Shown here: positions 1 to 64,000 of the stretch, in pieces | Numbering within the stretch: position 1 is the stretch's first letter | How the letters are laid out: each line of letters opens with the position of its first letter | Made by a program: the position numbers and the translations under genes | From: a virus | DNA length: 64,000 nucleotides | IMG/VR virus record: IMGVR_UViG_3300027804_000039 | Coordinates: 32,001 to 96,000 of that record | Strand: one strand, 5' to 3' | Notes under the pieces: generated by a model | The model's input: only the letters and a program-made list of their open reading frames with translations | Told to the model about the DNA's origin: nothing | Databases searched by the model: none

Positions 1-274
1 CAGCGTCAACAGCCAACTCTGATGTAAAGTATTTGTTATTGATACCCTGTACTACATCGTCGGTGTTTAATCCTGAAACTTCAAGTTCCTTACTTACAGC
101 GTTATAAGTCAATCCGTAGCCGGCTACCTTGTCGCTTACAGCAGGCTTGCCACCAGCAGTTAATCCGTCGCCGATCCAAAGTTGTTCTCCATCGGTAGTC
201 CATACTAGTTCGCCGCTTTCAAAAACTACTCCTGAACGCTGAGCATCTGTGCCTCTTCTAATTCTTAGCGCCAT
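1..274 (-). CDS. Partial virion structural protein with tail-fibre/Mtd-like N-terminus (runs off window)
   Basis: Manual translation MALRIRRGTDAQRSGVVFESGELVWTTDGEQLWIGDG..., an RRG...GEL...IGDG motif typical of phage tail-fibre N-termini. Confidence 0.65.
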   Translation of the reverse strand, partial: MALRIRRGTDAQRSGVVFESGELVWTTDGEQLWIGDGLTAGGKPAVSDKVAGYGLTYNAVSKELEVSGLNTDDVVQGINNKYFTSELAVDA

Positions 275-363
275 TGTGCTATCTCCGTTATTTTTAAGTC
301 TTTTAGACCATTACAACGTATTTATTCAAACGAAGAAAACCGCACTCGCAAAAAGTCGTAAAA

Positions 364-384
364 ATAGGGCCCGTAGGCCCTATT
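364..384 (-). terminator. Intrinsic terminator after rIIB
   Basis: aatagggcc-cgta-ggccctatt hairpin followed by a U-tract on the minus strand. Confidence 0.75.
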
Positions 385-398
385 ATATGCTATGTTAA

Positions 399-1361
399 TT
401 ATTGCTTAGGAAACGGCCAAGACTTGCTGGCTGTTGGAGCAACGTAGCGATAACGCTCTTGGTTGCCCCACATACGGTCCTGACTGCCTTTAGCATAGCC
501 TTCACTATAGTCGGTATACTCTTTGCCGTACAATTCACCGCTGACATTGTACTCGTTGCGCCAACCAGCAGTATAGCCTCGGTAGAACTGGCTAGAACCA
601 GTCTTCATTGGCTTGTCGTAGTTGGTACTGTTAGATTGGACAGAACGGGTAAATGCTTGGTCTGCTTTGTCCTGATCAATTTCACCAACCACTTCGTAGC
701 GGCAAGCACGGCCTTTGGTAGCGTTATAATCGCTAGGAATACTAACCACATCACGTGGGTTAATCTTAACGATAACGGTACGCTCGCCGCCAAACGAGTT
801 CAAGTAATCCTTGCTACAGAAGTGAAGTCCTGTAGAACAAGTATTGTCCTTGTTGTCGTCAACGTTGTAGCGTTCCATTTCAACAACCTTACCAACACTA
901 TTGTCCATAGTGCCGCTGTGAACGTCCATATAGTTAGCACGAACTTTCTTGTAAGCAAGGAAGTGGCCATCCGGAGTGATAGGCAAGTTGCCCTTTTCCA
1001 AGAAACCGTACAGTTCGTCGACTGCCCGCTTGCTTGGGTTTTGGTACAGGTTGTCCATAAACATAACCATAGGCTCAATTGGGAAACCTTCCTTGAGCAT
1101 ATCAATCATCTTTACAGCCAAAGTAGTGTGCAGTTCCACACCCTTCCAAAACAAGGTTTCGCCTTGGATGGAAACATTGCCCTTACCATAGTTAAGAACA
1201 ATTTTCTTAGGCTCGATTGCGTCCTTTACAGCATCCCAATCTCCTGCCTTAATAGCATCAACTACCTTAGAGTAGGTAATGTGTGTTTTGTTGATAGTGT
1301 GTGGTTTGTTATCAATAACAACTACAACATTATCGCCTTGAATCAAAAACGGATAGCTCAT
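399..1361 (-). CDS. rIIB: rIIB-like protector from prophage-induced early lysis
   Basis: FLAYKKVR..., CSTGLHFCS and SIPSDYN..KGRACRYEV motifs; directly downstream of rIIA; start set at MSYPF. Confidence 0.9.
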   Translation of the reverse strand: MSYPFLIQGDNVVVVIDNKPHTINKTHITYSKVVDAIKAGDWDAVKDAIEPKKIVLNYGKGNVSIQGETLFWKGVELHTTLAVKMIDMLKEGFPIEPMVMFMDNLYQNPSKRAVDELYGFLEKGNLPITPDGHFLAYKKVRANYMDVHSGTMDNSVGKVVEMERYNVDDNKDNTCSTGLHFCSKDYLNSFGGERTVIVKINPRDVVSIPSDYNATKGRACRYEVVGEIDQDKADQAFTRSVQSNSTNYDKPMKTGSSQFYRGYTAGWRNEYNVSGELYGKEYTDYSEGYAKGSQDRMWGNQERYRYVAPTASKSWPFPKQ

Positions 1362-1362
1362 T

Positions 1363-3528
1363 TTAAATACCTTTCTGTGTGTCAATCACATTAATATAAT
1401 CTGCCAATTCACCTGCCGGAACACTACGCAGATATGCCAACAATGGGTAGCGATTATTCAACGCATGACATTCTTTGACATACTGGTTAACTTGTGCTTC
1501 TGGGCTAAACGACACGCCAGCGGCATAACGATTGCACAAACGCTTCAAGCTCTGTTCGTTGTAACGAATTTTATCAAAACCTTTCAGTTTCTCCACAAAC
1601 ACTTTGTAAGGACTATTGCTGTTGGCAATAACACTTACTACTGTGCTATTATAGTGAATGTTGGTGTTATTGTCAATAGCCTGGAGCACCAAACTCATAA
1701 CAAGTTTGTTATCAATTGGTTTGCTCAAAACTTTGGCAATATGCTCTTCGATGTTAACCCAGTTCTTTTGAGTTTTGATAAACTCAATGTCACCTTTACG
1801 AACACCATAAATGGTAGTCTTCAAACCATCAATACCACAGTCCTTCAAGTCATTGTAGAACTCTTTAGCATTACCCAAACCAAATTTGGACTCGATGTTA
1901 AAGCCACTCAAAGGCAAGTAATAGTGAATAGTGTTAGCATCAAAGCTATCAGCCTTACCAGCATCACGCCACACCATTTCCTTCTCACGATAGTAACCAC
2001 CATTGCCACGTTCTTGTAGCGACAAGATAGTGACATTTTTAGCAACACCTGCTTGACGTTCTTTCTTCAAAAGCGCACTCGCCTTAGAAACATAAGCAGA
2101 AGGAGGATTGCTAATTGCCTTCAAGAATGCCTTGAGCTTCATGTTTTTAGTCTTGTCTGCACGATCCAACACATAGACATAAACACTATTGTCCGGTTTG
2201 TTTGTACGATAGTCGAACTTAGCACGTTCAACAGCACCAATGTTAGTATCGTTCTCAATAAAGCGAACACGGTCACTGACAGTAAAGCCCCAGTAATGAA
2301 ACATGTCGTAACTATTAGTTTGCGGATTACGCTGGTCACTATAACTGGTACTATTCTTCAAGTTAGAGTACGCTTTGCTATTTTTAGAATAGTCAAAGCC
2401 TCGAACGACAATGTTATACTTCTTAGCAAGCTCGTCAATACCCAACTTGAATTCTTTGGTGCCGCCGTAACGGTTAGCATCGTAAGTTACCAAGTTAGTG
2501 TCAATGGCATACTTCTTAACGGCCGTAGACCACAGACTATGATTAGAACGCTTGGCAAGGAATACGGCACGATTCCACAGGTTAGGAATTGCATTTGCTT
2601 CTTTAGCCAGCACAGATGCTAGTGCAGTATTCAACGATTCTAGCTTAGTCTTAATAGCCGCAATAGTTTGCGGAATATAAGACAAGCCTTCACGTGACGC
2701 TTGGAAGTCCAGTTCGCCGATACCAAAGTGCATTTCCAAACCACAGTTCAGTAGGTGACGCAAATCACCCAATGAATTGTCTGCTTGCGGAATCTCAATA
2801 GGGTAAGCAATATTACCCATGATAGCAATGCTACGACGGCTGTCTTTGTACGAGTGGACACCTGGAATAATATCTTTGTCCAAGTATTCAACATCGCGGA
2901 ATTCAAAATTAGTCTTGCCGCTTACAACAGGACGCAGAGCAAAGTAAGTATATACTTGGCGAGCTTCGTCGACAAACTTGCTGAAGTCCCATTGGTCGTT
3001 GACGCTGAATTTAACTTCAACACCAGCAGGTTCGTCAGACTGTTCGTTAGTCATCAATGCAATACTAGGAACGCCTTGCTCATTGATAAAGGCAGTATAG
3101 ATACCTTTTACACCATCCTTGACAGCAGTTACAGTAAAGTTATCAGTGTAAGAAAAAGGAGACTTACTACCGAGGCCAAGAGCACCAATAAACTCGTTTG
3201 AATTAGTTTTAGTAGACTCGAAATAAGTTGTATAGATGTTAGTAACTTGTTCATGATTAAGACCAGTACCGTAGTCACGAATACTAAACCAAGGCTCCAA
3301 TTGGTTAGGCAAATGCACATCAAACGGAACATCACTCTTGCCAGCGGCAATATGACTGTCCACAGCATTACAACTCAGTTCGCGGACGATAGCACGGATC
3401 TTGTTAGCATACAAGCCCGAGCTCAAAATGTTAAATGCCTTAGCAGAGTTGCGAATACGGAACTCGCCAATTTCGCCCACGTTGGACATAATTGCTTCGT
3501 TTTGGGGAGTAGTATTAATGATTGCCAT
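1363..3528 (-). CDS. rIIA: rIIA-like protein (N-terminal GHKL/HATPase domain)
   Basis: RELSCNAVDSH, IRDYGTGL, GALGLGSKSPFSY GHKL motifs; adjacent to rIIB. Confidence 0.9.
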   Translation of the reverse strand: MAIINTTPQNEAIMSNVGEIGEFRIRNSAKAFNILSSGLYANKIRAIVRELSCNAVDSHIAAGKSDVPFDVHLPNQLEPWFSIRDYGTGLNHEQVTNIYTTYFESTKTNSNEFIGALGLGSKSPFSYTDNFTVTAVKDGVKGIYTAFINEQGVPSIALMTNEQSDEPAGVEVKFSVNDQWDFSKFVDEARQVYTYFALRPVVSGKTNFEFRDVEYLDKDIIPGVHSYKDSRRSIAIMGNIAYPIEIPQADNSLGDLRHLLNCGLEMHFGIGELDFQASREGLSYIPQTIAAIKTKLESLNTALASVLAKEANAIPNLWNRAVFLAKRSNHSLWSTAVKKYAIDTNLVTYDANRYGGTKEFKLGIDELAKKYNIVVRGFDYSKNSKAYSNLKNSTSYSDQRNPQTNSYDMFHYWGFTVSDRVRFIENDTNIGAVERAKFDYRTNKPDNSVYVYVLDRADKTKNMKLKAFLKAISNPPSAYVSKASALLKKERQAGVAKNVTILSLQERGNGGYYREKEMVWRDAGKADSFDANTIHYYLPLSGFNIESKFGLGNAKEFYNDLKDCGIDGLKTTIYGVRKGDIEFIKTQKNWVNIEEHIAKVLSKPIDNKLVMSLVLQAIDNNTNIHYNSTVVSVIANSNSPYKVFVEKLKGFDKIRYNEQSLKRLCNRYAAGVSFSPEAQVNQYVKECHALNNRYPLLAYLRSVPAGELADYINVIDTQKGI

Positions 3529-3566
3529 TGTAAGCCTTTCGGTGCTTGTTTGTTTAGTATGTGTAT

Positions 3567-3595
3567 ATTATAACGCAGATATCCTGATATGTCAA
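3567..3595 (-). promoter_or_regulatory. sigma70-type early promoter for rIIA
   Basis: TTGACA-17-TATAAT on minus strand. Confidence 0.85.
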
Positions 3596-3670
3596 CTGTT
3601 GATGGTTTCAAAATTTGGAGTCATTGACAGGTTTCTGTCCAAAATAAATGGGCCCAAAGGCCCATTTTGG

Positions 3671-3865
3671 TTAATCAATCTTTTCTATGCGAGCTCTCCA
3701 ATAGTAGTCTGGGCTACCGCCTTCTTCCCAATGTGCCGCATACTTTTTGGCTTCTTCTAGTGTAGTAAAGAACTTAGTATCGTTTGGGTCAACTCTTTGT
3801 CCCCAACCACGCTCATATTCGGTTACTGTGACTTTATAGAGTCCGGAAAGTTTAACTTCTGCCAT
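3671..3865 (-). CDS. Small hypothetical phage protein
   Basis: 64-aa ORF with SD (AAGGAG) and own promoter TTGACT-16-TATACT at 3893-3920. Confidence 0.7.
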   Translation of the reverse strand: MAEVKLSGLYKVTVTEYERGWGQRVDPNDTKFFTTLEEAKKYAAHWEEGGSPDYYWRARIEKID

Positions 3866-3930
3866 TTTGGGCTCCTTTCTTACTAGGCTTTTAGTATAGC
3901 ATCTTAGCCAGAAAAGTCAACCAAAAAAAA

Positions 3931-3950
3931 GTGTTGTATTTCTACAACAC
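3931..3950. promoter_or_regulatory. Palindrome TGTTGTA-N4-TACAACA, copy 1
   Basis: gtgttgtatttctacaacac; near-identical copies at 7618-7636 and 18060-18077. Confidence 0.55.
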
Positions 3951-3993
3951 CTTTTCCACATAGTTGCCAGTGACTAGTTGAACGGCTATGTGT

Positions 3994-5070
3994 TTAAAAA
4001 GCGTCCCAGTAACGGTAGCTTTGTTCTTTGACTCTAGTTAGTACAAGTTGAGCGCCATCTGCGTTGGCAAACACATACTTGTTACCATTGTCGTCAATCT
4101 TCTTAAGATTGGCTGGCTCAAAGATTATTCCGTCCCAATCCCAGTCGCCGTCGGCCTCTGGGTCTTGGTTATAGTTCTTGTAGTTAACATGAACACGTTT
4201 AGTCAACGGATTGCCATGCCACTCCTTGTCTTCAAAGCTGGTCTCGCCAATTTCTTCACCGTTAAGTAGAAGTTTGATTTTGTAACGACCTTCATCTGAA
4301 TACTCTGGCTTGGCATTAAGCATAGCCATTGCTTCTTGAGGAGTTTCGCCAAAGCGGTTCATTTCTTCAACAAGAGCTTTGAGCATGTCAAAGTTAAACT
4401 GACCAAACGTACCAGCGATGCCGATAATCTTATCAATGTGTTCTTTTGCTTTCAAATTGTCTTCGCAGTATTCACGAATGAAGTCTGCTTCGAGCCCTTT
4501 GTATTCTAGTGCATAGAACACACGACCAGGACGGTTACGCATGTGTTGATTAACACGCCACTTGTCGTTACAGGTAAGAACAAACAACTTCTTAGTTGGA
4601 TACACACCGTCAAGCAAGGTAAGCATAGCTTCTTGCTCTTGCTCGTCGTAGACCTTTTCGAATTCGTCGAACACAACAATAACGGGCTGTTCAATGCTTT
4701 GAATAAATGCATTGAAAGAATCTCCACACCACGGTGCATTAATCACAATAGTTGGAATATCCTTTTCGTATCCTTTGATAGAAAGCATTTTAGCCAGCAG
4801 AGTCTTGCCTGAACCTTTTTCACCGGTAAGCATTACCCCAGTAGCTGCAGGCCGATCGTTAAATGCATAAAGAATACGGTCGGCACGTTTGGTAGTATCG
4901 CCGTAGACTTTGCCTTTGAATTCAAATTTGTCAATTGCCTCAAGGAACAACTGCCCAGTCATTTCATCTTTCTTGATGACATAGTTACCAGCGGGAAGTT
5001 TCTCTTGGATGTCAAGAGCTTCCTTTTTAGAAACTTTGTAAGTGTTACCTTGTTTTAGAAAATAAGTCAT
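3994..5070 (-). CDS. AAA+ ATPase
   Basis: Walker A GEKGSGKT, Walker B VVFDEFEK, RPGR arginine finger; start MTYF; promoter TTGACT-17-TATAAT at 5114-5142. Confidence 0.9.
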   Translation of the reverse strand: MTYFLKQGNTYKVSKKEALDIQEKLPAGNYVIKKDEMTGQLFLEAIDKFEFKGKVYGDTTKRADRILYAFNDRPAATGVMLTGEKGSGKTLLAKMLSIKGYEKDIPTIVINAPWCGDSFNAFIQSIEQPVIVVFDEFEKVYDEQEQEAMLTLLDGVYPTKKLFVLTCNDKWRVNQHMRNRPGRVFYALEYKGLEADFIREYCEDNLKAKEHIDKIIGIAGTFGQFNFDMLKALVEEMNRFGETPQEAMAMLNAKPEYSDEGRYKIKLLLNGEEIGETSFEDKEWHGNPLTKRVHVNYKNYNQDPEADGDWDWDGIIFEPANLKKIDDNGNKYVFANADGAQLVLTRVKEQSYRYWDAF

Positions 5071-5152
5071 TGTGTTAAATCTTTCAATGAGGGGATAAAA
5101 ACTGTATGTATCTATTATATGCATTTAGACACATACAGTCAACAACGTTTGG

Positions 5153-5620
5153 TTATACGTACCAAATTTCTTTGAAGCCTTCATCTTCGGTTGGTTCTTG
5201 CCAACCGTCGATCATTTGATCCACAACGTATTGTGGAATCACCTTACCAGGACGATTAGCCAATCTGCGATCCAATTCTGCTCTGTTAGGAGTGCGGAAT
5301 ACAATAGCAATATGTTCGTATCTTGGCAAAGTATTAAACTTGCGAGCTCGACTTGCAACGGTTGTGCTAGTCTGATCCCAAATCAAATCTAAGTTATTTG
5401 CTTCACAAATCTTTGCTTGGTTAACCATTAACTTAACAGCGATTGGCATATAGTCGTCAAATACTTCAGAATAGGTCTTACCTTGTTCTTTAGCATAAGC
5501 TTCTACAAACGAATCTGTACAAACTACAGGCATGTCCTTTGCCCAATCCTGGTTAGAAACCCAAGTGCTCTTGCCTGCGGCAGGAACTCCAATTAATTGA
5601 TAACATTTTGGCATTACCAA
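5153..5620 (-). CDS. P-loop kinase, AAA_33/polynucleotide-kinase-like
   Basis: GVPAAGKST P-loop, WDQT motif, R..R lid. Confidence 0.75.
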   Translation of the reverse strand: MVMPKCYQLIGVPAAGKSTWVSNQDWAKDMPVVCTDSFVEAYAKEQGKTYSEVFDDYMPIAVKLMVNQAKICEANNLDLIWDQTSTTVASRARKFNTLPRYEHIAIVFRTPNRAELDRRLANRPGKVIPQYVVDQMIDGWQEPTEDEGFKEIWYV

Positions 5621-5805
5621 GTCTCCACACCTGAAATATCTACTCTAACTTTAGCAGGACGATCGTTGATATCCATGTCCATAGTAAGTGTCAGGATACT
5701 ACCAATGCCGCTAGAATTATCTGATTTTAGTTCGTAAGATCTAGCATCGTCGAACTCGTTCATGACTGCTAGAATCTTCTCAACTTCTTGTTTAGTAATA
5801 TACAT
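5614..5805 (-). CDS. Small hypothetical protein
   Basis: 63-aa ORF containing SSGIG motif, seen in short phage proteins. Confidence 0.65.
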   Translation of the reverse strand: MYITKQEVEKILAVMNEFDDARSYELKSDNSSGIGSILTLTMDMDINDRPAKVRVDISGVETW

Positions 5806-5909
5806 TATGCTTTCCTATTCAAAATAAAACCCTTAGAATAGATTAAGAATGCCTTACCGCTTCTAATCATTTGTTTGAAATAATATTCACGATAAGACAT
5901 TCTTGTTCC

Positions 5910-6518
5910 TTACATTGTAGGACCGTTGCCGTTCCTAAAACCCACATTACCACCTTCTGCTTCAATTCGCTTTAACACATCTTCAAATAAGATAGGTGCA
6001 AAGTCTGGTGTTTGTTCTACGCAAACGCAATGGTAGCGTGGATCAATTTCGTCACCGTATAACACTTCGCCGGTCTTAGCATCAACTCCGCGGGCCTTAC
6101 GCACTCGATTTGCGTGTAAGTGTCCGTGAATGTTAACACCAAAACGTCCTAAGCTATCTGCGTGTACAGGAATATGACTTAAGATCATTCCGTTCATAAC
6201 ATGGTATGCCCGTAATTCTCTAAAGTATTGTCTGTACTCGTCATCTCTAAAGATGTCGTGGTTACCGCGAATTAAGACCTTGTCGCCGTTTAAGCGTCTT
6301 AAAGTTCCTAACGCCTTACGGTTAATAACAACGTCACCTAAGTGGTAGACTTTATCTGTGGGCTTGACTCTTTCGTTCCAAGCCTTAACCATGGCTTCGT
6401 CCATTTCGTCCGGGTCATCCCACGGACGTAACTTTGTAAAGCCATCGCTACGTGTGAAGCGGCAAACACCTGTGTGACCAAAGTGCGTGTCGCTGACTAA
6501 AAATACACTAGGCATCAT
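5910..6518 (-). CDS. Calcineurin-like metallophosphoesterase
   Basis: SDTHFGH, HLGD, RGNHD, HGHLH motifs. Confidence 0.9.
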   Translation of the reverse strand: MMPSVFLVSDTHFGHTGVCRFTRSDGFTKLRPWDDPDEMDEAMVKAWNERVKPTDKVYHLGDVVINRKALGTLRRLNGDKVLIRGNHDIFRDDEYRQYFRELRAYHVMNGMILSHIPVHADSLGRFGVNIHGHLHANRVRKARGVDAKTGEVLYGDEIDPRYHCVCVEQTPDFAPILFEDVLKRIEAEGGNVGFRNGNGPTM

Positions 6519-6529
6519 GCCCTCCTTTC

Positions 6530-6997
6530 TTAAAAATCATTTCTAAAAGCTCGCCAATCATCTATGTTTGGCGTTTCATCTGCATCATAAGTCCAACCCA
6601 ATGCTTTCATCATACGGTGCTTGACTAGTAAGTTAGGGCTACGAAATCTTTCTGTATCTTGAAATCCCATCATAACTCCTACTTCGCAGACAGCACCGCT
6701 ACGACAAATGCCAGCAAAGCAATGAACAATAACGTCCATGTGATTGTCTAGTGCATGTTGGAGCAAACGAACAAGCTCGTTGGCTTGCTCTTGGCTGCAC
6801 TTCATTGCTTCTTCTAACACTTCGTCTTTTTCTTCTACGTCAAGAAATTCAAAACGATGTACTTCTTTGAATTGATGCTTTGGTGTTGGGAACCAACTTG
6901 CTGGGTCAGCAATTTGGATCAACATTGAATTTTCTTTTACAGCAACATGGAATCCTTTTGGAATATCATCTGCTGCACAATTTTGAATCCACGGCAT
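6530..6997 (-). CDS. Cys-based (PTP/dual-specificity-like) phosphatase
   Basis: HCFAGICRS = CX5R active-site loop. Confidence 0.8.
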   Translation of the reverse strand: MPWIQNCAADDIPKGFHVAVKENSMLIQIADPASWFPTPKHQFKEVHRFEFLDVEEKDEVLEEAMKCSQEQANELVRLLQHALDNHMDVIVHCFAGICRSGAVCEVGVMMGFQDTERFRSPNLLVKHRMMKALGWTYDADETPNIDDWRAFRNDF

Positions 6998-7547
6998 TTT
7001 CTTTTTTCCTTTTTCTATATGTTTCGTTGTTACAATAAGGCCAAATTGCAGGAATTACCGCTTCTTCAATTTCACTTATCTGTTTGGCAGTTAAGTGGTC
7101 CAAACTCCAAACTAGAACTTCCAATGTATCTACATCAACTTTATGCTTTACAGGAAAGTCTAGCACTCCGGGTGCAACAAGTTTCTTACCAATCTTAACA
7201 TAGTGACTGGGAATTTCTGTTACACCTTCAATTATATACTTACAAACACCTTCTTTCCAACCTTCTGGGAACATCCATTTTGGTTCTACTTTTTCAACGG
7301 GTGTACTGTACAATGTGGCCAAATCAACATCCAATTTAGGACGATGTGTTTGGTGACGATTAATTACAGTATTTGTTGCCGCTTTACCAAAATAGAAATT
7401 CACGTCAGGATAGATGTAGTATAAACCACGATGGTTTCCTACTTCTGCTCTGTTAATTGCGCCTTCGGTAGTGCTATAGGGTTCAACCCATGCATGACCT
7501 AACTGCTCAAATACTTCACGAATTTTGGCTAAGTGTTTACTTTTCAT
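6966..7547 (-). CDS. Hypothetical protein, possibly GIY-YIG-like
   Basis: GLYYIY...FYFGKA...RH..H and a downstream Glu loosely fit GIY-YIG; own promoter TTGACA-17-TATAAT at 7554-7582. Confidence 0.4.
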   Translation of the reverse strand: MKSKHLAKIREVFEQLGHAWVEPYSTTEGAINRAEVGNHRGLYYIYPDVNFYFGKAATNTVINRHQTHRPKLDVDLATLYSTPVEKVEPKWMFPEGWKEGVCKYIIEGVTEIPSHYVKIGKKLVAPGVLDFPVKHKVDVDTLEVLVWSLDHLTAKQISEIEEAVIPAIWPYCNNETYRKRKKENAVDSKLCSR

Positions 7548-7590
7548 ACTATAATTATAGCACCAAATTTTGGTATTGTCAATCTAAAAA

Positions 7591-7612
7591 AATAGGGCCC
7601 AAAGGCCCTATT
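7591..7612 (-). terminator. Intrinsic terminator after the DUF2828 gene
   Basis: aatagggcc-caaa-ggccctatt hairpin with A-run on plus (U-tract on minus). Confidence 0.75.
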
Positions 7613-7642
7613 CAAAAGTGTTGTATTTCTACAACATAACTT

Positions 7643-9049
7643 TTAGATATCGTAGCGTGGGACCATTACAGTCTTAAGCATGATACCTTCTGGAGTGAAT
7701 TGATCCAAATCAGCTGAAAGCAAGGCCTTCATGATGCTTGGGCTAAATCCACTTACCAGTGCCGCACCACTCTTGTCTGCCTTTACAGGCACGTTACCAG
7801 AACTGTTTAGGTTCCAGAACACAATTTGTGGAACAGTATAACCTGCATCTGCGAACTTGCGTTCAATCATTTGCATTGCTGTGTCGTCGAAACGAGCACA
7901 TTGGTTAAACTGCATGTCGCTCAAGATAAGCAACATCTTTGGCATATCGCTTTCTGGGACGTTACCCTTGACAGCAACACTAAGGATCTTGTCCATAGCC
8001 TTGTGCAAGTCGGTACTCATTTCCCAGTTACTACGTGACATTTGGTCAACCTTTTGAACGATGTTACCCTTTAGAGTAACAAGTTCTGGCTTGCTTGAGA
8101 AGGTCAAGAATGTGTCCTTGAACGCACCCTTGTTCTTGTCTGCTAGGTACAAACCTAAACCAACTGCAACGTCCAAGCAACGAACAGACGAACCTGGAAC
8201 AGGTGTGGTCATAGAACCACTTACGTCGACTAGAGGTAGGATACTTGCGTCACCTACATAGTTAGGCAGAGCGTCCCATTGTGCGATGACATGGTCGGTT
8301 TCTGTCTTGTCCAGCTTGGTGTAGCTGTGTGCGATGCCCTTAAGGACATCGTGTGGGAAGATTGCATCGGCGTTAACCTTTACAGTCTTATCCCCTGCCA
8401 CCAACTTGGCCACATACTCTGCAAATGCAGGTGTGTGACGGTTGAATGCCTTCTTGTAGTTGCGAGCAGCTACAGAAGGAACATGTGAGAAGTTAATGTT
8501 GTCCCAGTCGTTGGCACACATTTGTGTTTCAACAACTGTAGTGAGAGCAACAAGACTCTTACGATATTGCTTAGGAGTCATTCCGAAGAATGCTCGTACT
8601 TCAGCCGCAATCTTACCCTTACGTGGAGTCCACTTAGCGGCAAGACCGTTCTTCGCACGAAGGGCATCGCCCAACATGGTATAAGCGGCTGACTTTAGGA
8701 CCGGACTTTGGAAGACAAAGATATCATCCCAGCGGCCTACTTCAGGCACCTTCTTTAGCAAAGCCAAAGCGGCGTCTGGATCGCGTTGTTCTAGATGAAC
8801 TAGAATATCGCGGAACAGTTGACGTTCACCTGCACCGCCACGGACATCACGTGCCCATTGTGCAATGCGAAGTGCTACATCAGAATTCTCGACATACGCG
8901 GCAGTAAATGCCTTAGTGATGTCCTTACCACGGCTTGCGCCGATGTTGTAAAACAGGTCAACTGTAGCCTTAGCTGTTGACTTACGTGCCTTCATACCGT
9001 TTGCGGTACGGGCTTCTTGGTTTGCTACTGCTGTTACAAATGCGTTCAT
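7643..9049 (-). CDS. DUF2828-family helical-repeat + vWA protein (Ro60/TROVE-like architecture)
   Basis: RDVRGGAGER, GRWDD, AKWTPR, C-terminal vWA with MIDAS DVSGSM and ILSDMQF, IVFWNL; Ro60 relationship is inferred. Confidence 0.8.
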   Translation of the reverse strand: MNAFVTAVANQEARTANGMKARKSTAKATVDLFYNIGASRGKDITKAFTAAYVENSDVALRIAQWARDVRGGAGERQLFRDILVHLEQRDPDAALALLKKVPEVGRWDDIFVFQSPVLKSAAYTMLGDALRAKNGLAAKWTPRKGKIAAEVRAFFGMTPKQYRKSLVALTTVVETQMCANDWDNINFSHVPSVAARNYKKAFNRHTPAFAEYVAKLVAGDKTVKVNADAIFPHDVLKGIAHSYTKLDKTETDHVIAQWDALPNYVGDASILPLVDVSGSMTTPVPGSSVRCLDVAVGLGLYLADKNKGAFKDTFLTFSSKPELVTLKGNIVQKVDQMSRSNWEMSTDLHKAMDKILSVAVKGNVPESDMPKMLLILSDMQFNQCARFDDTAMQMIERKFADAGYTVPQIVFWNLNSSGNVPVKADKSGAALVSGFSPSIMKALLSADLDQFTPEGIMLKTVMVPRYDI

Positions 9050-9062
9050 GTGTGTTTCCTTT

Positions 9063-9118
9063 CAGAATGTATTTTGTTTTCGATATGCTTGAAAATTTAA
9101 GGTTGCTGTTAACATTCT
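9063..9118 (-). ncRNA. CAGCAA-stem RNA copy A (56 nt, abuts SD of DUF2828 gene)
   Basis: 5' AGAAUGU-UAA-CAGCAA...ACAUUCU-G 3'. Confidence 0.75.
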
Positions 9119-9128
9119 ATGTCTCTAG

Positions 9129-9380
9129 CAGGATGAGCGGAACGGTTTTTATTTTCTGCTTGACCCCATCCCCTGTATATCGGTTCAGTTCCTCAAGCCT
9201 ATTATGTAAGTTCTGTACATAAACATATAGGTCTTTCCCTAGTCGTTAGTTCCGTAAGCGTCTGTATTGCTACAGATAGGGCACCTTCAATGGATTTCTC
9301 CTCCAGTGTTCCAAGCCTTGCGAGCCACCGTCTACTACATTAAGTGCAGTCAGTATAGTTTAAATTGCTGAAATCATCCT
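9129..9380 (-). ncRNA. CAGCAA-stem RNA copy B (252 nt)
   Basis: 5' AGGAUGA-UUU-CAGCAA...UCAUCCU-G 3'; internal GCAA tetraloop hairpins. Confidence 0.75.
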
Positions 9381-9389
9381 AGAAATCAA

Positions 9390-9510
9390 CAGATTAGTTT
9401 TGTGCCCACTCTTTTACATGTTTGAGCTACATGTTTGATAGGCTGTGAAGTTATCTCTGCCCATCGTTTGATACGGGTATTAGCCGTGAATGATTTGCTG
9501 TAACTAATCT
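9390..9510 (-). ncRNA. CAGCAA-stem RNA copy C (121 nt)
   Basis: 5' AGAUUAG-UUA-CAGCAA...CUAAUCU-G 3'. Confidence 0.75.
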
Positions 9511-9529
9511 AAAATCTTACAATAGTTCT

Positions 9530-9558
9530 ATTGTATGTTCTTTCCCAGTGTGTGTCAA
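9530..9558 (-). promoter_or_regulatory. sigma70-type promoter driving RNA copies C-B-A and the DUF2828 gene
   Basis: TTGACA-17-TACAAT. Confidence 0.8.
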
Positions 9559-10493
9559 ATGCTTTTGGGCATCTCAGTCCAAAAATATTTAGATACTAAT
9601 TGTGCCATTTCGTTATCACCAAAAACGGACGGTGCTGTTAGTACTGTCTCTTTTGTTGCCAAATCCACAAGTTTAATATCCCCATGAATACGATTATCAA
9701 CAAACTCTATTTGATGTGTTTTGTTAATCAATCTATTATTCGTTTGTCCTTGTTTTAGATGAAATATCATAGATGCAAATTTATCTGAATTCCAACTAAA
9801 AAGTTCTTCGTCATCTCTAACAATGTATACCGTTTCACTTCTGTGAACAAAATCACAATGAAAATTGCCTAACGTTGTACTAGGGCTTGGTAGTTTCCAG
9901 TCAATAAGAAAACAAGGCAGTCTTAATAAATGCGATAAGTGTGCCATACCGCCTTCATAACTTATGATTGCCTTACAATGTTTGGCCAAAATCTCAATTT
10001 TAGTTTCAAGATCAAATCCTGAACGGTCTACAGTGATTACTTCATAGTCCATGGACTTTAGCCAACCAAAGATTCGTTGCCAGTATTCTAAATCTCTACG
10101 CTTACACCAAGGCCATTGTGTTATATCTGCGCCTTCGGGTGGAGTTTCATAAAACCCTGCAACGGCTATACACTTTTTCTCTGTTGTGTGATCAATTTTA
10201 ATGACCTGTCCGTTTACATAAACAAACATTGGCCTGTAGTAATTTGTAAATAATTTAAAAGGCCATCCAGTGTTAGGAAATTTTCCGTTGCCGGACGTTT
10301 GTTTTACTTCTAAATTACCTTTTGGAATTCTAAATATCTGAGAATATTTTTTTAGTTTATCAAAAGTCTCGTGGTCATTAGAAGTATACAAATTTACCTT
10401 GTCAGGAATATTTGCAAGAGCAGATAACAGGCAAAGATTGTCCCCTAGACCAACACTATGCTTGTTGTCTATGTGAACATTAATTTCTGGCAT
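9555..10493 (-). CDS. Putative glycosyltransferase (GT9/heptosyltransferase-like)
   Basis: GLGDNL start motif and ISYEGGMAHLSHLL resembling the GT9 DSG..HLA motif. Confidence 0.5.
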   Translation of the reverse strand: MPEINVHIDNKHSVGLGDNLCLLSALANIPDKVNLYTSNDHETFDKLKKYSQIFRIPKGNLEVKQTSGNGKFPNTGWPFKLFTNYYRPMFVYVNGQVIKIDHTTEKKCIAVAGFYETPPEGADITQWPWCKRRDLEYWQRIFGWLKSMDYEVITVDRSGFDLETKIEILAKHCKAIISYEGGMAHLSHLLRLPCFLIDWKLPSPSTTLGNFHCDFVHRSETVYIVRDDEELFSWNSDKFASMIFHLKQGQTNNRLINKTHQIEFVDNRIHGDIKLVDLATKETVLTAPSVFGDNEMAQLVSKYFWTEMPKSI

Positions 10494-10725
10494 TCTTTTT
10501 TTCTAAATATGTTTGACAGTCAATACACATTCTACAACCACTAATAGCCTGTTGTCTAGCCTTGGGAATCTCTTCCCCGCACTCTTCACAATGGCTTAGA
10601 CTAGGCCCTTTACCAATCTTTGCTCTAATGGCATCGACTGCGGCCGTGTTTCGCTGTAGTGCAAGAATCTGTGCAATTTCTGCTTCTTCTTCGTTATTAC
10701 TTTCAAAAGTCTCTAAATCAGACAT
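10480..10725 (-). CDS. TraR/DksA C4 zinc-finger protein
   Basis: CEECGEEIPKARQQAISGCRMCIDCQ. Confidence 0.9.
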   Translation of the reverse strand: MSDLETFESNNEEEAEIAQILALQRNTAAVDAIRAKIGKGPSLSHCEECGEEIPKARQQAISGCRMCIDCQTYLEKKNARN

Positions 10726-10740
10726 CTATGCTTCCTTGTT

Positions 10741-10815
10741 TGGTACCTGGACACGGTTTCGAACCGCGGACCTTCGCCGTGTAAAGGCGTTGCTCTACCC
10801 CTGAGCTATCCAGGC
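10741..10815 (-). tRNA. tRNA-Val(UAC)
   Basis: Cloverleaf, loop UU-UAC-AC, encoded CCA. Confidence 0.92.
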
Positions 10816-10816
10816 A

Positions 10817-11035
10817 TTATTTAATTTTTCGAATATACTCTTTTCCAATTTTGCCTTCTTCAAATTCTAGAAGTGCTGTAACTGGAGTATGTCTGTGTTC
10901 AAAACGTTCGCTTGAACTTTGTTGTCTTTTAATTTCTCTTGCACGGGCTGCGGCCATTAGTACTAGTTCAAAGCGATTGCCGCCTGCATTTTCTACGCAC
11001 AAGTCCATGTCAATATTTGCGCTACGTTCACTCAT
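10817..11035 (-). CDS. rpoZ: RNA polymerase omega subunit-like protein
   Basis: NRFELVLMAAARAREI...PVTALLEFEEGKI matches the omega core; promoter TTGACA-17-TACAAT at 11054-11082. Confidence 0.85.
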   Translation of the reverse strand: MSERSANIDMDLCVENAGGNRFELVLMAAARAREIKRQQSSSERFEHRHTPVTALLEFEEGKIGKEYIRKIK

Positions 11036-11086
11036 AGATAACTCCAAAAATAAATTGTAACATACTTATCTATAAATGTCAACATC

Positions 11087-11161
11087 TGGCCTCGCCAACA
11101 GGAATCGAACCTGTATTTAATTCTTAGGAGGAACTCGTTCTATCCATTGAACTATAGCGAG
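11087..11161 (-). tRNA. tRNA-Arg(CCU)
   Basis: Cloverleaf, loop CU-CCU-AA, CCA. Confidence 0.92.
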
Positions 11162-11166
11162 CTGTT

Positions 11167-11265
11167 TGGTGCCTCTGGCAGGACTCGAACCTGCACACTC
11201 AGGCTTATCTGGCCTGTGCTTTGGCGAGGTATAAGCTCGCTTCTTTACCATTAAGCTACAGAGGC
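11167..11265 (-). tRNA. tRNA-Ile(UAU) with 29-nt variable region
   Basis: GCGAG-CU-UAU-AC-CUCGC anticodon arm; long variable hairpin; 99 nt; CCA. Confidence 0.8.
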
Positions 11266-11270
11266 ATGAT

Positions 11271-11344
11271 TGGTTGCGGGTCCCGGAATCGAACCAGGAT
11301 CTAGAGCTTATGAGACTCTTGAGTTACCGTTTCTCTAACCCGCG
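11271..11344 (-). tRNA. tRNA-Met(CAU), initiator-like
   Basis: C1:A72 mismatch, CGCGGG start, loop CU-CAU-AA; lacks the three GC anticodon-stem pairs. Confidence 0.85.
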
Positions 11345-11352
11345 ATTGAAAT

Positions 11353-11429
<77 letters not shown>

Positions 11430-11436
11430 ATTAAAC

Positions 11437-11509
11437 TGGAGCGGGTAGTCGGATTCGAACCGGCTTCATTAGCTTGGAAGGCTAAGTCCTCTCCCAGGAG
11501 AATACCCGC
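11437..11509 (-). tRNA. tRNA-Gly(UCC)
   Basis: Loop CU-UCC-AA, U73, CCA. Confidence 0.9.
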
Positions 11510-11513
11510 ATAA

Positions 11514-11603
11514 TTTATGTAAACACACTCCGCACTTTTCGCAACGGTGGTGTGCAGTCCTTCCAACTTAGAACTATGTCTAAGCAAAGTGTGTTTACAT
11601 AAA
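11514..11603 (-). ncRNA. Unidentified structured RNA closed by a 16-bp perfect stem
   Basis: tttatgtaaacacact (11514-11529) / agtgtgtttacataaa (11588-11603). Confidence 0.45.
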
Positions 11604-11812
11604 GTGTCTAGCTACTCTCACCACAAGAGCCCTAAACTGGGTGGCCTACCCCGTCGACGTACTTTTCCATTTAGACAGGTTAGCGTCCCTGCCTTTGTGA
11701 TTTCTTAAGTCGCCCATGTAAGCGGGCCTTACGGTAGATCCAATGCACCGTGTCTTTTATGGTACAGACAATTGACCCCCGTTTACTAACGGCTACGGGA
11801 TGCCGGGTTATT

Positions 11813-11887
11813 TGGTGCTGGTTGTCGGATTTGAACTGACGACCTACTGCTTACAAGGCAGTTGCTCTACCCCTGAGCTAAACCAGC
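11813..11887 (-). tRNA. tRNA-Thr(UGU)
   Basis: Loop CU-UGU-AA, CCA. Confidence 0.92.
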
Positions 11888-11893
11888 GTAAAA

Positions 11894-12052
11894 TTATTTA
11901 ACTCTAGACTCAAGTGTTCTAATACGATTTAGAATTTTACCCTTGTCTTTAGCACGACTAGTTTTTTCTAACATATCTTTCAACTGCGTAATGCTCAATG
12001 GTCCTAAACGTGTTTTACCTGTTTTAGTTTTCATTGGATCTGCGTGTGACAT
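11894..12052 (-). CDS. Small basic hypothetical protein (52 aa, not in ORF track)
   Basis: MSHADPMKTKTGKTRLGPL...; SD GAGGA. Confidence 0.65.
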   Translation of the reverse strand: MSHADPMKTKTGKTRLGPLSITQLKDMLEKTSRAKDKGKILNRIRTLESRVK

Positions 12053-12069
12053 AATTTCCTCTTTTTGTT

Positions 12070-12145
12070 TGGTGGAGGTAAACGGGATCGAACCGATGAC
12101 CTTTAGCTTGCAAAGCTACTGCTCTCCCAGCTGAGCTATACCCCC
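12070..12145 (-). tRNA. tRNA-Ala(UGC)
   Basis: G3:U70, loop UU-UGC-AA. Confidence 0.93.
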
Positions 12146-12147
12146 AA

Positions 12148-12333
12148 TTAATCTGTTGTATCACCTTCTCCGTCCAAATCATAATATTCGTTTTTCATTA
12201 TAACTTGTTCGTCGAATTTCTCTGCGTCTGTCTTTTTATCTTTTTTAAAGATGTTATCGTAGTTATCACGATATGCATTAGTAACGCCTTTCGTTTGAAT
12301 TGCATCTCCTGTGATATCATTTTTTGCTACCAT
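12148..12333 (-). CDS. Small hypothetical protein (61 aa)
   Basis: MVAKNDITGD...YRDNYDNIF; SD GGAG. Confidence 0.7.
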   Translation of the reverse strand: MVAKNDITGDAIQTKGVTNAYRDNYDNIFKKDKKTDAEKFDEQVIMKNEYYDLDGEGDTTD

Positions 12334-12351
12334 CTTACTTCTCCGAATAAT

Positions 12352-12428
12352 TGGCTCCCCGAGCTGGGCTCGAACCAGCGACACCTTGATTAACAGTCAA
12401 GTGCTTCTACCAACTGAGCTATCAGGGA
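12352..12428 (-). tRNA. tRNA-Asn(GUU)
   Basis: Loop CU-GUU-AA, G73. Confidence 0.9.
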
Positions 12429-12439
12429 ACAGAAATTAT

Positions 12440-12628
12440 TTATTCACTGGTAGGAGTACCAGTTGTAAATCGTTCTTTCTTACTTGTCTTGGGAACAATG
12501 CTTGCAGAATGTTCTGCTTCGATGAACATTCTCTTCCAACCATTTCTATATTCATTAGTTCCACCCATTAGAGCAATCATGCGTTTTGCAGTCTTACTCA
12601 GTCTAAATGATGCAGTAGTCTTTGCCAT
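12440..12628 (-). CDS. Small basic hypothetical protein
   Basis: MAKTTASFRLSKTAKR..., SD AAGGA. Confidence 0.7.
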   Translation of the reverse strand: MAKTTASFRLSKTAKRMIALMGGTNEYRNGWKRMFIEAEHSASIVPKTSKKERFTTGTPTSE

Positions 12629-12645
12629 ACTTTTTCCTTTTAAAT

Positions 12646-12740
12646 TGGCAGTGAGTAAGGGATTCGAACCCTTGATCCCCGTTTTTGCAGGAATGCCTTC
12701 TTAGCAGGAAGGTGCCTTCGACCAGCTCGGCCAACTCACT
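12646..12740 (-). tRNA. tRNA-Ser(GCU)
   Basis: Long variable arm, loop CU-GCU-AA. Confidence 0.92.
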
Positions 12741-12747
12741 ATTATTC

Positions 12748-12832
12748 TGGTACGACTGGCCGGAATCGAACCGGCACGCCTTTCGGCGAGAGATTTTAAG
12801 TCTCTTGTGTCTACCTATTTCACCACAGTCGC
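12748..12832 (-). tRNA. tRNA-Leu(UAA)
   Basis: Long variable arm with GAAA loop, loop CU-UAA-AA. Confidence 0.93.
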
Positions 12833-12840
12833 ATTACAAA

Positions 12841-13041
12841 TTAAATTCTACGCTTCTTCCAGTCGTATGTAAAGCCGTTTGGCAATACACCTTCTACAAT
12901 TTCGTCAGCACCAAAGATGCCAACTAGCTCAAACTCTTTGCTCTTAATAGTTACATACTCATTCATTACTTTGGCTGTTTTCATAGCCTCGTCTAGAGTC
13001 ATAACATTAAAAGTTATATCTTTTCCTTTTACTTCATACAT
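12841..13041 (-). CDS. Small hypothetical protein
   Basis: MYEVKGKD...GVLPNGFTYDWKKRRI. Confidence 0.65.
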   Translation of the reverse strand: MYEVKGKDITFNVMTLDEAMKTAKVMNEYVTIKSKEFELVGIFGADEIVEGVLPNGFTYDWKKRRI

Positions 13042-13092
13042 ATTGTCGATTTCCTTTTCTTTTCCACACATCGCGACAACGACATTATTGAT

Positions 13093-13166
13093 TGGCATCC
13101 CGCCAGGGACTCGAACCCCGACCAACAGTTTTGGAGACTGGTATGCTGCCATTACACTAGCGAGAT
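13093..13166 (-). tRNA. tRNA-Trp(CCA)
   Basis: Loop CU-CCA-AA. Confidence 0.9.
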
Positions 13167-13173
13167 ATAAACT

Positions 13174-13250
13174 TGGCGACCTGTACCGGGCTCGAACCGG
13201 TGACCCCCGCCGTGACAGGGCGGTGCGCTGACCAACTGCGCTAACAGGCC
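13174..13250 (-). tRNA. tRNA-Asp(GUC)
   Basis: Loop CU-GUC-AC, G73. Confidence 0.93.
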
Positions 13251-13255
13251 AATAT

Positions 13256-13347
13256 TGGTGGAAGCGGTGAGATTCGAACTCACGGACCCTGTTAAGGATC
13301 GTCGGTTTTCAAGACCGGTGCAATAAACCAGACTCTGCCACACTTCC
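13256..13347 (-). tRNA. tRNA-Ser(UGA)
   Basis: Long variable arm, loop CU-UGA-AA. Confidence 0.92.
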
Positions 13348-13352
13348 ATTAT

Positions 13353-13435
13353 TGGTGCCCCAGGACGGACTCGAACCGTCACGCTCGCGCACTGGCTTCT
13401 AAGACCAGCGTGTCTACCAATTTCACCACCGGGGC
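13353..13435 (-). tRNA. tRNA-Leu(UAG)
   Basis: Loop CU-UAG-AA, variable arm. Confidence 0.92.
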
Positions 13436-13442
13436 ATAATTT

Positions 13443-13585
13443 CCATTTAGTAATAGCACAGTTTACTATTCTCACTCTACCCAATGTTGCTCTGCTACGC
13501 AGAAACAATTACTAGTATCATGGGCCCCGATTTGAACAAGGTTAGCCGTGTACATTGGCCTACGAGCTGTGCTATTACTAAATGG
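13443..13585 (-). ncRNA. Unidentified 143-nt RNA closed by a 19-bp perfect stem
   Basis: ccatttagtaatagcacag (13443-13461) / ctgtgctattactaaatgg (13567-13585); 5' end overlaps the CCA of tRNA-Glu. Confidence 0.5.
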
Positions 13586-13658
13586 TACTCGATAGGGGAA
13601 TCGAACCCCTCTTCCCACCGTGAAAGGGTGGTGTCCTAGACCGATAGACGAATCGAGC
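13583..13658 (-). tRNA. tRNA-Glu(UUC)
   Basis: Loop CU-UUC-AC. Confidence 0.92.
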
Positions 13659-13719
13659 AAATTAACTTTTGAATTTTTAACGAACGATTTTAGTCAGTTG
13701 TTTATCTAACTAAGTCTCT

Positions 13720-13748
13720 ATTATATAGCCTCTGCACACTCTTGTCAA
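13720..13748 (-). promoter_or_regulatory. Internal sigma70 promoter in tRNA array
   Basis: TTGACA-17-TATAAT. Confidence 0.85.
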
Positions 13749-13768
13749 TAATAAAGTGGCATTTTGGT

Positions 13769-13843
13769 TGGCCGGGCTTGCAGGAATCGAACCCACACCG
13801 CTTGTTTCGAAGACAAGCATGATATCCATTTCACCAAAGCCCG
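13769..13843 (-). tRNA. tRNA-Arg(UCG)
   Basis: Loop CU-UCG-AA. Confidence 0.88.
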
Positions 13844-13855
13844 AACGTATATTTA

Positions 13856-13930
13856 TGGCACCGCGAGTTGGACTCGAACCAACATCTTACGCTTTAGAAG
13901 AGCGTTGCCTATCCTTTAGACTATCGCGGT
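13856..13930 (-). tRNA. tRNA-Arg(UCU)
   Basis: Loop CU-UCU-AA. Confidence 0.92.
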
Positions 13931-13931
13931 A

Positions 13932-14008
13932 TGGTGCTCTTGAAGAGATTCGAACTCTTACTGTCAGCGACCTCAACGCTGTGCGTCTACCAATTGCGCC
14001 ACAAGAGC
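13932..14008 (-). tRNA. tRNA-Leu(GAG) with short variable loop
   Basis: CAGCG-UU-GAG-GU-CGCUG; Leu-type D arm; only ~5 nt variable region. Confidence 0.8.
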
Positions 14009-14009
14009 A

Positions 14010-14083
14010 TGGTGCTCTAGCCAAGAATCGAACTTGAAATACATTCTTACCAAGAATGCGTTATGCCATTTAACTACAAGAGC
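14010..14083 (-). tRNA. tRNA-Thr(GGU)
   Basis: Loop UU-GGU-AA. Confidence 0.9.
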
Positions 14084-14091
14084 AAATAAAT

Positions 14092-14193
14092 CGGGATGAG
14101 GTGCCTAAGACCGGGACTCGAACCCACGGCACACCCCCAAGCGGGCCGGCCTCGCGAGAATGGAGCGAGTAAGTTGTTTGCTGTAATCATCCC
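14092..14193 (-). ncRNA. CAGCAA-stem RNA copy D with T-loop-like hairpin
   Basis: GGGAUGA-UUA-CAGCAA...GGG-UUCGAGU-CCC...UCAUCCC-G. Confidence 0.75.
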
Positions 14194-14198
14194 TAAAC

Positions 14199-14318
14199 TG
14201 GTGGAGCCCCGTGGATTCGAACCACGATCACGTCCTTATGCATGGAATTTGTAAATTGCTGACTGTATCCTTGTCAGGATAACCTTTTTTACGTATGCTA
14301 CCATTACACCAGAGCTCC
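14199..14318 (-). ncRNA. tRNA-shaped RNA with the CAGCAA module in place of the anticodon loop (copy E)
   Basis: Acceptor GGAGCUC/GGGCUCC-ACCA, normal D and T arms; anticodon region holds UUAUCCU-GACA-AGGAUAC-AGU-CAGCAA. Confidence 0.8.
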
Positions 14319-14327
14319 AAAATAAAA

Positions 14328-14443
14328 CAGGATAGAATTTAACATAGTGCTACCGTTACACCAAACCTTTCGGCTGCGGAGTCGAACCGCTCCCTTACTT
14401 TTCAAGAGTAGTAGTTGTTATTAAATTTTGCTGTTACTATCCT
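14328..14443 (-). ncRNA. CAGCAA-stem RNA copy F, circularly permuted tRNA mimic
   Basis: AGGAUAG-UAA-CAGCAA; T arm GCGG-UUCGACU-CCGC; acceptor AGCC-GAAA-GGUU; D arm GUGUAACGGUAGCAC; CUAUCCU-G. Confidence 0.8.
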
Positions 14444-14448
14444 TAAAC

Positions 14449-14530
14449 TGGTACCCCTCCCCGGACTCGAACCGGGAGAAACTAACACTCCTTTTGAGAG
14501 AGCTGCCTTTACCAATTTGGCCAGAGGGGC
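14449..14530 (-). tRNA. tRNA-Leu(CAA)
   Basis: Loop CU-CAA-AA. Confidence 0.88.
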
Positions 14531-14540
14531 ATAAACTTGT

Positions 14541-14615
14541 TGGTAGTTCCTACTGGGATCGAACCAGTGACCCACACCATGTCAAGGTGTTGCGCTACCG
14601 CTACGCTAAGGAACT
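14541..14615 (-). tRNA. tRNA-Val(GAC)
   Basis: Loop UU-GAC-AU. Confidence 0.9.
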
Positions 14616-14793
14616 ATTGTTTGAACTTTTCTTTGACACGTTCTAATGCCTCTTTACGCATTAAATAAGAACGCTGTTCATTTATTTTATGAACATAGAT
14701 GTATTCGACACCGTCGATTATCTCAACTCTACGAGTGTCTTCACATATAAATTTATCGTTGTTCATGCGATTTTTAAATGTTACAGGTTTCAT
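14614..14793 (-). CDS. Small hypothetical protein (59 aa, not in ORF track)
   Basis: MKPVTFKNRMNNDKFICED...; SD AAGGAGAG. Confidence 0.65.
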   Translation of the reverse strand: MKPVTFKNRMNNDKFICEDTRRVEIIDGVEYIYVHKINEQRSYLMRKEALERVKEKFKQ

Positions 14794-14813
14794 AACACTC
14801 TCCTTGAATAAAA

Positions 14814-14927
14814 CGGGATACTATCGTTTTGACGAATGCTCTACCTAATGAGCTAAACTGGCATGAAGCCAACTGTTGGACTCGAACCAACTACCTATCG
14901 TTTGGATAGATTTGCTGTGAGTATCCC
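14814..14927 (-). ncRNA. CAGCAA-stem RNA copy G, circularly permuted tRNA mimic
   Basis: GGGAUAC-UCA-CAGCAA; T arm GUUGG-UUCGAGU-CCAAC; acceptor AGUUGGC-UUCAU-GCCAGUU; D arm GCUCAUUAGGUAGAGC; GUAUCCC-G. Confidence 0.82.
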
Positions 14928-14933
14928 TAAACT

Positions 14934-15008
14934 TGGAGCAGGATATCGGGTTCGAACCGATGACATTCTCGTTGGCAACGAGACATTCTACCACTGAATT
15001 AATCCTGC
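14934..15008 (-). tRNA. tRNA-Gly(GCC)
   Basis: Loop UU-GCC-AA, U73. Confidence 0.92.
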
Positions 15009-15009
15009 A

Positions 15010-15259
15010 TTGTCTAAAGAAAAAGAGCTCACAAAGTTTTGGTTTGCCGAAGCTGAGGCGACCTGATGTTACCGCACCACTTTATTTGTCTCGCCTAACA
15101 TGGAGCGATTCAATCTGTCAACGGACTCGCGCAGTACCACTATCCGCACATGTTCAGATCAGTTGTGATTTTTATAAAACCTTTAAGCCAGCCCTTCCGG
15201 AGCCATCTATCGTCCTTGCGGAACAACTATATCGCCTTGAGCACTTTTACTTTAGACAA
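15010..15259 (-). ncRNA. Unidentified ~250-nt structured RNA
   Basis: 10-bp closing stem ttgtctaaag/ctttagacaa; GCAA, GGAA and UUCG tetraloop hairpins on minus strand. Confidence 0.55.
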
Positions 15260-15319
15260 TTTATTTATAAATGCCAGGTTGTTCACCGCACAACCATGGC
15301 AAAGCGGGGGTCTGTTCTT

Positions 15320-15395
15320 TGGGGTGCTCTATGAGGATCGAACTCATACTCTCAAGGTCACAACATGATGTGCAGTCCACTACACTAAGAGCACC
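15320..15395 (-). tRNA. tRNA-His(GUG)
   Basis: G-1:C73, loop UU-GUG-AC, U-U mismatch in anticodon stem. Confidence 0.88.
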
Positions 15396-15402
15396 ATAGA
15401 AT

Positions 15403-15478
15403 TGGTAGTAACGGTCGGACTCGAACCGACGATAAACACCGTATGAAGGTGGTGCATTAGCCACTATGCTACGTTACC
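15403..15478 (-). tRNA. tRNA(CAU), elongator Met or Ile2
   Basis: Loop UU-CAU-AC; identity not resolvable by eye. Confidence 0.85.
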
Positions 15479-15483
15479 ATAAA

Positions 15484-15700
15484 GGATGACAACTAGATTC
15501 TTCCACCACATACATTGGAAGCATTATCCGCAAATTATGCCGGCTGCGGTTATGATAGTCAAGCTCTTTTACAGATAACTTGTTTTCTCTTAGGGTACAT
15601 AAGTAATAGTGCTACTTGTTTGCTACTAGGATAATTAGTCCCAACTCACAAGAATTTCGAGGCTCTTGCTTTCACACATCTCACACCTAATTGTCATTCG
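15484..15700 (-). ncRNA. Unidentified ~215-nt structured RNA
   Basis: Closing stem GAAUGACAA/UUGUCAUCC, several internal hairpins, no ORF. Confidence 0.4.
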
Positions 15701-15703
15701 TTA

Positions 15704-15778
15704 TGGTAGGGGCACAGAGAATCGAACTCTGATTAATAGGTTAAAAGCCTACTACTTTAGCCGTTAAGTTATACCCCC
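15704..15778 (-). tRNA. tRNA-Lys(UUU)
   Basis: Loop CU-UUU-AA. Confidence 0.92.
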
Positions 15779-15781
15779 ATA

Positions 15782-15857
15782 TGGTCCCTCCAGACGGATT
15801 CGAACCGTCACCTCATCGGGTAAGAGCCGAGTATGCTACCAGTAACACCTCGAAGGG
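15782..15857 (-). tRNA. tRNA-Lys(CUU)
   Basis: Loop CU-CUU-AC. Confidence 0.88.
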
Positions 15858-15917
15858 ATGATCCGTAATCATTTGATTTTACGTGCCATCCGGACCATAC
15901 GGGGATCGCGGATGACA

Positions 15918-15941
15918 CTAACGTTTACCTGAACGTTTCAT
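15918..15941 (-). other. Minigene MKRSGKR-UAG followed by a 10-bp hairpin
   Basis: AAGGAG-6nt-AUG; hairpin GUGUCAUCCG/CGGAUGGCAC; promoter TTGACA-17-TATAAT at 15963-15991. Confidence 0.45.
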
Positions 15942-16059
15942 GTCATTCTCCTTAAAAAACAAATTATATATTCATTTCAAATTCTTGTCAATGAACATAA
16001 TCAGTACTACGAGTAAAAGTAAAACAGCCACCGCCCCATGATTGTTCTCCTTAAAAAAA

Positions 16060-16122
16060 CAGGATGTATTTTTACGGTTTAGATTAAAAGTCTAATGTAT
16101 AAATTTTTGCTGTTAACATCCT
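16060..16122 (-). ncRNA. CAGCAA-stem RNA copy H carrying a Lys(UUU)-like anticodon stem-loop
   Basis: AGGAUGU-UAA-CAGCAA...UUAGA-CUUUUAA-UCUAA...ACAUCCU-G. Confidence 0.78.
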
Positions 16123-16128
16123 TAAACT

Positions 16129-16204
16129 TGGTGCCGCCTCGTGGGATCGAACCACGTTCCGACGCTCTTCAGGCGCCTGCTATGACCACATCAGCTAAAG
16201 CGGC
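16129..16204 (-). tRNA. tRNA-Phe(GAA)
   Basis: Loop CU-GAA-GA. Confidence 0.9.
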
Positions 16205-16365
16205 AAATAGATTGGGTGCCTAACTATCCTCCTGGGAAGACTCGCTAGATTGTCTCGAATAGTCAAGTTTAACATACCGGCTTCAGTCATACTGTAGTGT
16301 CACCACAGTTAACCCCACTGTGGCTAGACTGGCAGGGACTCTAAACTATCGTCTATCCCAAAACT

Positions 16366-16440
16366 TGGTGCTCCGTGACGGACTCGAACCGCCATCGCCG
16401 GACTACAAAACCGGAATTCTAGCCTTTGAAATAACAGAGC
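16366..16440 (-). tRNA. Atypical tRNA, probably Thr(UGU) second copy
   Basis: CCGGU-UU-UGU-AG-UCCGG with U31:U39 mismatch. Confidence 0.65.
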
Positions 16441-16445
16441 AAAAT

Positions 16446-16523
16446 TGGTCTCCATGGTAGGATTCGAACCTACAGCCTCCTGACTCCAGATCAGGCCGTC
16501 TACCAGATTGACATTACACAGAG
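16446..16523 (-). tRNA. tRNA-Pro(UGG) second copy, non-canonical loop
   Basis: CCUGA-UC-UGG-AG-UCAGG (C33, A37). Confidence 0.8.
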
Positions 16524-16529
16524 ATAACT

Positions 16530-16604
16530 TGGTGGAGACCGAGGGAATCGAACCCTTCTAGACATCTTCCTTGCAAGGGAAGACCGTAGCCCACTACTGC
16601 CCCC
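16530..16604 (-). tRNA. Atypical tRNA-Ala(UGC) with miniature D arm
   Basis: G3:U70, D arm GUAG-UGGG-CUAC, loop CU-UGC-AA. Confidence 0.7.
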
Positions 16605-16614
16605 AAATTCTTTT

Positions 16615-16692
16615 TGGCACCCCAGGAAGGACTCGAACCTCCGACTCCCACGTTCGTAGCGTAGTACTCTTATTCCTCTGAGTTACTGGGGT
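16615..16692 (-). tRNA. tRNA-Arg(ACG)
   Basis: Loop CU-ACG-AA. Confidence 0.92.
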
Positions 16693-16698
16693 ATAAAT

Positions 16699-16776
16699 TG
16701 GAGTAGGGAGTCGGATTCGAACCGACGGCTTTAGAGTTTTGCAGACTCTTGCATTGGGCCTCTCTGCCATCCCTAC
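16699..16776 (-). tRNA. tRNA-Cys(GCA)
   Basis: Loop CU-GCA-AA, U73. Confidence 0.92.
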
Positions 16777-16783
16777 ATAATAT

Positions 16784-16858
16784 TGGCGCCGTAGACGAGA
16801 ATCGAACTCGCCTTAGTCGGATAGACAATCCGTTGCCCTCCCAGAGAACTACTACGGC
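16784..16858 (-). tRNA. tRNA-Asp(GUC) second copy, U37
   Basis: Loop UU-GUC-UA, G73. Confidence 0.78.
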
Positions 16859-16862
16859 ATGT

Positions 16863-16936
16863 TGGTATCGCGTACGGGGATCGAACCCGCCTGATCAGGT
16901 TGAAAGCCTGAGGACCTCCCAGAAGTCTAACGCGAT
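16863..16936 (-). tRNA. tRNA-Glu(UUC) second copy
   Basis: Loop CU-UUC-AA. Confidence 0.88.
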
Positions 16937-16945
16937 ATAAAAAAA

Positions 16946-17005
16946 CAGGATACATTTTCTTTTTTCACCAATTGAAAGTTGAATAAAGTTTGCTGTGAGT
17001 ATCCT
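16946..17005 (-). ncRNA. CAGCAA-stem RNA copy I carrying a Glu(UUC)-like anticodon stem-loop
   Basis: AGGAUAC-UCA-CAGCAA...UCAA-CUUUCAA-UUGG...GUAUCCU-G. Confidence 0.78.
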
Positions 17006-17011
17006 TAAACT

Positions 17012-17085
17012 TGGCAGGGGCATTAGGGATCGAACCTAAACTAACAGAGTCAAAGTCTGTTGTGCTACCATTACACAATGCCCCA
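17012..17085 (-). tRNA. tRNA-Gln(UUG)
   Basis: Loop CU-UUG-AC, U1-A72. Confidence 0.92.
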
Positions 17086-17091
17086 ACAAAT

Positions 17092-17169
17092 TGGCTGTGC
17101 GTCTAGGAATCGAACCCAGCTCATTCTTCGTTAACAGCGAAGCGCCTACACCTTGCTTGCTCACGCACA
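17092..17169 (-). tRNA. tRNA-Asn(GUU) second copy
   Basis: Loop CU-GUU-AA. Confidence 0.88.
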
Positions 17170-17176
17170 ATAAATT

Positions 17177-17250
17177 TGGTTCCCAGAACAAGAATCGAAC
17201 TTGTAATGACCGGTTATCAGCCGATTGTTATACCATTTAACTATCCGGGA
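17177..17250 (-). tRNA. tRNA-Ile(GAU)
   Basis: Loop CU-GAU-AA. Confidence 0.92.
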
Positions 17251-17255
17251 ATAAT

Positions 17256-17344
17256 TGGTGGAGCCTGAAGGAATCGAACCTAATTGCCAACCACCCTACA
17301 TATTAAGGCAACGGATTTACAGTCCGCCGTAGGGATCAAGCTCC
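17256..17344 (-). tRNA. Rearranged tRNA-Tyr(GUA) lacking a local D hairpin
   Basis: Acceptor GGAGCUU/AGGCUCC-ACCA, GCGGA-CUGUAAA-UCCGU, D region CCCUAC complementary to GUAGGG in the variable loop. Confidence 0.7.
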
Positions 17345-17557
17345 AAAATTTTCACACACTCTTTAGAATGTGTCGTATAAAATAAGCTAGTTCATCCCGT
17401 CAAGGGGGAAACGTTATACGATTCCTAACTTGCTTTATACGCTACCTTTTTACACATTCTAGTTATCGCCTAGAACTTACCATCCGGTAGGCCGCCCACA
17501 TTAAGCCGATGTTTTAAGTGCCAGCAGGGTCGCGTTCCCTATACACACTTTTTGCGA

Positions 17558-17722
17558 TTATTCGTGCTCTACGAGCTCGTCTTTTCGCTTGTGAAATGCT
17601 TCATAATAAGCCTTTGCACGTATAAACTTATTTTCAATAAGCCTTTCGAGCTCATCTTCACTAAGTTCATGCCTGGCTAAAAATTCAGCATCTCTTTGTT
17701 TTCTAAAATCTAAAGTTTCCAT
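17558..17722 (-). CDS. Small hypothetical protein (54 aa, not in ORF track)
   Basis: METLDFRKQRDAEFLARHE... Confidence 0.55.
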   Translation of the reverse strand: METLDFRKQRDAEFLARHELSEDELERLIENKFIRAKAYYEAFHKRKDELVEHE

Positions 17723-17738
17723 TTCAAATCCTACAAAA

Positions 17739-17767
17739 CAAAAAACCCTGGGTGTTTAGTCCAGGGT
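17739..17767 (-). terminator. Conditional intrinsic terminator (attenuator) upstream of tRNA array
   Basis: ACCCUGG-ACUAAACAC-CCAGGGU-UUUUUG; 5' arm also complementary to AGGGUCCUU in the leader ORF. Confidence 0.85.
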
Positions 17768-17795
17768 CCTTTTAAAGTTTGAGTGTTAGTTTATG

Positions 17796-17954
17796 TTAAC
17801 TTACACTATCCTCCAAGGACCCTACGGTAATCTCAGGTGTACGATCATTACCTAGACTGCCGGTACTAAACTGTGACCAATAGGCAGACATACATGCCGG
17901 CACTTTGGCTACTTGTTTAGATATCAGTTGTCTATGTAAACTGTTCGTTTTCAT
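17796..17954 (-). CDS. Putative attenuator leader peptide (52 aa, all 20 amino acids)
   Basis: MKTNSLHRQLISKQVAKVPACMSAYWSQFSTGSLGNDRTPEITVGSLEDSVS; lies between promoter and terminator. Confidence 0.7.
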   Translation of the reverse strand: MKTNSLHRQLISKQVAKVPACMSAYWSQFSTGSLGNDRTPEITVGSLEDSVS

Positions 17955-18010
17955 TTTTTGTTTCTCTTCATTACCTTAAAAAATTGTAGCGGAATTGCTA
18001 CTGTTTCGTT

Positions 18011-18039
18011 ATTGTAACGTCTTTCAACGCTACTGTCAA
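18011..18039 (-). promoter_or_regulatory. sigma70 promoter for leader and tRNA array (second tandem promoter at 18111-18139)
   Basis: TTGACA-17-TACAAT, present twice. Confidence 0.85.
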
Positions 18040-18246
18040 CAACTTTTTGAAATATTTTTTGTTGTATTTTTACAACAGTTGCTACTTCACTAACTTGCTG
18101 ACTGAACCTTATTGTATAGTTATTTAGTCTCTGTGTCAACCTCTATTTGCATTTTTGAGCAAAAAAGATTCACCAACTATCTAACTAGTCTCGATTGTAT
18201 AGTATATATGCCTATGTGTCAAGACCGGTACGGAAATGTTGTTTTT

Positions 18247-18603
18247 TTACGACATTTGACTGTCTCCGGGCAGAACACGATAGTTGTCCTCTGCAGAGTC
18301 TGCTGTACTTACTTCTATTATAGTACCTTCTTCAAAACAAATCAACTGGTGCGGACTCATTGGAGGGTTGTGCCACACATCACCTGCTTTGAGTTCTTGT
18401 ATAGACTGCTGTGCGTTTTTGGTATTGATGAATCTCAATTCAAATCGTCCGCTTAACACGTACCAAGTTTCATCCTTGTCCTTGTGAAAGTGCATACTAA
18501 ATCTTGCACCAGCTTTGAAGTTTAAGAATTTACCACAGTACTTGTCTGTGTTTGCCCATATAACTTCTTCGCCCCATCCTTTTGGTACATGTCCTGTTTT
18601 CAT
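18247..18603 (-). CDS. Cupin-domain protein (sugar isomerase-like)
   Basis: KGWGEE, HFH..K.ETWYVLSG, H..P..PHQL cupin motifs. Confidence 0.8.
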   Translation of the reverse strand: MKTGHVPKGWGEEVIWANTDKYCGKFLNFKAGARFSMHFHKDKDETWYVLSGRFELRFINTKNAQQSIQELKAGDVWHNPPMSPHQLICFEEGTIIEVSTADSAEDNYRVLPGDSQMS

Positions 18604-19358
18604 CGTATTTCCTCTAGTCTAGGAGCATAGCATCCTAGGTGTTGTACTGTTACTGCGGCAGCTCGGTTGGCAAATTCTATGGCTACTTTTATGTCCTTTG
18701 TTTCCAAGTACATGTAGGTCAGTGCTGATAAAAATGTGTCGCCTGCTCCTGTCACATCAATAACTTCTACTCTTGGAGCAGACGACTTAAACTCGTGATG
18801 CTTTGCTTCAGCACCATTTGCTCCTAGTGTAACAATAAGTCCCGAGCATTCTGAAGTAATTTTACTGTATTCTACTTCGTTTATCTTAACCCAAGCGCCT
18901 TGAAATCTTTCCAAGTTAGTTTTTTTAGTGTCTACAAATACAGGAACACGACTTTCGATAGCCTGTTCTATTAGTTCATAGGTAACAGTTCCTTTACCGT
19001 AGTCAGCAACAACAATAGCATCATAGTCCTTGAACATATCAGCTGTCATTAATAGTGGAACGCTGTGTGCATCTTCGTCTACCCTAAGGACTTGTTGTTT
19101 GCTACGACTGTCAATAAATCTAGTTTTTCTACTTATTTCGCCTGTTTTTAGTGTTACACTACAGCCCAGTGCTATCAAGTTGTTAAACACATTACCAACC
19201 ATGCCTGGCTTTCCAATGGACTGTGTTGGGCTAAAAACTGGTACAGGTGCTTCTGGGCTAATCCTGTCTACCGTTCCAAATTGATAAACATCAAGTCCGT
19301 TGTCGCCTATCAATAATATGTTGTATTGTTTTGGTTGTTGAATGTTCTGTTCTGTCAT
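18600..19358 (-). CDS. HldE/RfaE kinase domain (PfkB family heptose-7-P kinase)
   Basis: RISPEAPVP, DYGKG, DVTGAGDTF. Confidence 0.88.
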   Translation of the reverse strand: MTEQNIQQPKQYNILLIGDNGLDVYQFGTVDRISPEAPVPVFSPTQSIGKPGMVGNVFNNLIALGCSVTLKTGEISRKTRFIDSRSKQQVLRVDEDAHSVPLLMTADMFKDYDAIVVADYGKGTVTYELIEQAIESRVPVFVDTKKTNLERFQGAWVKINEVEYSKITSECSGLIVTLGANGAEAKHHEFKSSAPRVEVIDVTGAGDTFLSALTYMYLETKDIKVAIEFANRAAAVTVQHLGCYAPRLEEIR

Positions 19359-19692
19359 AATAAATTACTTTCTGGCAATAAGTTTCTCCGATGACACTTT
19401 TGCCTCGATAATCACTACCTTTTACCATTGTACAGCCTTTAACGATTTCAATCAATTCTTCCGGTGAATTGAAAAGTTCTACTCGATCAACCGCCTTGAG
19501 ATTTTCCAAAAATAATTTTCTATCATTTTGGTTATTGATTGGGCGATCAGGGCCCTTGAGCTGTTGGACACGTTCGTCCGTGTCTATTGCTACAATAAGA
19601 AAATCCCCGAGCGATCTAGCATAGTTTAACAACGCCAAATGCCCAGGGTGTAATATATCAAAAGTTCCGTTGACTACTATTTTCTTCATCAA
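19291..19692 (-). CDS. HldE/RfaE adenylyltransferase domain
   Basis: NGTFDILHPGH, KGPDRPIN, VKGSDY. Confidence 0.9.
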   Translation of the reverse strand: MMKKIVVNGTFDILHPGHLALLNYARSLGDFLIVAIDTDERVQQLKGPDRPINNQNDRKLFLENLKAVDRVELFNSPEELIEIVKGCTMVKGSDYRGKSVIGETYCQKVIYYDRTEHSTTKTIQHIIDRRQRT

Positions 19693-19705
19693 CTATTTAC
19701 GGCTA

Positions 19706-19777
19706 TTATCGATTCATCACGTACATTGTGATTTCGAATCCATAGCGCATTTCAACTGCTTCTGGTTTGGTCCACAT
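19706..19777 (-). CDS. pqqA: Pyrroloquinoline quinone precursor peptide (23 aa, not in ORF track)
   Basis: MWTKPEAVEMRYGFEITMYVMNR with W..P and the E-x-x-x-Y motif; SD AAGGAG. Confidence 0.9.
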   Translation of the reverse strand: MWTKPEAVEMRYGFEITMYVMNR

Positions 19778-19895
19778 AGTATTTCTCCTTTGATTAACAA
19801 ATTAACATACTGTCTGTGTAACTGTATGTATCTGTATTGTACAGGAGAAATACCCTGTTTCACATACTGAAAATCATTAATCTTGTATCACAAAA

Positions 19896-20402
19896 TTAAC
19901 TATTCAAAACCTTAGCCACTGCATTCATTACTGAGGCAATACGACCAATGTCACGAAGTTGTTCTACTGTGTAGCCTTCCTTCTTGAGTGTGTCGTAGTG
20001 TGCCTTAACACAGAAATGGCACTTGCCAACAATACTTGCGGCAAGACTGAACGCTTCAAAGTTTGCCTTTGTAGTTCCACCATGACTAGCAATAGCGTTC
20101 ATGCGTAACTGTGCTGGCAATCCTTTTAGTTGTTCATCATCAGCCATTTCAATATACGGATACCATACATTGTTCTGTGCCATGATGCTTGCGGCACACA
20201 TAGCTGACTCTGCGTGTACTGGAGCATCGGCTAACATAACAGCCAATACCTTACCGTTACCAGTTGCGGCCAGTGCGGCTACAGCACAACCCATAGCCAC
20301 ATCTGCATCCAATGTGCTACGCAAAAGGACAGCGTCCAAGTTTAACTTAGTGTCCTTTGCGTATTCTGGCAACGCTTCTTTAATCGATTCAATAAAACTC
20401 AT
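19896..20402 (-). CDS. ahpD: Alkyl hydroperoxide reductase AhpD
   Basis: PEYAKDTKLNL, NNVWY, CHFCVKAH. Confidence 0.9.
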   Translation of the reverse strand: MSFIESIKEALPEYAKDTKLNLDAVLLRSTLDADVAMGCAVAALAATGNGKVLAVMLADAPVHAESAMCAASIMAQNNVWYPYIEMADDEQLKGLPAQLRMNAIASHGGTTKANFEAFSLAASIVGKCHFCVKAHYDTLKKEGYTVEQLRDIGRIASVMNAVAKVLNS

Positions 20403-20599
20403 TTTCGTCCCCATTTAATATTTGCCCAAAGTCTATCATACAAATAGTATGACGTCATCCAGACACAATTTATAACGATAGTAGGAACAAGGGCCTGTGT
20501 TAGACTTTGTCCTGTTATTAACAACATCACATAGGTTGAGCATATGACCCAAATTCTATAGATGATAGTCTTGACTAAGGTCCTTGTCCTAGTTTCCAT
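20399..20599 (-). CDS. DUF2061-like small membrane protein
   Basis: E..RTLVKT..YR...YY.YDRLW..I.WG. Confidence 0.7.
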   Translation of the reverse strand: METRTRTLVKTIIYRIWVICSTYVMLLITGQSLTQALVPTIVINCVWMTSYYLYDRLWANIKWGRK

Positions 20600-21132
20600 T
20601 AAAGTGTTTCGCCGCCTACTGAACGATTACAAGCACATAGCTCGCCAGTTTGTAGAGCATCTAAAACACGAAGTGTTTCTTCTGGACTACGACCGACGTT
20701 CAAGTTATTGACAGTAACGTGTTGAATAACGCCTTCTGGATCAACAATAAATGTTGCGCGAAGTGCTGCACCTGCTGGAGCATAGAATACACCAAGCTGA
20801 TTAATCAGGCTGAGATCACCACGTTGTGTGTCTGCAAATTGTGTATGTGTAATCTTAGCAAGATCAGGATGAGCTTTTTGCCATGCAAGTTTACAGAACT
20901 CGTTGTCTGTAGAGCCTGTTAGCAAAACAGCATCACGGTCTTTGAAATCATTTGCCAACTTGTCATAGGCAACGATTTCAGTTGGACATACGAATGTGAA
21001 GTCCTTTGGGTAATATACAATCACTTTCCACTTGCCTGCGAAAGATTCGTCAGTAATGTCAAAGAATTGATCACTACCTGGGTTAACGCCTGTTACGGCA
21101 AACTTTTCAATTTTATCACCAACTGTTTTCAT
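20599..21132 (-). CDS. ahpC: Peroxiredoxin AhpC
   Basis: YPKDFTFVCPTE, GELCACN. Confidence 0.95.
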   Translation of the reverse strand: MKTVGDKIEKFAVTGVNPGSDQFFDITDESFAGKWKVIVYYPKDFTFVCPTEIVAYDKLANDFKDRDAVLLTGSTDNEFCKLAWQKAHPDLAKITHTQFADTQRGDLSLINQLGVFYAPAGAALRATFIVDPEGVIQHVTVNNLNVGRSPEETLRVLDALQTGELCACNRSVGGETL

Positions 21133-21187
21133 AATATCTCCTTTTGTGTGTGTTTGAAAACTTTTAGAACACGTTGTTCATGTTCTT

Positions 21188-21273
21188 ATTATAATAGTAT
21201 TTAACTATAAAATCAAGCATTTTATTGATTTTTTCTATGGTATTTTTCAATGAGTATAATTGAAAAAATCAAT
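21188..21273 (-). promoter_or_regulatory. ahpC promoter with OxyR-like operator
   Basis: TTGATT-17-TATAAT (21188-21216); ATTG-N7-CAAT-N7-ATTG-N7-CCAT (21237-21273) plus overlapping ATAG-N7-CAAT (21224-21238). Confidence 0.65.
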
Positions 21274-21278
21274 AACCT

Positions 21279-21815
21279 TTAGCTATATTCATATGGTGTA
21301 CTAGGGTGTCCATAGTCCACTGGTATATCTCCTTTGAAATTATCGTAGTCTTGATAATATCCTTCATTTGGTTTGAGCTCTCTCCAATCATCGTATTTGA
21401 TTCGGGCAAGTAATACTTCATTCTTGCTTAGTAAATCGCAAACAATAAATGAACTAGCACATGCACCTCTAATAGTTTTAATTGGGGCATGTTTATATTC
21501 GTTGGCCAATAAAGCCTTGTGCATTTGACTACCATGTCTAGCCATAATGCGAGTAATACCTAATTTTTGATTACGTAAACGGAACTTATCGTAAATTGTA
21601 AGTTCTGCTAATGTAGCTTCGTTGTTGTCGTTGACACGCAACAATGCGTTCTTAACTTTGATGCTACCTTTGGTATGACTGTTATCGGGTGTTTCCTTAG
21701 TACTCCAAGGCAACTGACAGTCTACGTGATTGACATACAATGTTTCCCCATGAAATTTTAAGACCCACATGGGAATGGTTTGGTCTTCTAAGTGTTTTTT
21801 GTTAAAATGGAACAC
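21279..21815 (-). CDS. Hypothetical protein
   Basis: 178-aa ORF in operon orientation. Confidence 0.7.
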   Translation of the reverse strand: MFHFNKKHLEDQTIPMWVLKFHGETLYVNHVDCQLPWSTKETPDNSHTKGSIKVKNALLRVNDNNEATLAELTIYDKFRLRNQKLGITRIMARHGSQMHKALLANEYKHAPIKTIRGACASSFIVCDLLSKNEVLLARIKYDDWRELKPNEGYYQDYDNFKGDIPVDYGHPSTPYEYS

Positions 21816-21852
21816 TACATCCTTACAAGCATATTCAATCTATTTTGACATT

Positions 21853-22086
21853 TTACATCTCCTTTAAAATTTTAATGTCTTTGTGTTTGACGATTATAAT
21901 AGTATTTACTTTGTTGTTAAACTTGATAGGTAAATCTGAATGTACTAAGATATGATCTTTTTCTCTGTCGGCAACAATGCTACCGATAAACGGAATTTTA
22001 TTCCAATATCCAAAGACACGAGTATTACGTTCCCACTTTGGTTTATAGTGGTCTAGTTTGGCAAAGTATTCTGCTAAGTTTGTCAT
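21853..22086 (-). CDS. Hypothetical protein
   Basis: 77-aa ORF coupled to upstream gene. Confidence 0.65.
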   Translation of the reverse strand: MTNLAEYFAKLDHYKPKWERNTRVFGYWNKIPFIGSIVADREKDHILVHSDLPIKFNNKVNTIIIVKHKDIKILKEM

Positions 22087-22724
22087 TTTCTTATTATACT
22101 ATCAACAAAATCTAATAGCAACTGATGTTGGCGGCCTTGGTGATATTTTCCCCGCATCCAACTATAATTTTCGTACCAATGGTTTTCACTTTCGGGATGA
22201 CAACCAATAAGTCCAGTTCGATTTTGTATGATGGCCATAGCATCACCGTTTGCGTATGTAGCTACAGTTTCAAAATTTCCGTTGCCTACTAACGCACAAC
22301 CGTCATAGAAGTACATCTTTGTAGGTTGTCCTCTCCATGTTATATCTATGTTTTTAGCATGTGGCCTGCGTGTATCAGTTTTTGGTCGTGTAATATATTG
22401 TTCTGCATCAACACCTTCTAGTATGTCCAGATAGTATTGCCCTGCCCAGTATGCGCCCATGCATATACCCAAGTAGGCTCCGCCTTGCTGGACAAATTCT
22501 TTGATCCGTGTTCCGTTTTCACTTAGTAGATAGTCAAAACTTTCTGCATCTCCAAAGCCGCCCGGTATGCAGACCATATCTACATCGTCAAAAAAATCCG
22601 CCTCTAGTTCATGGCGGGTAAAAATCTTAAAAGAATAGAAAGGGCTAAGTGCTCGCATAATACCGTTTCCACTCTGTACTGAGCACTTGGGCTGGTGTAA
22701 AAATAATGCAATTTTACCCTTCAT
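22083..22724 (-). CDS. Class I glutamine-amidotransferase-like (BPL_N) protein
   Basis: CIPGG, YLGICMGAY nucleophile elbow, CHPE. Confidence 0.8.
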   Translation of the reverse strand: MKGKIALFLHQPKCSVQSGNGIMRALSPFYSFKIFTRHELEADFFDDVDMVCIPGGFGDAESFDYLLSENGTRIKEFVQQGGAYLGICMGAYWAGQYYLDILEGVDAEQYITRPKTDTRRPHAKNIDITWRGQPTKMYFYDGCALVGNGNFETVATYANGDAMAIIQNRTGLIGCHPESENHWYENYSWMRGKYHQGRQHQLLLDFVDSIIRK

Positions 22725-22728
22725 GACG

Positions 22729-22746
22729 TATTTATCGATATAAATA
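22729..22746. promoter_or_regulatory. Divergent T4-like late promoter motifs (ATAAATA)
   Basis: TATTTAT at 22729-22735 and TATAAATA at 22739-22746; ATAAATA recurs before many late-type genes in the window. Confidence 0.6.
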
Positions 22747-22835
22747 GTTGCGGGGAGTAGTTAACCTGAAAAGGTTCTAAATATCGTCAACACGGCATCA
22801 GCCCGGTATTTGGACAAAGAGACGAGACCATAACT
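22746..22835 (+). promoter_or_regulatory. yybP-ykoY (Mn2+) riboswitch
   Basis: GGGGAGUAG, AACCU-GAAA-AGGUU, UCGUCAACAC, GGC-AUCA-GCC, CGG, CGAGACC; directly upstream of TerC. Confidence 0.85.
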
Positions 22836-22850
22836 TTTAAAGGAAAAATT

Positions 22851-23540
22851 ATGGAACTCTTTACGCTCCAAGCCCTTTGGGCATTTCTCGCTATCATTTT
22901 GATAGACATTGTATTAGCCGGTGATAACGCTCTTGTTATTGGAATGGCGGCTAATAAATTACCAGATCACTTACGCAAGAAGGCAATCTTTTGGGGTACC
23001 TTTGGTGCTATTGCTATACGATTTGTATCAGTGGCGGCACTAACATATCTATTAATGATTCCAGGCCTACGTGCTATTGGTGCCGCGGCATTGATATGGA
23101 TTGGTTGGAAACTAGTATTCAATAATGAAGAACATAACATTGAAGCCAAGGATACCTTCTGGGGAGCAATTGGTACCATTGTAGTTGCTGATGCTGTTAT
23201 GGGTATAGACAACGCACTAGGTATTGCCGCAGCCGCTAACGGAAGTTTTGTTCTAGTCATTGCTGGATTACTAATCAGTGTGCCAATTATTTTGTTTGGT
23301 GCTACTATGGTCAGCAAGATTCTACAACGTTGGCCTGACACTGTATTTGTAGGATCATTTGTACTATTTGCTGTTGCCATGTTAATGTTAATGAAAGAAC
23401 CATTAATGGCTGGATGGTGGGCAGGACTTGTTCCTTGGGCCGCGGCTATCGTGCCTTGGGCAGTTGCTCTTGTTATAACATTTGTTCAGTATAACAAAGC
23501 AAGACTACATCTACATAAAAGATATTTGTTTAAGTCATAA
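22851..23540 (+). CDS. TerC/YjbE family membrane protein (putative Mn2+ exporter)
   Basis: IDIVLAGDNALVI, VADAVMGIDN, LLISVPII. Confidence 0.92.
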   Translation: MELFTLQALWAFLAIILIDIVLAGDNALVIGMAANKLPDHLRKKAIFWGTFGAIAIRFVSVAALTYLLMIPGLRAIGAAALIWIGWKLVFNNEEHNIEAKDTFWGAIGTIVVADAVMGIDNALGIAAAANGSFVLVIAGLLISVPIILFGATMVSKILQRWPDTVFVGSFVLFAVAMLMLMKEPLMAGWWAGLVPWAAAIVPWAVALVITFVQYNKARLHLHKRYLFKS

Positions 23541-23560
23541 AAAAGCCCCTTCGGGGGCTA
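23540..23560. terminator. Hairpin between convergent genes
   Basis: agcccc-ttcg-ggggct. Confidence 0.65.
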
Positions 23561-23591
23561 GCCAATAATTTATCCTATTTTACGCCATTGG

Positions 23592-24596
23592 CTAGGGCGA
23601 ATTCTTTTCTATTAAATTATCTCTAAAGATTTCCCAGGCACGTTCCCAAGTCCAACGATTGCTGCCTTCCCAAACTCTTTGTCTGTTCAACATCAGTGCA
23701 TCTTTGACTGCTTGTTTTAACTCGTCATTCATACAACCTGTAATGCCTTCGTCAACTACGTCTAATGGACCTTGACACGGATAAGCCGCAACTGGTGTGC
23801 CACAAGCCATAGCTTCTATCATAACAAGACCAAATGTTTCCCATCGGCTAGGAAATACAAATGCATCCGCTAGATTATAATAGTAGGCCAATTCAGCACC
23901 AGTTTTAAAACCTACAAATTCTACCTTAGGGTATTGTGCTTTGTATTCTTCTAGCATGGGCCCTCCGCCGACCATAATCTTTTTTGCTCCCGGATAATCT
24001 AATTCAAAAAAATCTTCTAAATTCTTTTCTTTACTAACACGACTAACACATACTAATGTGAGTTGTGTATTTCTACGATGCTGTCTTGGATAAAATACAT
24101 CACGGTCAACACCGCGAGTCCATGGAATAACATCACCATCAAATCCATGATCTCTTAACTCCTTAACCATCGTATCTGTAGTGGTCAATACTTTACCACT
24201 ATGCTTGTGGAACCATCTAACTAGAGGCCAAGTGAGACTCTCAGGTATTCCAAATAGGGCTCTAAGTCCTTCAGGGAACTTAGTATGATAAGCAGTATTG
24301 TACCTAAGATTATGTTTTGAAAGATATTTTCTAGCAGACAGACCAATAGGACCCTCTGTGGCGATGTGGATATAATCCGGACTGATCTCCTCAATCTTCT
24401 GGCCCATCTTCCTTGGATAGGCAATCTTGACTTCGTTGTAGCCAGGACAATCAAAGTAGCGGAAGTCCCCGGGAGTAATGTAAACAACGCGATAACCATC
24501 CAGAAGCGCCATAGCCTCAATGTTTTTATAGGTCGTAACCACGCCATTAATTTGCTCCGGTAAGTTGTCTGTAACTATTAAGATTGTTTTTTGCAT
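23592..24596 (-). CDS. GT4 family glycosyltransferase
   Basis: HIATEGP, YHTKFPE, ETFGLVMIEAMACGTPV. Confidence 0.92.
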   Translation of the reverse strand: MQKTILIVTDNLPEQINGVVTTYKNIEAMALLDGYRVVYITPGDFRYFDCPGYNEVKIAYPRKMGQKIEEISPDYIHIATEGPIGLSARKYLSKHNLRYNTAYHTKFPEGLRALFGIPESLTWPLVRWFHKHSGKVLTTTDTMVKELRDHGFDGDVIPWTRGVDRDVFYPRQHRRNTQLTLVCVSRVSKEKNLEDFFELDYPGAKKIMVGGGPMLEEYKAQYPKVEFVGFKTGAELAYYYNLADAFVFPSRWETFGLVMIEAMACGTPVAAYPCQGPLDVVDEGITGCMNDELKQAVKDALMLNRQRVWEGSNRWTWERAWEIFRDNLIEKNSP

Positions 24597-24617
24597 TCTG
24601 CTATTACCTTGAATGAA

Positions 24618-25502
24618 TCAAATTTTAACCAGCTCTTTATCGTTGTCCGTGCTCGTTCGCACTCCATCTGTGTTGGAAATTCCAAGGTCACTCTGCCTGG
24701 TATGTCCTTTGGATCGTTTACGTGTATTGCCAGTATTATCAGTATCCACATTATCGCTCTCCTTGGTCCAAGTTACAATTTCCCAGCGACCATCGTGATG
24801 TTCTACAAGTGCTGTACAACTTTCGACCCAGTCGCCGTCATTCATGTAGACAACGCCGTCTATTTCTTTTATTTCTGCATGATGTATGTGTCCACATATA
24901 ACACCATCAAAGCCGCGCTTTTTACAGTATGCGGCAAGATTTTTTTCAAATTGGAACATGAAGTCTACAGCTTTCTTAACTCTATGTTTAAGATACTTAC
25001 TGAGACTCCAGTAACCAAAACCTAACTTGTGTCTAATCCAATTAAACTTGCCGTTGAGCATGAGCACAAAGTCATAGGCTTTGTCACCTAAAAAAGTTAA
25101 CCAAGGTGCCAGTCTAGTAATGCCGTCAAACAAGTCGCCATGCACTACAAGATAGTGTTTGCCATCTGCACCTATGTGTTCTATTTGATTGTGTATTTCT
25201 ACTAGACCAAAACTGAAACCATACGGTATCATTGGTCTTAGGAATTCATCGTGATTGCCTGCTATGAATACAACACGGGTGCCGCGTTTGGCATGCCCTA
25301 GTACACGACGCACAACGTTAGTATGACTTTGTTTCCAGCGCCATTTGTTTTGTTGTATTTTCCAAGCGTCAATGATATCACCTACGAGATAAAGAGTGTC
25401 GCAAGTGTTGTGTTTGAGAAAATTATTGAGCTGTTCCGCCTTACAGTCTTTTGTACCTAAGTGGACGTCACTCACAAAAATACTGCGATAAGTTTTTTGC
25501 AT
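24618..25502 (-). CDS. LpxH-like UDP-2,3-diacylglucosamine hydrolase / metallophosphoesterase
   Basis: SDVHLG, GDIID, GNHD, HGD, CGHIH, NDGDWVESCTALVE. Confidence 0.88.
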   Translation of the reverse strand: MQKTYRSIFVSDVHLGTKDCKAEQLNNFLKHNTCDTLYLVGDIIDAWKIQQNKWRWKQSHTNVVRRVLGHAKRGTRVVFIAGNHDEFLRPMIPYGFSFGLVEIHNQIEHIGADGKHYLVVHGDLFDGITRLAPWLTFLGDKAYDFVLMLNGKFNWIRHKLGFGYWSLSKYLKHRVKKAVDFMFQFEKNLAAYCKKRGFDGVICGHIHHAEIKEIDGVVYMNDGDWVESCTALVEHHDGRWEIVTWTKESDNVDTDNTGNTRKRSKGHTRQSDLGISNTDGVRTSTDNDKELVKI

Positions 25503-25546
25503 AGCAATATTTATCGCAGTATAGTGTGTGTAATATTACAGTTCGA

Positions 25547-25705
25547 TTAAATCTGAACTACGGTCCAACGGTGTGTAAAATGCTTACCTTCGGCCTTGCG
25601 TTTCAAGATTTTTTGGAACTCAATTTGTTTAAGTTCTGCCATCTTCTTGGCGTCGTGGTCGACGCAAGCACGATACAGTTGAACTAGAAGTTTCTTCTGT
25701 TTCAT
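25547..25705 (-). CDS. Small hypothetical protein
   Basis: [14 protein letters not shown]..., SD CAGGAGG. Confidence 0.65.
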
Positions 25706-25728
25706 GATTGTGTCCTCCTGAAAAATAT

Positions 25729-26517
25729 TTATGCAAAGATTTCTAAAGCTGTCCCACACTCGACACAAAACTTAGAATGAGCTTTATTTTGCTTGCCACA
25801 AGTTACACACTTTGGTTTATGTTGTACTGTGACTGGTTTAGTAACAGGTTTATTGTTGCCTAAGTCTCCAACAAGTTTCAACACAATGTTGTGTACTGTA
25901 GATTCTAGTGCGCCAACAGTTGTAGTTTGAAAACTTTGTGTTGACTTACTACCAGGAACAGTAATGCCAACTTCGTTTTGAAAACTAGCACCACTTGCTG
26001 TTACTTTAAAATTATCTGTGGATACAGAGTTAAGTGAAGCAGAGCAAGTAACTGATCCCTGTGGCCAGGCGACGTCAGATGCGCTACCACTAACACCTCG
26101 CATTACGTTACTTCCGTAAATTGGTTGATTCCAAAGTGTTTGTGAAATGTTAATGATAGGACTTGGAATTTCAAATTGGTATTCAATGCGAACAAGTCCG
26201 TCTTCTAATTTGATGCCGCGTGGGCCGTCTTCAATAGCACCGGTACGTTCAATAAATTTGAACTTGTTGCCTTCAGATAAGTTGCCGTTCTTAATCCAAC
26301 GCTCTAAGTCGATAGTCCGACCCGGGTCAATGACCAATCCGCCAGGAACGGCATTCTCGCCATCAATGTAAACATTTACGACAGCTCGAACTGTATTTAG
26401 GTTCTTGAGTAAAATGCTATATTCGCTTGCAAATGGAATATAGACTGTGTCTTTGAATTCACGAAGAATTTTGCCTTTTGATTTGATAGAGGCTACTAAC
26501 TTTTGATTAAACATCAT
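25729..26517 (-). CDS. Hypothetical protein with C-terminal zinc ribbon
   Basis: CVTCG...FCVECG. Confidence 0.75.
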
Positions 26518-26593
26518 GGTTCTTCCTTTTTACGGTACACACTCTAAGTACCTAGTAATTTAAAGAGTGTTAGTGTAGGACCATCCTACAAAA

Positions 26594-26818
26594 TTATTTA
26601 GTTTCTTTGTCTAGCGTTGGAGCAACTTTAGACATTTCTTCGGGTGTTGCAAATCGCTGCGGCTCTTGTGCCCAGTGTGGCATCCATGACCAGCCCCAAG
26701 ATTTCCAATACTTGGCAACAAGATTATTAGCAATAAGAACTCCTCCGAGAATTACTAAGAACCCTATAACTGTTAAAATACTACCTGCTAGAAATACTGC
26801 TGCTTGATCCATGTCCAT
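26594..26818 (-). CDS. Small membrane protein
   Basis: N-terminal hydrophobic helix. Confidence 0.65.
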   Translation of the reverse strand: MDMDQAAVFLAGSILTVIGFLVILGGVLIANNLVAKYWKSWGWSWMPHWAQEPQRFATPEEMSKVAPTLDKETK

Positions 26819-26840
26819 GTGTGTAACGCTTTCTTAAAAG

Positions 26841-26916
26841 TGGTGCGCTGAGTGGGAATCGAACCCACGCATCTGGAGTTTTAGAGGCTCCCGCTGTTCC
26901 ATTTAGCTATCAGCGC
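26841..26916 (-). tRNA. Amber-suppressor-type tRNA (CUA anticodon)
   Basis: GCGCUGA/UCAGCGC-ACCA; GGAGC-CU-CUA-AA-ACUCC; own promoter TTGACG-17-TATAAT at 26925-26953. Confidence 0.82.
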
Positions 26917-26978
26917 ATTCGTGAATTATACTTAATAAAAAAGGGCCCGTCAAGGCCCTTTGAATGAATCTAAATATA

Positions 26979-27428
26979 TTAGAATCGATATTTTGCGCCA
27001 ACAGTAACGCGATTACCGTCAAATTGATCTACTCGATCTTGACCATATTGACGATCAACTGCTAGTCCAATACTTACTTGTTTAGTGACTGGAACAGATG
27101 CACCAACACCAACAGTTGCGGCATAGCCGTTGCTGCCGGTTTGGTTATCTAGGTATGCAACACCTAAACGTGGAGCAACAGTAACAGAACCTAGTTTGGC
27201 TACATCATAGCCTGCAACTAGACTGTAACGATCTTGATCATTACTACCAACAGTAGAACGCTCAAAGCCTGCGGTAGCATTTAGCTTACCAAAAGACTGT
27301 CCAAGGGTAATACCACCGAAGTTACGATTGTCGCCACTGTAATCACGAGTTGCAGTAACTCCGACTTCGACGGCAGAAGCTGCGGTTGCAGCCAAAGCGA
27401 TTGCTGTTGCTAAAACGATTTTTTTCAT
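26979..27428 (-). CDS. Small outer-membrane beta-barrel protein (OmpA/Ail-like)
   Basis: Signal peptide, alternating beta strands, C-terminal KYRF. Confidence 0.8.
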   Translation of the reverse strand: MKKIVLATAIALAATAASAVEVGVTATRDYSGDNRNFGGITLGQSFGKLNATAGFERSTVGSNDQDRYSLVAGYDVAKLGSVTVAPRLGVAYLDNQTGSNGYAATVGVGASVPVTKQVSIGLAVDRQYGQDRVDQFDGNRVTVGAKYRF

Positions 27429-27546
27429 ACTAAATTTTTCCTTATGTGTTTCACTGTGTGTGATGTCTTTCTATATATCTACGAAAAACACACAGCTTAG
27501 AGTATTATATATTCACGTAAACCATGAGAGCAAATTTTTTTACTCC

Positions 27547-27574
27547 AAAAAAATAGCACCCGAAGGTGCTATTT
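27547..27574 (-). terminator. Terminator after tmRNA
   Basis: aaatagcacc-cgaa-ggtgctattt plus U-tract. Confidence 0.8.
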
Positions 27575-27925
27575 GTTATTTTGGGTGACAAGGTATAACT
27601 ACCCCGGTTCCGCTGTTTCTTAGGCAGCTAAAGCAAACTTGCTGTCGTTGACAGCTACGTCTACTTCGTAGAACTTAAATGCTGATTTTGCATTTATAAG
27701 TTTTGCTTGATTTACGGTCATCGCCTACCGTGTTGCCGTCTCTACTATCTACCCCTGTCGAAACCATGGCAGGCCCATCATAAAATGACTAGGAAAACTA
27801 TAGCAACTGCGATAAATCCAACTAGTGTACTATATCCAGTGTCCATACTAATCTCCTTATGGTGGACCTGGCGGGAGTCGAACCCGCGTCCAGAAGTCCT
27901 TCGCTTTGAAGGGATTACAACAATT
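27575..27925 (-). ncRNA. ssrA: Two-piece (circularly permuted) tmRNA
   Basis: Acceptor piece ends GCGGGUUCGACUCCCGC-CAGGUCC-ACCA (27860); coding piece starts GGGCCUG (27776), giving G3:U70; tag ORF 27620-27691 AKSAFKFYEVDVAVNDSKFALAA. Confidence 0.92.
27778..27846 (-). CDS. 22-aa hydrophobic peptide inside the tmRNA intervening segment
   Basis: UAAGGAG SD; MDTGYSTLVGFIAVAIVFLVIL. Confidence 0.6.
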   Translation of the reverse strand: MDTGYSTLVGFIAVAIVFLVIL

Positions 27926-27927
27926 CT

Positions 27928-28011
27928 TTACTTACTATTGCGTCTTCTAGTAGCTTTAGCTCTAGAAGCTGCTTTCGTACGTGCCGCACGGGCTCTTACT
28001 AATCTTCCCAT
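27928..28011 (-). CDS. 27-aa Arg/Ala-rich basic peptide
   Basis: MGRLVRARAARTKAASRAKATRRRNSK. Confidence 0.5.
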   Translation of the reverse strand: MGRLVRARAARTKAASRAKATRRRNSK

Positions 28012-28012
28012 A

Positions 28013-28108
28013 TTAATCTCCGTCTGGAAACTTATCGTGCCAGTCCATGATCCACCAAACGGCGTATCCTACAACTGCTACAACGATTAGCCAAAATAAT
28101 ATTGCCAT
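28013..28108 (-). CDS. 31-aa membrane peptide
   Basis: MAILFWLIVVAVVGYAVWWIMDWHDKFPDGD. Confidence 0.5.
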   Translation of the reverse strand: MAILFWLIVVAVVGYAVWWIMDWHDKFPDGD

Positions 28109-28192
28109 ACTGTATTTAAACATTTCTAGCCCATATAGTCAAATATTTAGGCTAGATATAAATACTTTTGTCAATAAACGGGGGCGAATCGT

Positions 28193-28474
28193 ATGAGTGA
28201 CATATTTAAACTTATTGGGGATCTTGGGTTTCCCATAGCTGTAGCACTTTCGGGCGGATATTTCGTCTATCTAACAATCAAACTACTATTACAGGGCGTA
28301 CTGGGCTCAATTAACGGTATGAAGGGTATTATTATTGCCCTTGATAATCGTGTTAAAACCATGAACCACGATGTTGTACGTATTGACACAATCGTAAGTA
28401 ATGCATTGGGTTTAAAGCCCGATGTAGACCGGATTGCTAGAGCGGATGGAAAAACTGATGCAAGAAGAGACTAA
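28193..28474 (+). CDS. Membrane protein, paralog of 29101-29478
   Basis: LI..(L/Y)GFPI..A...GY...L.(N/D).(V/I)..(M/L).(H/N)D..R pattern shared. Confidence 0.75.
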   Translation: MSDIFKLIGDLGFPIAVALSGGYFVYLTIKLLLQGVLGSINGMKGIIIALDNRVKTMNHDVVRIDTIVSNALGLKPDVDRIARADGKTDARRD

Positions 28475-28628
28475 AATTTCAGAAATTGAATTGGCGATGT
28501 TAGATCAAGATGTGATTGATCTACACAATATTGCTAGAAGAATTGAACTATACGTTGGGCACGGGCAACTAAGCTCTGATCTTAGAAATGTTGCCGACCG
28601 CCTGCACAGTATATTAAAAAGGTATTGA
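28434..28628 (+). CDS. Hypothetical protein
   Basis: 64-aa ORF in + strand operon. Confidence 0.6.
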   Translation: MLERMEKLMQEETKISEIELAMLDQDVIDLHNIARRIELYVGHGQLSSDLRNVADRLHSILKRY

Positions 28629-28828
28629 TAATGTTGTACATAGACTACAACTGGGATTGCAGCCCTCGCGGGATTATCCTAGACGAAGAATTTAATAGTG
28701 ATAAGTTAGGCTGGAAAGGTGGAGATCTTTTTAAATTTATAAATGTCAACGGTAGACAAATGTTAGTTAAAGTAGATCCAGTTGAGGCATTTGCCAAAGG
28801 ACACAAAGTAAATGTTCAAGAAGAATAA
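28625..28828 (+). CDS. Hypothetical protein
   Basis: 67-aa ORF, DYNWD..P motif. Confidence 0.6.
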   Translation: MIMLYIDYNWDCSPRGIILDEEFNSDKLGWKGGDLFKFINVNGRQMLVKVDPVEAFAKGHKVNVQEE

Positions 28829-29100
28829 ATGGGACGTATGGTATGATGCTCAACCAGAGCACATTAAACGATGGATGGATCAGGATAATCCAATATGGTA
28901 TGATCGTGACATGTGGAAAGCATTTGCAGTTGGCTTATTCTTTGGAGTATTAATTGGACTTGCTATTTGAGTCTTTCATGGTGTTTTATCTTTTAGAATG
29001 TTTGGTATTGATATCAGCATTTGTTTATTACTACCATGAGCCTAAGAAAGAAGAGAAAAAAGTATGGGACCCGTGGGGTATTTGGAAGGAGACAAAATAA

Positions 29101-29478
29101 ATGGATGTAGTAGACTTAATTAACAAGTATGGTTTTCCTATAGTAATGGCTGTTGGATTAGGCTATATTATTAAGTATGTATGGGAATGGGCTACTAAAG
29201 AAGTAAAACCTGTTATCAGTGAGGCCAACACAGTTTTAGTTGCACTGATAGATCGTATTCGTATGCTAGACAATGATTTGATTCGTTTGAATCAAAAAGT
29301 CAACACAGTATTACACTTACGTGGTAAAATGATTGAAAGTGATCGTGTTATGGAAACAGTTAAAGTTGAACGCGAAGCTGCAAAACAATTTGATAAAGCT
29401 GTTCGCATGGACGATCCTAAACCTGCAAAGAAAGAAAAATCAAGCGACGATAAAGAAGCTGCCGGCGGCAGTAGTTAA
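29101..29478 (+). CDS. Membrane protein, paralog of 28193-28474
   Basis: MDVVDLINKYGFPIV..., SD GAAGGAG. Confidence 0.75.
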   Translation: MDVVDLINKYGFPIVMAVGLGYIIKYVWEWATKEVKPVISEANTVLVALIDRIRMLDNDLIRLNQKVNTVLHLRGKMIESDRVMETVKVEREAAKQFDKAVRMDDPKPAKKEKSSDDKEAAGGSS

Positions 29479-29615
29479 GAATTCACCTTAGGACCTTTGT
29501 AGTTAGGTGATGGGCGGCCACTGCCCGGGAGCTCCACGATTCGCTACCGTATCTCCCAAAAGTGGCATTTTTACGGATAAATATATGTTCACAGACACAG
29601 TTTATCGGAGAATAT

Positions 29616-30320
29616 ATGTTTACAATCTTAATCACCTTGGTAATGGTGCAAATTACCATAGCGTGTGTTACTCTATACTTACATAGAAGTCAAGCACACA
29701 GAGCAGTAACATTTCATCCTGTAGTTGCTCACTTTATGAGACTATGGTTGTGGTTAACAACTGGCATGAACACCAAGGAGTGGGTCGCTGTTCATCGCAA
29801 ACACCATCAAGCAAGCGACACTTTACACGATCCCCATAGTCCGCAAATATATGGAATTTGGACTGTATTGTTTAGTGGAGCATTTCTATATGTACAGGCA
29901 AAGAAAGATCCAGAAGTAATGAAGTTAGGAATAGGCACCCCTGACGACTGGATTGAAAATAAAGTTTATACACCCCACCCCTTTGCAGGAATTCTTTTAA
30001 TGCTGGTTATTGACCTATTGTTCTTTGGTCCTGTTGGGTTTATAGTGTGGGGTGTTCAGATGTTGTGGATTCCGTTTTGGGCGGCAGGTGTGGTTAATGG
30101 ACTAGCTCATTGGTGGGGATATCGAAACTATGATGTTGCAGATACAAGTCGTAATTTAACACCAATTGCTATTTGGATTGGCGGCGAGGAACTGCATAAT
30201 AATCATCACGGAGAAGGAGCCAGTGCCAAGTTTAGTAAAAAGTCCTGGGAGTTTGATATAGGTTGGTTTTATATTAAGATACTAGAAAAATTTAATCTAG
30301 CAACTGTTAGGAGTTCGTAG
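29616..30320 (+). CDS. Acyl-CoA/fatty acid desaturase (delta-9-like)
   Basis: His boxes HRSQAH, HRKHH, HNNHH. Confidence 0.92.
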   Translation: MFTILITLVMVQITIACVTLYLHRSQAHRAVTFHPVVAHFMRLWLWLTTGMNTKEWVAVHRKHHQASDTLHDPHSPQIYGIWTVLFSGAFLYVQAKKDPEVMKLGIGTPDDWIENKVYTPHPFAGILLMLVIDLLFFGPVGFIVWGVQMLWIPFWAAGVVNGLAHWWGYRNYDVADTSRNLTPIAIWIGGEELHNNHHGEGASAKFSKKSWEFDIGWFYIKILEKFNLATVRSS

Positions 30321-31026
30321 CAAGATAAAATGCTTCTGGAATACGTGTTTTAGTATTCTTACTATTCAATAGGACAACAATACGTTGTCCTATTTTTGTA
30401 TTCACTAGCATAACAATGCAACCACCGCTGGCCCTAATCCATCCTGTTTTGCTTACTACAAAATCATGTGTTGCAACCAGCGGATTAGTATTCTTAAACA
30501 CAAGAGTCTTTTTCTTCTGGTGTATCTTAACTTCGCTCATATTACTAGCTTGAACAATTTCTGGATAATGTTCTGCAGCACGTACTAATTTTATCAAATC
30601 ATAAGCAGTACTAGAGTTCATTACGCCCAATCCTGTTGGATCAGTAAAGTAACTGCTGATCATTCCTAATGATTTTGCCTTGGCATTCATTGCTGAAACA
30701 CAACCGTTTCTACCAGTCGGAAAGTTTCTACACAACAACTCAGATGCATGGTTATCAGAATGAACTATAGCTAATTGTATTAGTTCTCTTCTAGAATAAG
30801 GTTTAATAAATTCGTCTAAGTCTTGTCTAGCATCTAAGACAACCATAACTGTCATTAGTTTGGTTATACTGGCAATGCTACGTTGTTGATACATGTTCTC
30901 ACTTTGAATAACATGTCCGTCGGCATCTGCTACCAACCAACTAGTAGCAGTTATTTTTTCTGCCATTGCCAAAGAAGACAAAGACACCAACAGCATAGAA
31001 ATTATACATTTAATCATTATTGACAA
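30307..31026 (-). CDS. D-alanyl-D-alanine peptidase (PBP7/S11 family)
   Basis: SITK (SxxK), SDN, KTG motifs. Confidence 0.9.
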   Translation of the reverse strand: MSIMIKCIISMLLVSLSSLAMAEKITATSWLVADADGHVIQSENMYQQRSIASITKLMTVMVVLDARQDLDEFIKPYSRRELIQLAIVHSDNHASELLCRNFPTGRNGCVSAMNAKAKSLGMISSYFTDPTGLGVMNSSTAYDLIKLVRAAEHYPEIVQASNMSEVKIHQKKKTLVFKNTNPLVATHDFVVSKTGWIRASGGCIVMLVNTKIGQRIVVLLNSKNTKTRIPEAFYLATNS

Positions 31027-31211
31027 ATACTAAAAGATTTAATACCGTTAAGGCTAAACTTTTTCAAATAATCTTGCATCTCGTCGTTGTAACCAATTAG
31101 TTTAGCCGGATACATAAATTTGTATTGTAGCATAAGCCATACAGAATAGTCAATCCACCAATCAACCGGAGTATAAATCATTTTTCGTGTGCGACAAATT
31201 CGCCGTTCCAA
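31017..31211 (-). CDS. Small hypothetical protein
   Basis: ORF between cyclase and peptidase. Confidence 0.45.
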   Translation of the reverse strand: MERRICRTRKMIYTPVDWWIDYSVWLMLQYKFMYPAKLIGYNDEMQDYLKKFSLNGIKSFSICQ

Positions 31212-33220
31212 TTATCTGGTAAGTCTTGTTGCTTCATGAACTCACAACGTTCAATCCAGATTTTGTAGTACTTGTCCATTTGTCCACCAAAAGTTCCTTT
31301 TAGCTCTCCACATAGAATTGCGGCTGCATCAAATTGTTTGGCTCGATACAATTCTTGCATTGTATTGTAACGCTTTAAGTCTCCTGACCAATCGGCACCG
31401 TTAGGACGCAATGCTGTATAGATTAAGTCTGCTACAGACTTTCCTTTTGGTTGTAAGTTGTCAATGCACAAGTAGAAGAAATCGTCTTTAGTTCTGTTGT
31501 ATGTTTCAGCACCAATGATACATAATACACCGTATGCTTTACAACGTGCTTCTAGTCGCGCGGCTGTTGAAACCATATCACCTAATATGTCATAACTATG
31601 TCTATCAGTGCTTCCCATTTCGCCAATAAAGCCAATACCTGTATTACAACCCCAACCCATTGCAGCCGGTGGTAAACCCTGTGCTTCCATTTCTTTTGTG
31701 TAAGCATCAACAGCATCTAACATCTGTAAACCAACAGCAACAATAGTACGAGCATGATTAGGATCTTCAATAGGAGCACCATGTATGTGCATACTTGCAT
31801 CGCCTACGTACTTAATAACCATACCCTTGTTGTCCATGATAGGACGACTAATAGCATCCATATAGCCGTTCATATACTTGCCTAATCCGGCAACGTCATC
31901 TCCGTAGTGTTCACCGATTGGTGTAAATCCACGTAAGTCACTAAACATAACTGACACATCTTTTCTTACACCACGCTTAATTAAATCTGGGTCTTTCTGT
32001 AACATCTCTACTACTTCTTTAGAGCAGTATCCAGCAAACTGTTTCTTGATTGCTTGTTTCTGTAAGAACTCACTTACAAACTTAACACCGTAAGTATGCA
32101 AAGCGACAAGAACAAGACCAGCCGTGCTTGCCGTCGCGTCTCCCAAGATTCTGAATTCACTGAAACCATAGCGACTAGCAACAACACAGGCAATGACCCC
32201 AGTAATAGTTGTAATAATACCGACATAGGTCCACCTCGACATTCCAATAATAATCAAACCTAATACTAATAATGTTAGTATTTCCGCTCCATCGGCCCAA
32301 TCAGGACGTTGAATTACTACTCCGTTAACCATAGTACCAATGACTGCTGCTTGTACTTCGTGTGGCCATACTGCACCTTTGGCAGTTGGCAGTGGATTGC
32401 TAATACCCGCAGCACTTGGTCCTACGATGACAATAGCACCTTCTAAATCTTTTGGTAATTGTGTTAAACTGAAACTGCGTGACTGCTGACTCCAGTCAAT
32501 CCAAATACGTCCTAAGTTGTCTGTTGTAACTGGACCAAATTTAGGTATACGCATCTTTTCTACACCACCTTCAAACAGTTTAACTTGGAAGGTAGAATCG
32601 CCTGCTGCAACTCTGAGTGTCTCCATAGCTATGCTAGGATAAAGTTTACCGTCAACTCCTACAATCAACGGTAAACGGCGATTCACACCGTCCACCTCTG
32701 GGAGTGTGTTTGTTATTCCAATGCCTGCAGCATTGTTTTCTAATATTGGAACGTTTGCTATAAGTCCAGGATACTGTACAATTTGATCCATGAACTCTGG
32801 ATTAAGAACTGCCGATCCTGGAACACGTGGATCATTCTTTGTCTTTTGTGCAGGTGTGCTTGATAAAACTACAGGAAACTCTTTTAGAGCTTGACCCAGC
32901 GCACGGTCTCCACCTGTACGGTCTGGTTCTGGCATGAGTACATTAAGTACAACAAGTCCTGCTCCCCTCTGATATAAATCTCGTACAATTTTGGCATATT
33001 CTGCTCTTGGTAGCGGCCACTGTCCATGTTTGTTTAAACTATCTTCATCAATATTTACAGTTACAATGTTATTAAATGTAGGTTCTTTGGCAGTAATTAA
33101 TGTGTCAAAATAACGTAGCCTAACACTTTCAACGAATGTAGGATCTGCAACACGTATGCCCACTACTAATGCTAAAGTCAGTAGAGCAGTCCAAGGGCTG
33201 AGTAATATTTTTTTCATCAT
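31178..33220 (-). CDS. CHASE2-domain class III adenylate/guanylate cyclase
   Basis: CHASE2 (VNIDEDSL..HGQWPLPR, DGVNRR), TM helices, FSDLRGFT, KYVGDA, YDILGDMVSTAARLE. Confidence 0.93.
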   Translation of the reverse strand: MMKKILLSPWTALLTLALVVGIRVADPTFVESVRLRYFDTLITAKEPTFNNIVTVNIDEDSLNKHGQWPLPRAEYAKIVRDLYQRGAGLVVLNVLMPEPDRTGGDRALGQALKEFPVVLSSTPAQKTKNDPRVPGSAVLNPEFMDQIVQYPGLIANVPILENNAAGIGITNTLPEVDGVNRRLPLIVGVDGKLYPSIAMETLRVAAGDSTFQVKLFEGGVEKMRIPKFGPVTTDNLGRIWIDWSQQSRSFSLTQLPKDLEGAIVIVGPSAAGISNPLPTAKGAVWPHEVQAAVIGTMVNGVVIQRPDWADGAEILTLLVLGLIIIGMSRWTYVGIITTITGVIACVVASRYGFSEFRILGDATASTAGLVLVALHTYGVKFVSEFLQKQAIKKQFAGYCSKEVVEMLQKDPDLIKRGVRKDVSVMFSDLRGFTPIGEHYGDDVAGLGKYMNGYMDAISRPIMDNKGMVIKYVGDASMHIHGAPIEDPNHARTIVAVGLQMLDAVDAYTKEMEAQGLPPAAMGWGCNTGIGFIGEMGSTDRHSYDILGDMVSTAARLEARCKAYGVLCIIGAETYNRTKDDFFYLCIDNLQPKGKSVADLIYTALRPNGADWSGDLKRYNTMQELYRAKQFDAAAILCGELKGTFGGQMDKYYKIWIERCEFMKQQDLPDNWNGEFVAHEK

Positions 33221-33273
33221 ATATTTATCGTAAAAATAGCCCGCCAAAGCGGGCTATTATATACGTAGTTTAC

Positions 33274-36200
33274 TTAGAAGCCTTTTGTTAAGGTAATTCC
33301 AACTGAACTGATGTTAGCATTATCACCTTTTTGTTGTAATCCAACATTGACACCAAGTTTAGTTGTCTTATCAACACTATAACTTAGTCCAGCACCAAAA
33401 CTTGGATTTGTTTTTCCGTTGCTTGGTAATGAACTATTAAATGATGTTAAGCCGCCAATTTCACTGGTTCCTGTAAATGTTGCACTTTGACCAGTTAAGT
33501 TTTGTGTAACGCCCACACTAACATTACCTGATAGTTTTTCTGTTAGTTGTTTTGCTACACTCACACCTGCAATAGCACTTGTATTATTACGCTTAGTGCT
33601 ATTAACTGTTAGCGGAAACTCTGGACCTGTTTCTGTATAACCACTGTAGTTAGATTCAACGTAACGAACACCAACATAAGGGGTTACTGTTACAGTTTCA
33701 CTAACTGGCATAGCGTAGTTGGCACGTAGTTGATATGCTTTGTTATCTACTGACATCTTGCCTACGCCTGTTTCTGGACCTTGACGTGTCATAGTCATAG
33801 TACCTTGATTAAATGCCGCACTACCTTGTATACTTAAACGTTCTTTAGTCCAAGTAGCAAACACGCCATATGCTGGATCGCTGGTTTGACTTACATTGCC
33901 AATAGTTGGGTTGTTTGTTGGAGCATTAGTTGTTACACCTACTCTCCAGCTGTCGTTTATTTTCTTAGCAACAGTTATGCCACCATTTAATAAATCGCCG
34001 CCAGCAGCCTTACTTTGTCCAACGTTAACGCTAACACATGCACCTGCTGAACCAAACACTGAGCAGTCATTGCCTAATGCACCAGTTACAGCATTGGACT
34101 GTAGGTTAATAGCGTTTGCTAAGTTTGCCTTGGTAACATTGATACTAGATTGTGTAGCAGTAGCATCTGGAGTTACATATAACTTAACATCTGTTAAAGA
34201 ATATTTTAAGTAGTTGCTACCAGATAATGGATCATATGTACCATTAACTGAGCCTGCTGACAATACAGTATATCTACCGTAAGTTGTTGGAGCATTGTTT
34301 ATAGTCAATCCACCACCTAAGTTAGCAACGCCTGTGACTAAAATTGGTTGATTCATTGACATTACAGTTGTTCCAGCAGTTTGTGTATAACCACCCAGTG
34401 TACCACCATTATAGTTAAATGTACCAGTGTTGTTAACTGTACCAGTATTTCCTGTGTTAGTGAATGTACCTGTATTTGTAACATCTCCTACTGTTCCGTT
34501 ATTAACTGCTGTACCGCTGTTAGTAAAGAAACTAACCACAGCATTTACAGCATTAGTAAACCAACCACTGTTATTACCAGTAGTAACAGAACCACTGTTG
34601 GTCATTGTGCCTGTGTTAACAACATCAGTAATAGTTCCTGTAACATTGCCAATTGTACCGTTGTTGGTTAATGAAGCCACTGTACCAGTGTTTGATAGTG
34701 TGCCGGTAATAACGCCATCGTTGGTCAATGATAAACCTGCTGTGTTATCAACACTTGCGGCTGTTCCTGTGTTAGAGAAACTTCCACCTGTTAATGTAAC
34801 AGCACCAGCTGTACCACTGTTGTTAAATGTAGCATTGTTAATAACTGTGCCAACTGTTCCAGCATTGTTTAACACACCATCATTAGTGTATGTTCCTTGA
34901 ACCACACCTGTAGCGTTATTGTTAAATGTGCTGTTGGTTGTAACTGCGCCTGTTACAGTTCCGTTGTTATGGAACGTACCATGTGCTTCAGTGTTATTGA
35001 TGCTGCCAATAGTACCGTTGTTAGTTACACTACCACCGTTGTAGGTGACAGTAGTAATTGTGCCGCTGTTATTAACAATATGATTATTGTATGCTAGGTC
35101 AGAAATAGTACCACCAACGTTGTTGTTTAAAACGCCTGTGTTACTAACAGAGCCAGTAGTTCCAGTGTTGTTAAATGTGCCGCCAGCATTAGAAACTGTA
35201 CCCATTGTACCGCTGTTATTAAATGTACTATAGTTTGTACCGTTAGTTAAAGTTCCAGTATTGGTCATTGTAGCAGTATTACCATCGCCATTGAAACCGT
35301 TAGTCCAAGTAGTACCTGTACCGTTATTGATAAATGTTCCTAAGTTAGCAATAGTTCCAACTGTTCCGTCATTGGTAAATGTGCCACCTAAGTTGTTAGT
35401 AACATTACCTGTTGTACCTGTAGAATTGTTAGTAAATGTTCCAGAGTTTGTTACATCACCAGTTGTACCGTTGTTAGTAAATGTACCACTGTTAGTGACT
35501 GCACCAGTTGTACCGTCATTGGTGAATGTTCCGGTGTTGGTAACTGCTCCTGTTGTGCCGCTATTAGTGTAAGTGCCACCGTTGGTCACAGTTGTTACTG
35601 TTGTACCGCTAGGATTTGAAGCAGTTGAACCGCTGTTGTTTGTTACTGGTTGTGGTCCAGGAGGCGCAAGGCTGCTGACTGATCCGGCAGTACCTGGGTT
35701 GGCAATAGTTCCAGTGCCGCTGTCTGTTGGCACAGTATATGCTGTGTAGACTGTGTCATAGTAGTAAGTAACATCACCAATTTGTACGCTGTCACAGGCT
35801 AATGAACCTAGTGCCGCTTGACATCCTGCTACACTACCATATTGATCTATGGCTTTAATACTTGGGAAAGTAATAAAGTAGTAGAAGTAAGCATTGTTGT
35901 TGGTAATGTCATAACGGCTAGTAGTTGTATAACGACTACTGCTTAGTGTAATTGCTTCTGCGTCAACAATGGTAGTCCAGTTGATACCGTCATTACTACC
36001 AAACAAACTATACTTGGATGGGTCACGTGCCACAAAGTCATTAGCCGTTGTAAATGTTACACCTCTAATCACACGTGGTGTATCTAACTTAATTGTAAAA
36101 CCTGCGTTGGCACGGTCAAAGTTTAGATACTTGGTTGATGGATTGCCGTCAAGTGCTTGAGAAGCACCTTCGCCTGATGGGCTGTTGTTACTTGTTGGAG

Positions 36201-36768
36201 TAACTGATGTAATGTTTGTATTTGATAAAACTGTTACGTAATTTGTACTTGGTGTACTAGGTGTGCTAGGAGTTGAACTCGCTGTTTGGCCTGCTGTCAA
36301 CGGTGTTGTACTAGCCCAAGCATAACTGGTTAAATCAGATGATGACACTGATTGATCCATATTAGTAAACTGAGCACTTTGGCCGTAACTATATCCTTGA
36401 GATGTTGAAATAACGTTGCCAAAGAATCCACTACCTATATAGAAAATAGCACCACTGCCTAGTGCAGTAATAGTACCTGTAGAATGAATAGTTCTTGCTA
36501 GTGTGTTGTCACTATTATAAAGCCCTAGCCCATAGTCTCCGTTGCCATTGTCTATGAATTTAAAATATTGACCAGTAGTAACTGTAACTGTGTTAAAGTT
36601 TTCGTCATATGGTGCAATAAAGTTTGAAGCGTTTAATGTATTTCCGCTCCAATAATATTGTACGTCAAATATTTGATTTACACTGAATGCGCCGTCTGTT
36701 ACAGCTGCGTGTGCCGTAGTCGCGCCTAATGTCATAGCCACAAGAGTGGCGATAAGTGTTTTTTTCAT
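33274..36768 (-). CDS. Autotransporter-like adhesin (discoidin-like domain, Asn/Gly/Thr repeats, C-terminal beta barrel)
   Basis: Signal peptide; ALDGNPSTKYLNF...; TNSGTFTN repeats; amphipathic C-terminal strands ending in F. Confidence 0.8.
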   Translation of the reverse strand: MKKTLIATLVAMTLGATTAHAAVTDGAFSVNQIFDVQYYWSGNTLNASNFIAPYDENFNTVTVTTGQYFKFIDNGNGDYGLGLYNSDNTLARTIHSTGTITALGSGAIFYIGSGFFGNVISTSQGYSYGQSAQFTNMDQSVSSSDLTSYAWASTTPLTAGQTASSTPSTPSTPSTNYVTVLSNTNITSVTPTSNNSPSGEGASQALDGNPSTKYLNFDRANAGFTIKLDTPRVIRGVTFTTANDFVARDPSKYSLFGSNDGINWTTIVDAEAITLSSSRYTTTSRYDITNNNAYFYYFITFPSIKAIDQYGSVAGCQAALGSLACDSVQIGDVTYYYDTVYTAYTVPTDSGTGTIANPGTAGSVSSLAPPGPQPVTNNSGSTASNPSGTTVTTVTNGGTYTNSGTTGAVTNTGTFTNDGTTGAVTNSGTFTNNGTTGDVTNSGTFTNNSTGTTGNVTNNLGGTFTNDGTVGTIANLGTFINNGTGTTWTNGFNGDGNTATMTNTGTLTNGTNYSTFNNSGTMGTVSNAGGTFNNTGTTGSVSNTGVLNNNVGGTISDLAYNNHIVNNSGTITTVTYNGGSVTNNGTIGSINNTEAHGTFHNNGTVTGAVTTNSTFNNNATGVVQGTYTNDGVLNNAGTVGTVINNATFNNSGTAGAVTLTGGSFSNTGTAASVDNTAGLSLTNDGVITGTLSNTGTVASLTNNGTIGNVTGTITDVVNTGTMTNSGSVTTGNNSGWFTNAVNAVVSFFTNSGTAVNNGTVGDVTNTGTFTNTGNTGTVNNTGTFNYNGGTLGGYTQTAGTTVMSMNQPILVTGVANLGGGLTINNAPTTYGRYTVLSAGSVNGTYDPLSGSNYLKYSLTDVKLYVTPDATATQSSINVTKANLANAINLQSNAVTGALGNDCSVFGSAGACVSVNVGQSKAAGGDLLNGGITVAKKINDSWRVGVTTNAPTNNPTIGNVSQTSDPAYGVFATWTKERLSIQGSAAFNQGTMTMTRQGPETGVGKMSVDNKAYQLRANYAMPVSETVTVTPYVGVRYVESNYSGYTETGPEFPLTVNSTKRNNTSAIAGVSVAKQLTEKLSGNVSVGVTQNLTGQSATFTGTSEIGGLTSFNSSLPSNGKTNPSFGAGLSYSVDKTTKLGVNVGLQQKGDNANISSVGITLTKGF
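35381..35600 (-). repeat. Imperfect 15-aa (45-nt) tandem repeats in adhesin
   Basis: TGAVTNTGTFTNDGT / TGAVTNSGTFTNNGT / TGDVTNSGTFTNNST. Confidence 0.75.
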
Positions 36769-36834
36769 TTCCGATTTCGCTCCCGGTTAATGTATTTTTA
36801 TTTAAATCTATATTGTTTTGTATTAACTGTTCAG

Positions 36835-37938
36835 TTAATTTTGCACAATAGTTAATGTGCTAGTTGAGCCTTTATTCACATTTTGAATAATAGTCTGCCC
36901 ATCTTGTATTAAAGTGAATGTTACATTTTTTGTTGTATCAAATGTTGCAGTAGCGTTGTGTGTACCTGCTTTGTACAAAGTAACTTTGGTTTGATCATCG
37001 TTAAAGTAATAGTTTAATCCCATTGCCTTATTAGAATTATATCCAGGTAGGATTGGATTATCTAACTCATCACTAAGCAATGAAGAATTTTGCCTATCCA
37101 ACTCGTTTTGTGCATAAAAATCCAACAAGTCTGCATTAAGGTCATTTCTATCTAATGCTTTATTATCATCTAACTTATTAGTGTCTAATGCTGTATATTT
37201 TAATAAGTCAACATCTAGAGCATTAAAGTCTAATAAACTTTTTTCTTTCTTACTAACACCTGCTTTGGTATCATCTTGCACTTCAGGTGGCTTGCTAATA
37301 ATCAACATATTATTAATGTTGGCCTGATCAATTTTTATTACAGTTGGAGTACTAGGAGGAGAAGACATTGAATTTACAAGTGTTGCTTGGTAAGGAACAT
37401 CTAACAAAACTACTCCAGCTAAGTTGCTGACTTCGATTGCTCCCGTAACACACCCCCCTTTTGGATCACAACTAGGAAGCAGCATAATTAAACTGCGTCC
37501 TAGTTCGTCTACGGTCATTGAAAAGTCTGTGCCTCGAACAGCAATATTAGCAGTTGGAGTTTTTATCGCTACCTGCTGGGGATTGTTTTTAGCAATCTGC
37601 CCACTAGCATAACGAGCTGTTCCCAGCGCCATGTTTAAGGCTAATTTACCTGATCCTTTTTTTGGGTCATAGACAAAATCATCTATGACCATTTTACTAT
37701 GCTCTGTGAGTTTTACTGTGGTTTTATCTTCAAATGTTAACTCTGCCTTGGCTTTGGCAGTACTAACGGTATCGTTCATTTCTACAGAAGAATTGACATT
37801 AGCCGAAATTGATTTTTTATCTCGGATAATTTCTGTAGGACCAGTCTGCTCAGTAACCTTGCCAATACCGGCAAAACTATTAATCGGACTGAGTAACAAT
37901 AACGTTGTTATTAGAACCGTTGCTGGTAATAACTGCAT
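36835..37938 (-). CDS. FecR-domain protein
   Basis: LTFEDKTTVKLTEHS, GTARYASG, KTPTANIAVRGTDF. Confidence 0.88.
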   Translation of the reverse strand: MQLLPATVLITTLLLLSPINSFAGIGKVTEQTGPTEIIRDKKSISANVNSSVEMNDTVSTAKAKAELTFEDKTTVKLTEHSKMVIDDFVYDPKKGSGKLALNMALGTARYASGQIAKNNPQQVAIKTPTANIAVRGTDFSMTVDELGRSLIMLLPSCDPKGGCVTGAIEVSNLAGVVLLDVPYQATLVNSMSSPPSTPTVIKIDQANINNMLIISKPPEVQDDTKAGVSKKEKSLLDFNALDVDLLKYTALDTNKLDDNKALDRNDLNADLLDFYAQNELDRQNSSLLSDELDNPILPGYNSNKAMGLNYYFNDDQTKVTLYKAGTHNATATFDTTKNVTFTLIQDGQTIIQNVNKGSTSTLTIVQN

Positions 37939-38551
37939 TTTTAGCAAACGCTCCACTCTGTGTTAATGTTACCGCGTTGGCAACTGTGCTAGTTCCACTT
38001 CCTGAAACTGTTATATCTCCTGAATGTAAACCTACTCCTGATGCTGTGTGCGTTACGTTATTATAGTTGCCGTTAATAGCGATCTTACTTTGTATAACAC
38101 CGCCGCTCAATGTTTGTACAGTATTGTTGTTGTTGCCAGTGATTTCAGATCTGATTATACTAGCATTACAAGTCGAAGCCAACGCTGTTCCGCAACCAAT
38201 AGTTTGATTGTTGTTACTGCCGTCTGCTGAAACAACAACAGTTGATCCAGTTCCGTTAGTTTCATTGTTAATAATCATACTTAGGGTATTACTAGCACCA
38301 ATTTGGCTTATAGTTACATTATTAAGATCACCCCTAACTATTGCCGCATCATCTGCATTGCCGTTGCCGCCTACGTTGCCGTTGACCAAATTACCTGCGC
38401 CCGTCTGTGTAATAGAGACTGACGAGTTGTCACCAATTTGATCTATATAAACGTCGTTAGCAAATGCGCCCGATGACAGCATTCCAGCCGCCATAAGAAT
38501 TGTAAGTAATTTTCTCGACAACTTACCACCGCCTGTGATTCTTTTTTTCAT
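37880..38551 (-). CDS. Curlin-like repeat protein (CsgA/B-like)
   Basis: Signal peptide and repeated Q.G..N / .GN.N motifs. Confidence 0.7.
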   Translation of the reverse strand: MKKRITGGGKLSRKLLTILMAAGMLSSGAFANDVYIDQIGDNSSVSITQTGAGNLVNGNVGGNGNADDAAIVRGDLNNVTISQIGASNTLSMIINNETNGTGSTVVVSADGSNNNQTIGCGTALASTCNASIIRSEITGNNNNTVQTLSGGVIQSKIAINGNYNNVTHTASGVGLHSGDITVSGSGTSTVANAVTLTQSGAFAKNAVITSNGSNNNVIVTQSD

Positions 38552-38635
38552 TTTATTCGCTCCGGATGCAAGTTTAAGTTTGTTAATGCATCCAATTTTT
38601 AAGTTTAATAAAAGACTTCTCCTATGCTTAACTCA

Positions 38636-39877
38636 TTAAGGTTTGTGTTCTGAAAGCATGTCAGACTTCACATACCCTTTACGCTTCTCTGCGTCTACTA
38701 CATAATGCCATCCCTCTGGTCCTGGGGAAATGATATTAAGTTCAGTTCCTTTTTTCAACAACCATGTACGTTGACTTTTTTCATTTGATTCTTTATAAAC
38801 ATATGAATCTTGTTTAAGGTATCTTGGTACCCATAACTTTACAGGCTCGCTAACAGTAGTATCAGAAATTTTAGATTCAACTGAGTGTTCTGCTACAACC
38901 GCAATATGTTCTGGTTGTATAGGAACTATCCTTGATTGAGGTTGCGTTTTTTCGGACTGCTCTTTTTTGCTTGTTCCATTGCCTTCTCTGTTGCTGGGCT
39001 GGACCGTGACGGACTGCTCGGGCTCAGGGGCTCTTTGGGGTGTTTGTGAGGTTTGTGATTGAACCAACTCATCTTTCTTCTCCTCTTTAATAGCAGGTTT
39101 AGGAGTCTTATATCTCCATAGACCTTTTTTCTCACCTTCGACTATCATATCGTGTACTGCTTGTTCTATGGCTACACGTACTGCGTAAGTTGTAGGCTCG
39201 TTTAAAGCCATACCGTTTTCTAATTCTAAACTCTTTGTGCCAGCGTCCACAAAACGAAGTACACCCACGTTATGTTGTGTGCTATAGATTGTTTTAGATA
39301 CAGCATTAGTGATCAATACTTCGCCACTGTTGACACTAACCAGTCGCATAGATATAACTATCTCATCCACTCTGTATTGTTGACTTCCGCCAATACCTAA
39401 AAATCTAGCTCCATTGCCTCCGCTACGTATATTACTATCGTATCCAATAATACCACCTTCTATCATTATGCCTGCTACTGTCATAGGCTTAAGAGGTTTA
39501 GCATCTTTACCTTCGTATACTTCGCGTTGATTTCGAATTAACTGTCTTTCTTTTACGAGGTTATCTAATCCTACACGTTCCACTACTTTAAACCAATTTT
39601 TACTATCTTGTAAACTTTTAATTAAAAATACTTCAGCACCTTGGGTAACTGCTTTTGAAAATACTGCTAATTTGTCGTTAGGTTTCATTTGTCCGGTTTT
39701 GTCCATAAAACCGTAAACTGCAATGGTCATAGGTGGGCCATCTAACTCTGGAAGTTTTTCAATAAGACTTTCTCTTGTCTTTAAAGATACAGGCTCTTCT
39801 TTGGCGGCGTCCATGTGTATAGTAGCACAACCCGACAATGACCCTGCAACTAATATTGATAATAATAGTTTTTTCAT
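38636..39877 (-). CDS. csgG: CsgG/HfaB-family secretion pore lipoprotein with C-terminal SH3-like domain
   Basis: Lipobox LSGC, AVYGFMDKTGQ.K, AVTQGA, WFKVVERVGLDNLVKERQLIR. Confidence 0.9.
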   Translation of the reverse strand: MKKLLLSILVAGSLSGCATIHMDAAKEEPVSLKTRESLIEKLPELDGPPMTIAVYGFMDKTGQMKPNDKLAVFSKAVTQGAEVFLIKSLQDSKNWFKVVERVGLDNLVKERQLIRNQREVYEGKDAKPLKPMTVAGIMIEGGIIGYDSNIRSGGNGARFLGIGGSQQYRVDEIVISMRLVSVNSGEVLITNAVSKTIYSTQHNVGVLRFVDAGTKSLELENGMALNEPTTYAVRVAIEQAVHDMIVEGEKKGLWRYKTPKPAIKEEKKDELVQSQTSQTPQRAPEPEQSVTVQPSNREGNGTSKKEQSEKTQPQSRIVPIQPEHIAVVAEHSVESKISDTTVSEPVKLWVPRYLKQDSYVYKESNEKSQRTWLLKKGTELNIISPGPEGWHYVVDAEKRKGYVKSDMLSEHKP

Positions 39878-40323
39878 TAGAATGCAAAGCTCGCTATCGG
39901 TACAACAATCTCTGTTCTACTACCATTTGCTTCAATGATAGTTAGGGTAACGTCTGTACCTGTTTTTACCCAACTAATATTAGTGCCTTGAAAATTCATA
40001 GTTCCACTATCTCCGCCGCCTTCAGAAAACATCTGGTCAGCTAACTGTTTAGATAATTGTGCGTAGATACGTGCCTCTACGTTAACTAAGAATTTGCTTA
40101 GATTTGTGCTTTTTGCAGCTGCTTCTGCTTTAGCTATAGCCGCGGCTTCTTCCGCCTTAATTTCTTTCTTTTTATTTTCTTCTAGTTGATAGATACTAAG
40201 AACATGCTGGCTGAATCCATTGCCTGGTATGAAGGCTGGACTTTGAAAATTGTGTACTAGTTCTGTTTTACCTGTGTTGGCAACAAAAACTAGTGGAATA
40301 AGCACTAATAATTTTTTTACCAT
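39877..40323 (-). CDS. csgF: Curli assembly protein CsgF-like
   Basis: LVHNFQSPAF.GN N-terminal motif; adjacent to csgG. Confidence 0.75.
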   Translation of the reverse strand: MVKKLLVLIPLVFVANTGKTELVHNFQSPAFIPGNGFSQHVLSIYQLEENKKKEIKAEEAAAIAKAEAAAKSTNLSKFLVNVEARIYAQLSKQLADQMFSEGGGDSGTMNFQGTNISWVKTGTDVTLTIIEANGSRTEIVVPIASFAF

Positions 40324-40392
40324 GATTCGCTCCCGGTATCCGGTATTACTATTTACAGCGTAAAAGCAGCGAATTATAGTGTCTTTTAATTA

Positions 40393-41907
40393 TTAAGCTT
40401 CAGGTTCGTCTGTAGTAGGAGGCACGTAAGGTGTGTATAACCGTTGTGCTTGAGGTACTTGTCTTGCGTATTGTACCTGTAGTTGAGGTATTTGTTGTTC
40501 TAACTCGGCAATAATAGTGTTAGTGTCTACGCCTTGTAACCTCATTTCTGTGGCAATGATTGCCATTTTTTGAATAACACGTTTGTCTCTTACACCACGT
40601 AAATTAGCAAAACGTTCTGCCCAACCTAGCATTTGCTGTTTAAACTCAGCAACCTTTTCTGGTTTCTTAGGGGCTGTTTTACCAAGTTTAGAAAGTTCAG
40701 GTTTGGCTGTTGCTAAACCGTAATCTTTTGGAACGACTTGAATTTGTGGGTAAACTGTTCGTTTAGCATCTTTACCACTCAAGTAAGTAGTGTCAGAATT
40801 AAGTCGCAGACCCTTGTCTCCTAAATCTTCTGCACTATCGTAGTAAATTGTAGTTTTGTTAGGAATACTAATAAACAATACACCGTCGTCATGCTTTGCA
40901 GCCATGTAATAATTAAAATTAGCTCTTGCCCAAAATTGCATAGCTGAACTTGCATCAAGTTTTTCAATTGACGATATAATCCCGTTAACATTTTTCATTA
41001 ACTTAGTTTTATAATCAGGACGAGGATTTTTAAATTTTTTACCAAAGATAATTTTAACGCTATTCCTAATCAATCCCATAAACATGGTAGCATCTTTAGG
41101 ATTGAGATTTGAAAGCAATTTGATTGCTTCGTTAATGTTAACGCCGCTATCTCCTACTTTGGTACCCTTAGATCTAGCAAAATCGTTTAGTGCTTTTGAT
41201 GCCGCCTCATATCCTTCACCTGGAATAACTTCTTGATCCCCAAAACGAGCAGAACTTACTTTACCCTTAACAACTGTTTTCTTTCCAGTTTCTGGGTTTA
41301 TTTTAATCTTATCTTTACCTACGTCAGATGTTTTTACTTCTACAGCTAAAACTTTTCCATTGTAGTTTACTACTAAGTCGCCTTTACCACTTTCTGGTTT
41401 GCCAATTCTTTTACTAAGGACGCTAAGTCCAAATTCACCTTTGCCGTGCCCTAGTGCAGAAATAATCATTAATTCGTCTACTAGTTCTTGAATAATAGGG
41501 TTACTGTTGTATCCGTTAAAAACTTCTGTCCAGCCTGCTAAATCGTTTCCAAGTAATGCGTCTAAATTAACTAGTTTGTCTGTTCTCCACAAATCAAATA
41601 GTTCTTTACGATCCTCTGGAGTAGCGTTGCCAAATGATAAAATTTGGTTGATATAACGAGCTAAGAGCATGTGAGCTTCTCTAACTATAGGATCCTGCAC
41701 ACTTTGTATATCTTTGTTAAGTAAGCCTGTGCGTCCACCTGCATTTACATCTCTAAGTAAATCTTCAATTTCACGTAGAGTTTTAACGGTGGCTTCATCT
41801 GCTGGTAATTCTTTAATTTTACCGGCAAGTTGCTTTTTTAAGTCAGTAATGGCTGCGGAAGCCATTTCAAAAATAGGGGAAAGGAATTTAATGTCATCAA
41901 ATCGCAT
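40393..41907 (-). CDS. Large hypothetical protein, possible PD-(D/E)xK fold
   Basis: GKGE...GDL...VEVK motif; late promoter ATAAATA upstream. Confidence 0.5.
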   Translation of the reverse strand: MRFDDIKFLSPIFEMASAAITDLKKQLAGKIKELPADEATVKTLREIEDLLRDVNAGGRTGLLNKDIQSVQDPIVREAHMLLARYINQILSFGNATPEDRKELFDLWRTDKLVNLDALLGNDLAGWTEVFNGYNSNPIIQELVDELMIISALGHGKGEFGLSVLSKRIGKPESGKGDLVVNYNGKVLAVEVKTSDVGKDKIKINPETGKKTVVKGKVSSARFGDQEVIPGEGYEAASKALNDFARSKGTKVGDSGVNINEAIKLLSNLNPKDATMFMGLIRNSVKIIFGKKFKNPRPDYKTKLMKNVNGIISSIEKLDASSAMQFWARANFNYYMAAKHDDGVLFISIPNKTTIYYDSAEDLGDKGLRLNSDTTYLSGKDAKRTVYPQIQVVPKDYGLATAKPELSKLGKTAPKKPEKVAEFKQQMLGWAERFANLRGVRDKRVIQKMAIIATEMRLQGVDTNTIIAELEQQIPQLQVQYARQVPQAQRLYTPYVPPTTDEPEA

Positions 41908-41917
41908 AGTAAAATAT

Positions 41918-42604
41918 TTATGCGATTTCTGGAAACAAACATTCCTGTATGAAAACCCGTACATCTTCCTCATCTAGCCCTAAACTAGCCATTACACGCG
42001 GTGTATGCGGGTTTTGTTTTTGATTGATTGCGTAGTAATTTTGATGTTCTGTAGTATCGTTTGCTGTATTGTTTGTTTCTGCTACAGTACTAAGATAATG
42101 GGCTAGTGTATCTTTAGCCATTTGTATAATTTGTCCTAGTTCTTCGTCGCTTTGTACGTTACCAGCAGCTACCATGCTTGGGCTAAAAATGTTTGTTGCC
42201 CATTCAGGAAGCTGACGCTCTCTGCGCCATTCTAATCGTTTAACGTAGTCTGCAAACCAATCCATCATAGGATGATTTGGGTCTCCTGCTCGACTGTAAT
42301 CATGAAAACAGCCAGTCATTTTGTTTTTGCCTGCTACGACATCAAATCCATATATTGGTGCTGGGTTATGAGTGTGTGGGAAGATGCAACAATGCATCAT
42401 CCACAGGCCTTTTGTTTCTCTAGCATCTACGACGTCAACATGAGCACGACGATAAGAATCGGACCGCCAAACGCGATTAACCCACCCAGGCTGATTAAAA
42501 CGATCCATTCCAGGCTCAAATATTTCTGCGCCAGTTCTATTAAACGAGTCTTCCAAAAGGTGTTGAATATCAATTAACGTATCCCAAACTTTACTTTGTG
42601 ACAT
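41918..42604 (-). CDS. Ferredoxin-dependent bilin reductase (PcyA/PcyX-like)
   Basis: RRAHVDVVD, HCCIFP...PIYGFDV, RQLPEWA..IFS, QKQNPHT. Confidence 0.88.
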   Translation of the reverse strand: MSQSKVWDTLIDIQHLLEDSFNRTGAEIFEPGMDRFNQPGWVNRVWRSDSYRRAHVDVVDARETKGLWMMHCCIFPHTHNPAPIYGFDVVAGKNKMTGCFHDYSRAGDPNHPMMDWFADYVKRLEWRRERQLPEWATNIFSPSMVAAGNVQSDEELGQIIQMAKDTLAHYLSTVAETNNTANDTTEHQNYYAINQKQNPHTPRVMASLGLDEEDVRVFIQECLFPEIA

Positions 42605-43142
42605 CTACTGTACCCATCATATCTTGAAAAAATTCTGTTGCAAAACCAAAACATACTTTTGCTTCGTCTGCTAAATTGTCATCTAACTTTGAACGTAGGA
42701 TATTTTTAATTTGATCAGGATCGCCGTCGAACTTATAGTATTTTCCGTTACCTGGGATACGCTTGGCAATCATTTGCCCGCCTGACAAATCTCCAAAGTG
42801 TCTAACATACAAGTGTGCCAACAGTTTTTTAGGGTCGTCCTTGATTGTCATGATATGATCAATATAACGCTCTGTTGACGGCATTGTTGCAGGAAGGTTA
42901 TCTTGATTTACCCATAGCTCTTTAAAATCTTCTAGGATGCTAGGAGCTCGACGTATTGTAGGATAATCATTTAGTAGTCCGTGCATCATGGCACAGGCTT
43001 CTAACACATCATACATTTTGTGTTGGTTGAATAGGTAAGTAGCATAAATGAGTGGATCAATCTTACCTGAAAATAGAATCTTTACAAACGGCTGTGTTTC
43101 AGCTGTTCTGTGTTGCTCGTGTGTTAAGTCTTTTAGACTCAT
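42591..43142 (-). CDS. Heme oxygenase (HemO/Ho1-like)
   Basis: LKDLTHEQH, YVRHFGDLSGGQMI, EAKVCF. Confidence 0.92.
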   Translation of the reverse strand: MSLKDLTHEQHRTAETQPFVKILFSGKIDPLIYATYLFNQHKMYDVLEACAMMHGLLNDYPTIRRAPSILEDFKELWVNQDNLPATMPSTERYIDHIMTIKDDPKKLLAHLYVRHFGDLSGGQMIAKRIPGNGKYYKFDGDPDQIKNILRSKLDDNLADEAKVCFGFATEFFQDMMGTVDVTK

Positions 43143-43441
43143 TCTTCCTCCAGTTTTATTTGTAGAGGAAAGCCGTTAGTACGTGCTTGGTGTGTTGCTT
43201 CTACAGCTTTTGCTTCTGCAATTTCAAAACTATAGATACCAGCAATCCCACTGCCTGTTTCATGAACTTGAAACATTATATCTTTGGCTGTATCGTGTGA
43301 ATGTTTAAAAATGTCTACTAGAATAGAAATAACAAATTCCATTGGTGTAGAATCGTCGTTTAAAAGAATAACCTTCCAATTCTTTGGTTCGGAAATCTTT
43401 ACTTTGATCTTTTCATCTAGTTGAATATCAGTACCTGGCAT
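43139..43441 (-). CDS. clpS: Clp protease adaptor ClpS
   Basis: VILLNDDSTPMEFV, VHETGSG, FPLQ. Confidence 0.92.
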   Translation of the reverse strand: MPGTDIQLDEKIKVKISEPKNWKVILLNDDSTPMEFVISILVDIFKHSHDTAKDIMFQVHETGSGIAGIYSFEIAEAKAVEATHQARTNGFPLQIKLEEE

Positions 43442-43491
43442 TTCGTTCTCTTTTAAGTGTGGGGGAGTTTCCTCCCCCCGGGTTTCAAAAC

Positions 43492-43917
43492 TTATTTAAT
43501 CTCGATTGAACGAGGTTTTAGAGCTTCTGGAACAATACGCTCGATATCAATCTTAAGCATACCGTCCTTAACTTCTGCGCCCCTAACTTCCATATACTCA
43601 GCAAGAGTAAATGTTTGTTCAAAGTCACGTGCGGCTAACCCTCTGTGCAAGTATTCAATTTCAGATTCAGCCTTGACCTTTTCACCTTTAACAGTTAATT
43701 GGTCTTGGTCAACTTCAACAGTAATTTCTGATTTATCAAAACCTGCTACTGCAACTTCGATACCATACTGGTTTTCACTGTACTTAACGATGTTGTATGG
43801 AGGATAGTTGTTTGTTCGTGTTTCAAAGAAACGATCATTGAAAATACGATCAAATCCTACAAGTGCTCTGTTTAGTTGCGCTAATGCGTTTGTGTCAATA
43901 GTTCTTAATTGTGTCAT
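43492..43917 (-). CDS. Small heat-shock protein Hsp20 (IbpA-like)
   Basis: YPPYNI, AVAGF, YLHRGLAARDF, DGMLKI. Confidence 0.95.
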   Translation of the reverse strand: MTQLRTIDTNALAQLNRALVGFDRIFNDRFFETRTNNYPPYNIVKYSENQYGIEVAVAGFDKSEITVEVDQDQLTVKGEKVKAESEIEYLHRGLAARDFEQTFTLAEYMEVRGAEVKDGMLKIDIERIVPEALKPRSIEIK

Positions 43918-43973
43918 TTTTATCTCCTTTAATTAAGCAAGATTATTGTAGGGCCCGACCATCGGCACCCTAC
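43915..43973 (-). promoter_or_regulatory. ROSE-like RNA thermometer of hsp20
   Basis: UCUUGCU pairs with SD AGGAGA with a bulged G; preceded by a GC-rich hairpin. Confidence 0.65.
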
Positions 43974-43985
43974 GTTTATATTATA

Positions 43986-45887
43986 TTACTTCTTGTCTTC
44001 TGGATCAACTTCTTTGAACTCCGCATTTACGGTTTGTTCGCCCTCAGTTGGTTGGGCAGTTTCAGCAGACGCTTTGGCTTGCTTTTTAGCAAACACTGGG
44101 CTGGCTGCTTCAAACATATTTTGAACTGCTTTGTTGATTGATTCTACATCATCACCATTTCGTGCTTCTTCTACACCCTTAACAGAATCTTCAAACTTAG
44201 TTCTTTCTTCTTCTGTTAATTGATCTTTGAATTCTTCAAAGTCTTTCTTAAGGCTGTGTGTAGCACTCTCTGATTGGTTTTTAGCGTCGATAAGGTCACG
44301 TGCTTTCTTATCAGCTTCTGCATTTGCTTCAGCTTCTTTAATCATACGCTCGATGTCGTCTTTGCTTAAACCACTGTCTGATTTAATAGTGATTTTGTTT
44401 TCTTTACCTGTACCTTTGTCTTTGGCACTGATGTTCATAATACCGTTTGCATCAATATCAAACGTAACTTCAATTTGTGGCATACCGCGTGGAGCAGGAT
44501 TGATGCCATCTAGTTTAAACTCGCCAAGCATTTTATTATACTTGAATAGTTCACGCTCTCCTTGAGCTACTTTAATATCCACGGCAGGTTGATTGTCTTC
44601 TGCTGTTGAGAATGTCTGTGACTTCTTGGTTGGGATAGTTGTGTTCTTCTCAATTAACTTGGTGAAGATTCCACCCATTGTTTCAATTCCCAAGCTCAAC
44701 GGAGTAACGTCTAATAATAGAACGTCTGTCTTGTCGCCTGCTAGAACAGCACCTTGAATTGCGGCACCGGCGGCAACAGCTTCGTCTGGGTTGACGTCTT
44801 TACGTGGTGCTTTGCCAAACAATTTTTCAACTGCTTCTTGCACCTTAGGCATACGTGTTTGTCCACCAACAAGAATTACTTCTGTGATGTCTTTAGCATT
44901 TACGCCGGCGTCTTTGAGCGCAACCTTACATGGCTCAATTGAACGTTGAATTAAATCATCTACCAGTGCTTCAAACTTTGCACGGCTAATTGTAACGTTC
45001 AAGTGCTTAGGACCGCTAGCATCTGCTGTAATGTATGGTAGACTTACTGTTGTTGACTGTGTGCTAGATAATTCAATCTTTGCCTTTTCAGCTGCATCTT
45101 TAAGTCTTTGCAATGCCAACACATCAGTTTTGAGATCAGCACCTGACTCTTTCTTAAATTCATCAACAATGTAGTCCATGAGACGTTGGTCAAAGTCTTC
45201 ACCGCCCAAGAATGTGTCACCGTTTGTGCTCAAAACTTCAATTTGTTTATCGCCATCGATATTTGCGATTTCAATGATGCTGATATCGAATGTACCACCA
45301 CCAAGGTCGTAAACAGCAACTTTGCGATCTTTACTGTCAGCTTTATCAACACCATACGCAAGAGCTGCAGCAGTAGGCTCATTAATAATACGGAGTACTT
45401 CCAAGCCGGCGATTTTTCCAGCATCCTTAGTTGCCTGTCTTTGGCTGTCGTTAAAGTATGCAGGAACTGTGATAACAGCTTTTGTAACTTCTGTACCAAG
45501 ATAATCCTCCGCTGTCTTTTTCATTTTACGTAGAACTTCTGCACTAACTTGTGGTGGTGCTAGTTCTTTGTCTTGAGCACGAATCCATGCATCACCGTTC
45601 TTAGCTTCCATGATTTCGTAAGGCATCAAATCAATGTCTTTCTGAACTTCTTTTTCAGAAAACTTACGACCAATCAAACGCTTGGCTGCATAAATTGTAC
45701 TTTTAGGGTTTGTTACTGCCTGTCGTTTTGCAGTTGCTCCTACAAGAACTTCATCTTGTGTGTAAGCAACGATTGACGGAGTAGTACGGGCGCCTTCAGA
45801 GTTTTCAATAACTTTAGCTACACCGTTTTCTAGAATGGCTACGCAACTATTTGTCGTGCCAAGGTCAATACCAATAATTTTGCTCAT
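43986..45887 (-). CDS. dnaK: Chaperone DnaK (Hsp70)
   Basis: [29 protein letters not shown]; start MSKIIG. Confidence 0.98.
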
Positions 45888-45938
45888 TTTTATCTCCTTA
45901 TATCTAAGCAAGAATTTAATAGAACCCGAAGCGTTCTA
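45885..45938 (-). promoter_or_regulatory. ROSE-like RNA thermometer of dnaK
   Basis: UCUUGCUUA...UAAGGAGA pairing with a bulged G; upstream UUCG hairpin. Confidence 0.6.
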
Positions 45939-45947
45939 CACTTTTAT

Positions 45948-46529
45948 TTATACCAGATTATTCTGATTCTTTACTTTTTCAATTAAAATTTCAAAATAAC
46001 TCAAATATAAATCATATGCTTTAATGCTAGTAAGCGGCTGTTCAAATTCTTGTAATTTTTTAAATGTTACTTTAGGTAAGTTCCAGTCACTGCCTCTAGA
46101 ATACATAAAATTATAAGCTTCGACTGCCTGTTGATGTTTATCAGCAATTTTAACAATAGTGTGTTCTTCGTCAGTAGGAGGATCTATTCCTAATGCTTCA
46201 TATATAGTTAGCATCAGCTTGTCCTCTAGTTTGCTAATCACGGCATGTATTTCAGGAATGTGCTTTACTGGACTAGGCAAATCGTTTATGTATGCTTCTG
46301 CTGCATCGTGTAATAGGCCGTGTAGCTGTATCCTTTCGCCGTGAGGAGCAAGTTCCTTCATTACTTGAATACAATGCTGTGCCACAGAGTAAGGAATGTA
46401 CGGTATGCTGTGGCCGCTAAAGCGAGGCATCCTACTGAGGCTCCAAGCAATGTCGCTAATTTCAATAGTGCTTGGATCTGGATCTGTTACGTTAATTTTT
46501 CTACCTGAAACTGTTTCAAGGGTCTTCAT
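45948..46529 (-). CDS. HD-domain 5'-deoxynucleotidase-like (YfbR/YfdR)
   Basis: RFSGH, YSVAQH, LLHDAAEAY..D. Confidence 0.88.
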   Translation of the reverse strand: MKTLETVSGRKINVTDPDPSTIEISDIAWSLSRMPRFSGHSIPYIPYSVAQHCIQVMKELAPHGERIQLHGLLHDAAEAYINDLPSPVKHIPEIHAVISKLEDKLMLTIYEALGIDPPTDEEHTIVKIADKHQQAVEAYNFMYSRGSDWNLPKVTFKKLQEFEQPLTSIKAYDLYLSYFEILIEKVKNQNNLV

Positions 46530-46531
46530 TA

Positions 46532-47119
46532 TTATCTATCATTCCTAAATGGGGTGATGTAACTGCCGTCACTTGTTGTAGAGCTACGTAATGTATTGTA
46601 AACATTTTGAATCCCCACTGCTTGGTTCCAAGCATCTTCTAACGCATGATGTTTTGTAACGGGAGGGCGGTGAGGATTGATGCCTAAATCAAATGCTGTG
46701 CGTACATCACGAACTTGCCAGAAACTCCAAGGGATGGCTTTGCCTACTCTTTTGAATGCAGTTTCGCAAATTGGTACGTCAAATGCAGCACCGTTGCTCC
46801 ACACACGTTTGGCGCCCCAACAAAATTTATAAAGTTGGTCCATAGCATCTTTAATGTGAAGTCTGTCGGCGCCTTCACTAAATGCTTCGTCTTGGACTGC
46901 TTGGTCTTGTTGCCCCCACCACGCAATAGTGTCATCGTTAACAACTAATCCAATTTCATCGCAGCTATCTAAATTGACACGGACATAAAAACTGTCCATT
47001 GCGGGTTCTTCGACATCTTTACCAAAAGGATCAAATTTTACTGCTCCAATGGTAAGAATGGCGGCATCAGTTGATGTCGCCAATGTTTCTAAGTCAATCA
47101 TTACATCTGTATTAGCCAT
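46532..47119 (-). CDS. DEDDh 3'-5' exoribonuclease-like
   Basis: MIDLETL, WSNGAAFD, HHALEDA. Confidence 0.88.
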   Translation of the reverse strand: MANTDVMIDLETLATSTDAAILTIGAVKFDPFGKDVEEPAMDSFYVRVNLDSCDEIGLVVNDDTIAWWGQQDQAVQDEAFSEGADRLHIKDAMDQLYKFCWGAKRVWSNGAAFDVPICETAFKRVGKAIPWSFWQVRDVRTAFDLGINPHRPPVTKHHALEDAWNQAVGIQNVYNTLRSSTTSDGSYITPFRNDR

Positions 47120-47171
47120 ATACTCTTTCTTTATTTGAGAGTATACATTTTAACACAAGATGTTAATAATG

Positions 47172-47402
47172 TCAATACAATTTTGGTGGTAGACTTTCTT
47201 TTTCGAGTTTCTTTTTCCAACGAGCTTTGGCTGCTCCTTTGGCACGTTTACGAGCTGTTGTTGGCTTTTCATAAGACTCTTTTTTGCGGAGTGTGTCCAA
47301 CACACCCGAGTCTTCAACCTTACGCTTAAATCTGCGTAAGGCTTGGTTAATATTTTCATGATCCTTGACAGTTATGCCTGTTCCTTTAGATTTCTGATTC
47401 AT
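47172..47402 (-). CDS. rpsU: Ribosomal protein bS21
   Basis: ALRRFKRKVE..G.L..LR..E.YEKPT..RKR. Confidence 0.9.
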   Translation of the reverse strand: MNQKSKGTGITVKDHENINQALRRFKRKVEDSGVLDTLRKKESYEKPTTARKRAKGAAKARWKKKLEKESLPPKLY

Positions 47403-47802
47403 CATCGTCTTCGTTGTCCTCTTCTTCTGTAAATTGATTAACAATACCTTCTAAATCCCAAATCCTATTTTTACTAATAAGATTGTATGGAGTAGTTTCG
47501 TCTAATGTTATATAGTGTGCGTTTGGTTGTGCCAATAAAAAAGTTACAAAGTTTTTTGTAACAGGGTCACAGTTGTCCACGTCTATAACAACTACATCGA
47601 CTTGCTGGGCTACACTAAGCATCCATGCAATATCTGTTTCGTTTTCATCAAAAATAAAAACATTCAAATCGTCAATGCTTCTACTTAAAATAGTTTGAAA
47701 TTGTTGTTTAACACTATTAGAAGGCTTAACTAGCAGATAACTTAAATTCAAATTAAAAAGTTTATCTGGCGGAGTTATTAGAGTTATTTTTCCTAAGTTC
47801 AT
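47386..47802 (-). CDS. Hypothetical protein
   Basis: 138-aa ORF, ITPPD motif. Confidence 0.75.
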   Translation of the reverse strand: MNLGKITLITPPDKLFNLNLSYLLVKPSNSVKQQFQTILSRSIDDLNVFIFDENETDIAWMLSVAQQVDVVVIDVDNCDPVTKNFVTFLLAQPNAHYITLDETTPYNLISKNRIWDLEGIVNQFTEEEDNEDDDESEI

Positions 47803-48100
47803 ATATTCTACTTACAAATTCTCTTAGTCGTTCCTGACTATAATTGGCAAACTTTGGGCCTTTTGTTTTAGTTTCTTCTACGAAATCGTACAACGCCGGG
47901 TCTGTAAATTTGTCTATGATTAAATCTTTAAAATTATCCTGTCCGTAGATTCTGTACATTTCGTCTTTTGGTTTAATGCTAGAACGGTTTATTCTTGCCC
48001 AAAGTGTTTCTTCTGACTGTTCACCGTTCTGTACATACCCTTCTACGATCTGTTCTTTATTTCTATCTGTCCCTGCGTGTTCTTGGTCATGTATGTCTTT
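47762..48100 (-). CDS. -1 frame extension of the 378-aa membrane protein (candidate frameshift product)
   Basis: Open for 111 codons after the A9 run; the track ATG at 47959 lacks an evident SD. Confidence 0.5.
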   Translation of the reverse strand, partial: KDIHDQEHAGTDRNKEQIVEGYVQNGEQSEETLWARINRSSIKPKDEMYRIYGQDNFKDLIIDKFTDPALYDFVEETKTKGPKFANYSQERLREFVSRIYELRKNNSNNSAR

Positions 48101-49179
48101 TTTTTTGAATCTTCTTCTGGAGGTAAGTCGACGGGCAACTCTTTTACTTTAGATTCTTCTTCCACTGCCTTTTCTGCTTCGGCAATCATTTGATTCCATT
48201 GCTCAACAGATACACCTTCGATTGATGATTGTTCTTCTACTCTACTTTGAATCCTGGCTTCGGCTTCTTTTAAAAAGTCTTTTTCCAGTTCAACTGTGGG
48301 TTGAGCAATCACCGGTTCAATTCGTTTTTCTTCTTCTTTTACAATAAAGGGCCACGGTGTTTGAAGTGATGGCTTTTCAGAAACTTCTTGTTGTGTTTCC
48401 TCAACAGGCTCGAGACGATTTTGTCTATGCCATTGGAACGTCATTTGAGCGGCTAGGAGCATTATAACCGCTAATGGATCGAATACAATAACAATTAAGA
48501 TAATGACCCAAGTAACTGCCTTCTCGAGCATGTTTACATCTTCGCCTTGTTCTCCATAGATAAACTTGGCAATATACTTTAATGGACCGACCTCTGCTTC
48601 CACCTTACGTACTTCAGCGGCGATGGGTGCCCGTTCCTCACTAAGTTTGGCAATAGTTTTCTGTTCGGCTGTGATCTCAGAAAGTAATCTAGTGCGTTCT
48701 TTGGCCTGCCCTCTACGGAGCGCAACTGCCTTGTCCGCACCTTTTTCGTCTTGACTTCGACCCATAACTTGGTCCACAGCCTCATCCATTTGTTTGAGTG
48801 CTTTGCGATTAGCATCGATATTTTCCTTTGCTGTTTTAATCTTTTCATCATAGACAGCAATCTTACTTTGAACATCACCGCTAACTAAGTTTTGGTCGTT
48901 GTGTGCTTTTGATAGAAAGCCGAAGATACCCATCGACGTGATTATCATTAATACTACAACTGCTGAACTCATGTAGTATTTCATGAAACGTGGAGCACGT
49001 TCCCAGTTGGCTTTTAGCCACGATGCACATACTAGTTTAGCAACCTCTAGTGTTGTTCCCATTACAATAATAGGAATTACAGCCGCAGAGAAAATAGCGG
49101 CCAAACCTACTACGGAGTAGTAGATTGCGACCGCCGAAATTGTTAAACCAGTTAGTAGTAGTAACCAGGCTAGTATCAT
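48043..49179 (-). CDS. Membrane protein with periplasmic coiled coil
   Basis: Several TM helices, coiled coil, acidic tail; TCA AAA AAA AAG near the 3' end. Confidence 0.8.
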   Translation of the reverse strand: MILAWLLLLTGLTISAVAIYYSVVGLAAIFSAAVIPIIVMGTTLEVAKLVCASWLKANWERAPRFMKYYMSSAVVVLMIITSMGIFGFLSKAHNDQNLVSGDVQSKIAVYDEKIKTAKENIDANRKALKQMDEAVDQVMGRSQDEKGADKAVALRRGQAKERTRLLSEITAEQKTIAKLSEERAPIAAEVRKVEAEVGPLKYIAKFIYGEQGEDVNMLEKAVTWVIILIVIVFDPLAVIMLLAAQMTFQWHRQNRLEPVEETQQEVSEKPSLQTPWPFIVKEEEKRIEPVIAQPTVELEKDFLKEAEARIQSRVEEQSSIEGVSVEQWNQMIAEAEKAVEEESKVKELPVDLPPEEDSKKKTYMTKNTQGQIEIKNRS

Positions 49180-49189
49180 CGATTGCCTA

Positions 49190-49798
49190 TTATTCTGCGT
49201 CGCCCGAAGAGTCAGCTGTTGTTAATTCGGTTCCATCAATCTGGGTAACTGCTACAGTACCAAGTGTTTGGCTAGCTGTTGCACCAGTATGGGTCGCAGT
49301 AATTGACAACATGTTGTCTGTACCTGTTGCACCGTTATATACACGGGCGTTGGCTGTTGTCGATAAACGAATTGCTTTTGCAATTTCGTTTTTGATGTAA
49401 AGCGCCTTAGATGTAATGCTACCGCTGGCAATATCAGTTCCTGTTGCAGGAATAAATGCATCGCGGTCATACTTAACTGTAAACGCTAAAGTTGTTGCCT
49501 GTGCATCACCGTTAGATTCGTCACTGTCTACTTCGATGTCTAAGACTTGGCAGTCTGCTAGACCGGATAGTTGATTTACAATGTTACGGAAACGCATATT
49601 TCCTCTTGCACGAGCTTTACCTTTAGCAAGGGTAGTTGGCAGATTTGCAGTTGAAAAACTGTCAGAACTGTTTGGTGTTACTCCACCGTTGTCGTCGCTG
49701 TCAGTTGTTGGGTAATAGGTTGTGTTTGTCATTGTTAACACAACTCTGTAAAAACCAGGTGCTAATTGGTTTGAGTCTTGTTGAAATCCAGATGGCAT
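49190..49798 (-). CDS. Hypothetical (possibly virion) protein
   Basis: Thr/Ser-rich; late promoter upstream. Confidence 0.7.
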   Translation of the reverse strand: MPSGFQQDSNQLAPGFYRVVLTMTNTTYYPTTDSDDNGGVTPNSSDSFSTANLPTTLAKGKARARGNMRFRNIVNQLSGLADCQVLDIEVDSDESNGDAQATTLAFTVKYDRDAFIPATGTDIASGSITSKALYIKNEIAKAIRLSTTANARVYNGATGTDNMLSITATHTGATASQTLGTVAVTQIDGTELTTADSSGDAE

Positions 49799-49834
49799 GT
49801 TATGCTCCTAAGTTATCTAATATTTATCGTTATT

Positions 49835-50182
49835 TTACTTGAAAACTATCAATGCCAGCAAGGCTGCTTGGATAAAAAACCCAAGCCCAATAGTAACAAT
49901 ATTCAACAAGTCCTTTTGGATTGTTGCTTTGATAAAGAACAAAAACAAGCCCAACCAGCTAAAAAGCACCATATCTACGGGTGGCATCTTTTCAGTTAAG
50001 CCTGTTAGAATAGCAACCATAGTTGGAATGGTTGCCATATGTAGCAGAACCACAGCAATCCAACCTGCGGTTTCTGCTGAAATATGAGGTGCATGTTCTT
50101 TAATGTTTTTAACCCACAAGTCTAAATTAAATAGATCTTGAAAGAATTTTTTAACTGAAACTCTGATTGTTTCTGTATTCAT
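49835..50182 (-). CDS. Small multi-TM membrane protein
   Basis: Three hydrophobic helices. Confidence 0.75.
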   Translation of the reverse strand: MNTETIRVSVKKFFQDLFNLDLWVKNIKEHAPHISAETAGWIAVVLLHMATIPTMVAILTGLTEKMPPVDMVLFSWLGLFLFFIKATIQKDLLNIVTIGLGFFIQAALLALIVFK

Positions 50183-50192
50183 TTATGTCCTC

Positions 50193-50723
50193 TTATTTGT
50201 AAAAAATGTGACGGCCAATTTTGGCTACTTTTTCTCTTTTCCAACCCGGGTTTATGTAGTCTCCATGAAAGTACATAGCATCCTTAACAGACTGTAGTCT
50301 GAAGCCTTCTAACAATACTTTTTTGGCTACTTCCATAGATTCGTAATAAACGGGTCCATTCATAGGCTTCTTTAAAGAAGCACTATCGCAATACCAGCTA
50401 AACTGGCAAAGAACTTTTTCATATACAATGTTCTTTTGATATACAACCTTGCAGATGTCACTAGGGAATTGTCCGCTTTCTGCACGATTGATTGTAACTT
50501 GTGCAACTGCTACTTTGCCTTCAAAAGGCTCGTAGCCTGCTTCGTGATAAATGTTACGAGCAAGACAGTCTAATTGTTTCTGTCTCATATCTGCTGTAAC
50601 CGGGCTTATGGCCATTCTTGCGGTCTTTAGTGTTTCCAACTTATACGTTACCGCTTTATAACCACCTACTGCTACTAACATTAGTGCTAGAGCAAAAAAT
50701 ACAAATTTAATGATGCGTATCAT
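50193..50723 (-). CDS. SleB-like cell wall hydrolase (Hydrolase_2)
   Basis: CLARNIYHEAGYE, VAQVTINR, QFSW, IGRHIFY. Confidence 0.9.
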   Translation of the reverse strand: MIRIIKFVFFALALMLVAVGGYKAVTYKLETLKTARMAISPVTADMRQKQLDCLARNIYHEAGYEPFEGKVAVAQVTINRAESGQFPSDICKVVYQKNIVYEKVLCQFSWYCDSASLKKPMNGPVYYESMEVAKKVLLEGFRLQSVKDAMYFHGDYINPGWKREKVAKIGRHIFYK

Positions 50724-50889
50724 TGTTTTCTCCTTTACGCTGGATGAGTCCTCGCTAGGGACACTTTTAATAAATGGCTTCGATACATCTCCTCATGCGT
50801 TAAAAGCCTACTGCTCGTTGTACCCCAACCTTTGAGGTACAATATATAGTTATGCCTGATCATCTCCAATAAAAACATAAGTTTTTAGG

Positions 50890-51288
50890 TTATCTACGCA
50901 TTTTACTAATATCCACTGCTTCTTCGTCGCTAAAAACGGGCACAGCATTACTTTTATGCATGGTTGCAATGCCTTTTACCTTAGTTCCTGTATAGACTTT
51001 TGGTGCAGGAACAGTGCATGGACCACCAGTAAACGGTAAACTTGGATGTTTAACATCTGTGCCATATCGGGTATATGGCTTGTTATCTGGCTTCCAAACA
51101 TCGGCAGTTAGAGCACGTTTACGCTTTTTCTCTTCTGCTTCGATGCCCCATTTCTTTTGTAGCTCTTTCCAAGATTCGTCCAATTCTCTAGCCTTTCTAG
51201 CATGTTCTGCTGAAGCAAATTTCTTTTTACCTTTTTGCTTGCCTGTAGTACTAAGCCACGGGCCTTCTAAATGCATACTCAAAATCAT
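50890..51288 (-). CDS. Conserved T4-like hypothetical protein
   Basis: YTG..VKGIATMHKSNAVPVF motif. Confidence 0.7.
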   Translation of the reverse strand: MILSMHLEGPWLSTTGKQKGKKKFASAEHARKARELDESWKELQKKWGIEAEEKKRKRALTADVWKPDNKPYTRYGTDVKHPSLPFTGGPCTVPAPKVYTGTKVKGIATMHKSNAVPVFSDEEAVDISKMRR

Positions 51289-51347
51289 TCTCCAAAAATA
51301 ATACTATTCCGTTATTATATAGGAGATTTTGGTTTATGTCAAATGTT

Positions 51348-51674
51348 TTAGACTCGAAAACTTTCGCCGCAGCCACAGCGATCCTTTTCGTTTGGATTTT
51401 GGAATTCAAATCCTTCGTTGAGTCCGTTTCGAACCCAATCAATGCACAGGCCTTTAATGTAAACTAATGACTTTTGATCAACCAAAACAACAAAGTCGTC
51501 CTGTGCATAATTAGTAACACCCATTTCTGCCTCGTAGGTGTCTACATATTCAAGTGTATAGGCAAGGCCGCTACAGCCTGTAGTTTTGACACCAACTCGA
51601 ATGCCAACACCCTTACCTCTGTTTTTTAAAAGTTGTTTAATTTTCTGTCGAGCTGTGTCGGTTACGGTAATCAT
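51348..51674 (-). CDS. iscA: Fe-S assembly A-type carrier IscA
   Basis: GCSGLAY, CGCGESF. Confidence 0.95.
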   Translation of the reverse strand: MITVTDTARQKIKQLLKNRGKGVGIRVGVKTTGCSGLAYTLEYVDTYEAEMGVTNYAQDDFVVLVDQKSLVYIKGLCIDWVRNGLNEGFEFQNPNEKDRCGCGESFRV

Positions 51675-52032
51675 TGACTGCGGCCTTGATTGCATCTTCT
51701 GCTAGGATACTACAATGTATTTTAACTGGCGGTAATGCTAATTCTTCTGCGATGGCTGAGTTTTTGATTGTTCCGGCTTCGTCAAGTGTTTTGCCTTTAA
51801 GCCATTCTGTAACGAGGCTCGAGCTTGCAATAGCCGATCCGCAGCCATACGTTTTAAATTTCGCATCTGTAATAATACCTGTATCATCGTCCACCTTTAT
51901 TTGTAATTTCATCACATCACCACAAGCTGGTGCGCCTACCATACCAGTTCCAACAGTTGGATCATTTTTATCAAAACTTCCCACGTTGCGGGGATTTTCG
52001 TAATGATCTATAACTTGATTACTATATGCCAT
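51637..52032 (-). CDS. iscU: Fe-S scaffold IscU
   Basis: DHYENPRNVG, APACGD, GCGSAIASSS, LPPVKIHCS. Confidence 0.97.
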   Translation of the reverse strand: MAYSNQVIDHYENPRNVGSFDKNDPTVGTGMVGAPACGDVMKLQIKVDDDTGIITDAKFKTYGCGSAIASSSLVTEWLKGKTLDEAGTIKNSAIAEELALPPVKIHCSILAEDAIKAAVNDYRNRHSSTEN

Positions 52033-52033
52033 T

Positions 52034-52723
52034 TTATTCTCCCGTTTTGGTATTTATTTGTTGACAATAATTGGTTAAAAAATGCTCATTGTGCCAAGCA
52101 TCGGACATGGGACTATTTGCATAATCGCTAAAACACGGAGTCCCTAATGTATAATGTATTAAATTGGCATCTGCATTGTCGCCGTACTCGTCTGCTAACC
52201 AGTTCCATTCAATAGGCAGTTCTCCAATCTTATCATCTGTGAGCCAGCCAAATTGATGCAGTTGTTGCCCTGTTGATGCAGATACTGTTTTAGGTGTTAG
52301 TGCCGTGTTTGACGGATGACCGCAATTCCACAGTATAACACTAGACCAATTCTTACGTGGGTAATCTTCGTTTTTAGATCCTAGATATTTTGTGGATGCT
52401 TTAGTTTTGTAATCGTGTTTGACAACCATAACTGCTTTTGATTCGTCACAGAAACTTAACAAAGAACTTATATCGTTTCTTACAACCATATCACCGTCTA
52501 TATAAATTGCCCACCCTCGATAGTTCATTAAACTAGGAACTAGGAACCTTGTATAAACAAATTGATTGCTACCATCAGTGTGTATTTCGTTATACTGTTT
52601 GAGTGTGTTTAATGCAAGAGGGGTTATGCTTACTGGCAATAAGGAATGTCTAATAATACTATTAGAACATACGTGAAACGCAACAGGTTCCTTAGTATCG
52701 TATCCTATAAAAACTGGAATCAT
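52034..52723 (-). CDS. GT8-like glycosyltransferase
   Basis: FIGYD..E, TRFLVP, DGDM, KNWSS, HYTLGTP. Confidence 0.8.
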   Translation of the reverse strand: MIPVFIGYDTKEPVAFHVCSNSIIRHSLLPVSITPLALNTLKQYNEIHTDGSNQFVYTRFLVPSLMNYRGWAIYIDGDMVVRNDISSLLSFCDESKAVMVVKHDYKTKASTKYLGSKNEDYPRKNWSSVILWNCGHPSNTALTPKTVSASTGQQLHQFGWLTDDKIGELPIEWNWLADEYGDNADANLIHYTLGTPCFSDYANSPMSDAWHNEHFLTNYCQQINTKTGE

Positions 52724-53529
52724 TTGTGTCGGACCTTTAGAGTATTTGATTCAAATGAACGCCCAATGATTGATAAAATCAAACACCTACAAATATCATC
52801 TGTAAATTCTTTTTGATTATTGCATACTATCTCTATTTCAATATTGCCGTTAGTTGATGCCCATGGGCGCAACACTTCAATATCGGCGTTTGCCTTGATA
52901 GTAAAATTAGAGCTAGACAATCTTTGTCTAATAAAACTATTCCATTGAATAACATTTGATTTGACTGAGTGCTTGTCTAGATTAATATGAGGAATAATAG
53001 AACCGTGATCTGCTACTAATTCTATTTCCAAGTCATCAGACGGAGTTAGTTTAAAAACTTCCATTGATTCTAGAAAATCAAATTGGACTCCGCCTGTATT
53101 AAAATATAAGCATCTCACATCGTCATCTTTCTGAAAAAGTTTTATTATGTGATTGCGTATTGATCCAGGATGTATTACATTTGACTGTATTCTTGGATTA
53201 TAATGAACTGATAGCGGGTGACTAAATCCGCTGTTCAAGTATGTATCTGCTAACCAACATATTTTAGGGAATAACCTTTTGTTAAAGTTCTCAACGGTAT
53301 CTGGGTCTTGATAGTGCTTGTTCTTTATGTAATCTGTTATAGATTCAAGAAGTAATTCAGAACTTTTTAATAAAAGGTTTTCTTTTTTAATATTCCCAAT
53401 ATATAGATTTTCAGTTTTTCGTTTATAGTTATAAAAAAACTCTATCCTTTGTTCAGTGCCGTATACTGGTATAGTTTCAAGATGAAACGGTTCCGACGGG
53501 TTTAACTTGTAAGGATAGGAATTTTCCAT
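52720..53529 (-). CDS. Hypothetical protein
   Basis: 269-aa ORF. Confidence 0.65.
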   Translation of the reverse strand: MENSYPYKLNPSEPFHLETIPVYGTEQRIEFFYNYKRKTENLYIGNIKKENLLLKSSELLLESITDYIKNKHYQDPDTVENFNKRLFPKICWLADTYLNSGFSHPLSVHYNPRIQSNVIHPGSIRNHIIKLFQKDDDVRCLYFNTGGVQFDFLESMEVFKLTPSDDLEIELVADHGSIIPHINLDKHSVKSNVIQWNSFIRQRLSSSNFTIKANADIEVLRPWASTNGNIEIEIVCNNQKEFTDDICRCLILSIIGRSFESNTLKVRHK

Positions 53530-53532
53530 TCA

Positions 53533-53727
53533 TTATTTTGTTTCTTTACGAGCGTTTTTAACTGCCGTTACGTCGTTACGAACTTCTTTACAAAGTTTAG
53601 CTAGTTCTTGTAAATGCTTGCGAACACGGGTTCCAGCTGCACCAACTTCTTTGTCATAAAACTTTTCGAAATCGCCTTCCATTGCTTCTACGATTGCTGT
53701 GAATTCTGAATGTCTATTTTGTGCCAT
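53533..53727 (-). CDS. Hc1-like (histone H1-like) small protein
   Basis: EKFY...AAGTRVRK.LQEL. Confidence 0.75.
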   Translation of the reverse strand: MAQNRHSEFTAIVEAMEGDFEKFYDKEVGAAGTRVRKHLQELAKLCKEVRNDVTAVKNARKETK

Positions 53728-53811
53728 TTTGATCTCCTTTAAATGGTGAGTGTGTCACTCTGCTTGTAATTTAGCAGGCTGTAATACTTAGTGTCAATTT
53801 TTTTGGTGGGA

Positions 53812-54066
53812 TTATTTTCCGGCGAAAACGTTTGTACTGCCGTTGTCAATTACGCCGCCGTCACTCATACCGTCACTTTCTCTGCCAATTCCCTTGTCTT
53901 CAACAAATACAGTAGTGGAGGGAGCGACTACTGTTCGTCCTCGGGAATTAGCAGAAGTGGCAAATACAGTTTTAGAATCGTTTGTGATTACTGAGTTCGC
54001 ACCAGAGGAGAAAATGGATCTACTTCCGGTATCTTTTCCAACTCGGGCTACGCTGTCTTTACTCAT
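53812..54066 (-). CDS. PAAR-like protein
   Basis: VARVG.D...TVFVE.KGIGR..D...GS.NVF. Confidence 0.7.
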   Translation of the reverse strand: MSKDSVARVGKDTGSRSIFSSGANSVITNDSKTVFATSANSRGRTVVAPSTTVFVEDKGIGRESDGMSDGGVIDNGSTNVFAGK

Positions 54067-54785
54067 TATGGTTGTTTAGTATTTGGAAGTTGAGCTTCGG
54101 GCACACCAAGTAAACTGGTTCTTACCTGTGCTTTTTTCTCTGCTATAGCACCCTTAACTTCTTCTGCTACTCCAAATAACTTATTCCATCCCTTCTTAAC
54201 GGAATCCCATAATCCTGCTGCACCCGAACCAACCCATGCTTTTTGTATCAACCATTTAGATTGTTCTATGGCATACCCTTGGGCCGCCGCAATTCCATAA
54301 TTTGTAGCAGATACAACTTGGCTTTGTAAGTTTAAGTTAGCAACATCAGTAACTGTTGATGTTACCATGTTTTGTAAATCACCAGTCGTAACCACGGTAG
54401 GTGGTAAATTTGCTCTTTCTAATGCAGCATTTGTTGTTTTCTGATTGAAACTGTTATTTTTAACTTGATCAATGTAAGCAAGTTGAGCAGTAGTTGTCTG
54501 AAGTTGTATAGCGGAGCCCATTGAATTAACTGCCTGTATCAGTACTTGAAGATTGGCATTTATTTCCTTTGTCTGTGCGACTAAGTCTACCATTTGTGAA
54601 GACATATCATTTAGAGATGATGCACATACATATAGTGTTGAGACCGGTGTTCCTGGTGTTTTTAACCCCATCGGGGACAGGTTGTTTGTAAGTATCGTTG
54701 TTAATGCATTAATTGCCGCTACTTCAACAGCGTCAGTAATTGTAACATTTCCACCGGTACTAAACGTTGCAGTGACTAGTGCCAT
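54066..54785 (-). CDS. Hypothetical (possibly baseplate-associated) protein
   Basis: 239-aa ORF coupled to the PAAR gene, late promoter. Confidence 0.65.
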   Translation of the reverse strand: MALVTATFSTGGNVTITDAVEVAAINALTTILTNNLSPMGLKTPGTPVSTLYVCASSLNDMSSQMVDLVAQTKEINANLQVLIQAVNSMGSAIQLQTTTAQLAYIDQVKNNSFNQKTTNAALERANLPPTVVTTGDLQNMVTSTVTDVANLNLQSQVVSATNYGIAAAQGYAIEQSKWLIQKAWVGSGAAGLWDSVKKGWNKLFGVAEEVKGAIAEKKAQVRTSLLGVPEAQLPNTKQP

Positions 54786-54807
54786 AATTTTCTCCTATGT
54801 GGAGTAT

Positions 54808-55098
54808 TTATGCTAGTTTTATACCCGAGGTTGACTCAATGAATTGATCGGCAAACTGCTTGTCTGTTGCTTCTGCTACGGTTACTGTAGTTTTAAGAAG
54901 TTTAACTTCTTTATCTGGATGTACTGTAAACAAGTAAGGCATCAATCCCGGTCCCTTTGCACCCATACCAATAACCATTGGTTTGCTTAGTTTGTAGTAT
55001 GTTGCTGTTTCTTCTGTGAGTTTAGCAACGATTTCTTCTCCGCTTGTAAGTTTTAGTGTAATTACTTCACCTACTGTTACGCCTTTATCAATTAACAT
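54808..55098 (-). CDS. Conserved T4-like small protein (Sm-like fold?)
   Basis: TLKLTSGEEIVAK motif. Confidence 0.6.
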   Translation of the reverse strand: MLIDKGVTVGEVITLKLTSGEEIVAKLTEETATYYKLSKPMVIGMGAKGPGLMPYLFTVHPDKEVKLLKTTVTVAEATDKQFADQFIESTSGIKLA

Positions 55099-55107
55099 AT
55101 TAGTCCT

Positions 55108-55344
55108 TTATAATGTTGTCCAAAATTCTTCTGGTTGGCCTGCAAGTCCTTGAAACCCGCCTGGTAATAGTACGCCGTCTTTAAAAATCTGCGGGACTGA
55201 ACGTAATCCTTGATCTACTAAAAATTCTCGTTCTCCGGGATTTTCTTCAATATTTACGGCTATATAAACTTTGCCTTTGCTTTCTAACAGAGACTTAGCT
55301 CTATCGCAAAACGGGCAGTTATTTTTTGTATAAACTTTAATCAT
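55108..55344 (-). CDS. Glutaredoxin
   Basis: CPFC, RSVPQIF, GG. Confidence 0.93.
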   Translation of the reverse strand: MIKVYTKNNCPFCDRAKSLLESKGKVYIAVNIEENPGEREFLVDQGLRSVPQIFKDGVLLPGGFQGLAGQPEEFWTTL

Positions 55345-55364
55345 ATTTGTTTCCTAAAACTTAA

Positions 55365-56465
55365 TTATAATTCCGGTAATGCTTCGTAGTCAATAGCATC
55401 CGACATGACACCAATCACATAATTAGTGCTTTCGCTTTCTTGCAATGCTGTTTGCTTTTTGCTAGTATCTGAATGTTTGTTGAACCAAGGAATTGGAGTT
55501 GTTTTGGACGCTGGGTTCCAATACTTAATACCAATGTCCTTTAAAGCGCCAACTGCTGTATAATCAACAAAGTCCTTAAGAATGTTTGCGTTAAGACCAA
55601 TAACTGGTCCTTTCATAAACAAGTAGTCGGCCCAGGCCTTTTCTTCGGCAATGACATCTCTGTATATCTGCAGAACTTCTTCTTGGCATTCCTGTGCTGC
55701 TCGAGCAAAACGTGGATCTTCTTTAACTACTTGATTAATCAAGAAAGCTGTCCAACCTTTGTGTAGCAGTTCGTCTTGTAGAATTAAACTGATAATGTTG
55801 CCGTTACCAATAAAGATTTTGTTCTCAACCATTGCTAGACTTGTAGCAAAACTAACCATAAAGCGGAATGCTTCTAACGCATACGATGCGTGTAGTGCTA
55901 GATAGATTGCCTTGATATGATATTCTTCTTCAACATGTAATCCAGACTCTACATTACAGTTGGCGACGTGTAGCTTATCGTAATACTTGCCAACACTACT
56001 GGCCATATTAACAATCTCTTGTGTGTCGTGAATAGTGTTAAACACTTCCTTGGGTACGTTGTAGATGTTACGAATAATATGACTGTAACTGCGACTATGA
56101 ATGTTTGTTTCAAAGAATGTCCAGTTGTAGACTAGTGCCTCTAACTCTGGCAAACTTATGACCGGAGTAAAGATTTGACTTGGGCCGCGACCTTGCAAAC
56201 TGTCAAGAGCAGTTTGCCTAAGCAGGTTACTAGTGAAGATATGTTTAACTGCATCCGATGCATCCTTAAAGTCTTGTGCATCTTTTGTCAGACTAATCTC
56301 TTCTGGCACCCAAAAGAAACCACGTGCTGTTTTTTCAAAGTCTGCAATTTTATTATATTTGACTTCTTCAAATCGTTGTATAGTCACTGGTCCGGCAGGA
56401 TCCAAAAACATTTTACGATTTGTATAGTCCGTCTTTGTCTGTAGGTTATATTGTTGTTTGCTCAT
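55365..56465 (-). CDS. nrdB: Ribonucleotide reductase class Ia beta subunit
   Basis: FFWVPEE, QTALDS, ETNIHSRSY, ALEAFRF, DELLH. Confidence 0.96.
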   Translation of the reverse strand: MSKQQYNLQTKTDYTNRKMFLDPAGPVTIQRFEEVKYNKIADFEKTARGFFWVPEEISLTKDAQDFKDASDAVKHIFTSNLLRQTALDSLQGRGPSQIFTPVISLPELEALVYNWTFFETNIHSRSYSHIIRNIYNVPKEVFNTIHDTQEIVNMASSVGKYYDKLHVANCNVESGLHVEEEYHIKAIYLALHASYALEAFRFMVSFATSLAMVENKIFIGNGNIISLILQDELLHKGWTAFLINQVVKEDPRFARAAQECQEEVLQIYRDVIAEEKAWADYLFMKGPVIGLNANILKDFVDYTAVGALKDIGIKYWNPASKTTPIPWFNKHSDTSKKQTALQESESTNYVIGVMSDAIDYEALPEL

Positions 56466-56634
56466 TTCGTTTCTAGTTCAATTCTTCCGTCTATAATTTT
56501 AATGCCTGTTACTCTTTTACCATCAACATAAACAGGTGTGTCATTCCAATCTTTCTTAACAGATCCGGCATTTGGCTTATGGGCTATCTGTTGCCATGCT
56601 TTGAATAATTCTTGTTGTAAATCGTATGCATCCA

Positions 56635-58983
56635 TTATAACTTACATGCCTCGCAATCTTCTTCTAACATTTCAACTTCTACATGATGTCCGTTCATACC
56701 AGCAGTATGATGTCCATTGACTTCTGTTGCTACTTCGACTGCTTTACTACCTGCCTTGTTAATTAGGCTGTAGTAAAAAGTTTTTAATCCCCACATCTGC
56801 GCCTGCATTAAGTTCTTAGCGATTAACGTTGTTGGAACCTTACGCTCTGAAAAGTGTGCTGGGTTGTAGAATGTGTTTGTACTAATACTTTGATCTACAT
56901 AGGCCGCTAGTACCGCCGCAGTCTTTAAGTAACCGTCACAGTCTTTTTGTTCCCACATCAACTGATACTTGTTCTTTAGTTTATGATAGTCTGGAACAAC
57001 TTGTGTGAATGATCCTGCCTTGGACTCTTTGGTACTGATAAGACTCATAGGCATTTCTATTCCATTAGTACTATTAATAACAACACTACTAGACTCAACT
57101 GGAGCAATAGCCATAAGAGTAGCATTTCGTACACCATGTTCTTTCATCTCCTTACGTAGTGGTTCCCAATCTAGTTCTGGTGTAAAGTCTGCCAATTCAT
57201 TGACACCTTTGGCACGTAGTTCCCAAGGGAATATGCCTTTGCCATATCGGGTATGTGAGCTATGCTGACAAGCACCTCGTTCTTTGGCAAGCTCAACAGT
57301 TGCTTCTGTTAAGTAGTAGGCCTGATGTTCCATCCAGCTCTTAACTTCTGCTAATGCATCTTTCTCACCGTACTTGAGGCTACGTTTGGCGTGCCAGTAG
57401 GCTAAGTTAGTAACACCAATACCTAATGGTTGTATTTCATCGTTGCTTAACTTAGACTGAATGCTTAAGAAGTCTTGGTAGTCCAGTATGTTGCATAGAC
57501 TACGCTGAAGGATGCGGCAAGCTCTACGCATATCCTCAGGATTTCTAAATGCTCCCCAGTTAATGGAGCCCAAAGTACAAAGAGCAATGCGGCCAGCATC
57601 GTCATCGAGACGCTTAAATGGCTTAGTAGGTAATAGAATTTCACAGCAAAGGTTACTCTGATAAATTGTATGATACTCAGGATCAAATGGTCCTTGGTTC
57701 ATTACATTGTCGATGAACACAAGATAGATACGTCCTGTGTCTGTACGTTCTTTTAGTATTCCACTCTTGAATACTTCTTCTGCTGACATTGTTTTCTTAC
57801 GTAGGCCGGCTTGCTTCTCATACTTAACATAAAGCTGTTCAAAACGTTCTGTGTTGCTGTAGAAGGCTTCATATAAGTCAGGCACTTCATTAGGATCAAA
57901 AAACGTAATGTTTTCTTTATTTTTGAAACGACGCCAAAAGAACGCTGATAGTACAACTCCGTAGTCCATGTGTCTAACGCGAGTTTCTTCAGTTCCTTGA
58001 TTATTTTTGAGAACGATAAGATCATCAAACTGATGATGCCAAATAGGATAAAAGACTGTAGCACTTGCGTTACGTATTCCACCTTGACTGCAACTCCTTA
58101 AGTCACCAAACCATTTCTTTAAGAAAGGAATCATGCCAGTGTGCATGATTTCACCACCACGGATAGGACTACCCAACGGACGTAGACGACCAATTTCTAA
58201 ACCAATGCCTGCACGTTTGCTGGCATACTTGGCCATCATCTCTCCAGAAGCAAATATGCTATCCAGATCGTCGTCACTGCGGATAAGCACACAACTAGAA
58301 AACTGTTTAGTTGGAGTGCCAAGACCAGCCAACACAGGTGTAGCAAGAGTAAACAAACCATCGGATGCCGCATTATAATATTCTTTAATGTAACGCATCC
58401 TTGCAGTGTTTGGCTCTTCCTTATGGAACACAGTTGCTGCCGCCACCATGTATCTAATTTGTGGAGTTTCATAAATTTCCTTTGTCGCACGATTGCGTAC
58501 CAAATACTTCTCTATTAACTGCTCAATAGCGGCATAACTGTACATCTCGTCCTTAGAATGATCTAGCATATCATTCATGCGATTCCAATCGTCTTCACTG
58601 TACCAGTTTAACAGTTCTGGAGTATAAAGTCCAACTGCAATATTCTTTTTAACTATCTCATATAAATGCAAAGGAGTATAGTCGCCGTAGACATCCTTAC
58701 GCAACATACTCAAGCGTTGCTTGCCTGCTACATATTGATAATTGGTGTGTCCAACATCTGGATTATGTTCCACATCGATTAAGTCAACTATCGCTCTTAA
58801 TGTTATTTCGTCAATCTCTTGTGTTGTAATGCCGTCATAAAAGTGTGGCTGACTTTTGATTTCAATCATACTCTGACTTACATCAGCGATTCCACTACAA
58901 ACTTTTGCTACCTGAGCTTGCCACTTTTCTACCGCTAGTGACTCGCGTTTTCCTGATCTTTTTATTACTGTAATTGTGTTCAT
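56635..58983 (-). CDS. nrdA: Ribonucleotide reductase class Ia alpha subunit with ATP cone
   Basis: VIKRSG ATP cone, QFSSC, SNLCCEI, APVESSS, KTFYY. Confidence 0.97.
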   Translation of the reverse strand: MNTITVIKRSGKRESLAVEKWQAQVAKVCSGIADVSQSMIEIKSQPHFYDGITTQEIDEITLRAIVDLIDVEHNPDVGHTNYQYVAGKQRLSMLRKDVYGDYTPLHLYEIVKKNIAVGLYTPELLNWYSEDDWNRMNDMLDHSKDEMYSYAAIEQLIEKYLVRNRATKEIYETPQIRYMVAAATVFHKEEPNTARMRYIKEYYNAASDGLFTLATPVLAGLGTPTKQFSSCVLIRSDDDLDSIFASGEMMAKYASKRAGIGLEIGRLRPLGSPIRGGEIMHTGMIPFLKKWFGDLRSCSQGGIRNASATVFYPIWHHQFDDLIVLKNNQGTEETRVRHMDYGVVLSAFFWRRFKNKENITFFDPNEVPDLYEAFYSNTERFEQLYVKYEKQAGLRKKTMSAEEVFKSGILKERTDTGRIYLVFIDNVMNQGPFDPEYHTIYQSNLCCEILLPTKPFKRLDDDAGRIALCTLGSINWGAFRNPEDMRRACRILQRSLCNILDYQDFLSIQSKLSNDEIQPLGIGVTNLAYWHAKRSLKYGEKDALAEVKSWMEHQAYYLTEATVELAKERGACQHSSHTRYGKGIFPWELRAKGVNELADFTPELDWEPLRKEMKEHGVRNATLMAIAPVESSSVVINSTNGIEMPMSLISTKESKAGSFTQVVPDYHKLKNKYQLMWEQKDCDGYLKTAAVLAAYVDQSISTNTFYNPAHFSERKVPTTLIAKNLMQAQMWGLKTFYYSLINKAGSKAVEVATEVNGHHTAGMNGHHVEVEMLEEDCEACKL

Positions 58984-59207
58984 GTCCTATCGCTCGTATT
59001 GTTGAAATGGTATCATTCTTTTTATTTTAGAGAGTATTTAGTGATCAATTGAAAAACAAAAATGCCTTATGATAACCAACGTTTAACTGTTGATTTTCTA
59101 AGGCTTTTGGAAATTTTTTATTATTTACGTACCTTATCACAATAGCGTATTAAATAATATACGTATTTTTTATTTAGGTCAAGTGGCTTTGGCGCAACAT
59201 GACCCAA

Positions 59208-61412
59208 TTAGTGAATTGCGGTATAAGAATAAGAAATTGAACTTAGTGATTCGCCGTCTAGTGGATGCTTATATCTTAAGGCAATCGAAGAGGGTACATC
59301 GCTCAATCCATTAATTTCGTCGCCACTCTGATTTAGAATCACAGCAGAGAATTCCAATTTAAGTGCATCTGTTTCGGACAGTCCAGTAACACTATACTCA
59401 TCGGACAATTGGACTACACTAGTGTGAAGCGATGCGCTTTGATCGATGTCGGCAACTAATGAGATTGTTCCGTTTCTAGTGAAACTGTTTGAATCACTTT
59501 TGTATTGGTAATCAATCTTATAACTAACAGACTTACTTGGGCCACCGTTTGCATTCGAAGATACTGGTAAGACAGATAATAAAGTCCAACCAGATGCAAA
59601 ACCAATAGTTAACTGTTTACTAGCATATGATTTATAAGTTACCGATCCTGCCATTTCTGGAACATAGGGAATCATTGTGAGAGAACCAACTGTTGATGCT
59701 CTAATTTTTGGATCATATGTTCCTAACATTGTAATACCAGCAGATGTTGTTAACTGTCTGTATGTTGGAGTTGGATTTACTGAGTCCAAATATGTATTGG
59801 CAATTTTAAAATGCGTACTGTCTACTACTTCTTGAATGTAGTAAGTTGTTCCTGATACTACTCCGCCATACGTACCATTGAATGTAATTGGAGCTCCAAC
59901 TAGTAGTGCTCCAGTTAGTCCGTTAGTTTCAAATGCGTCTGATACTGAACTAGAACTGATCACTTCTATAGTAGTGCTTTCTCCAGGATTAAACACGCCA
60001 TCGATGGTCAAAGTGTTCATTGTATCAAATGGTGCAATGAATGGTGTAACTACGGTAATATTAGTTTCGCCATCGTAGTCTTCTTTTAATGTTCCTTGAA
60101 CGTGAGAAACGTTTTGTCTTATTAAGGAACCTTTAGAAGCAGTTATTGGATAATCAAGTTCTAAGTTTACAGTATATAACTGGCTTACTAAAAACTCTTC
60201 TCTGTCAGATTGGTTATTTTCACTAGAGTTGCCAACTGAGTTGTAAAATACTTGTGGGTATTCTGGAAAATATACACCAGCACCATCGTTACCAACATTC
60301 TCAAGAGTAGAATTAGACACGGCGTTACCTGAACCTCTAATAATTAATACTGCTTGTCTTTTAATATCTTGAAAGTCGCATGTATCGAATAGTGTTTGTC
60401 TTGGACCGTATTGCTCGCCCACTGTTGAACCATCGGCTCCTTCGCCTAGCACAACACCTTGTCGTAAATCTTGAAATTTACAATTTCTAAAAGAGTTTTT
60501 TTGTATGTCTTGTTTTGACCATACACCGTAACTAAAGCCAGAAACTAAAACTCTGTTAAAACGATTGTCGTTACAAGTCACTAAGGATGAAACAGCAGAG
60601 AGACTAATACCTTTGCTGTTTTCGCTATAAGTGCCATTCCAGCTACCTTTGATAATTAAATCTTCAAACAAACTATTTCTTACAGCATCAAGTTGTAGGC
60701 AAGTTTGATTTGATGTTGCTGTGTTAATTGTTAAGTTCTTTATTGTAATAAAACGAGGCTGTGTGTTGTACAATGTACTGGTCAATGTACTTGGATTTCC
60801 AATTACAGAATTGTCGTTTACAAATTGTATAGCTGTTCCTGAACCAGAGTATGAAATGATAGTCTTATTTGATCCCGCACCAATAATGGTTGCATAACTC
60901 GGAATATAAAGAGTTCCTGTAATCTTATAAATTCCTGGACCTAATTCTAAGACTACTCTAGTCTTGACACCGTCTGATGTGTCTGAGGATGACTTAGTAG
61001 CAGAGTTTAAAAATAACTGATCAATAGCTCTTTGTAGTGCTTGGGTATCGTCTGCTGTTCCGTTGGCAATAGTTCCAAAGTCAGTAGCAGTAACTCTGTC
61101 GTCTAGACGTTCTTGTGTACTGCGAGAAACTGGATCGTTAACAGTCGGGCCGGTTTGAATGTCAGGGTCGTTGGATTTGTAAATGTGTTGAATTAGGTTC
61201 AACAAATTTCCCTGAACAGTTAAGTCTCGTTCAGTAAGAATCTTTGTATTTCCAACAGCAGGACTTCCTTCAGATACAGAACCGTTACCTATGTATAGTT
61301 CTTGTGTATCTAAACTCCACGCTAATTCGCCACTGGCTAATTGCGGGAGCCCTGTTCCTGATAATGATCTACCTCTGCGTATTTGAATACGGCTGATTTG
61401 CACAACTGCCAT
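59208..61412 (-). CDS. Virion structural protein (tail/baseplate, beta-helix region)
   Basis: QISRIQIRRG...GEL...LYIGNG N-terminus; DDTQALQRAID pectate-lyase-like start. Confidence 0.75.
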   Translation of the reverse strand: MAVVQISRIQIRRGRSLSGTGLPQLASGELAWSLDTQELYIGNGSVSEGSPAVGNTKILTERDLTVQGNLLNLIQHIYKSNDPDIQTGPTVNDPVSRSTQERLDDRVTATDFGTIANGTADDTQALQRAIDQLFLNSATKSSSDTSDGVKTRVVLELGPGIYKITGTLYIPSYATIIGAGSNKTIISYSGSGTAIQFVNDNSVIGNPSTLTSTLYNTQPRFITIKNLTINTATSNQTCLQLDAVRNSLFEDLIIKGSWNGTYSENSKGISLSAVSSLVTCNDNRFNRVLVSGFSYGVWSKQDIQKNSFRNCKFQDLRQGVVLGEGADGSTVGEQYGPRQTLFDTCDFQDIKRQAVLIIRGSGNAVSNSTLENVGNDGAGVYFPEYPQVFYNSVGNSSENNQSDREEFLVSQLYTVNLELDYPITASKGSLIRQNVSHVQGTLKEDYDGETNITVVTPFIAPFDTMNTLTIDGVFNPGESTTIEVISSSSVSDAFETNGLTGALLVGAPITFNGTYGGVVSGTTYYIQEVVDSTHFKIANTYLDSVNPTPTYRQLTTSAGITMLGTYDPKIRASTVGSLTMIPYVPEMAGSVTYKSYASKQLTIGFASGWTLLSVLPVSSNANGGPSKSVSYKIDYQYKSDSNSFTRNGTISLVADIDQSASLHTSVVQLSDEYSVTGLSETDALKLEFSAVILNQSGDEINGLSDVPSSIALRYKHPLDGESLSSISYSYTAIH

Positions 61413-61439
61413 AATAATATCCTCTATATAGGATATTTA

Positions 61440-62159
61440 TCAGTTGTTGCGGTAGTATTGCTCCACCCTGTCCCACCAGCGTTTTTCCCAGTAATCAAAG
61501 TCCTTTGTTTCAAGTATGAACTCTTGATATTTGGGTTCTTCTGTCATTATTAACTGCTCGTTTAGCTTAGGACTGACGCACATTAACACAACACCTTTGC
61601 GTATGTTTGTACCGTGTACTTCATTGTGTGCTAGAGCATAGGCAGTTAGTTGTAAGTAATAATCCTCAATCCACTCTTGCTTTTTAGGTTTATTAGTTTG
61701 TTTATAGTCTAATATACTTTCATCGTTTAGATGTAAACCGCATCCATCAGTAGTTCCTGCATATAGACCTGGAAAATACAAAGGAACTTCTACTCCCCAA
61801 ACTTCGTTAACATTTTTAAGTCCTTCGCTAATGATATGTTTAGCCATAGCGTGACTTTGTTTACTGTAAGGATTAGTTCCAGGATCGTTTAGTACGCCAT
61901 TAGTTATATAATCTTCTAAGAACTTATGCATACGTGTACCACGACCAGCAGCTTCTGTTACAATTTCCTGTGCTTTAACTTCGCCCACACGTTTTTTCCA
62001 ATTCTGTAATGCTTGGATCTTTTCTATAGGTTTAGTTTTGTCTAGGATTGTTGTAACAGATGGAACTTTAGATCCGTCTGGAGTAGCATATAAACGTTTG
62101 CCTTCAACGCTTTCTCTGCTAATAGGGGTGTAATTGAATTTGTTAGTTAAGAGACTCAT
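61440..62159 (-). CDS. PD-(D/E)xK exonuclease (T4-like phage family)
   Basis: PSVTTIL, RGTRMH, EVPL...YAGTTD, DYKQ, QLTAYA; promoter TTGACA-17-TATACT at 62166-62194. Confidence 0.88.
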   Translation of the reverse strand: MSLLTNKFNYTPISRESVEGKRLYATPDGSKVPSVTTILDKTKPIEKIQALQNWKKRVGEVKAQEIVTEAAGRGTRMHKFLEDYITNGVLNDPGTNPYSKQSHAMAKHIISEGLKNVNEVWGVEVPLYFPGLYAGTTDGCGLHLNDESILDYKQTNKPKKQEWIEDYYLQLTAYALAHNEVHGTNIRKGVVLMCVSPKLNEQLIMTEEPKYQEFILETKDFDYWEKRWWDRVEQYYRNN

Positions 62160-62198
62160 GGTGCAAGTATATAGTCACTTGCACCATTTGTCAATACA

Positions 62199-62528
62199 TT
62201 ATTTGCCCAGTTTGGTTGCACGTTTAGCCATTTGGCTAACAACGCCAGAGTCTTCTTCTCCGCCTACTTCTGGTTTTTGTTTTGCGTCTTGAGTTTTTAC
62301 AGTTACACCTGCACCGTCAAACTTTACAACAAGATTGTGTAAAACTTGTTGTTCTGGAGGTAGACCTTCTTCCTCTTCCCAACGCTGTGCAAATGCTTCA
62401 TAAGAAATTGGGATGCCCATATTTTGTAGGGCACCCCAAGTCATTGGTGCTTTTGTTTGTTGATTGTTGCCTGCGCTTTGAGCCGTGAATAATGTTCTTA
62501 CTAACGGATCAATAGTTTCAATTACTTT
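62199..62528 (-). CDS. -1 frame extension of the 333-aa protein (candidate frameshift product)
   Basis: Open from the A9 run through the track ORF 62199-62444 (108 aa after the slip codon). Confidence 0.55.
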   Translation of the reverse strand, partial: KVIETIDPLVRTLFTAQSAGNNQQTKAPMTWGALQNMGIPISYEAFAQRWEEEEGLPPEQQVLHNLVVKFDGAGVTVKTQDAKQKPEVGGEEDSGVVSQMAKRATKLGK

Positions 62529-63523
62529 TTTTTTGATGCTAACAACATGCCTAGTCTACGACTATACTCAATGCTTTCTCTTTTTTCTCTGCCTACTTCT
62601 GGTGCTGGAGGTGTCATTTCTTCTCCGCCTGGCATGCCGCCTGGTGCTGGAGGAGCTTCTGCTCCAAGTTCATCACCTAATCCTGCTGCTGCTTGATCCA
62701 TTGGACCTGCTGGAGCTCCCATAGTTGATACTTCACCGCCTGATACAATTGAAAGTGCGTTTGATAGGCCTTGACGGCTAGTTTCTAGTGCTGTGTAAAT
62801 TGCTTCTAATGCTGGCTTTACTGCCTCTTGATATGATTGGGCTACATCACTGCCCTGTGTTTCTCTTATAGAGTCTAATAATTCTAATAGCTGTTCAGCT
62901 TTCATTGCCGCTACGTCTTCTAGCCAACCAGTAATACGGTCGACCATATCTTTAGTAGCCATGATAGTTTCGGCTTTGCTTTCTTCGCCTTCCAAAAGCA
63001 TCCAACTTGCTCGGCTTTCATTAATATCGTAACGAATCTTTAGTTCTGCCTTTAGTTCTTCTTTGTCAGCTTCGCCTAACTGAATTCTTTTTAGAGCACT
63101 CTCGATCCAGCTTTCAGGAACAGATTCGCTCATTGCACGTTTACGGATAGTTGCCCAGTATACGTTCTCGCCTTTTTCTTTGCCGTATTGTTTTTTCATA
63201 GACGCCTTCATATCTGACTTGTCTGTTTTCTTCTTAATATCTTTTTCTTTGCTTTTTTCAGCTGGTGTCATTTCGCGTTCTAGAATCTCTTGATTAATGC
63301 AATCTAGCATTAAACGTGTTTTTTGATACTGTGGGCTTTCAAGCACAGAATCAAATGCTTCTGAAAGCTCCATTTGACTTAGTCTAGTGCGAAGCTTGTT
63401 ACGTGCATCTTCAAGTTGCACGTCTGAAAACTGTTCGAAGTTAATGGTATAGCCAAACTTCTTAGCTAGGTTTTCATTTAGTACCTTTGAGGTAATTGGT
63501 TTTTGAAATTCTCTAATTTGCAT
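62522..63523 (-). CDS. Hypothetical acidic coiled-coil protein (possibly head assembly)
   Basis: 333 aa, Pro/Gly/Ala-rich linker, ends TCA AAA AAA AAG TAA. Confidence 0.8.
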   Translation of the reverse strand: MQIREFQKPITSKVLNENLAKKFGYTINFEQFSDVQLEDARNKLRTRLSQMELSEAFDSVLESPQYQKTRLMLDCINQEILEREMTPAEKSKEKDIKKKTDKSDMKASMKKQYGKEKGENVYWATIRKRAMSESVPESWIESALKRIQLGEADKEELKAELKIRYDINESRASWMLLEGEESKAETIMATKDMVDRITGWLEDVAAMKAEQLLELLDSIRETQGSDVAQSYQEAVKPALEAIYTALETSRQGLSNALSIVSGGEVSTMGAPAGPMDQAAAGLGDELGAEAPPAPGGMPGGEEMTPPAPEVGREKRESIEYSRRLGMLLASKKK

Positions 63524-63552
63524 GATTCTGTCCTAGAAATCTTATTACGTAT

Positions 63553-64000
63553 TTATACGAAACTCCATTTAAACATCCTGGAAATTTCATCCTGGTAGTA
63601 CTGTTTTCGTAAGTTACTCTCTTCTAATCTATTTAACAAAATTAGAAAACGCTCTAATTCTTTTGCAGTCTTGATGTTGTTCTGGAACACTATACTATCT
63701 GTGTAGTTAGCCCAGTAAAGTGTGTCTAAGCGTTTGATTTCTTGAAACTTTTCCAAGTTAACTTGATAGTACGCCTTGGCCGCTAGCAGAGCACATGTTT
63801 TTAAGTAGAATTCTTCTACATACATTTTGTTTCTACGATTGAGTATTGCCCAGTTGCCCTTAGTTGTCTTTTTTACAATGTAATCTTTGTAAGCTATACT
63901 ACCATCGGCCAACACAGTAAGCTGCAGGGTTTTGCCAAATTCTGAAGTAAGATCTTTGGCCAGCTCTTTTATTCTAATAGTGGGCGTTTTACGAGTTGAT
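63553..64000 (-). CDS. Hypothetical protein (5' end beyond window)
   Basis: Reading frame remains open upstream of the track start up to the window edge. Confidence 0.6.
   Translation of the reverse strand, partial: STRKTPTIRIKELAKDLTSEFGKTLQLTVLADGSIAYKDYIVKKTTKGNWAILNRRNKMYVEEFYLKTCALLAAKAYYQVNLEKFQEIKRLDTLYWANYTDSIVFQNNIKTAKELERFLILLNRLEESNLRKQYYQDEISRMFKWSFV

Follow-up and report, generated by a model that had tools for sequence, protein, structure and literature searches.

In the 64,000-nucleotide stretch of giant-phage DNA analysed here (the window), we found on the minus strand, at 14199-14318, a 120-nt RNA in which a tRNA cloverleaf carries an extra arm. The arm is 45 nt long and sits between nucleotides 28 and 29 of the anticodon stem. 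The structure is real and conserved, beyond what chance would produce, as judged from a CM match of 123 bits and from covariation. The YrlA-like RNAs encoded beside it are closed by a stem-plus-CAGCAA module, and alignment with their genes identifies the extra arm as this module in circularly permuted form. We lean, with modest confidence, towards a functional non-coding RNA gene, whose product would be processed like a tRNA, be held by its extra arm by a Ro-like protein, and serve as a tether or decoy.

The cloverleaf can be followed part by part, with residue i of the RNA lying at window coordinate 14319-i. The acceptor 5' strand GGAGCUC (residues 1-7, 14312-14318) forms seven of seven pairs with 14203-14209, and after UG it is followed by the D arm GUGU-AAUGGUA-GCAU (residues 10-24, 14295-14309), a 4-bp stem with 96.7% of alignment cells paired, in which G18 and G19 are present in the loop, as are U8 and A14 in the body. 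An A follows the D arm, and then CG, the C26, G27 region that opens the anticodon stem. These two nucleotides (tRNA positions 27-28, 14292-14293) pair across the insert with C87 and G88 (14231-14232) as helix 3 of the alignment. Between the two sides lie the inserted arm (residues 28-72, 14247-14291) and an inner anticodon hairpin, UCC-AUGCAUAA-GGA (residues 73-86, 14233-14246), with 95.7% of cells paired. The variable loop is UGAU, of 4 nt, and the T arm CGUGG-UUCGAAU-CCACG (14210-14226) has five pairs, with 99% of cells paired and compensatory changes in two pairs. The acceptor 3' strand GGGCUCC, the discriminator A and an encoded CCA (14199-14209) are read directly from the sequence. The earlier note had described the GGAGCUC acceptor with its ACCA end, the D arm and the T arm, and between the cloverleaf arms the string UUAUCCU-GACA-AGGAUAC-AGU-CAGCAA; all of these are present on the minus strand.

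ARAGORN and the Rfam tRNA model made no call on the intact 14199-14318 interval, no Rfam family matched it at E up to 5, and for YrlA in particular (gathering score 69 bits) no match overlapped it at E up to 5. Folded singly, the sequence has an MFE structure other than the cloverleaf and a z of only -1.27, which makes this fold uninformative. A blastn search against 50,697 phage records gave one match, an unannotated stretch of Synechococcus phage BUCT-ZZ01, where two RNAs of the candidate type are adjacent; their tRNA bodies differ, their arm is identical. Loci in IMG/VR were collected by protein, by module pattern and by D-arm/linker pattern, and the homologue set consists of 23 distinct sequences of the closed type, from IMG/VR phage contigs and from the cultured BUCT-ZZ01. 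CCA-ended variants from five contigs (L143, L156, L137, L141, L098) were left out of the set because no clear cloverleaf fold was obtained for them.

In the alignment of the 23 sequences, the cloverleaf-plus-arm model has 98.2% of 621 cells paired, and compensatory changes were found in 14 of 27 pairs, with every helix represented and the acceptor stem contributing six of its seven pairs. This is the covariation that the earlier note had proposed looking for among homologues. None of 500 shuffled controls reached the observed pairing and compensation values, pairing fell to 40-56% when partner columns were slid, and RNAalifold, unaided, recovered the acceptor, D, module, anticodon and T helices. 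As read from the alignment, the tertiary 15-48 pair is A15-U48 in the window lineage and G15-C48 in both BUCT-ZZ01 copies. The encoded 3' end is CCA in 21 of the 23 homologues and CAA in the other two.

The BUCT-type module pattern had no match in IMG/VR, a generic scan for a closed hairpin, GCAA and a T loop returned mostly ordinary tRNAs and no further closed families, and a strict scan for tRNAs with inserts found only the candidate's family and a tRNA(UAU) with a long variable arm. We considered T4 rnaC/rnaD as members of the same family and rejected them: rnaC resembles a tRNA in its 3' domain, but it is without the CAGCAA module and therefore falls outside the family.

Several other RNAs share parts with the candidate. 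The jumbo-phage contigs L185 (1140-1269), L201 and L189 (659-783) have the candidate's D arm and ACGUA linker, in tRNA bodies that carry different inserts. In L185 the insert is the hairpin GUCGC-UUCG-GCGAC; the L189 body has no CCA and bears at the anticodon position the CAGCAA module in native order as a closed stem-loop (CACGGAA...CAGCAA...UUUCCGUG). Near distant DUF2828 genes we observed four RNAs (L143 ~7549-7658, L156 ~7569-7671, L137 ~1051-1159, L141 ~5429-5549), the first two directly downstream of the gene, in which GUUUUAGG...CAGCA(A/U) is followed by a T arm, by 7 nt resembling an acceptor 3' strand, and by NCCA. Neither a 5' acceptor strand nor a D arm can be made out convincingly in these four, which may represent a half-tRNA layout.

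The anticodon arm is kept. The earlier note had the anticodon loop replaced by the module, and this does not hold: a local anticodon-type hairpin, UCC-AUGCAUAA-GGA, persists, stacked on C26-G88 and G27-C87, and the anticodon arm of the window copy is a 5-bp stem with the 8-nt loop AUGCAUAA. A third anticodon-stem pair drawn at first, a U-A pair across the insert (columns 29:91), was discarded, being broken in 7 of 17 homologues, whereas the local alternative at columns 78:91 is paired in 17 of 17. RNAalifold finds the inner anticodon hairpin de novo. When the insert was deleted in silico from the first 17 homologues collected, ARAGORN called a 74-75-nt tRNA in every case (17/17); the window copy becomes a 75-nt tRNA, to which ARAGORN assigns the four-base anticodon gcat. 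Because pair 78:91 is kept, pair 29:91 is broken in part of the homologues and the insert-deleted tRNAs are recognised, the RNA amounts to an entire tRNA plus an arm. Across the insert, the outer anticodon pairs covary among the 23 homologues (CG in 15, UA in 7 and AU in 1 for one pair; GC in 11 and UA in 11 for the other), and the linker from CAGCAA to the local anticodon hairpin measures 7-10 nt. We also considered, and rejected, a recent copy of a tRNA from the array: the best global score against 38 tRNAs was only 21, with a query splice that is approximate by a few bases, a shift too small to alter the outcome.

Thirteen of the 23 homologues have 7-nt anticodon loops (AUGUCAA, AUUCUAA, AUUGUAA, AUCAUAA, CUGUUAA), and an 8-nt loop, AU(G/U)CAUAA, is found in the window copy and in L173, L186 and L188; the L018 group also has 8 nt. 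For the L166 group the alignment columns give an 8-nt loop, and ARAGORN reads UUCCA-CUGCUAA-UGGAA, with a loop of 7 nt. The loops read [A/C]U...AA except in the L018 group (ACUAUGAA); U33 and A37-A38 are retained, and the members of a sub-lineage have the same loop. An acceptor GGGGC...GCUCCACCA with G3-U70 and A73 occurs in six relatives of the closed type (L179, L018, L180, L167, L170, L198); this is the alanine identity set, which tmRNA uses too. Of the BUCT-ZZ01 copies, BUCT_B combines G73 with GUU and BUCT_A combines A73 with CAU. The window copy has an A3-U70 acceptor pair, which together with its 8-nt anticodon loop points to no particular synthetase.

These loops and identity-like elements, together with the complete cloverleaf, the encoded CCA and the acceptance by ARAGORN of all 17 insert-deleted forms, leave room for a working, chargeable decoding tRNA that accommodates its extra arm as class II tRNAs do their long variable arm, and that in the window copy might read four bases. 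We nevertheless consider this unlikely. The arm emerges from the anticodon stem on its 5' strand, where tRNA-ribosome structures show close contact with the ribosome, and the long variable arm required by SerRS is absent from the GCU 'Ser' copies. The 8-nt loop of the window copy and three relatives and the CAA encoded by two copies also speak against decoding, ordinary tRNAs for these anticodons are already present in the array, and the arm is the same module that occurs in RNAs without a free acceptor end.

Within the insert, UAAAAAAGG lies between the outer CG and the module hairpin UUAUCCU-GACA-AGGAUAC (14265-14282, minus strand), which has six pairs with 97.8% of cells paired. The AGU bulge and CAGCAA motif follow at 14256-14264 (pattern match at 14256-14270), and UUUACAAAU fills the stretch from there to the anticodon hairpin. 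Across the family, the insert is 42-48 nt long and the arm is a GNNA-capped hairpin of 6-7 bp, followed by AGU-CAGCAA in the window copy; the closed-form loop reads G-N-N-A in all copies except two that have 5-nt loops. The CAGCAA after the module 5' strand is the same motif as in all open copies, and diverged lineages replace it by CAGCAU, CAGCAG, CAGCAC or UCUGCAA. In BUCT-ZZ01 the arm common to both closed-type RNAs is CAUUCU-GUAA-AGAAUG-AAU-UCUGCAA, and two pairs of the hairpin change on both sides (UA to CG and CG to UA).

Three open copies lie close by on the same strand. Copy F (14325-14446) is directly upstream, and the candidate begins right after its U-rich tail. Copy G (14811-14930) matches Rfam YrlA at 27.3 bits, a weak match (E 2.7e-4 for that stretch, below the 69-bit gathering threshold), and its parts come in the YrlA order: stem, T, acceptor-like, D. 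Copy E (14088-14196) comes directly downstream, the CCA of the candidate preceding its start by one base; it combines the module with a T arm and lacks a D arm, and its alignment to the candidate is not significant (z 1.5). When the candidate was cut in its GACA loop and its acceptor ends were joined, the permuted sequence aligned end to end with F (z 8.4) and G (z 7.2), whereas the unpermuted candidate gave background values (z 0.1 and 0.9). The description of the candidate as a mirror of F and G, made in the earlier note, is thus borne out, and these alignments support its being a circular permutation of the two YrlA-like copies. Moreover, the open copies have an A before the module 5' strand and a G after its 3' strand, which correspond to the last and first bases of the closed G-N-N-A loop, and the D arm and linker GGUGUAAUGGUAGCACACGUA are common to open and closed forms in many contigs. 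An anticodon-type hairpin follows CAGCAA in the open copies too (UACU-CUUGAAA-AGUA in F, CUAUC-CAAAC-GAUAG in G), so that a single secondary-structure plan underlies both layouts, and only the choice of the open helix distinguishes them.

Another alternative is that the candidate is an inert chimera or pseudogene that arose by recombination, either of tandem Y-like RNA copies or of a tRNA with a Y-like RNA. Exactly this order of parts would result if open copies were duplicated in tandem and then trimmed, and the long-loop form in L098 resembles such a junction. However, the arrangement persists in 23 distinct sequences with partner proteins down to 49% identity, its helices all carry compensatory changes, and its tetraloop retains the GNNA form, and we regard an inert product as very improbable.

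The presumed partner of this conserved RNA is a DUF2828/DUF7788 protein of 468 aa encoded at 7643-9049 on the minus strand, assigned by Pfam and by PHROG 850 ('RNA-binding protein'). Its AlphaFold2 model (pLDDT 81, pTM 0.77) was matched by Foldseek over its full length to Ro60/TROVE structures (E 3e-11 to 1.5e-6, TM 0.51-0.62, and TM 0.42-0.43 for 2nvo and 9nen). The best matches were 9KOP and 9L5Y of Thermus phage phiLo (E 3e-11, TM 0.6), others were Xenopus Ro60 (1YVP, 2I91) and D. radiodurans Rsr (2NVO), and the matches ranked after Ro60/TROVE covered only the vWA domain. The protein is thus predicted to have the Ro60 fold, a HEAT-repeat ring with a vWA domain and its MIDAS site, whose residues D275, S277 and S279 are invariant. 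A TROVE domain was not found by sequence, since Pfam yields only DUF2828 and DUF7788 and a profile search against PDB gave TROVE chains at a non-significant E of 0.42. The Ro-like protein that had been proposed for this locus is therefore plausible at the level of the predicted full-length Ro60/TROVE+vWA fold. Some depositors have labelled DUF2828 homologues 'RNA-binding protein' or 'Ro sixty-related'.

The candidate lies 5.1 kb from the DUF2828 gene in the same orientation, and in BUCT-ZZ01 the two closed-type RNAs are within 0.45 kb downstream of a DUF2828 gene whose product is 49% identical to that of the window. The leader-plus-module motif was found on the gene strand at 118 of 160 DUF2828 loci (64 of 80 close and 54 of 80 distant ones) and on the opposite strand at 9 of 160 (5 close, 4 distant), and loci retrieved by RNA pattern alone often contain a DUF2828 gene. 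Module and protein diverge in step over four lineages only, with CAGCAA at 85-93% protein identity, CAGCAU at 70%, CAGCAG at 64-66% and UCUGCAA at 49%. What these genomic patterns indicate is linkage of RNA and protein genes, not binding.

After the Ro-like gene, at 3994-7547 on the minus strand, we observed genes for a DSP-type phosphatase, a metallophosphoesterase, an AAA_33/polynucleotide-kinase-like protein and an AAA ATPase, and in Stenotrophomonas phage DLP_6 a kinase and a metallophosphoesterase likewise follow the DUF2828 homologue. By its gene content this cassette looks like an RNA end-healing cassette. Searches for the RNA ligases RtcB, Rnl2 and Rnl1 found none in the 191-kb record, which is ~50% complete, the search for Rnl1 being one without a working control.

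A kinase and phosphoesterase at this position would suit an intervening sequence, that is, a 45-nt insert that is excised while the halves are rejoined, giving an ordinary tRNA and a free hairpin RNA, and removal of the insert does restore a canonical tRNA of 74-75 nt in all 17 homologues examined. On the other hand, the insert lies within a stem, at 28/29 and not at 37/38, and a known mechanism for 28/29 is lacking. There is no conserved bulge-helix-bulge, a short junction helix being absent in L172 and L168, and no group I intron or ribozyme family matched at E up to 5. The absence of the three ligases from the record, read with its incompleteness and with the Rnl1 control in mind, points the same way, and the insert is conserved as a structured module common to free-standing RNAs. 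Splicing of this kind seems to us quite unlikely.

The source record is a 191-kb IMG/VR virus record, of which the window is a part, and the candidate is embedded in a minus-strand array of 37 tRNA genes (window 10741-17250). Exact GGAT-N5-CAGCAA sites number seven in the whole record, all on the minus strand and all within window 9365-17004; the reversed control pattern had no site in the record. A consensus sigma-70 promoter, TTGACA-17-TATAAT, was found by pattern matching at 15963-15991 (minus strand, 12/12 hexamer matches), and the next perfect sigma-70-type promoter, also a pattern match, is at 13748-13720. No minus-strand terminator was found between 15991-15963 and 13748-13720, which makes co-transcription of the candidate with the tRNAs likely, and judging from these signals the promoter at 15963-15991 is likely to drive the transcript that contains it.

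Some features of the array are recorded here in their own right. Several perfect or near-perfect TTGACA-17-TATAAT promoters (15963-15991, 13720-13748 and 18011-18139, minus strand) split it into blocks, and a 59-codon ORF without a family match (14623-14802, minus strand) lies inside it, between copy G and tRNA-Val. A 99-nt tRNA at 11167-11265 (minus strand), with the anticodon loop CUUAUAC (UAU) and a long variable arm, scores 59.7 bits with the Rfam tRNA model, yet was missed by ARAGORN. It is conserved in L019, L040, L084, L134 and L170, with the variable-arm loop CCAGAUNAG, and its 92-nt counterpart in Stenotrophomonas phage DLP_6 is annotated tRNA-Ile-TAT. Elsewhere on the minus strand of the window are a tRNA with a CUA anticodon (26841-26916), which would be expected to read amber codons, and a two-piece (permuted) tmRNA (27550-27973) with the tag AKSAFKFYEVDVAVNDSKFALAA.

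Among known RNAs the closest comparison is with YrlA (Rfam RF02553). Both combine tRNA-like D and T arms and an acceptor-type stem with a stem module that binds protein in YrlA and is presumed to do so in the candidate, and both have conserved loop nucleotides (in the candidate, the GG of the D loop AAUGGUA, the T loop UUCGAAU, U8 and A14). YrlA is encoded next to a Ro60 orthologue, the candidate 5.1 kb from a gene whose product is predicted to have a Ro60 fold; the candidate is collinear with the YrlA-like copies of the window once it is permuted. They differ in that YrlA runs stem, T arm, closed acceptor-like stem, D arm, stem, with its ends paired in the Ro-binding stem, whereas the candidate runs acceptor, D, module, anticodon arm, T, acceptor and ends at the acceptor stem, with the module as a closed internal hairpin and a full anticodon arm kept. 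YrlA has the motif GNCGAAN0-1G in the 5' strand of its Ro-binding stem where the candidate has AGU-CAGCAA, and the presumed partner of the candidate is a DUF2828 protein whose sequence matches no TROVE model.

YrlA RNAs mimic tRNA, and that of M. smegmatis is cut by RNase P and receives CCA (PMC4201824). Like the candidate, this Y RNA has a tRNA-like domain with a 7-bp acceptor stem and a CCA end, but the end comes from a cut in the acceptor loop and the module ends are still open (PMC4201824), whereas the candidate has a permuted gene, an encoded CCA and a closed module. Deinococcus radiodurans Yrn1 shares the order D arm, anticodon-like arm, T arm (PMC4201824); its Ro-binding stem takes the acceptor position, so that it has neither a free acceptor nor a CCA, unlike the candidate, whose acceptor is free and whose module branches off the anticodon stem. 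In Thermus phage phiLo, a phage Ro60-fold protein adjoins genes for the Y-like RNAs Yrl1 and Yrl2 (PMC12135203; PDB 9KOP, 9L5Y), and this Ro60 is the best structural match to the predicted model of the window protein. The phiLo Yrls have a canonical 5'-3' stem with a CGAA bulge, and no CCA-ended tRNA cloverleaf is described for them. The phage Ro60 binds the phage Yrls and host PNPase (PMC12135203), and some jumbo phages have TROVE proteins paired with tRNA-like RNAs for RNA repair (PMC7824862).

Outside the Y RNAs, tmRNA likewise couples a large additional domain to a tRNA-like part that comprises acceptor, T domain and CCA, and permutation of its gene is known; it differs in having a tag reading frame and no anticodon arm, where the candidate has an anticodon arm and no tag frame. 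tRNA models have a standard 7-nt anticodon loop, unlike the 8 nt of the window copy. tRNA introns have a group I core or a BHB motif and the canonical 37/38 site, none of which is found in the candidate. Our survey of the Y RNA literature, which was not exhaustive, found no description of a cloverleaf that ends in CCA and bears such a module as an internal arm.

Y RNAs tether Ro60 to effectors, and YrlA is modified by tRNA enzymes. With this background, the way in which the candidate might work can be sketched. It would be transcribed within the phage tRNA array, and RNase P and tRNA 3' processing would make its ends, the same cuts freeing copies F and E. The Ro60-fold DUF2828-vWA protein would then bind the extra arm, as suggested by linkage, by the shared module and by the YrlA/Ro60 precedent. 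At the last and most speculative step, the particle might display the tRNA-shaped part, with its free CCA end and exposed anticodon loop, which might act not as a decoder but as a tether or decoy for a tRNA-binding factor, for example a host anticodon nuclease or an enzyme of tRNA repair or processing. Several points weigh against this reading as a whole: the single-sequence fold, the CAGCAA motif in place of the canonical GNCGAA, the missing TROVE match by sequence, the 5 kb that separate the candidate from the protein gene, the loops and identity-like elements that would suit a chargeable or decoding tRNA, and the small number of lineages (four) behind the module-protein co-variation.

Within one operon, a tRNA shape and the same module have been combined twice, through opposite circular permutations. 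Since the candidate keeps all tRNA parts (CCA end, anticodon arm, tertiary pairs) and its presumed Ro-binding module is separate, the tRNA part and the handle can be mutated independently. BUCT-ZZ01, which carries two closed-form copies, infects S. elongatus PCC 7942; this host is genetically tractable, so that tests of binding, charging, processing and fitness are feasible. Furthermore, DUF2828 (PHROG 850) homologues are present in 709 cultured phage records, so that the importance of their RNA partners extends far past this contig. The candidate also bears on the question of why Y RNAs of bacteria and phages resemble tRNA. We put forward only tentatively, as a possibility of low probability, that the candidate represents a third and previously undescribed Ro/Y-RNA layout: a Y RNA that is a processable tRNA, with a free CCA, a selectable loop and perhaps the capacity to be charged, in view of the G3-U70 and A73 of six relatives, held on an internal handle by a Ro-like vWA protein. 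If so, the particle could gain access to synthetase, EF-Tu and ribosome as tRNAs do, or it could be a lure for anticodon nucleases, and phage lineages would exchange loop sequences to follow a changing target.

What the first reader, a model, noticed from the sequence alone, without database searches (positions are those of the whole stretch)
14328..14927. Two circularly permuted tRNA mimics (YrlA-like topology) in copies F and G
Seen: order is CAGCAA stem, T arm (UUCGA loop), acceptor stem closed by a loop (GAAA in F; UUCAU in G), D arm (GGUAG loop), closing strand. No CCA end is available. Established: bacterial YrlA Y RNAs have this T-AS-D permuted layout with the Ro-binding stem in place of the anticodon arm. 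Inference: these are phage YrlA analogues with a different protein-binding stem. A standard tRNA scanner would probably miss them or call them pseudo-tRNAs.
Basis: partly seen in the sequence, partly recalled or inferred. Interest (0 to 1): 0.8.

Follow-up and report, generated by a model that had tools for sequence, protein, structure and literature searches.

The report
Phage Y-RNA-like permuted tRNA mimics
Two small RNAs hidden between the tRNA genes of a giant freshwater phage are tRNA look-alikes wired in a different order and closed by a conserved "handle", and they most likely partner a phage protein shaped like the Ro60 autoantigen, as bacterial Y RNAs do.

Summary
On the minus strand, F (14448-14325) and G (14933-14808) start right after a tRNA's CCA. 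tRNA scanners miss both.

They are not debris. A model built from G finds 37 strong matches in related viral contigs. The stems covary (95.7% paired, 14 pairs with double changes, 0 of 500 shuffles as good). All tRNA elbow nucleotides are invariant.

The same stem-plus-CAGCAA handle lies beside or near genes for a DUF2828/DUF7788 protein. Here that gene is at 7643-9049, and its predicted fold matches Ro60 best. The pairing recurs in Mycobacterium phage Nicholas, Salmonella phage FelixO1, Listeria phage LP-125 and others.

F and G are therefore best read as YrlA-type Y RNAs with a different handle and a different Ro-like partner family. They fail Rfam YrlA membership: G scores 27 bits against 69, there is no GNCGAA motif and no TROVE domain.

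Binding and function are untested. Other agents of this scan reported sibling elements in this same window; I re-tested the shared claims.

The parts
14325..14448 (-). Element F. It comprises the handle (stem AGGAUAG/CUAUCCU plus CAGCAA), an inner AU-rich stem, an anticodon-like hairpin (loop CUUGAAA), a T arm, a 3-4 bp acceptor stub capped by GAAA, a D arm and a U-rich tail that abuts the next tRNA-like RNA.
   Evidence: (49.3 bits to R1). Orthologues in L032, L069, L045 and L012. L045 has GCAA in place of GAAA, so the cap stays a GNRA tetraloop.
14808..14933 (-). Element G. It comprises the handle (GGGAUACU/AGUAUCCC plus CAGCAA), hairpin CUAUC-CAAAC-GAUAG, a T arm, a 7-bp acceptor-like stem closed by UUCAU, a D arm, a small 3' hairpin and a U-rich tail.
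   Evidence: z = -5.2; 141.5 bits.
14912..14927 (-). G handle, 5' side: stem strand GGGAUACU, spacer CA, and the CAGCAA motif that is invariant in these alignments.
14428..14443 (-). F handle, 5' side: stem strand AGGAUAG, spacer UAA, CAGCAA.
14856..14874 (-). G acceptor-like hairpin, 7 bp with loop UUCAU. It is the most strongly covarying helix of the family.
   Evidence: 4 of 5 plus 2 of 2 pairs have changes on both sides.
14364..14375 (-). F acceptor stub, (A)GCC-GAAA-GGU(U).
   Evidence: The same position holds 7 bp plus UUGGUC in a sister clade, 7 bp in FelixO1, and nothing in L049.
7643..9049 (-). Gene for the proposed partner, a 468-aa DUF2828 + DUF7788 protein (PHROG 850, 'RNA-binding protein') with a predicted Ro60-like ring plus vWA fold.
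   Evidence: pLDDT 92.5; top 13 PDB matches are all Ro60/Rsr/TROVE-domain entries, including phage phiLo Ro60; TM 0.39-0.65 normalised to the query.
14449..14530 (-). tRNA-Leu(CAA). Its encoded CCA is followed directly by F.
14934..15008 (-). tRNA-Gly(GCC). Its encoded CCA is followed directly by G.

Best explanation
F and G are two paralogous members of a widespread, so far unannotated class of phage Y-RNA-like RNAs.

How they are made. They are transcribed with the tRNA array. They are probably cut out by the enzymes that mature the flanking tRNAs: 3' processing of the upstream CCA end and RNase P at the downstream tRNA. This step is inferred.

The handle. The 5' and 3' ends pair into a 7-8 bp stem. 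Directly after its 5' strand sits an unpaired N2-3-CAGCAA, and a G follows its 3' strand. I infer that this handle is the docking site for the phage's Ro60-fold protein, encoded at 7643-9049.

The displayed part. The rest of the RNA is a circularly permuted tRNA body: an anticodon- or variable-arm-like hairpin, a T arm, an acceptor-like stem closed by a loop, and a D arm. All the nucleotides that form the tRNA elbow are kept (U8, A14, G18, G19, A21, U54, U55, C56, A58).

Likely function. The RNP would show a tRNA elbow whose acceptor end cannot be charged. By analogy with YrlA, it either tethers the Ro-like ring to a tRNA-recognising factor or occupies that factor as a decoy. Candidate factors are a host exonuclease, a tRNA enzyme or a tRNA-targeting defence nuclease.

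Difference between the two. G has a 7-bp acceptor stem and may also be an RNase P substrate, as M. smegmatis YrlA is. F has a 3-4 bp stub and should not be.

What is shown: the structure, its conservation and the co-occurrence with the protein. What is inferred: excision, protein binding and the downstream role.
For: Structure and conservation:
- In the G family, 95.7% of cells are paired and 14 pairs change on both sides. No shuffle of 500 reaches this, and slid controls give 37-44% paired.
- Invariant columns include every canonical elbow nucleotide.
- R1 finds 37 matches above 70 bits in 84 sources. F-type copies sit in the same contigs as G-type copies (L032, L012, L045, L035, L031, L008, L050), so these are two maintained paralogues.

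The partner protein:
- DUF2828 + DUF7788. AF2 pLDDT 92.5, pTM 0.90.
- Foldseek top 13 matches are all Ro60/Rsr/TROVE-domain entries, including phage phiLo Ro60. E is down to 4e-8 and the alignments span the full length.

Linkage of RNA and protein:
- 7 of 10 large contigs that carry the handle hold the gene, although they are only 27-82% complete.
- In 80 loci around homologues of the gene, there are 247 handles on the gene's strand in 76 loci. The antisense strand has 24 and shuffled sequence has 11.
- G-type RNAs lie less than 700 nt upstream of the gene in L149, L112, L160, L161 and L150.

Distant phages with the same protein family and the same handle:
- Mycobacterium phage Nicholas has three handles just downstream of its 'Ro-like RNA binding protein'. 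The middle one scores 69.1 bits to R1 and 37.9 bits to Rfam YrlA.
- FelixO1 has four handles in the tRNA array next to its gene. One is an F-type with the D arm UGGUGUAAUGGUAGCAC.
- Listeria phage LP-125 has three handles directly upstream of its DUF2828 gene. Campylobacter phage PC14 and a Staphylococcus phage also have handles beside theirs.

Literature:
- YrlA has this T-acceptor-D layout, is modified by TruB and DusA, and with a 7-bp acceptor stem is cut by RNase P (PMC4201824).
- The Ro60-like gp130 of the Felix-like phage Bas63 counters the Ppl defence. Its authors guessed that Y RNAs hide among the tRNA genes (10.1101/2024.10.10.617714).
- In Listeria phage CKA15, very abundant unannotated transcripts lie within 2 kb upstream of the homologous gene (PMC12282133).
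Against: - No experiment shows that the handle binds the protein, or that F and G accumulate as discrete RNAs.
- F and G lie 5.3-5.9 kb from the gene, outside the 4-kb rule used for YrlA.
- The 80 gene loci are relatives at 66-93% identity, and tRNA arrays are co-oriented with the gene. The strand bias is therefore partly shared ancestry and operon layout.
- The handle motif CAGCAA is not the GNCGAA/CGAA motif of known Ro60 partners.
- The protein is not detectably related to TROVE by sequence.
- F on its own does not fold better than shuffles (z = -1.4).
- The U-rich tail after the stem would also fit a terminator or processing hairpin.
Confidence: 0.65

Rival explanations
1. The stem-plus-U-tract elements are only punctuation of the tRNA operon: processing stalks for RNase III or E, or weak terminators and insulators that help release neighbouring tRNAs. 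On this reading the tRNA-like inserts have no function of their own and no dedicated protein partner.
For: Every array copy starts 1-6 nt after an encoded CCA and ends in GUUUUAUU-like tails. F ends exactly at the 5' end of the next tRNA-like RNA.
Against: - The inserts are conserved and covary across many phages.
- Handles next to the Ro-like gene in Nicholas, FelixO1, LP-125 and this window (9380, 9108) lack the U tract.
- The invariant single-stranded CAGCAA is not explained by a plain processing stem.
- The terminator scan finds none at these stems.
Confidence: 0.12
2. F and G are tRNA decoys or regulators that act without the Ro-like protein, for example by soaking up a host tRNA-binding enzyme or defence nuclease directly. 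The handle would then serve only to stabilise the ends.
For: The elbow nucleotides are invariant. Anticodon-like loops in F-type relatives vary (CUUGAAA, CUGUAAA, CUGCAAA, CUGGAAA, CGGUAAA), as expected in an arms race. Binding to the protein is unproven.
Against: The handle sequence is conserved between phages of Actinobacteria, Firmicutes, Proteobacteria and Cyanobacteria, and it tracks one protein family. A mere end-clamp would not need an invariant unpaired CAGCAA.
Confidence: 0.15
3. They are circularly permuted tRNA genes, as in Cyanidioschyzon merolae, or two-piece tRNAs, like the permuted tmRNA of this same phage. On this reading they mature into chargeable tRNAs once the acceptor loop is opened.
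For: G has a 7-bp acceptor stem, and ARAGORN accepts it after re-permutation. M. smegmatis YrlA is cut by RNase P and receives CCA in vivo (PMC4201824). The phage has a permuted tmRNA.
Against: - No CCA is encoded, although the array tRNAs examined here encode it.
- The linker is only 4-6 nt.
- F has a 3-4 bp stub, and L049 has no acceptor hairpin at all.
- G's 'anticodon' hairpin has a 5-nt loop.
- There is no bulge-helix-bulge motif at the ends.
- The ends would have to be ligated, and no RtcB is found in the contig, which is about 50% complete.
Confidence: 0.05
4. They are decayed tRNA pseudogenes, or scars of a mobile element that rearranged tRNA genes.
For: The D arm of F resembles that of the phage's own tRNA-Gln and of the tRNA-like RNA at 14200-14322, so descent from tRNA genes is likely.
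Against: Compensatory changes keep every helix paired across dozens of contigs. F-type and G-type are each conserved out to FelixO1 and mycobacteriophages.
Confidence: 0.03

Closest known systems
YrlA (Rfam RF02553), the tRNA-mimicking Y RNA of bacteria and some phages that partners Ro60/Rsr (Chen et al. 2014, PMC4201824)
   Same: - The 5' and 3' ends pair into a stem that carries a conserved motif on the 5' strand.
- Inside the stem the order is variable-arm-like element, T arm, acceptor-like stem closed by a loop, D arm.
- The T and D loops are near-identical to those of tRNA (UAGCUCA..GGUAGAGC, GGUUCGA).
- Several copies occur per genome.
- The RNA is encoded on the same strand as a Ro60-fold ring plus vWA protein.
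   Different: - The handle motif is N2-3-CAGCAA after a covarying 7-8 bp stem, not GNCGAAN0-1G.
- The partner is DUF2828/DUF7788 and is not detectable as TROVE by sequence.
- F and G sit inside a tRNA array, directly after CCA ends and 5-6 kb from the gene.
- G scores 27.3 bits against a gathering score of 69, and F scores nothing.
- In this family the same handle also carries quite different cargo: anticodon-arm hairpins, a T-arm minihelix, a 250-nt RNA, or sits inside a whole tRNA.
Yrl1/Yrl2 with Ro60 of Thermus phage phiLo (PMC12135203; PDB 9KOP, 9L5Y)
   Same: A phage-encoded Ro60-fold protein has small stem-bulge-stem RNAs encoded next to its gene. phiLo Ro60 is among the best structural matches of the protein here.
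   Different: The phiLo protein is a recognisable TROVE Ro60, and its RNAs carry the CGAA motif. I have no sequence for Yrl1/Yrl2 and did not compare them directly.
Circularly permuted tRNA genes of Cyanidioschyzon merolae, and two-piece (permuted) tmRNA
   Same: The gene order is 3' half (T arm, acceptor 3' strand), linker, then 5' half (acceptor 5' strand, D arm).
   Different: Those precursors are processed into molecules with a free CCA end. Here there is no CCA and no bulge-helix-bulge motif, the break point lies between the D arm and the anticodon-arm position, and the acceptor helix can be a 3-bp stub.

Membership tests
YrlA (Rfam RF02553) | Scores at or above the curated gathering threshold (69 bits) of the covariance model | tested here: not met
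   G scores 27.3 bits over the full model and F has no hit. A false hit spanning two adjacent tRNAs scores 26.4 bits.
YrlA (Rfam RF02553) | tRNA-like domain in the order T arm, acceptor-like stem closed by a loop, D arm, with tRNA-type T and D loops | tested here: met
   U8, A14, G18, G19, A21, U54, U55, C56 and A58 are invariant in 15 G-type sequences.
YrlA (Rfam RF02553) | 5' motif GNCGAAN0-1G, the presumed Rsr contact (PMC4201824) | tested here: not met
   The conserved 5' motif is (U/C)(A)ACAGCAA. The YrlA model's Ro-binding helix columns are unpaired or mismatched in the alignment to G.
YrlA (Rfam RF02553) | Encoded within 4 kb of, and on the same strand as, a TROVE-domain Ro60 orthologue | tested here: not met
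   No TROVE match in the 191-kb contig. A Ro60-fold DUF2828 protein is on the same strand but 5.3-5.9 kb away. In related phages G-type RNAs lie less than 700 nt from that gene.
YrlA (Rfam RF02553) | tRNA-type modifications (Psi55 by TruB, D by DusA); RNase P cleavage when the acceptor stem has 7 bp | not testable with these tools
   This needs RNA from infected cells or in-vitro assays. G has the 7-bp stem and F does not.
Y RNA in the broad sense (RNA partner of a Ro60-fold protein) | Physical association with a Ro60-fold protein | not testable with these tools
   Only genomic linkage across distant phages is available.
Permuted tRNA genes (C. merolae type) | Canonical 7-nt anticodon loop, a processing motif at the ends, and maturation to a CCA-ended tRNA | tested here: not met
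   There is no CCA. G's hairpin loop is 5 nt, F's acceptor is 3-4 bp, and ARAGORN finds nothing in the native order.

The most novel reading that the evidence does not exclude
The CAGCAA handle may be a universal adaptor. Through it, a phage Ro-like ring protein would display dissected tRNA parts: elbow-only bodies (F, G), bare anticodon arms, T-arm minihelices and whole tRNAs. These would serve as a modular decoy or sensor kit against host defences that cut or bind tRNAs. G-type RNAs might in addition be opened by RNase P into two-piece molecules. That would make the DUF2828 RNPs, found in hundreds of cultured phages, a general counter-defence system built from tRNA fragments.
Probability: 0.25. 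Interest if true: 0.85.

Novelty: new variant of a known kind. Interest (0 to 1): 0.66.

Why it matters
Ro60-like DUF2828 genes occur in at least 711 phage records. These include workhorse phages such as FelixO1 and its relatives, P100/A511-like Listeria phages, and Campylobacter, Staphylococcus and mycobacterial phages. Two recent papers guessed that Y RNAs must be hiding near the tRNA genes of such phages but could not point to them.

The handle rule gives a way to find these RNAs in any phage genome. The rule is a 7-bp covarying stem, 2-3 nt, CAGCAA, then the closing strand followed by G. The tRNA-like F and G types fit the same rule.

This gives the anti-Ppl activity reported for Bas63 gp130 candidate RNA partners to test. 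It also shows that phage 'tRNA arrays' contain a second, unannotated class of genes.

Tried and rejected
- Rfam at gathering thresholds gives only tRNAs and tmRNA in the window. At permissive thresholds only a weak YrlA hit to G appears, plus noise such as RAGATH-36 and Dicty class I.
- BLASTN against cultured phages finds only tRNA matches, apart from one match of the neighbouring tRNA-like RNA to cyanophage BUCT-ZZ01.
- TROVE and RtcB profiles find nothing in the contig. phmmer of the protein against PDB sequences finds nothing relevant.
- I considered a self-cleaving ribozyme (HDV-like, hatchet or hammerhead, which can sit after tRNAs). I rejected it from my own reading of the sequence, without a dedicated test: no core motifs, no pseudoknot partners, and the conserved part is a simple stem with one unpaired motif.
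- I considered leader-trailer pairing around tRNAs instead of within elements. I rejected it because the variable stem bases are complementary only within each element.
- R1 finds no F- or G-type RNA in the Listeria, Campylobacter and Staphylococcus phage loci. Only short handles are present there, and two R1 hits there are false matches across adjacent tRNAs.
- My automatic re-permutation script failed on elements with G-U-rich acceptor stems. G was redone by hand.
- The supplementary phage list of Chen et al. 2014 is not held. I could not check whether any DUF2828-type phage was already among their 22 phages.

Full report
**What is there.** The window is part of a 191-kb IMG/VR virus contig estimated to be about 50% complete. 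On its minus strand lies an array of 37 tRNA genes. Element G (14933-14808) begins at the base after the CCA of tRNA-Gly(GCC). Element F (14448-14325) begins at the base after the CCA of tRNA-Leu(CAA).

- a closing stem whose 5' strand is followed by 2-3 nt and CAGCAA
- a T arm with a UUCGANU loop
- an acceptor-like helix closed by a loop: 7 bp plus UUCAU in G, 3-4 bp plus GAAA in F
- U8 N9
- a D arm with a GG-containing loop
- the closing strand, followed by G and a U-rich tail

A hairpin sits between CAGCAA and the T arm, and in F it has a 7-nt anticodon-like loop. G also has a small 3' hairpin. Neither ARAGORN nor the Rfam tRNA model reports the elements. After I re-permuted G by computer, ARAGORN draws it as a cloverleaf.

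**Is it more than chance?**
- The handle motif occurs five times in the window against 0.01 expected. All five are on the minus strand and all directly follow a tRNA. A looser pattern finds seven copies.
- G folds far better than shuffles (z = -5.2). F does not (z = -1.4).
- The decisive evidence is comparative. An exact-pattern scan of IMG/VR found the handle in 83 stretches. Most follow a CCA and fall into two size classes, about 60 nt and about 115-120 nt.
- Fifteen G-type sequences align with 95.7% of cells paired, and 14 of 31 pairs change on both sides. No shuffle out of 500 does as well, and slid controls give 37-44% paired. The acceptor-like stem covaries most.
- The invariant columns include U8, A14, G18, G19, A21, U54, U55, C56 and A58, which are the nucleotides that build the tRNA elbow.
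- A covariance model of G (R1) finds 37 matches above 70 bits in 84 sources. It also picks up F-type RNAs at 41-49 bits.
- F-type RNAs keep the D arm GUGU-ARYGGUA-GCAC and a covarying T stem. Their acceptor element varies: 3 bp plus a GNRA tetraloop, 7 bp plus UUGGUC, 7 bp plus a tetraloop in FelixO1, or none.
- F-type and G-type copies co-occur in at least seven contigs, so they are two maintained paralogues.

**The handle is a module.** The same stem-plus-CAGCAA closes quite different cargo in this window:
- anticodon-arm-like hairpins (17011-16937 and 16128-16050)
- a T-arm minihelix (14199-14088)
- a 250-nt RNA (9380-9130)

It also sits, closed by a loop, in the anticodon position of an otherwise normal CCA-ended tRNA-like RNA (14322-14200). 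The stem bases next to the conserved core differ between copies but are complementary only within each element. This argues for pairing inside the element and against leader-trailer pairing around tRNAs.

**The likely partner.**
- Another note of this scan pointed me to the ORF at 7643-9049, and I tested it myself. Pfam calls it DUF2828 + DUF7788, and PHROGs calls it 'RNA-binding protein'.
- It is not detectable as TROVE by sequence.
- An AlphaFold model built on a 61-sequence alignment is confident (pLDDT 92.5, pTM 0.90).
- Its 13 best PDB matches are all Ro60/Rsr/TROVE-domain entries, from Xenopus, human, Deinococcus and Thermus phage phiLo. The alignments span the full length, E is down to 4e-8 and TM reaches 0.65. 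Isolated vWA domains follow far behind.
- Three handle RNAs fill the leader of this gene.

**Linkage.**
- Seven of ten large contigs with the handle hold a homologue, although all ten are incomplete.
- In 80 loci around homologues there are 247 handles on the gene's strand in 76 loci. The other strand has 24 and shuffled sequence has 11. These loci are relatives, so the count is not independent.

More telling are distant cultured phages with the same protein family (30-49% identity; Pfam confirmed for three of them):
- Mycobacterium phage Nicholas has three handles (GGACNNN stems) immediately downstream of its 'Ro-like RNA binding protein'. The middle one is a G-like permuted tRNA mimic scoring 69.1 bits to R1 and 37.9 bits to Rfam YrlA.
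- Salmonella phage FelixO1 has four handles (AGACCNN stems) between the tRNAs that follow its gene, one of them F-type.
- Listeria phage LP-125 has three handles directly upstream of its gene, and an RtcB-like ligase gene 1.3 kb downstream.
- Campylobacter phage PC14 and a Staphylococcus phage also have handles beside their genes.
- In several relatives of this phage a G-type RNA lies less than 700 nt upstream of the gene.

**Comparison with what is known.**
- YrlA RNAs have the T-acceptor-D layout. They are modified by TruB and DusA, lie within 4 kb of a TROVE Ro60 and carry GNCGAAN0-1G. The M. smegmatis RNA, which has a 7-bp acceptor stem, is cut by RNase P and receives CCA (PMC4201824).
- F and G share the layout and core sequences, but they fail the Rfam threshold, the motif test and the TROVE criterion. 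They work like YrlA, but I do not file them as members.
- The literature I could search contains guesses only. The Bas63 study found that its Ro60-like gp130 counters the Ppl defence, and supposed that some 'tRNA genes' downstream are Y RNAs (10.1101/2024.10.10.617714).
- The CKA15 study saw very abundant unannotated transcripts within 2 kb upstream of its Rsr-like gene, and found that protein in purified virions (PMC12282133). I could not check that those transcripts coincide with the handles I see in the related phage LP-125.
- No paper in the library links DUF2828 to Y RNAs.

**Mechanism and rivals.** My best reading (0.65) is an RNP. The handle docks on the Ro-like ring, and the permuted tRNA body offers a tRNA elbow that cannot be charged. 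That elbow tethers or decoys a tRNA-recognising factor. G may in addition be an RNase P substrate.

The rivals are:
- pure operon punctuation (0.12)
- a protein-independent decoy (0.15)
- true permuted tRNA genes (0.05)
- pseudogene debris (0.03)

The evidence for and against each is given in the Rival explanations section.

**Verdict.** It is a new variant of a known kind: a Y RNA/Ro60 system with a new handle, a new partner family and a new genomic niche. Interest is moderately high because the handle rule makes a widespread and experimentally accessible phage RNP directly testable.

Noticed in passing
window 14200-14322 (-): A normal-order, CCA-ended tRNA-like RNA that ARAGORN misses. Its anticodon position holds the same handle closed by a loop (UAUCCUG-ACA-AGGAUAC-AGUCAGCAA), which makes it the circular permutation of the F/G layout. 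Its D arm is nearly identical to that of F. Cyanophage BUCT-ZZ01 has two such RNAs, with CUGCAA, just downstream of its DUF2828 gene (L096 4578-4824).
   Followed up: partly
window 14088-14199 (-): A handle RNA whose cargo is a GC-rich hairpin plus a T arm enclosed in a GGUGCC/GGCACC helix, with no D arm. An orthologue is in L077.
   Followed up: no
window 16937-17011 and 16050-16128 (-): Short handle RNAs whose cargo is a 5-bp stem with a 7-nt anticodon-like loop (CUUUCAA, CUUUUAA). In related contigs the stem is kept while the three 'anticodon' letters vary (UUU, UGU, GAU, UCU, GCU).
   Followed up: partly
window 9050-9510 (-): Three handle RNAs fill the leader of the Ro-like gene. One has a 250-nt structured cargo of unknown kind. 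The last has a GAAUGU/ACAUUC stem and ends just before the ribosome-binding site.
   Followed up: partly
window 5910-6997 (-): Directly downstream of the Ro-like gene lie a dual-specificity-phosphatase-like ORF (6530-6997) and a calcineurin-like metallophosphoesterase (5910-6518). They could be RNA-end healing enzymes, which recalls the rsr-rtcBA repair operon. In Listeria phage LP-125 an RtcB-like ligase lies 1.3 kb downstream of the homologous gene.
   Followed up: no
window 14614-14793 (-): A 59-codon ORF with a strong AAGGAG site starts 15 nt after G and overlaps the start of tRNA-Val by 2 nt. The same 'ccaaggag' junction follows G-type RNAs in related contigs (L015, L019). It has no PHROG match.
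   Followed up: partly
window 26841-26916 and 27529-27973 (-): An amber-suppressor-type tRNA (anticodon CUA) and a circularly permuted, two-piece-type tmRNA gene.
   Followed up: no
window 11170-11265 (-): The Rfam tRNA model gives 59.7 bits over 96 nt, but ARAGORN does not call a tRNA here. It may be a tRNA with an insertion.
   Followed up: no
L098 (Salmonella phage FelixO1) 5719-6550: Four unannotated handle RNAs (AGACCNN...NNGGUCU-G with UUACAGCAA) lie between annotated tRNA genes of a classic laboratory phage. The one at 6428-6550 is an F-type permuted tRNA mimic.
   Followed up: partly

What the first reader, a model, noticed from the sequence alone, without database searches (positions are those of the whole stretch)
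16060..17005. CAGCAA RNAs display isolated anticodon stem-loops of Lys(UUU), Glu(UUC) and Ser(UGA): nuclease decoys?
Seen: copy H has UUAGA-CUUUUAA-UCUAA, with the same 7-nt loop as the phage tRNA-Lys(UUU). Copy I has UCAA-CUUUCAA-UUGG, with the same loop as the adjacent tRNA-Glu(UUC). Copy F has UACU-CUUGAAA-AGUA, with the same loop as tRNA-Ser(UGA). Established: PrrC cleaves tRNA-Lys(UUU) and several anticodon nucleases target U34 tRNAs. Inference: these are scaffolded anticodon decoys or sensors presented by a Ro-like carrier.
Basis: partly seen in the sequence, partly recalled or inferred. Interest (0 to 1): 0.7.

Follow-up and report, generated by a model that had tools for sequence, protein, structure and literature searches.

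The report
Anticodon-arm mimics on phage Y-like RNAs
A giant freshwater phage encodes small RNAs inside its tRNA gene cluster that join a handle, probably bound by a Ro60-shaped phage protein, to a copy of a tRNA anticodon arm; related phages keep the arm's frame but keep changing its "anticodon" letters, which points to a role in the fight over tRNA-cutting host defences, though no experiment shows this yet.

Summary
All three hairpins exist as written, and their 7-nt loops equal those of the phage's tRNA-Lys(UUU), tRNA-Glu(UUC) and tRNA-Ser(UGA).

- **Chance:** it does not explain this. Shuffles expect 0.036 tRNA-identical loops against 3 observed (0 of 2000 reach 3).
- **Copy H:** a solid isolated anticodon-arm mimic. 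In 36 distinct relatives its three helices covary. C32, U33, U36, A37 and A38 are fixed, while positions 34 and 35 are the most variable letters.
- **Copy F:** its arm also covaries, but it is one arm of a complete, circularly permuted tRNA-like domain, so it is not isolated.
- **Copy I:** not supported. The fold is disfavoured and the loop is absent from most relatives.
- **Carrier:** the neighbouring DUF2828 protein models with a Ro60 fold. Kinase and phosphoesterase genes of the RNA end-healing kind follow it.
- **Published support:** a preprint shows that the E. coli phage Bas63 homologue counters the Ppl defence.
- **Function:** the nuclease-decoy reading fits the context but is untested, and I rate it about 0.4.
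- **Status:** the RNA family reaches no Rfam threshold and I found no description of it in the papers searched. This scan had already noted the same kind of element on other DNA, including an identical H-type copy.

The parts
16061..16122 (-). Copy H: short handle RNA. It has a 7-bp closing stem, a UAACAGCAA bulge, a second helix and an apical anticodon-arm mimic. A GUUUUUUU tail runs to about 16053.
16079..16095 (-). H anticodon-arm mimic UUAGA-CUUUUAA-UCUAA (loop 16084-16090).
   Evidence: Pair probabilities 0.89-0.98. Three of five pairs covary in 36 relatives. The loop equals that of tRNA-Lys(UUU).
16947..17005 (-). Copy I: short handle RNA between tRNA-Gln and tRNA-Glu. The proposed Glu-type hairpin (16968-16982) is not supported.
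14329..14443 (-). Copy F: handle plus a circularly permuted tRNA-like domain. The order is anticodon arm 14396-14410, T arm, GAAA-capped acceptor helix, D arm.
14815..14927 (-). Copy G: handle plus a tRNA-like domain. It gives a weak Rfam YrlA match and its first hairpin has a CAAAC loop.
14093..14193 (-). Copy E: handle plus a domain that contains a T arm.
14197..14320 (-). Copy D: a tRNA-shaped RNA whose anticodon arm is replaced by a CAGCAA module.
9064..9510 (-). Copies A (9391-9510), B (9130-9380) and C (9064-9118), in tandem directly upstream of the Ro60-like gene.
7643..9049 (-). Ro60-fold protein P0001 (DUF2828 + DUF7788/vWA), the presumed carrier.
5153..6997 (-). Three genes downstream of the carrier gene: DSP-type phosphatase (6530-6997), metallophosphoesterase (5910-6518) and AAA_33/PNK-like kinase (5153-5620).
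   Evidence: A kinase and a metallophosphoesterase also follow the homologue in phage DLP_6.
15704..15778 (-). tRNA-Lys(UUU), loop CUUUUAA.
16863..16936 (-). tRNA-Glu(UUC), loop CUUUCAA.
13256..13347 (-). tRNA-Ser(UGA), loop CUUGAAA.
15963..15991 (-). Perfect sigma-70-type promoter match just downstream of H. H therefore sits at the end of the upstream tRNA transcription unit.

Best explanation
H, F and their many relatives are Y-RNA-like partner RNAs of the phage's Ro60-fold protein. A shared handle (7-bp closing stem, UAACAGCAA bulge, U-rich tail) is the presumed protein-binding module.

The cargo is a tRNA anticodon arm, either alone (H type) or inside a permuted tRNA body (F type). It keeps the loop frame C32-U33 and N36-A37-A38 and lets positions 34 and 35 change.

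I think the arm most likely acts as bait for proteins that read anticodon loops, above all host anticodon nucleases used in phage defence. The particle would then compete with real tRNAs, or capture the nuclease or its products, while the phage's own tRNA array, tmRNA and end-healing enzymes keep translation running.

Shown here: the RNA architecture, its conservation, the Ro60 fold of the protein and the gene neighbourhood. Inferred: that the protein binds the handle, that the RNAs accumulate as separate molecules, and the decoy action itself.
For: - Loops identical to phage tRNA loops, far above chance.
- 45 of 86 short and 22 of 57 tRNA-like relatives carry a CU-NNN-AA hairpin, against 0.8 and 0.7 in shuffles.
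- H-type alignment of 36 distinct sequences: 92.7% of cells paired against about 40% with slid partners, and 8 pairs with changes on both sides.
- In that alignment C32 and U33 are each kept in 35 of 36 sequences, and U36, A37 and A38 in all 36. Position 35 is the most variable unpaired column at 1.6 bits.
- Near-identical backbones carry UUU, UGU, UCU or GAU, and the same array slot (Phe, then H, then Lys(CUU)) holds UUU or UGU.
- F-type arm: 100% paired, with 3 of 4 pairs covarying. The rival minimum-energy helix is no better than shuffles.
- P0001 model has pLDDT 92.9, and its 13 best PDB matches are all Ro60 (E 3.5e-8 to 9e-6, TM up to 0.67). The MIDAS residues D275, S277 and S279 are invariant.
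- Phosphatase, metallophosphoesterase and PNK-like kinase genes follow the carrier gene.
- Bas63 gp130 is 38% identical to P0001. A preprint reports that it counters the Ppl defence (PMC11482910).
- Hughes et al. 2020 raise the idea that YrlA's tRNA-like domain is a competitive inhibitor of an anticodon nuclease (PMC7790460).
Against: - No nuclease, binding or cleavage was tested.
- The host is unknown.
- Change at positions 34 and 35 could be neutral drift at exposed loop tips rather than selection.
- Fixed U36-A37-A38 (H type) and A36-A37-A38 (F type) also fit recognition by tRNA modification enzymes (from memory: the t6A and i6A determinants).
- Copy I lacks a conserved arm.
- The handle RNAs of Felixounavirus phages Alf5 and Bas63 have 7-nt loops without U33 (CACGAAA, UAGCGGA, CCGGUAA), so faithful anticodon mimicry is not universal in the wider family.
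- Bas63 gp130 protected T7 when moved alone, without its RNAs (PMC11482910).
- No RNA ligase was found in the 191-kb fragment, which is only about half of the genome.
Confidence: 0.4

Rival explanations
1. Adaptor rather than decoy. The anticodon arm recruits tRNA-handling enzymes to the Ro-like particle. These could be the neighbouring kinase and phosphoesterases, a ligase, or modification enzymes that read positions 36-38. The particle would then work as a platform for repair or quality control of cut tRNAs.
For: - Positions 36-38 are fixed and 34-35 are free. That is the pattern expected for enzymes that read N36-A37-A38 (from memory).
- End-healing-type genes lie next to the carrier gene here and in DLP_6.
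- YrlA is a substrate of tRNA modification enzymes (PMC4201824).
- Ro/TROVE with a tRNA-like partner has been described as an RNA repair platform in jumbo phages (PMC7824862).
Against: No ligase was found in the fragment. Nothing shows that the neighbouring enzymes act on RNA. This reading does not explain why the triplet changes between near-identical copies.
Confidence: 0.25
2. A Ro/Y-RNA/exonuclease machine of the known kind (RYPER-like). The RNA tethers or gates the Ro-like ring and a host exonuclease such as PNPase. The apical hairpin would only be a stable cap inherited from a tRNA ancestor, and its loop letters would have no specific reader.
For: The protein has a Ro60 fold. The Thermus phage Ro60 with its Y-like RNAs forms a complex with host PNPase (PMC12135203). 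The short copies upstream of the carrier gene mostly lack an anticodon-like loop (4 of 55).
Against: Five of the seven loop letters are fixed across 36 distinct H-type sequences while the stems covary. The format is enriched about 50-fold over shuffles. A mere cap would not need C32-U33 and U36-A37-A38.
Confidence: 0.15
3. Punctuation of the tRNA operons. The elements would be terminators, processing signals or decaying tRNA remnants, with no role as separate RNAs.
For: - H ends in a run of seven U and is followed by a perfect promoter match.
- The elements start 5-6 nt after a tRNA 3' end and often stop about 10 nt before the next tRNA.
- The arrays are heavily rearranged.
Against: - The invariant UAACAGCAA bulge and three covarying helices are not needed for termination.
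- Copy I has the same U-rich tail in mid-operon, directly before eight more tRNA genes.
- The same handle sits directly upstream of the carrier gene in the window and in relatives' loci.
- The terminator scan calls none of them.
Confidence: 0.08

Closest known systems
YrlA / bacterial and phage Y RNAs with Ro60 (Rsr) (Rfam RF02553; Chen et al. 2014, PMC4201824)
   Same: Small RNAs closed by a long stem and encoded near a Ro60-fold protein, with an effector part that imitates tRNA. F, G and E have T and D arms in the permuted order typical of YrlA. G gives a weak YrlA match.
   Different: - The handle differs (7-bp stem plus ACAGCAA bulge).
- No copy reaches the Rfam threshold (best 27.3 bits against 69).
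- The protein is DUF2828, not Pfam TROVE.
- YrlA has no anticodon arm, because the Ro-binding stem takes its place. Here a canonical anticodon arm is displayed, and in H it is the only cargo.
Phage-encoded tRNAs that defeat tRNA-targeting defences (van den Berg et al. 2023, PMC10264068; Burman et al. 2024, PMC11464382)
   Same: Phage RNAs in tRNA arrays whose anticodon loops matter in the conflict with host anticodon nucleases. The window's array also holds duplicate tRNAs with unusual loops.
   Different: Those are complete, decoding tRNAs that replace cut host tRNAs. H has no acceptor end, T arm or D arm and cannot decode. Its 'anticodon' is the least conserved part rather than the most conserved.
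Bas63 gp130, a Ro60-like counter-defence protein of an E. coli Felixounavirus (preprint PMC11482910)
   Same: Homologue of P0001 (38% identity, E 2e-98), also directly beside a tRNA array. That array contains four unannotated handle RNAs.
   Different: Its reported target, Ppl, is not known to cut tRNA. The protein worked in T7 without its RNAs. The Bas63 hairpin loops lack U33.

Membership tests
YrlA (Rfam RF02553) | Covariance-model score at or above the gathering score of 69 bits | tested here: not met
   H, I and F give no match. G scores 27.3 bits, E 0.0067.
YrlA (Rfam RF02553) | tRNA-like domain with a T arm and a D arm | tested here: not met
   H and I have neither. F, G and E do have them.
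Y RNA in the broad sense (Ro60 partner RNA) | Encoded next to a Ro60-type protein and closed by a conserved stem that carries the binding site | tested here: met
   Copies A-C directly precede the Ro60-fold gene, and H and I lie 7-8 kb away on the same strand. The closing stem covaries and the bulge is invariant.
Y RNA in the broad sense (Ro60 partner RNA) | Physically bound by the Ro60-type protein | not testable with these tools
   Needs a gel-shift assay or co-purification.
tRNA (Rfam RF00005 / ARAGORN) | Cloverleaf with an acceptor stem and CCA end | tested here: not met
   Neither ARAGORN nor Rfam calls H, I or F.
Anticodon stem-loop (structural motif) | 5-bp stem, 7-nt loop, U33, purine 37, kept across relatives | tested here: met
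   - H: 5 bp, with C32 and U33 each in 35 of 36 sequences and U36, A37, A38 in 36 of 36.
- F: the same loop frame, but a 4-bp stem.
- I: inconclusive to negative.
Ro60 / TROVE protein (for the carrier P0001) | Pfam TROVE domain (PF05731) | tested here: not met
   No match in the genome. Pfam gives DUF2828 + DUF7788. phmmer against PDB finds no Ro60.
Ro60 / TROVE protein (for the carrier P0001) | Helical-repeat ring plus a vWA domain with a MIDAS motif, by fold | tested here: met
   Model pLDDT 92.9 and pTM 0.91. The top 13 PDB matches are all Ro60. D275, S277, S279, T346 and D378 are invariant in 90 homologues.
Anticodon-nuclease decoy (functional class) | Binds or inhibits an anticodon nuclease, or is cut in place of tRNA | not testable with these tools
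   Needs cleavage and competition assays.

The most novel reading that the evidence does not exclude
The phages carry an evolvable panel of anticodon-arm baits. The handle loads each bait onto a Ro60-like ring. The two free loop letters (positions 34 and 35) set which tRNA-reading enzyme is caught. Rapid switching of these letters between near-identical copies would then record an arms race with host anticodon nucleases. That would be an RNA-based counter-defence whose specificity can be read from sequence.
Probability: 0.25. Interest if true: 0.85.

Novelty: new variant of a known kind. Interest (0 to 1): 0.7.

Why it matters
Ro60 and Y RNAs have been known for decades, yet it is still open what the tRNA-like part of bacterial Y RNAs is for.

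These phage RNAs reduce the mimic to a bare anticodon arm. The fixed and the free letters show which part of the arm is under constraint. That narrows the search to proteins that read anticodon loops.

The carrier family is widespread: tblastn finds it in 711 of 50,697 phage records. One member already has a counter-defence phenotype in an E. coli phage that carries the same handle RNAs, so the question can be tested at the bench.

If the baits do block anticodon nucleases, this would be a new class of RNA-based anti-defence. It would also help explain what some unannotated spacers in phage tRNA arrays encode.

Tried and rejected
- **Rfam.** At gathering and at E-value thresholds it gave nothing for H, I or F beyond chance-level hits. 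One example is a Dictyostelium class I RNA match at 24 bits on I.
- **Protein families in the genome.** Pfam TROVE, RtcB, Rnl2-type and T4 Rnl1-type RNA ligase were not found in the 191-kb fragment. The fragment is about half a genome and the Rnl1 control rang nowhere, so this says little.
- **Sequence search of P0001 against PDB.** phmmer found no Ro60. The fold search was needed.
- **My strict finder** (exact CAGCAA plus a perfect 7-bp stem) on Vibrio phage nt-1, Cronobacter phage S13, Stenotrophomonas phage DLP_6 and Synechococcus phage BUCT-ZZ01. It gave few or doubtful elements. I make no claim about anticodon mimicry in those phages.
- **Copy I as a Glu arm.** Rejected on ensemble probability and lack of conservation.
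- **The minimum-energy alternative helix in F.** Rejected because it does not beat shuffles.
- **Terminator scan.** It calls none of the elements.
- **Metatranscriptome contigs from four freshwater runs.** They cover I without a mismatch (one 172-nt contig, 16856-17027), and one run covers H. Contigs cannot show strand, ends or transcription, and DNA carry-over is possible, so I do not count this as expression evidence.
- **A guessed accession for Bas63** was wrong. The right one came from the paper.

Full report
**Setting**

The window is part of a 191-kb IMG/VR virus record, estimated to be about half of a jumbo phage genome. rIIA and rIIB genes point to a T4-like relative. On the minus strand lie 37 tRNA genes (10741-17250), a suppressor-like tRNA(CUA) and a permuted tmRNA.

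Nine elements on the same strand share one design. Each has a 7-bp closing stem, two or three bases, an invariant CAGCAA, a variable insert, the other strand of the stem and a U-rich tail. Three of them (A-C) stand directly before the gene at 7643-9049. The other six sit inside the tRNA array, most of them starting within a few bases of a tRNA 3' end.

**The observation**

Their loops are letter for letter those of the window's tRNA-Lys(UUU), of the tRNA-Glu(UUC) at 16863-16936, and of tRNA-Ser(UGA). 21 of the window's 38 tRNAs have the same C-U-NNN-A-A loop frame.

- Shuffling the inserts of the nine elements gives 0.036 tRNA-identical loops on average, against 3 observed. None of 2000 shuffles reaches 3.
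- In the rest of the genome, 0.5% of hairpins with a 4-bp stem and a 7-nt loop have this frame. The share is 10% in the nine elements and 12% in tRNA genes.

**Relatives**

The gene at 7643-9049 has relatives on 427 viral contigs, and I read the 80 closest loci. A pattern scan added about 110 more stretches. A simple finder gave 287 distinct elements of the family.

| Element class | With a CU-NNN-AA hairpin | Shuffle mean (highest 3 in every class) |
|---|---|---|
| Short array-type | 45 of 86 | 0.8 |
| tRNA-like, 81-135 nt | 22 of 57 | 0.7 |
| Short, next to the protein gene | 4 of 55 | 0.4 |

(All.)

**Copy H**

36 distinct H-type sequences align well.

- The three helices I wrote down are paired in 92.7% of cells, against 32-42% when partners are slid.
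- 8 pairs change on both sides.
- The anticodon-like stem shows up to four pair types at one position.
- The bulge UAACAGCAA is nearly invariant.
- In the loop, C32 and U33 are each kept in 35 of 36 sequences, and U36, A37 and A38 in all 36.
- Position 35 is the most variable unpaired column (1.6 bits) and position 34 also varies.

The triplets seen are UUU (18), UCU (7), UGU (5), GCU (2), GAU (2), CUU (1) and AUU (1).

Among pairs of sequences that differ at one to three places, position 35 is the place that differs most often (11 of 24 pairs). One group of seven near-identical backbones carries UUU, UGU, UCU and GAU. The same array slot (tRNA-Phe, element, tRNA-Lys(CUU)) holds UUU in two phages and UGU in two others.

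So the arm is selected as an arm, and its "anticodon" is the part that moves. In real tRNAs it is the reverse.

**Copy F**

F is not an isolated arm. Reading along the RNA, the parts come in this order:

1. the handle
2. the anticodon-like hairpin
3. a five-base linker
4. a T arm
5. a short helix capped by GAAA, in the place of the acceptor stem
6. the bases UG
7. a D arm
8. the handle again

That is a tRNA opened between the D arm and the anticodon arm. In 13 relatives the hairpin is paired in every cell and 3 of its 4 pairs covary. The helix that energy minimisation prefers is no better than shuffles. The loop is CU-UGA-AA, CU-GUA-AA or CU-GAA-AA. Again positions 34 and 35 move and A36-A37-A38 stay.

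**Copy I**

The proposed hairpin has pair probabilities of 0.01-0.03, and the best fold that contains it is 2.1 kcal/mol worse than the minimum. In 16 aligned relatives CUUUCAA occurs in four close sequences only. The others have a U-run followed by UGGU in that place. The pair count is not above shuffles (71 of 500 as high). I do not accept I as a Glu mimic.

**The carrier**

P0001 matches Pfam DUF2828 and DUF7788 but not TROVE, and phmmer finds no solved relative. A model built on 90 homologues has pLDDT 92.9 and pTM 0.91. Its 13 best matches in the PDB are all Ro60. They include the Thermus phage, Xenopus, human and Deinococcus proteins, at E 3.5e-8 to 9e-6 and TM up to 0.67 over the full length. 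After them come only isolated vWA domains. The MIDAS residues are invariant.

Downstream on the same strand lie a DSP-type phosphatase, a metallophosphoesterase and a P-loop kinase with a weak polynucleotide-kinase match. A kinase and a metallophosphoesterase also follow the homologue in Stenotrophomonas phage DLP_6. These are the enzyme types that heal the ends left by anticodon nucleases. Their substrate here is not shown.

**What is known**

- Chen et al. 2014 describe YrlA as a tRNA mimic with T and D arms in which the Ro-binding stem takes the place of the anticodon arm. Only Deinococcus Yrn1 has a possible arm, with a 6-nt loop (PMC4201824).
- Hughes et al. 2020 show that damaged tRNAs induce the rsr-yrlBA-rtcBA operon. 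They suggest, without a test, that YrlA's tRNA-like domain might competitively inhibit the anticodon nuclease (PMC7790460).
- A Listeria phage study found three very abundant RNAs just upstream of its Rsr-like gene and guessed that they might be Y RNAs (PMC12282133).
- A preprint on phage Bas63 found that its Ro60-like gp130 counters the Ppl defence, and that it also does so when moved alone into T7. The authors remarked that some "tRNA genes" next to it may be Y RNAs (PMC11482910).

I confirmed that gp130 is a homologue of P0001 (38% identity, E 2e-98). I also found four unannotated handle RNAs in the Bas63 array. Their 7-nt loops lack U33, as do those in phage Alf5.

I found no description of the handle family, or of Y-like RNAs that display a bare anticodon arm, in Rfam or in the papers searched.

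Earlier reports of this scan had already noted the same family on other DNA. One covers an identical H-type element in another genome, and two cover phages with "anticodon arm" cargoes.

**Mechanism**

I commit to this reading. The handle loads the RNA on the Ro60-like ring, and the arm is bait for proteins that read anticodon loops, most likely host anticodon nucleases.

For it:
- the setting in a tRNA array that also holds duplicate tRNAs with odd loops
- the tmRNA
- the end-healing-type genes
- the counter-defence phenotype of a homologue
- the moving triplet on a fixed frame

Against it:
- no assay exists
- the frame positions 36-38 are also what tRNA modification enzymes read (from memory)
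- the Felixounavirus loops are poor mimics
- gp130 worked without its RNAs against Ppl

I put the decoy reading at 0.4, an adaptor for repair or modification enzymes at 0.25, a PNPase-type machine with an incidental cap at 0.15, and mere operon punctuation at 0.08.

**Limits**

My finder needs an exact CAGCAA and a perfect stem, so it undercounts. The related sequences share ancestry, so counts of sequences are not counts of events. Expression is not shown for this phage. The host is unknown.

Noticed in passing
window 16129-17250 versus 10741-15857 (minus strand): The array holds duplicate tRNAs for Thr(UGU), Pro(UGG), Ala(UGC), Asp(GUC), Glu(UUC), Asn(GUU) and Met(CAU). Several second copies have unusual anticodon loops: Pro UCUGGAG with C33, Asp UUGUCUA with U37, and Thr UUUGUAG. 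This recalls phage tRNAs that escape nucleases through loop changes (PMC10264068).
   Followed up: partly
window 17256-17345 (minus strand): A tRNA-like gene that ARAGORN misses and that gives only a weak Rfam tRNA-Sec match. It has a 7-bp acceptor stem with CCA, a T arm, a long extra arm and an anticodon arm with loop CUGUAAA (Tyr GUA). It has no normal D arm.
   Followed up: partly
window 11170-11265 (minus strand): Rfam calls a 96-nt tRNA (59.7 bits) that ARAGORN does not list. By eye it has loop CUUAUAC (Ile UAU) and an insert of about 30 nt in the variable region.
   Followed up: no
window 15479-15703 (minus strand): This 225-nt spacer between tRNA-Met and tRNA-Lys(UUU) matches no Rfam family. 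It lies in contigs of very high depth (about 200) in one freshwater metatranscriptome run. It may be another structured RNA. Other long unexplained spacers are 11510-11812, 13436-13582, 15009-15319, 16205-16365 and 17346-17557.
   Followed up: no
window 15858-16050 (minus strand): Between H and tRNA-Lys(CUU) there are two tiny reading frames with strong ribosome-binding sites (about 10 and 7 codons). They lie on either side of a perfect TTGACA-17-TATAAT promoter match.
   Followed up: no
window 26841-26916 (minus strand): A tRNA with anticodon CUA, which ARAGORN calls 'Pyl', so an amber-suppressor-type tRNA. It lies close to the permuted tmRNA at 27529-27952.
   Followed up: no
L007:2335-2451, L039:3288-3404, L093:6658-6775 and similar: A second topology of handle RNA in relatives: hairpin, T arm, acceptor-like helix, D arm, then a 5-bp anticodon arm with loops such as UUUCAAG, UUCCAAG or UUAAACA. 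These are tRNA bodies opened in the variable region rather than before the anticodon arm.
   Followed up: no
L201:27783-27906 (phage Bas63): One of the four handle RNAs of Bas63 overlaps an annotated hypothetical gene (bas63_0137) on the opposite strand. That gene call may be spurious.
   Followed up: no
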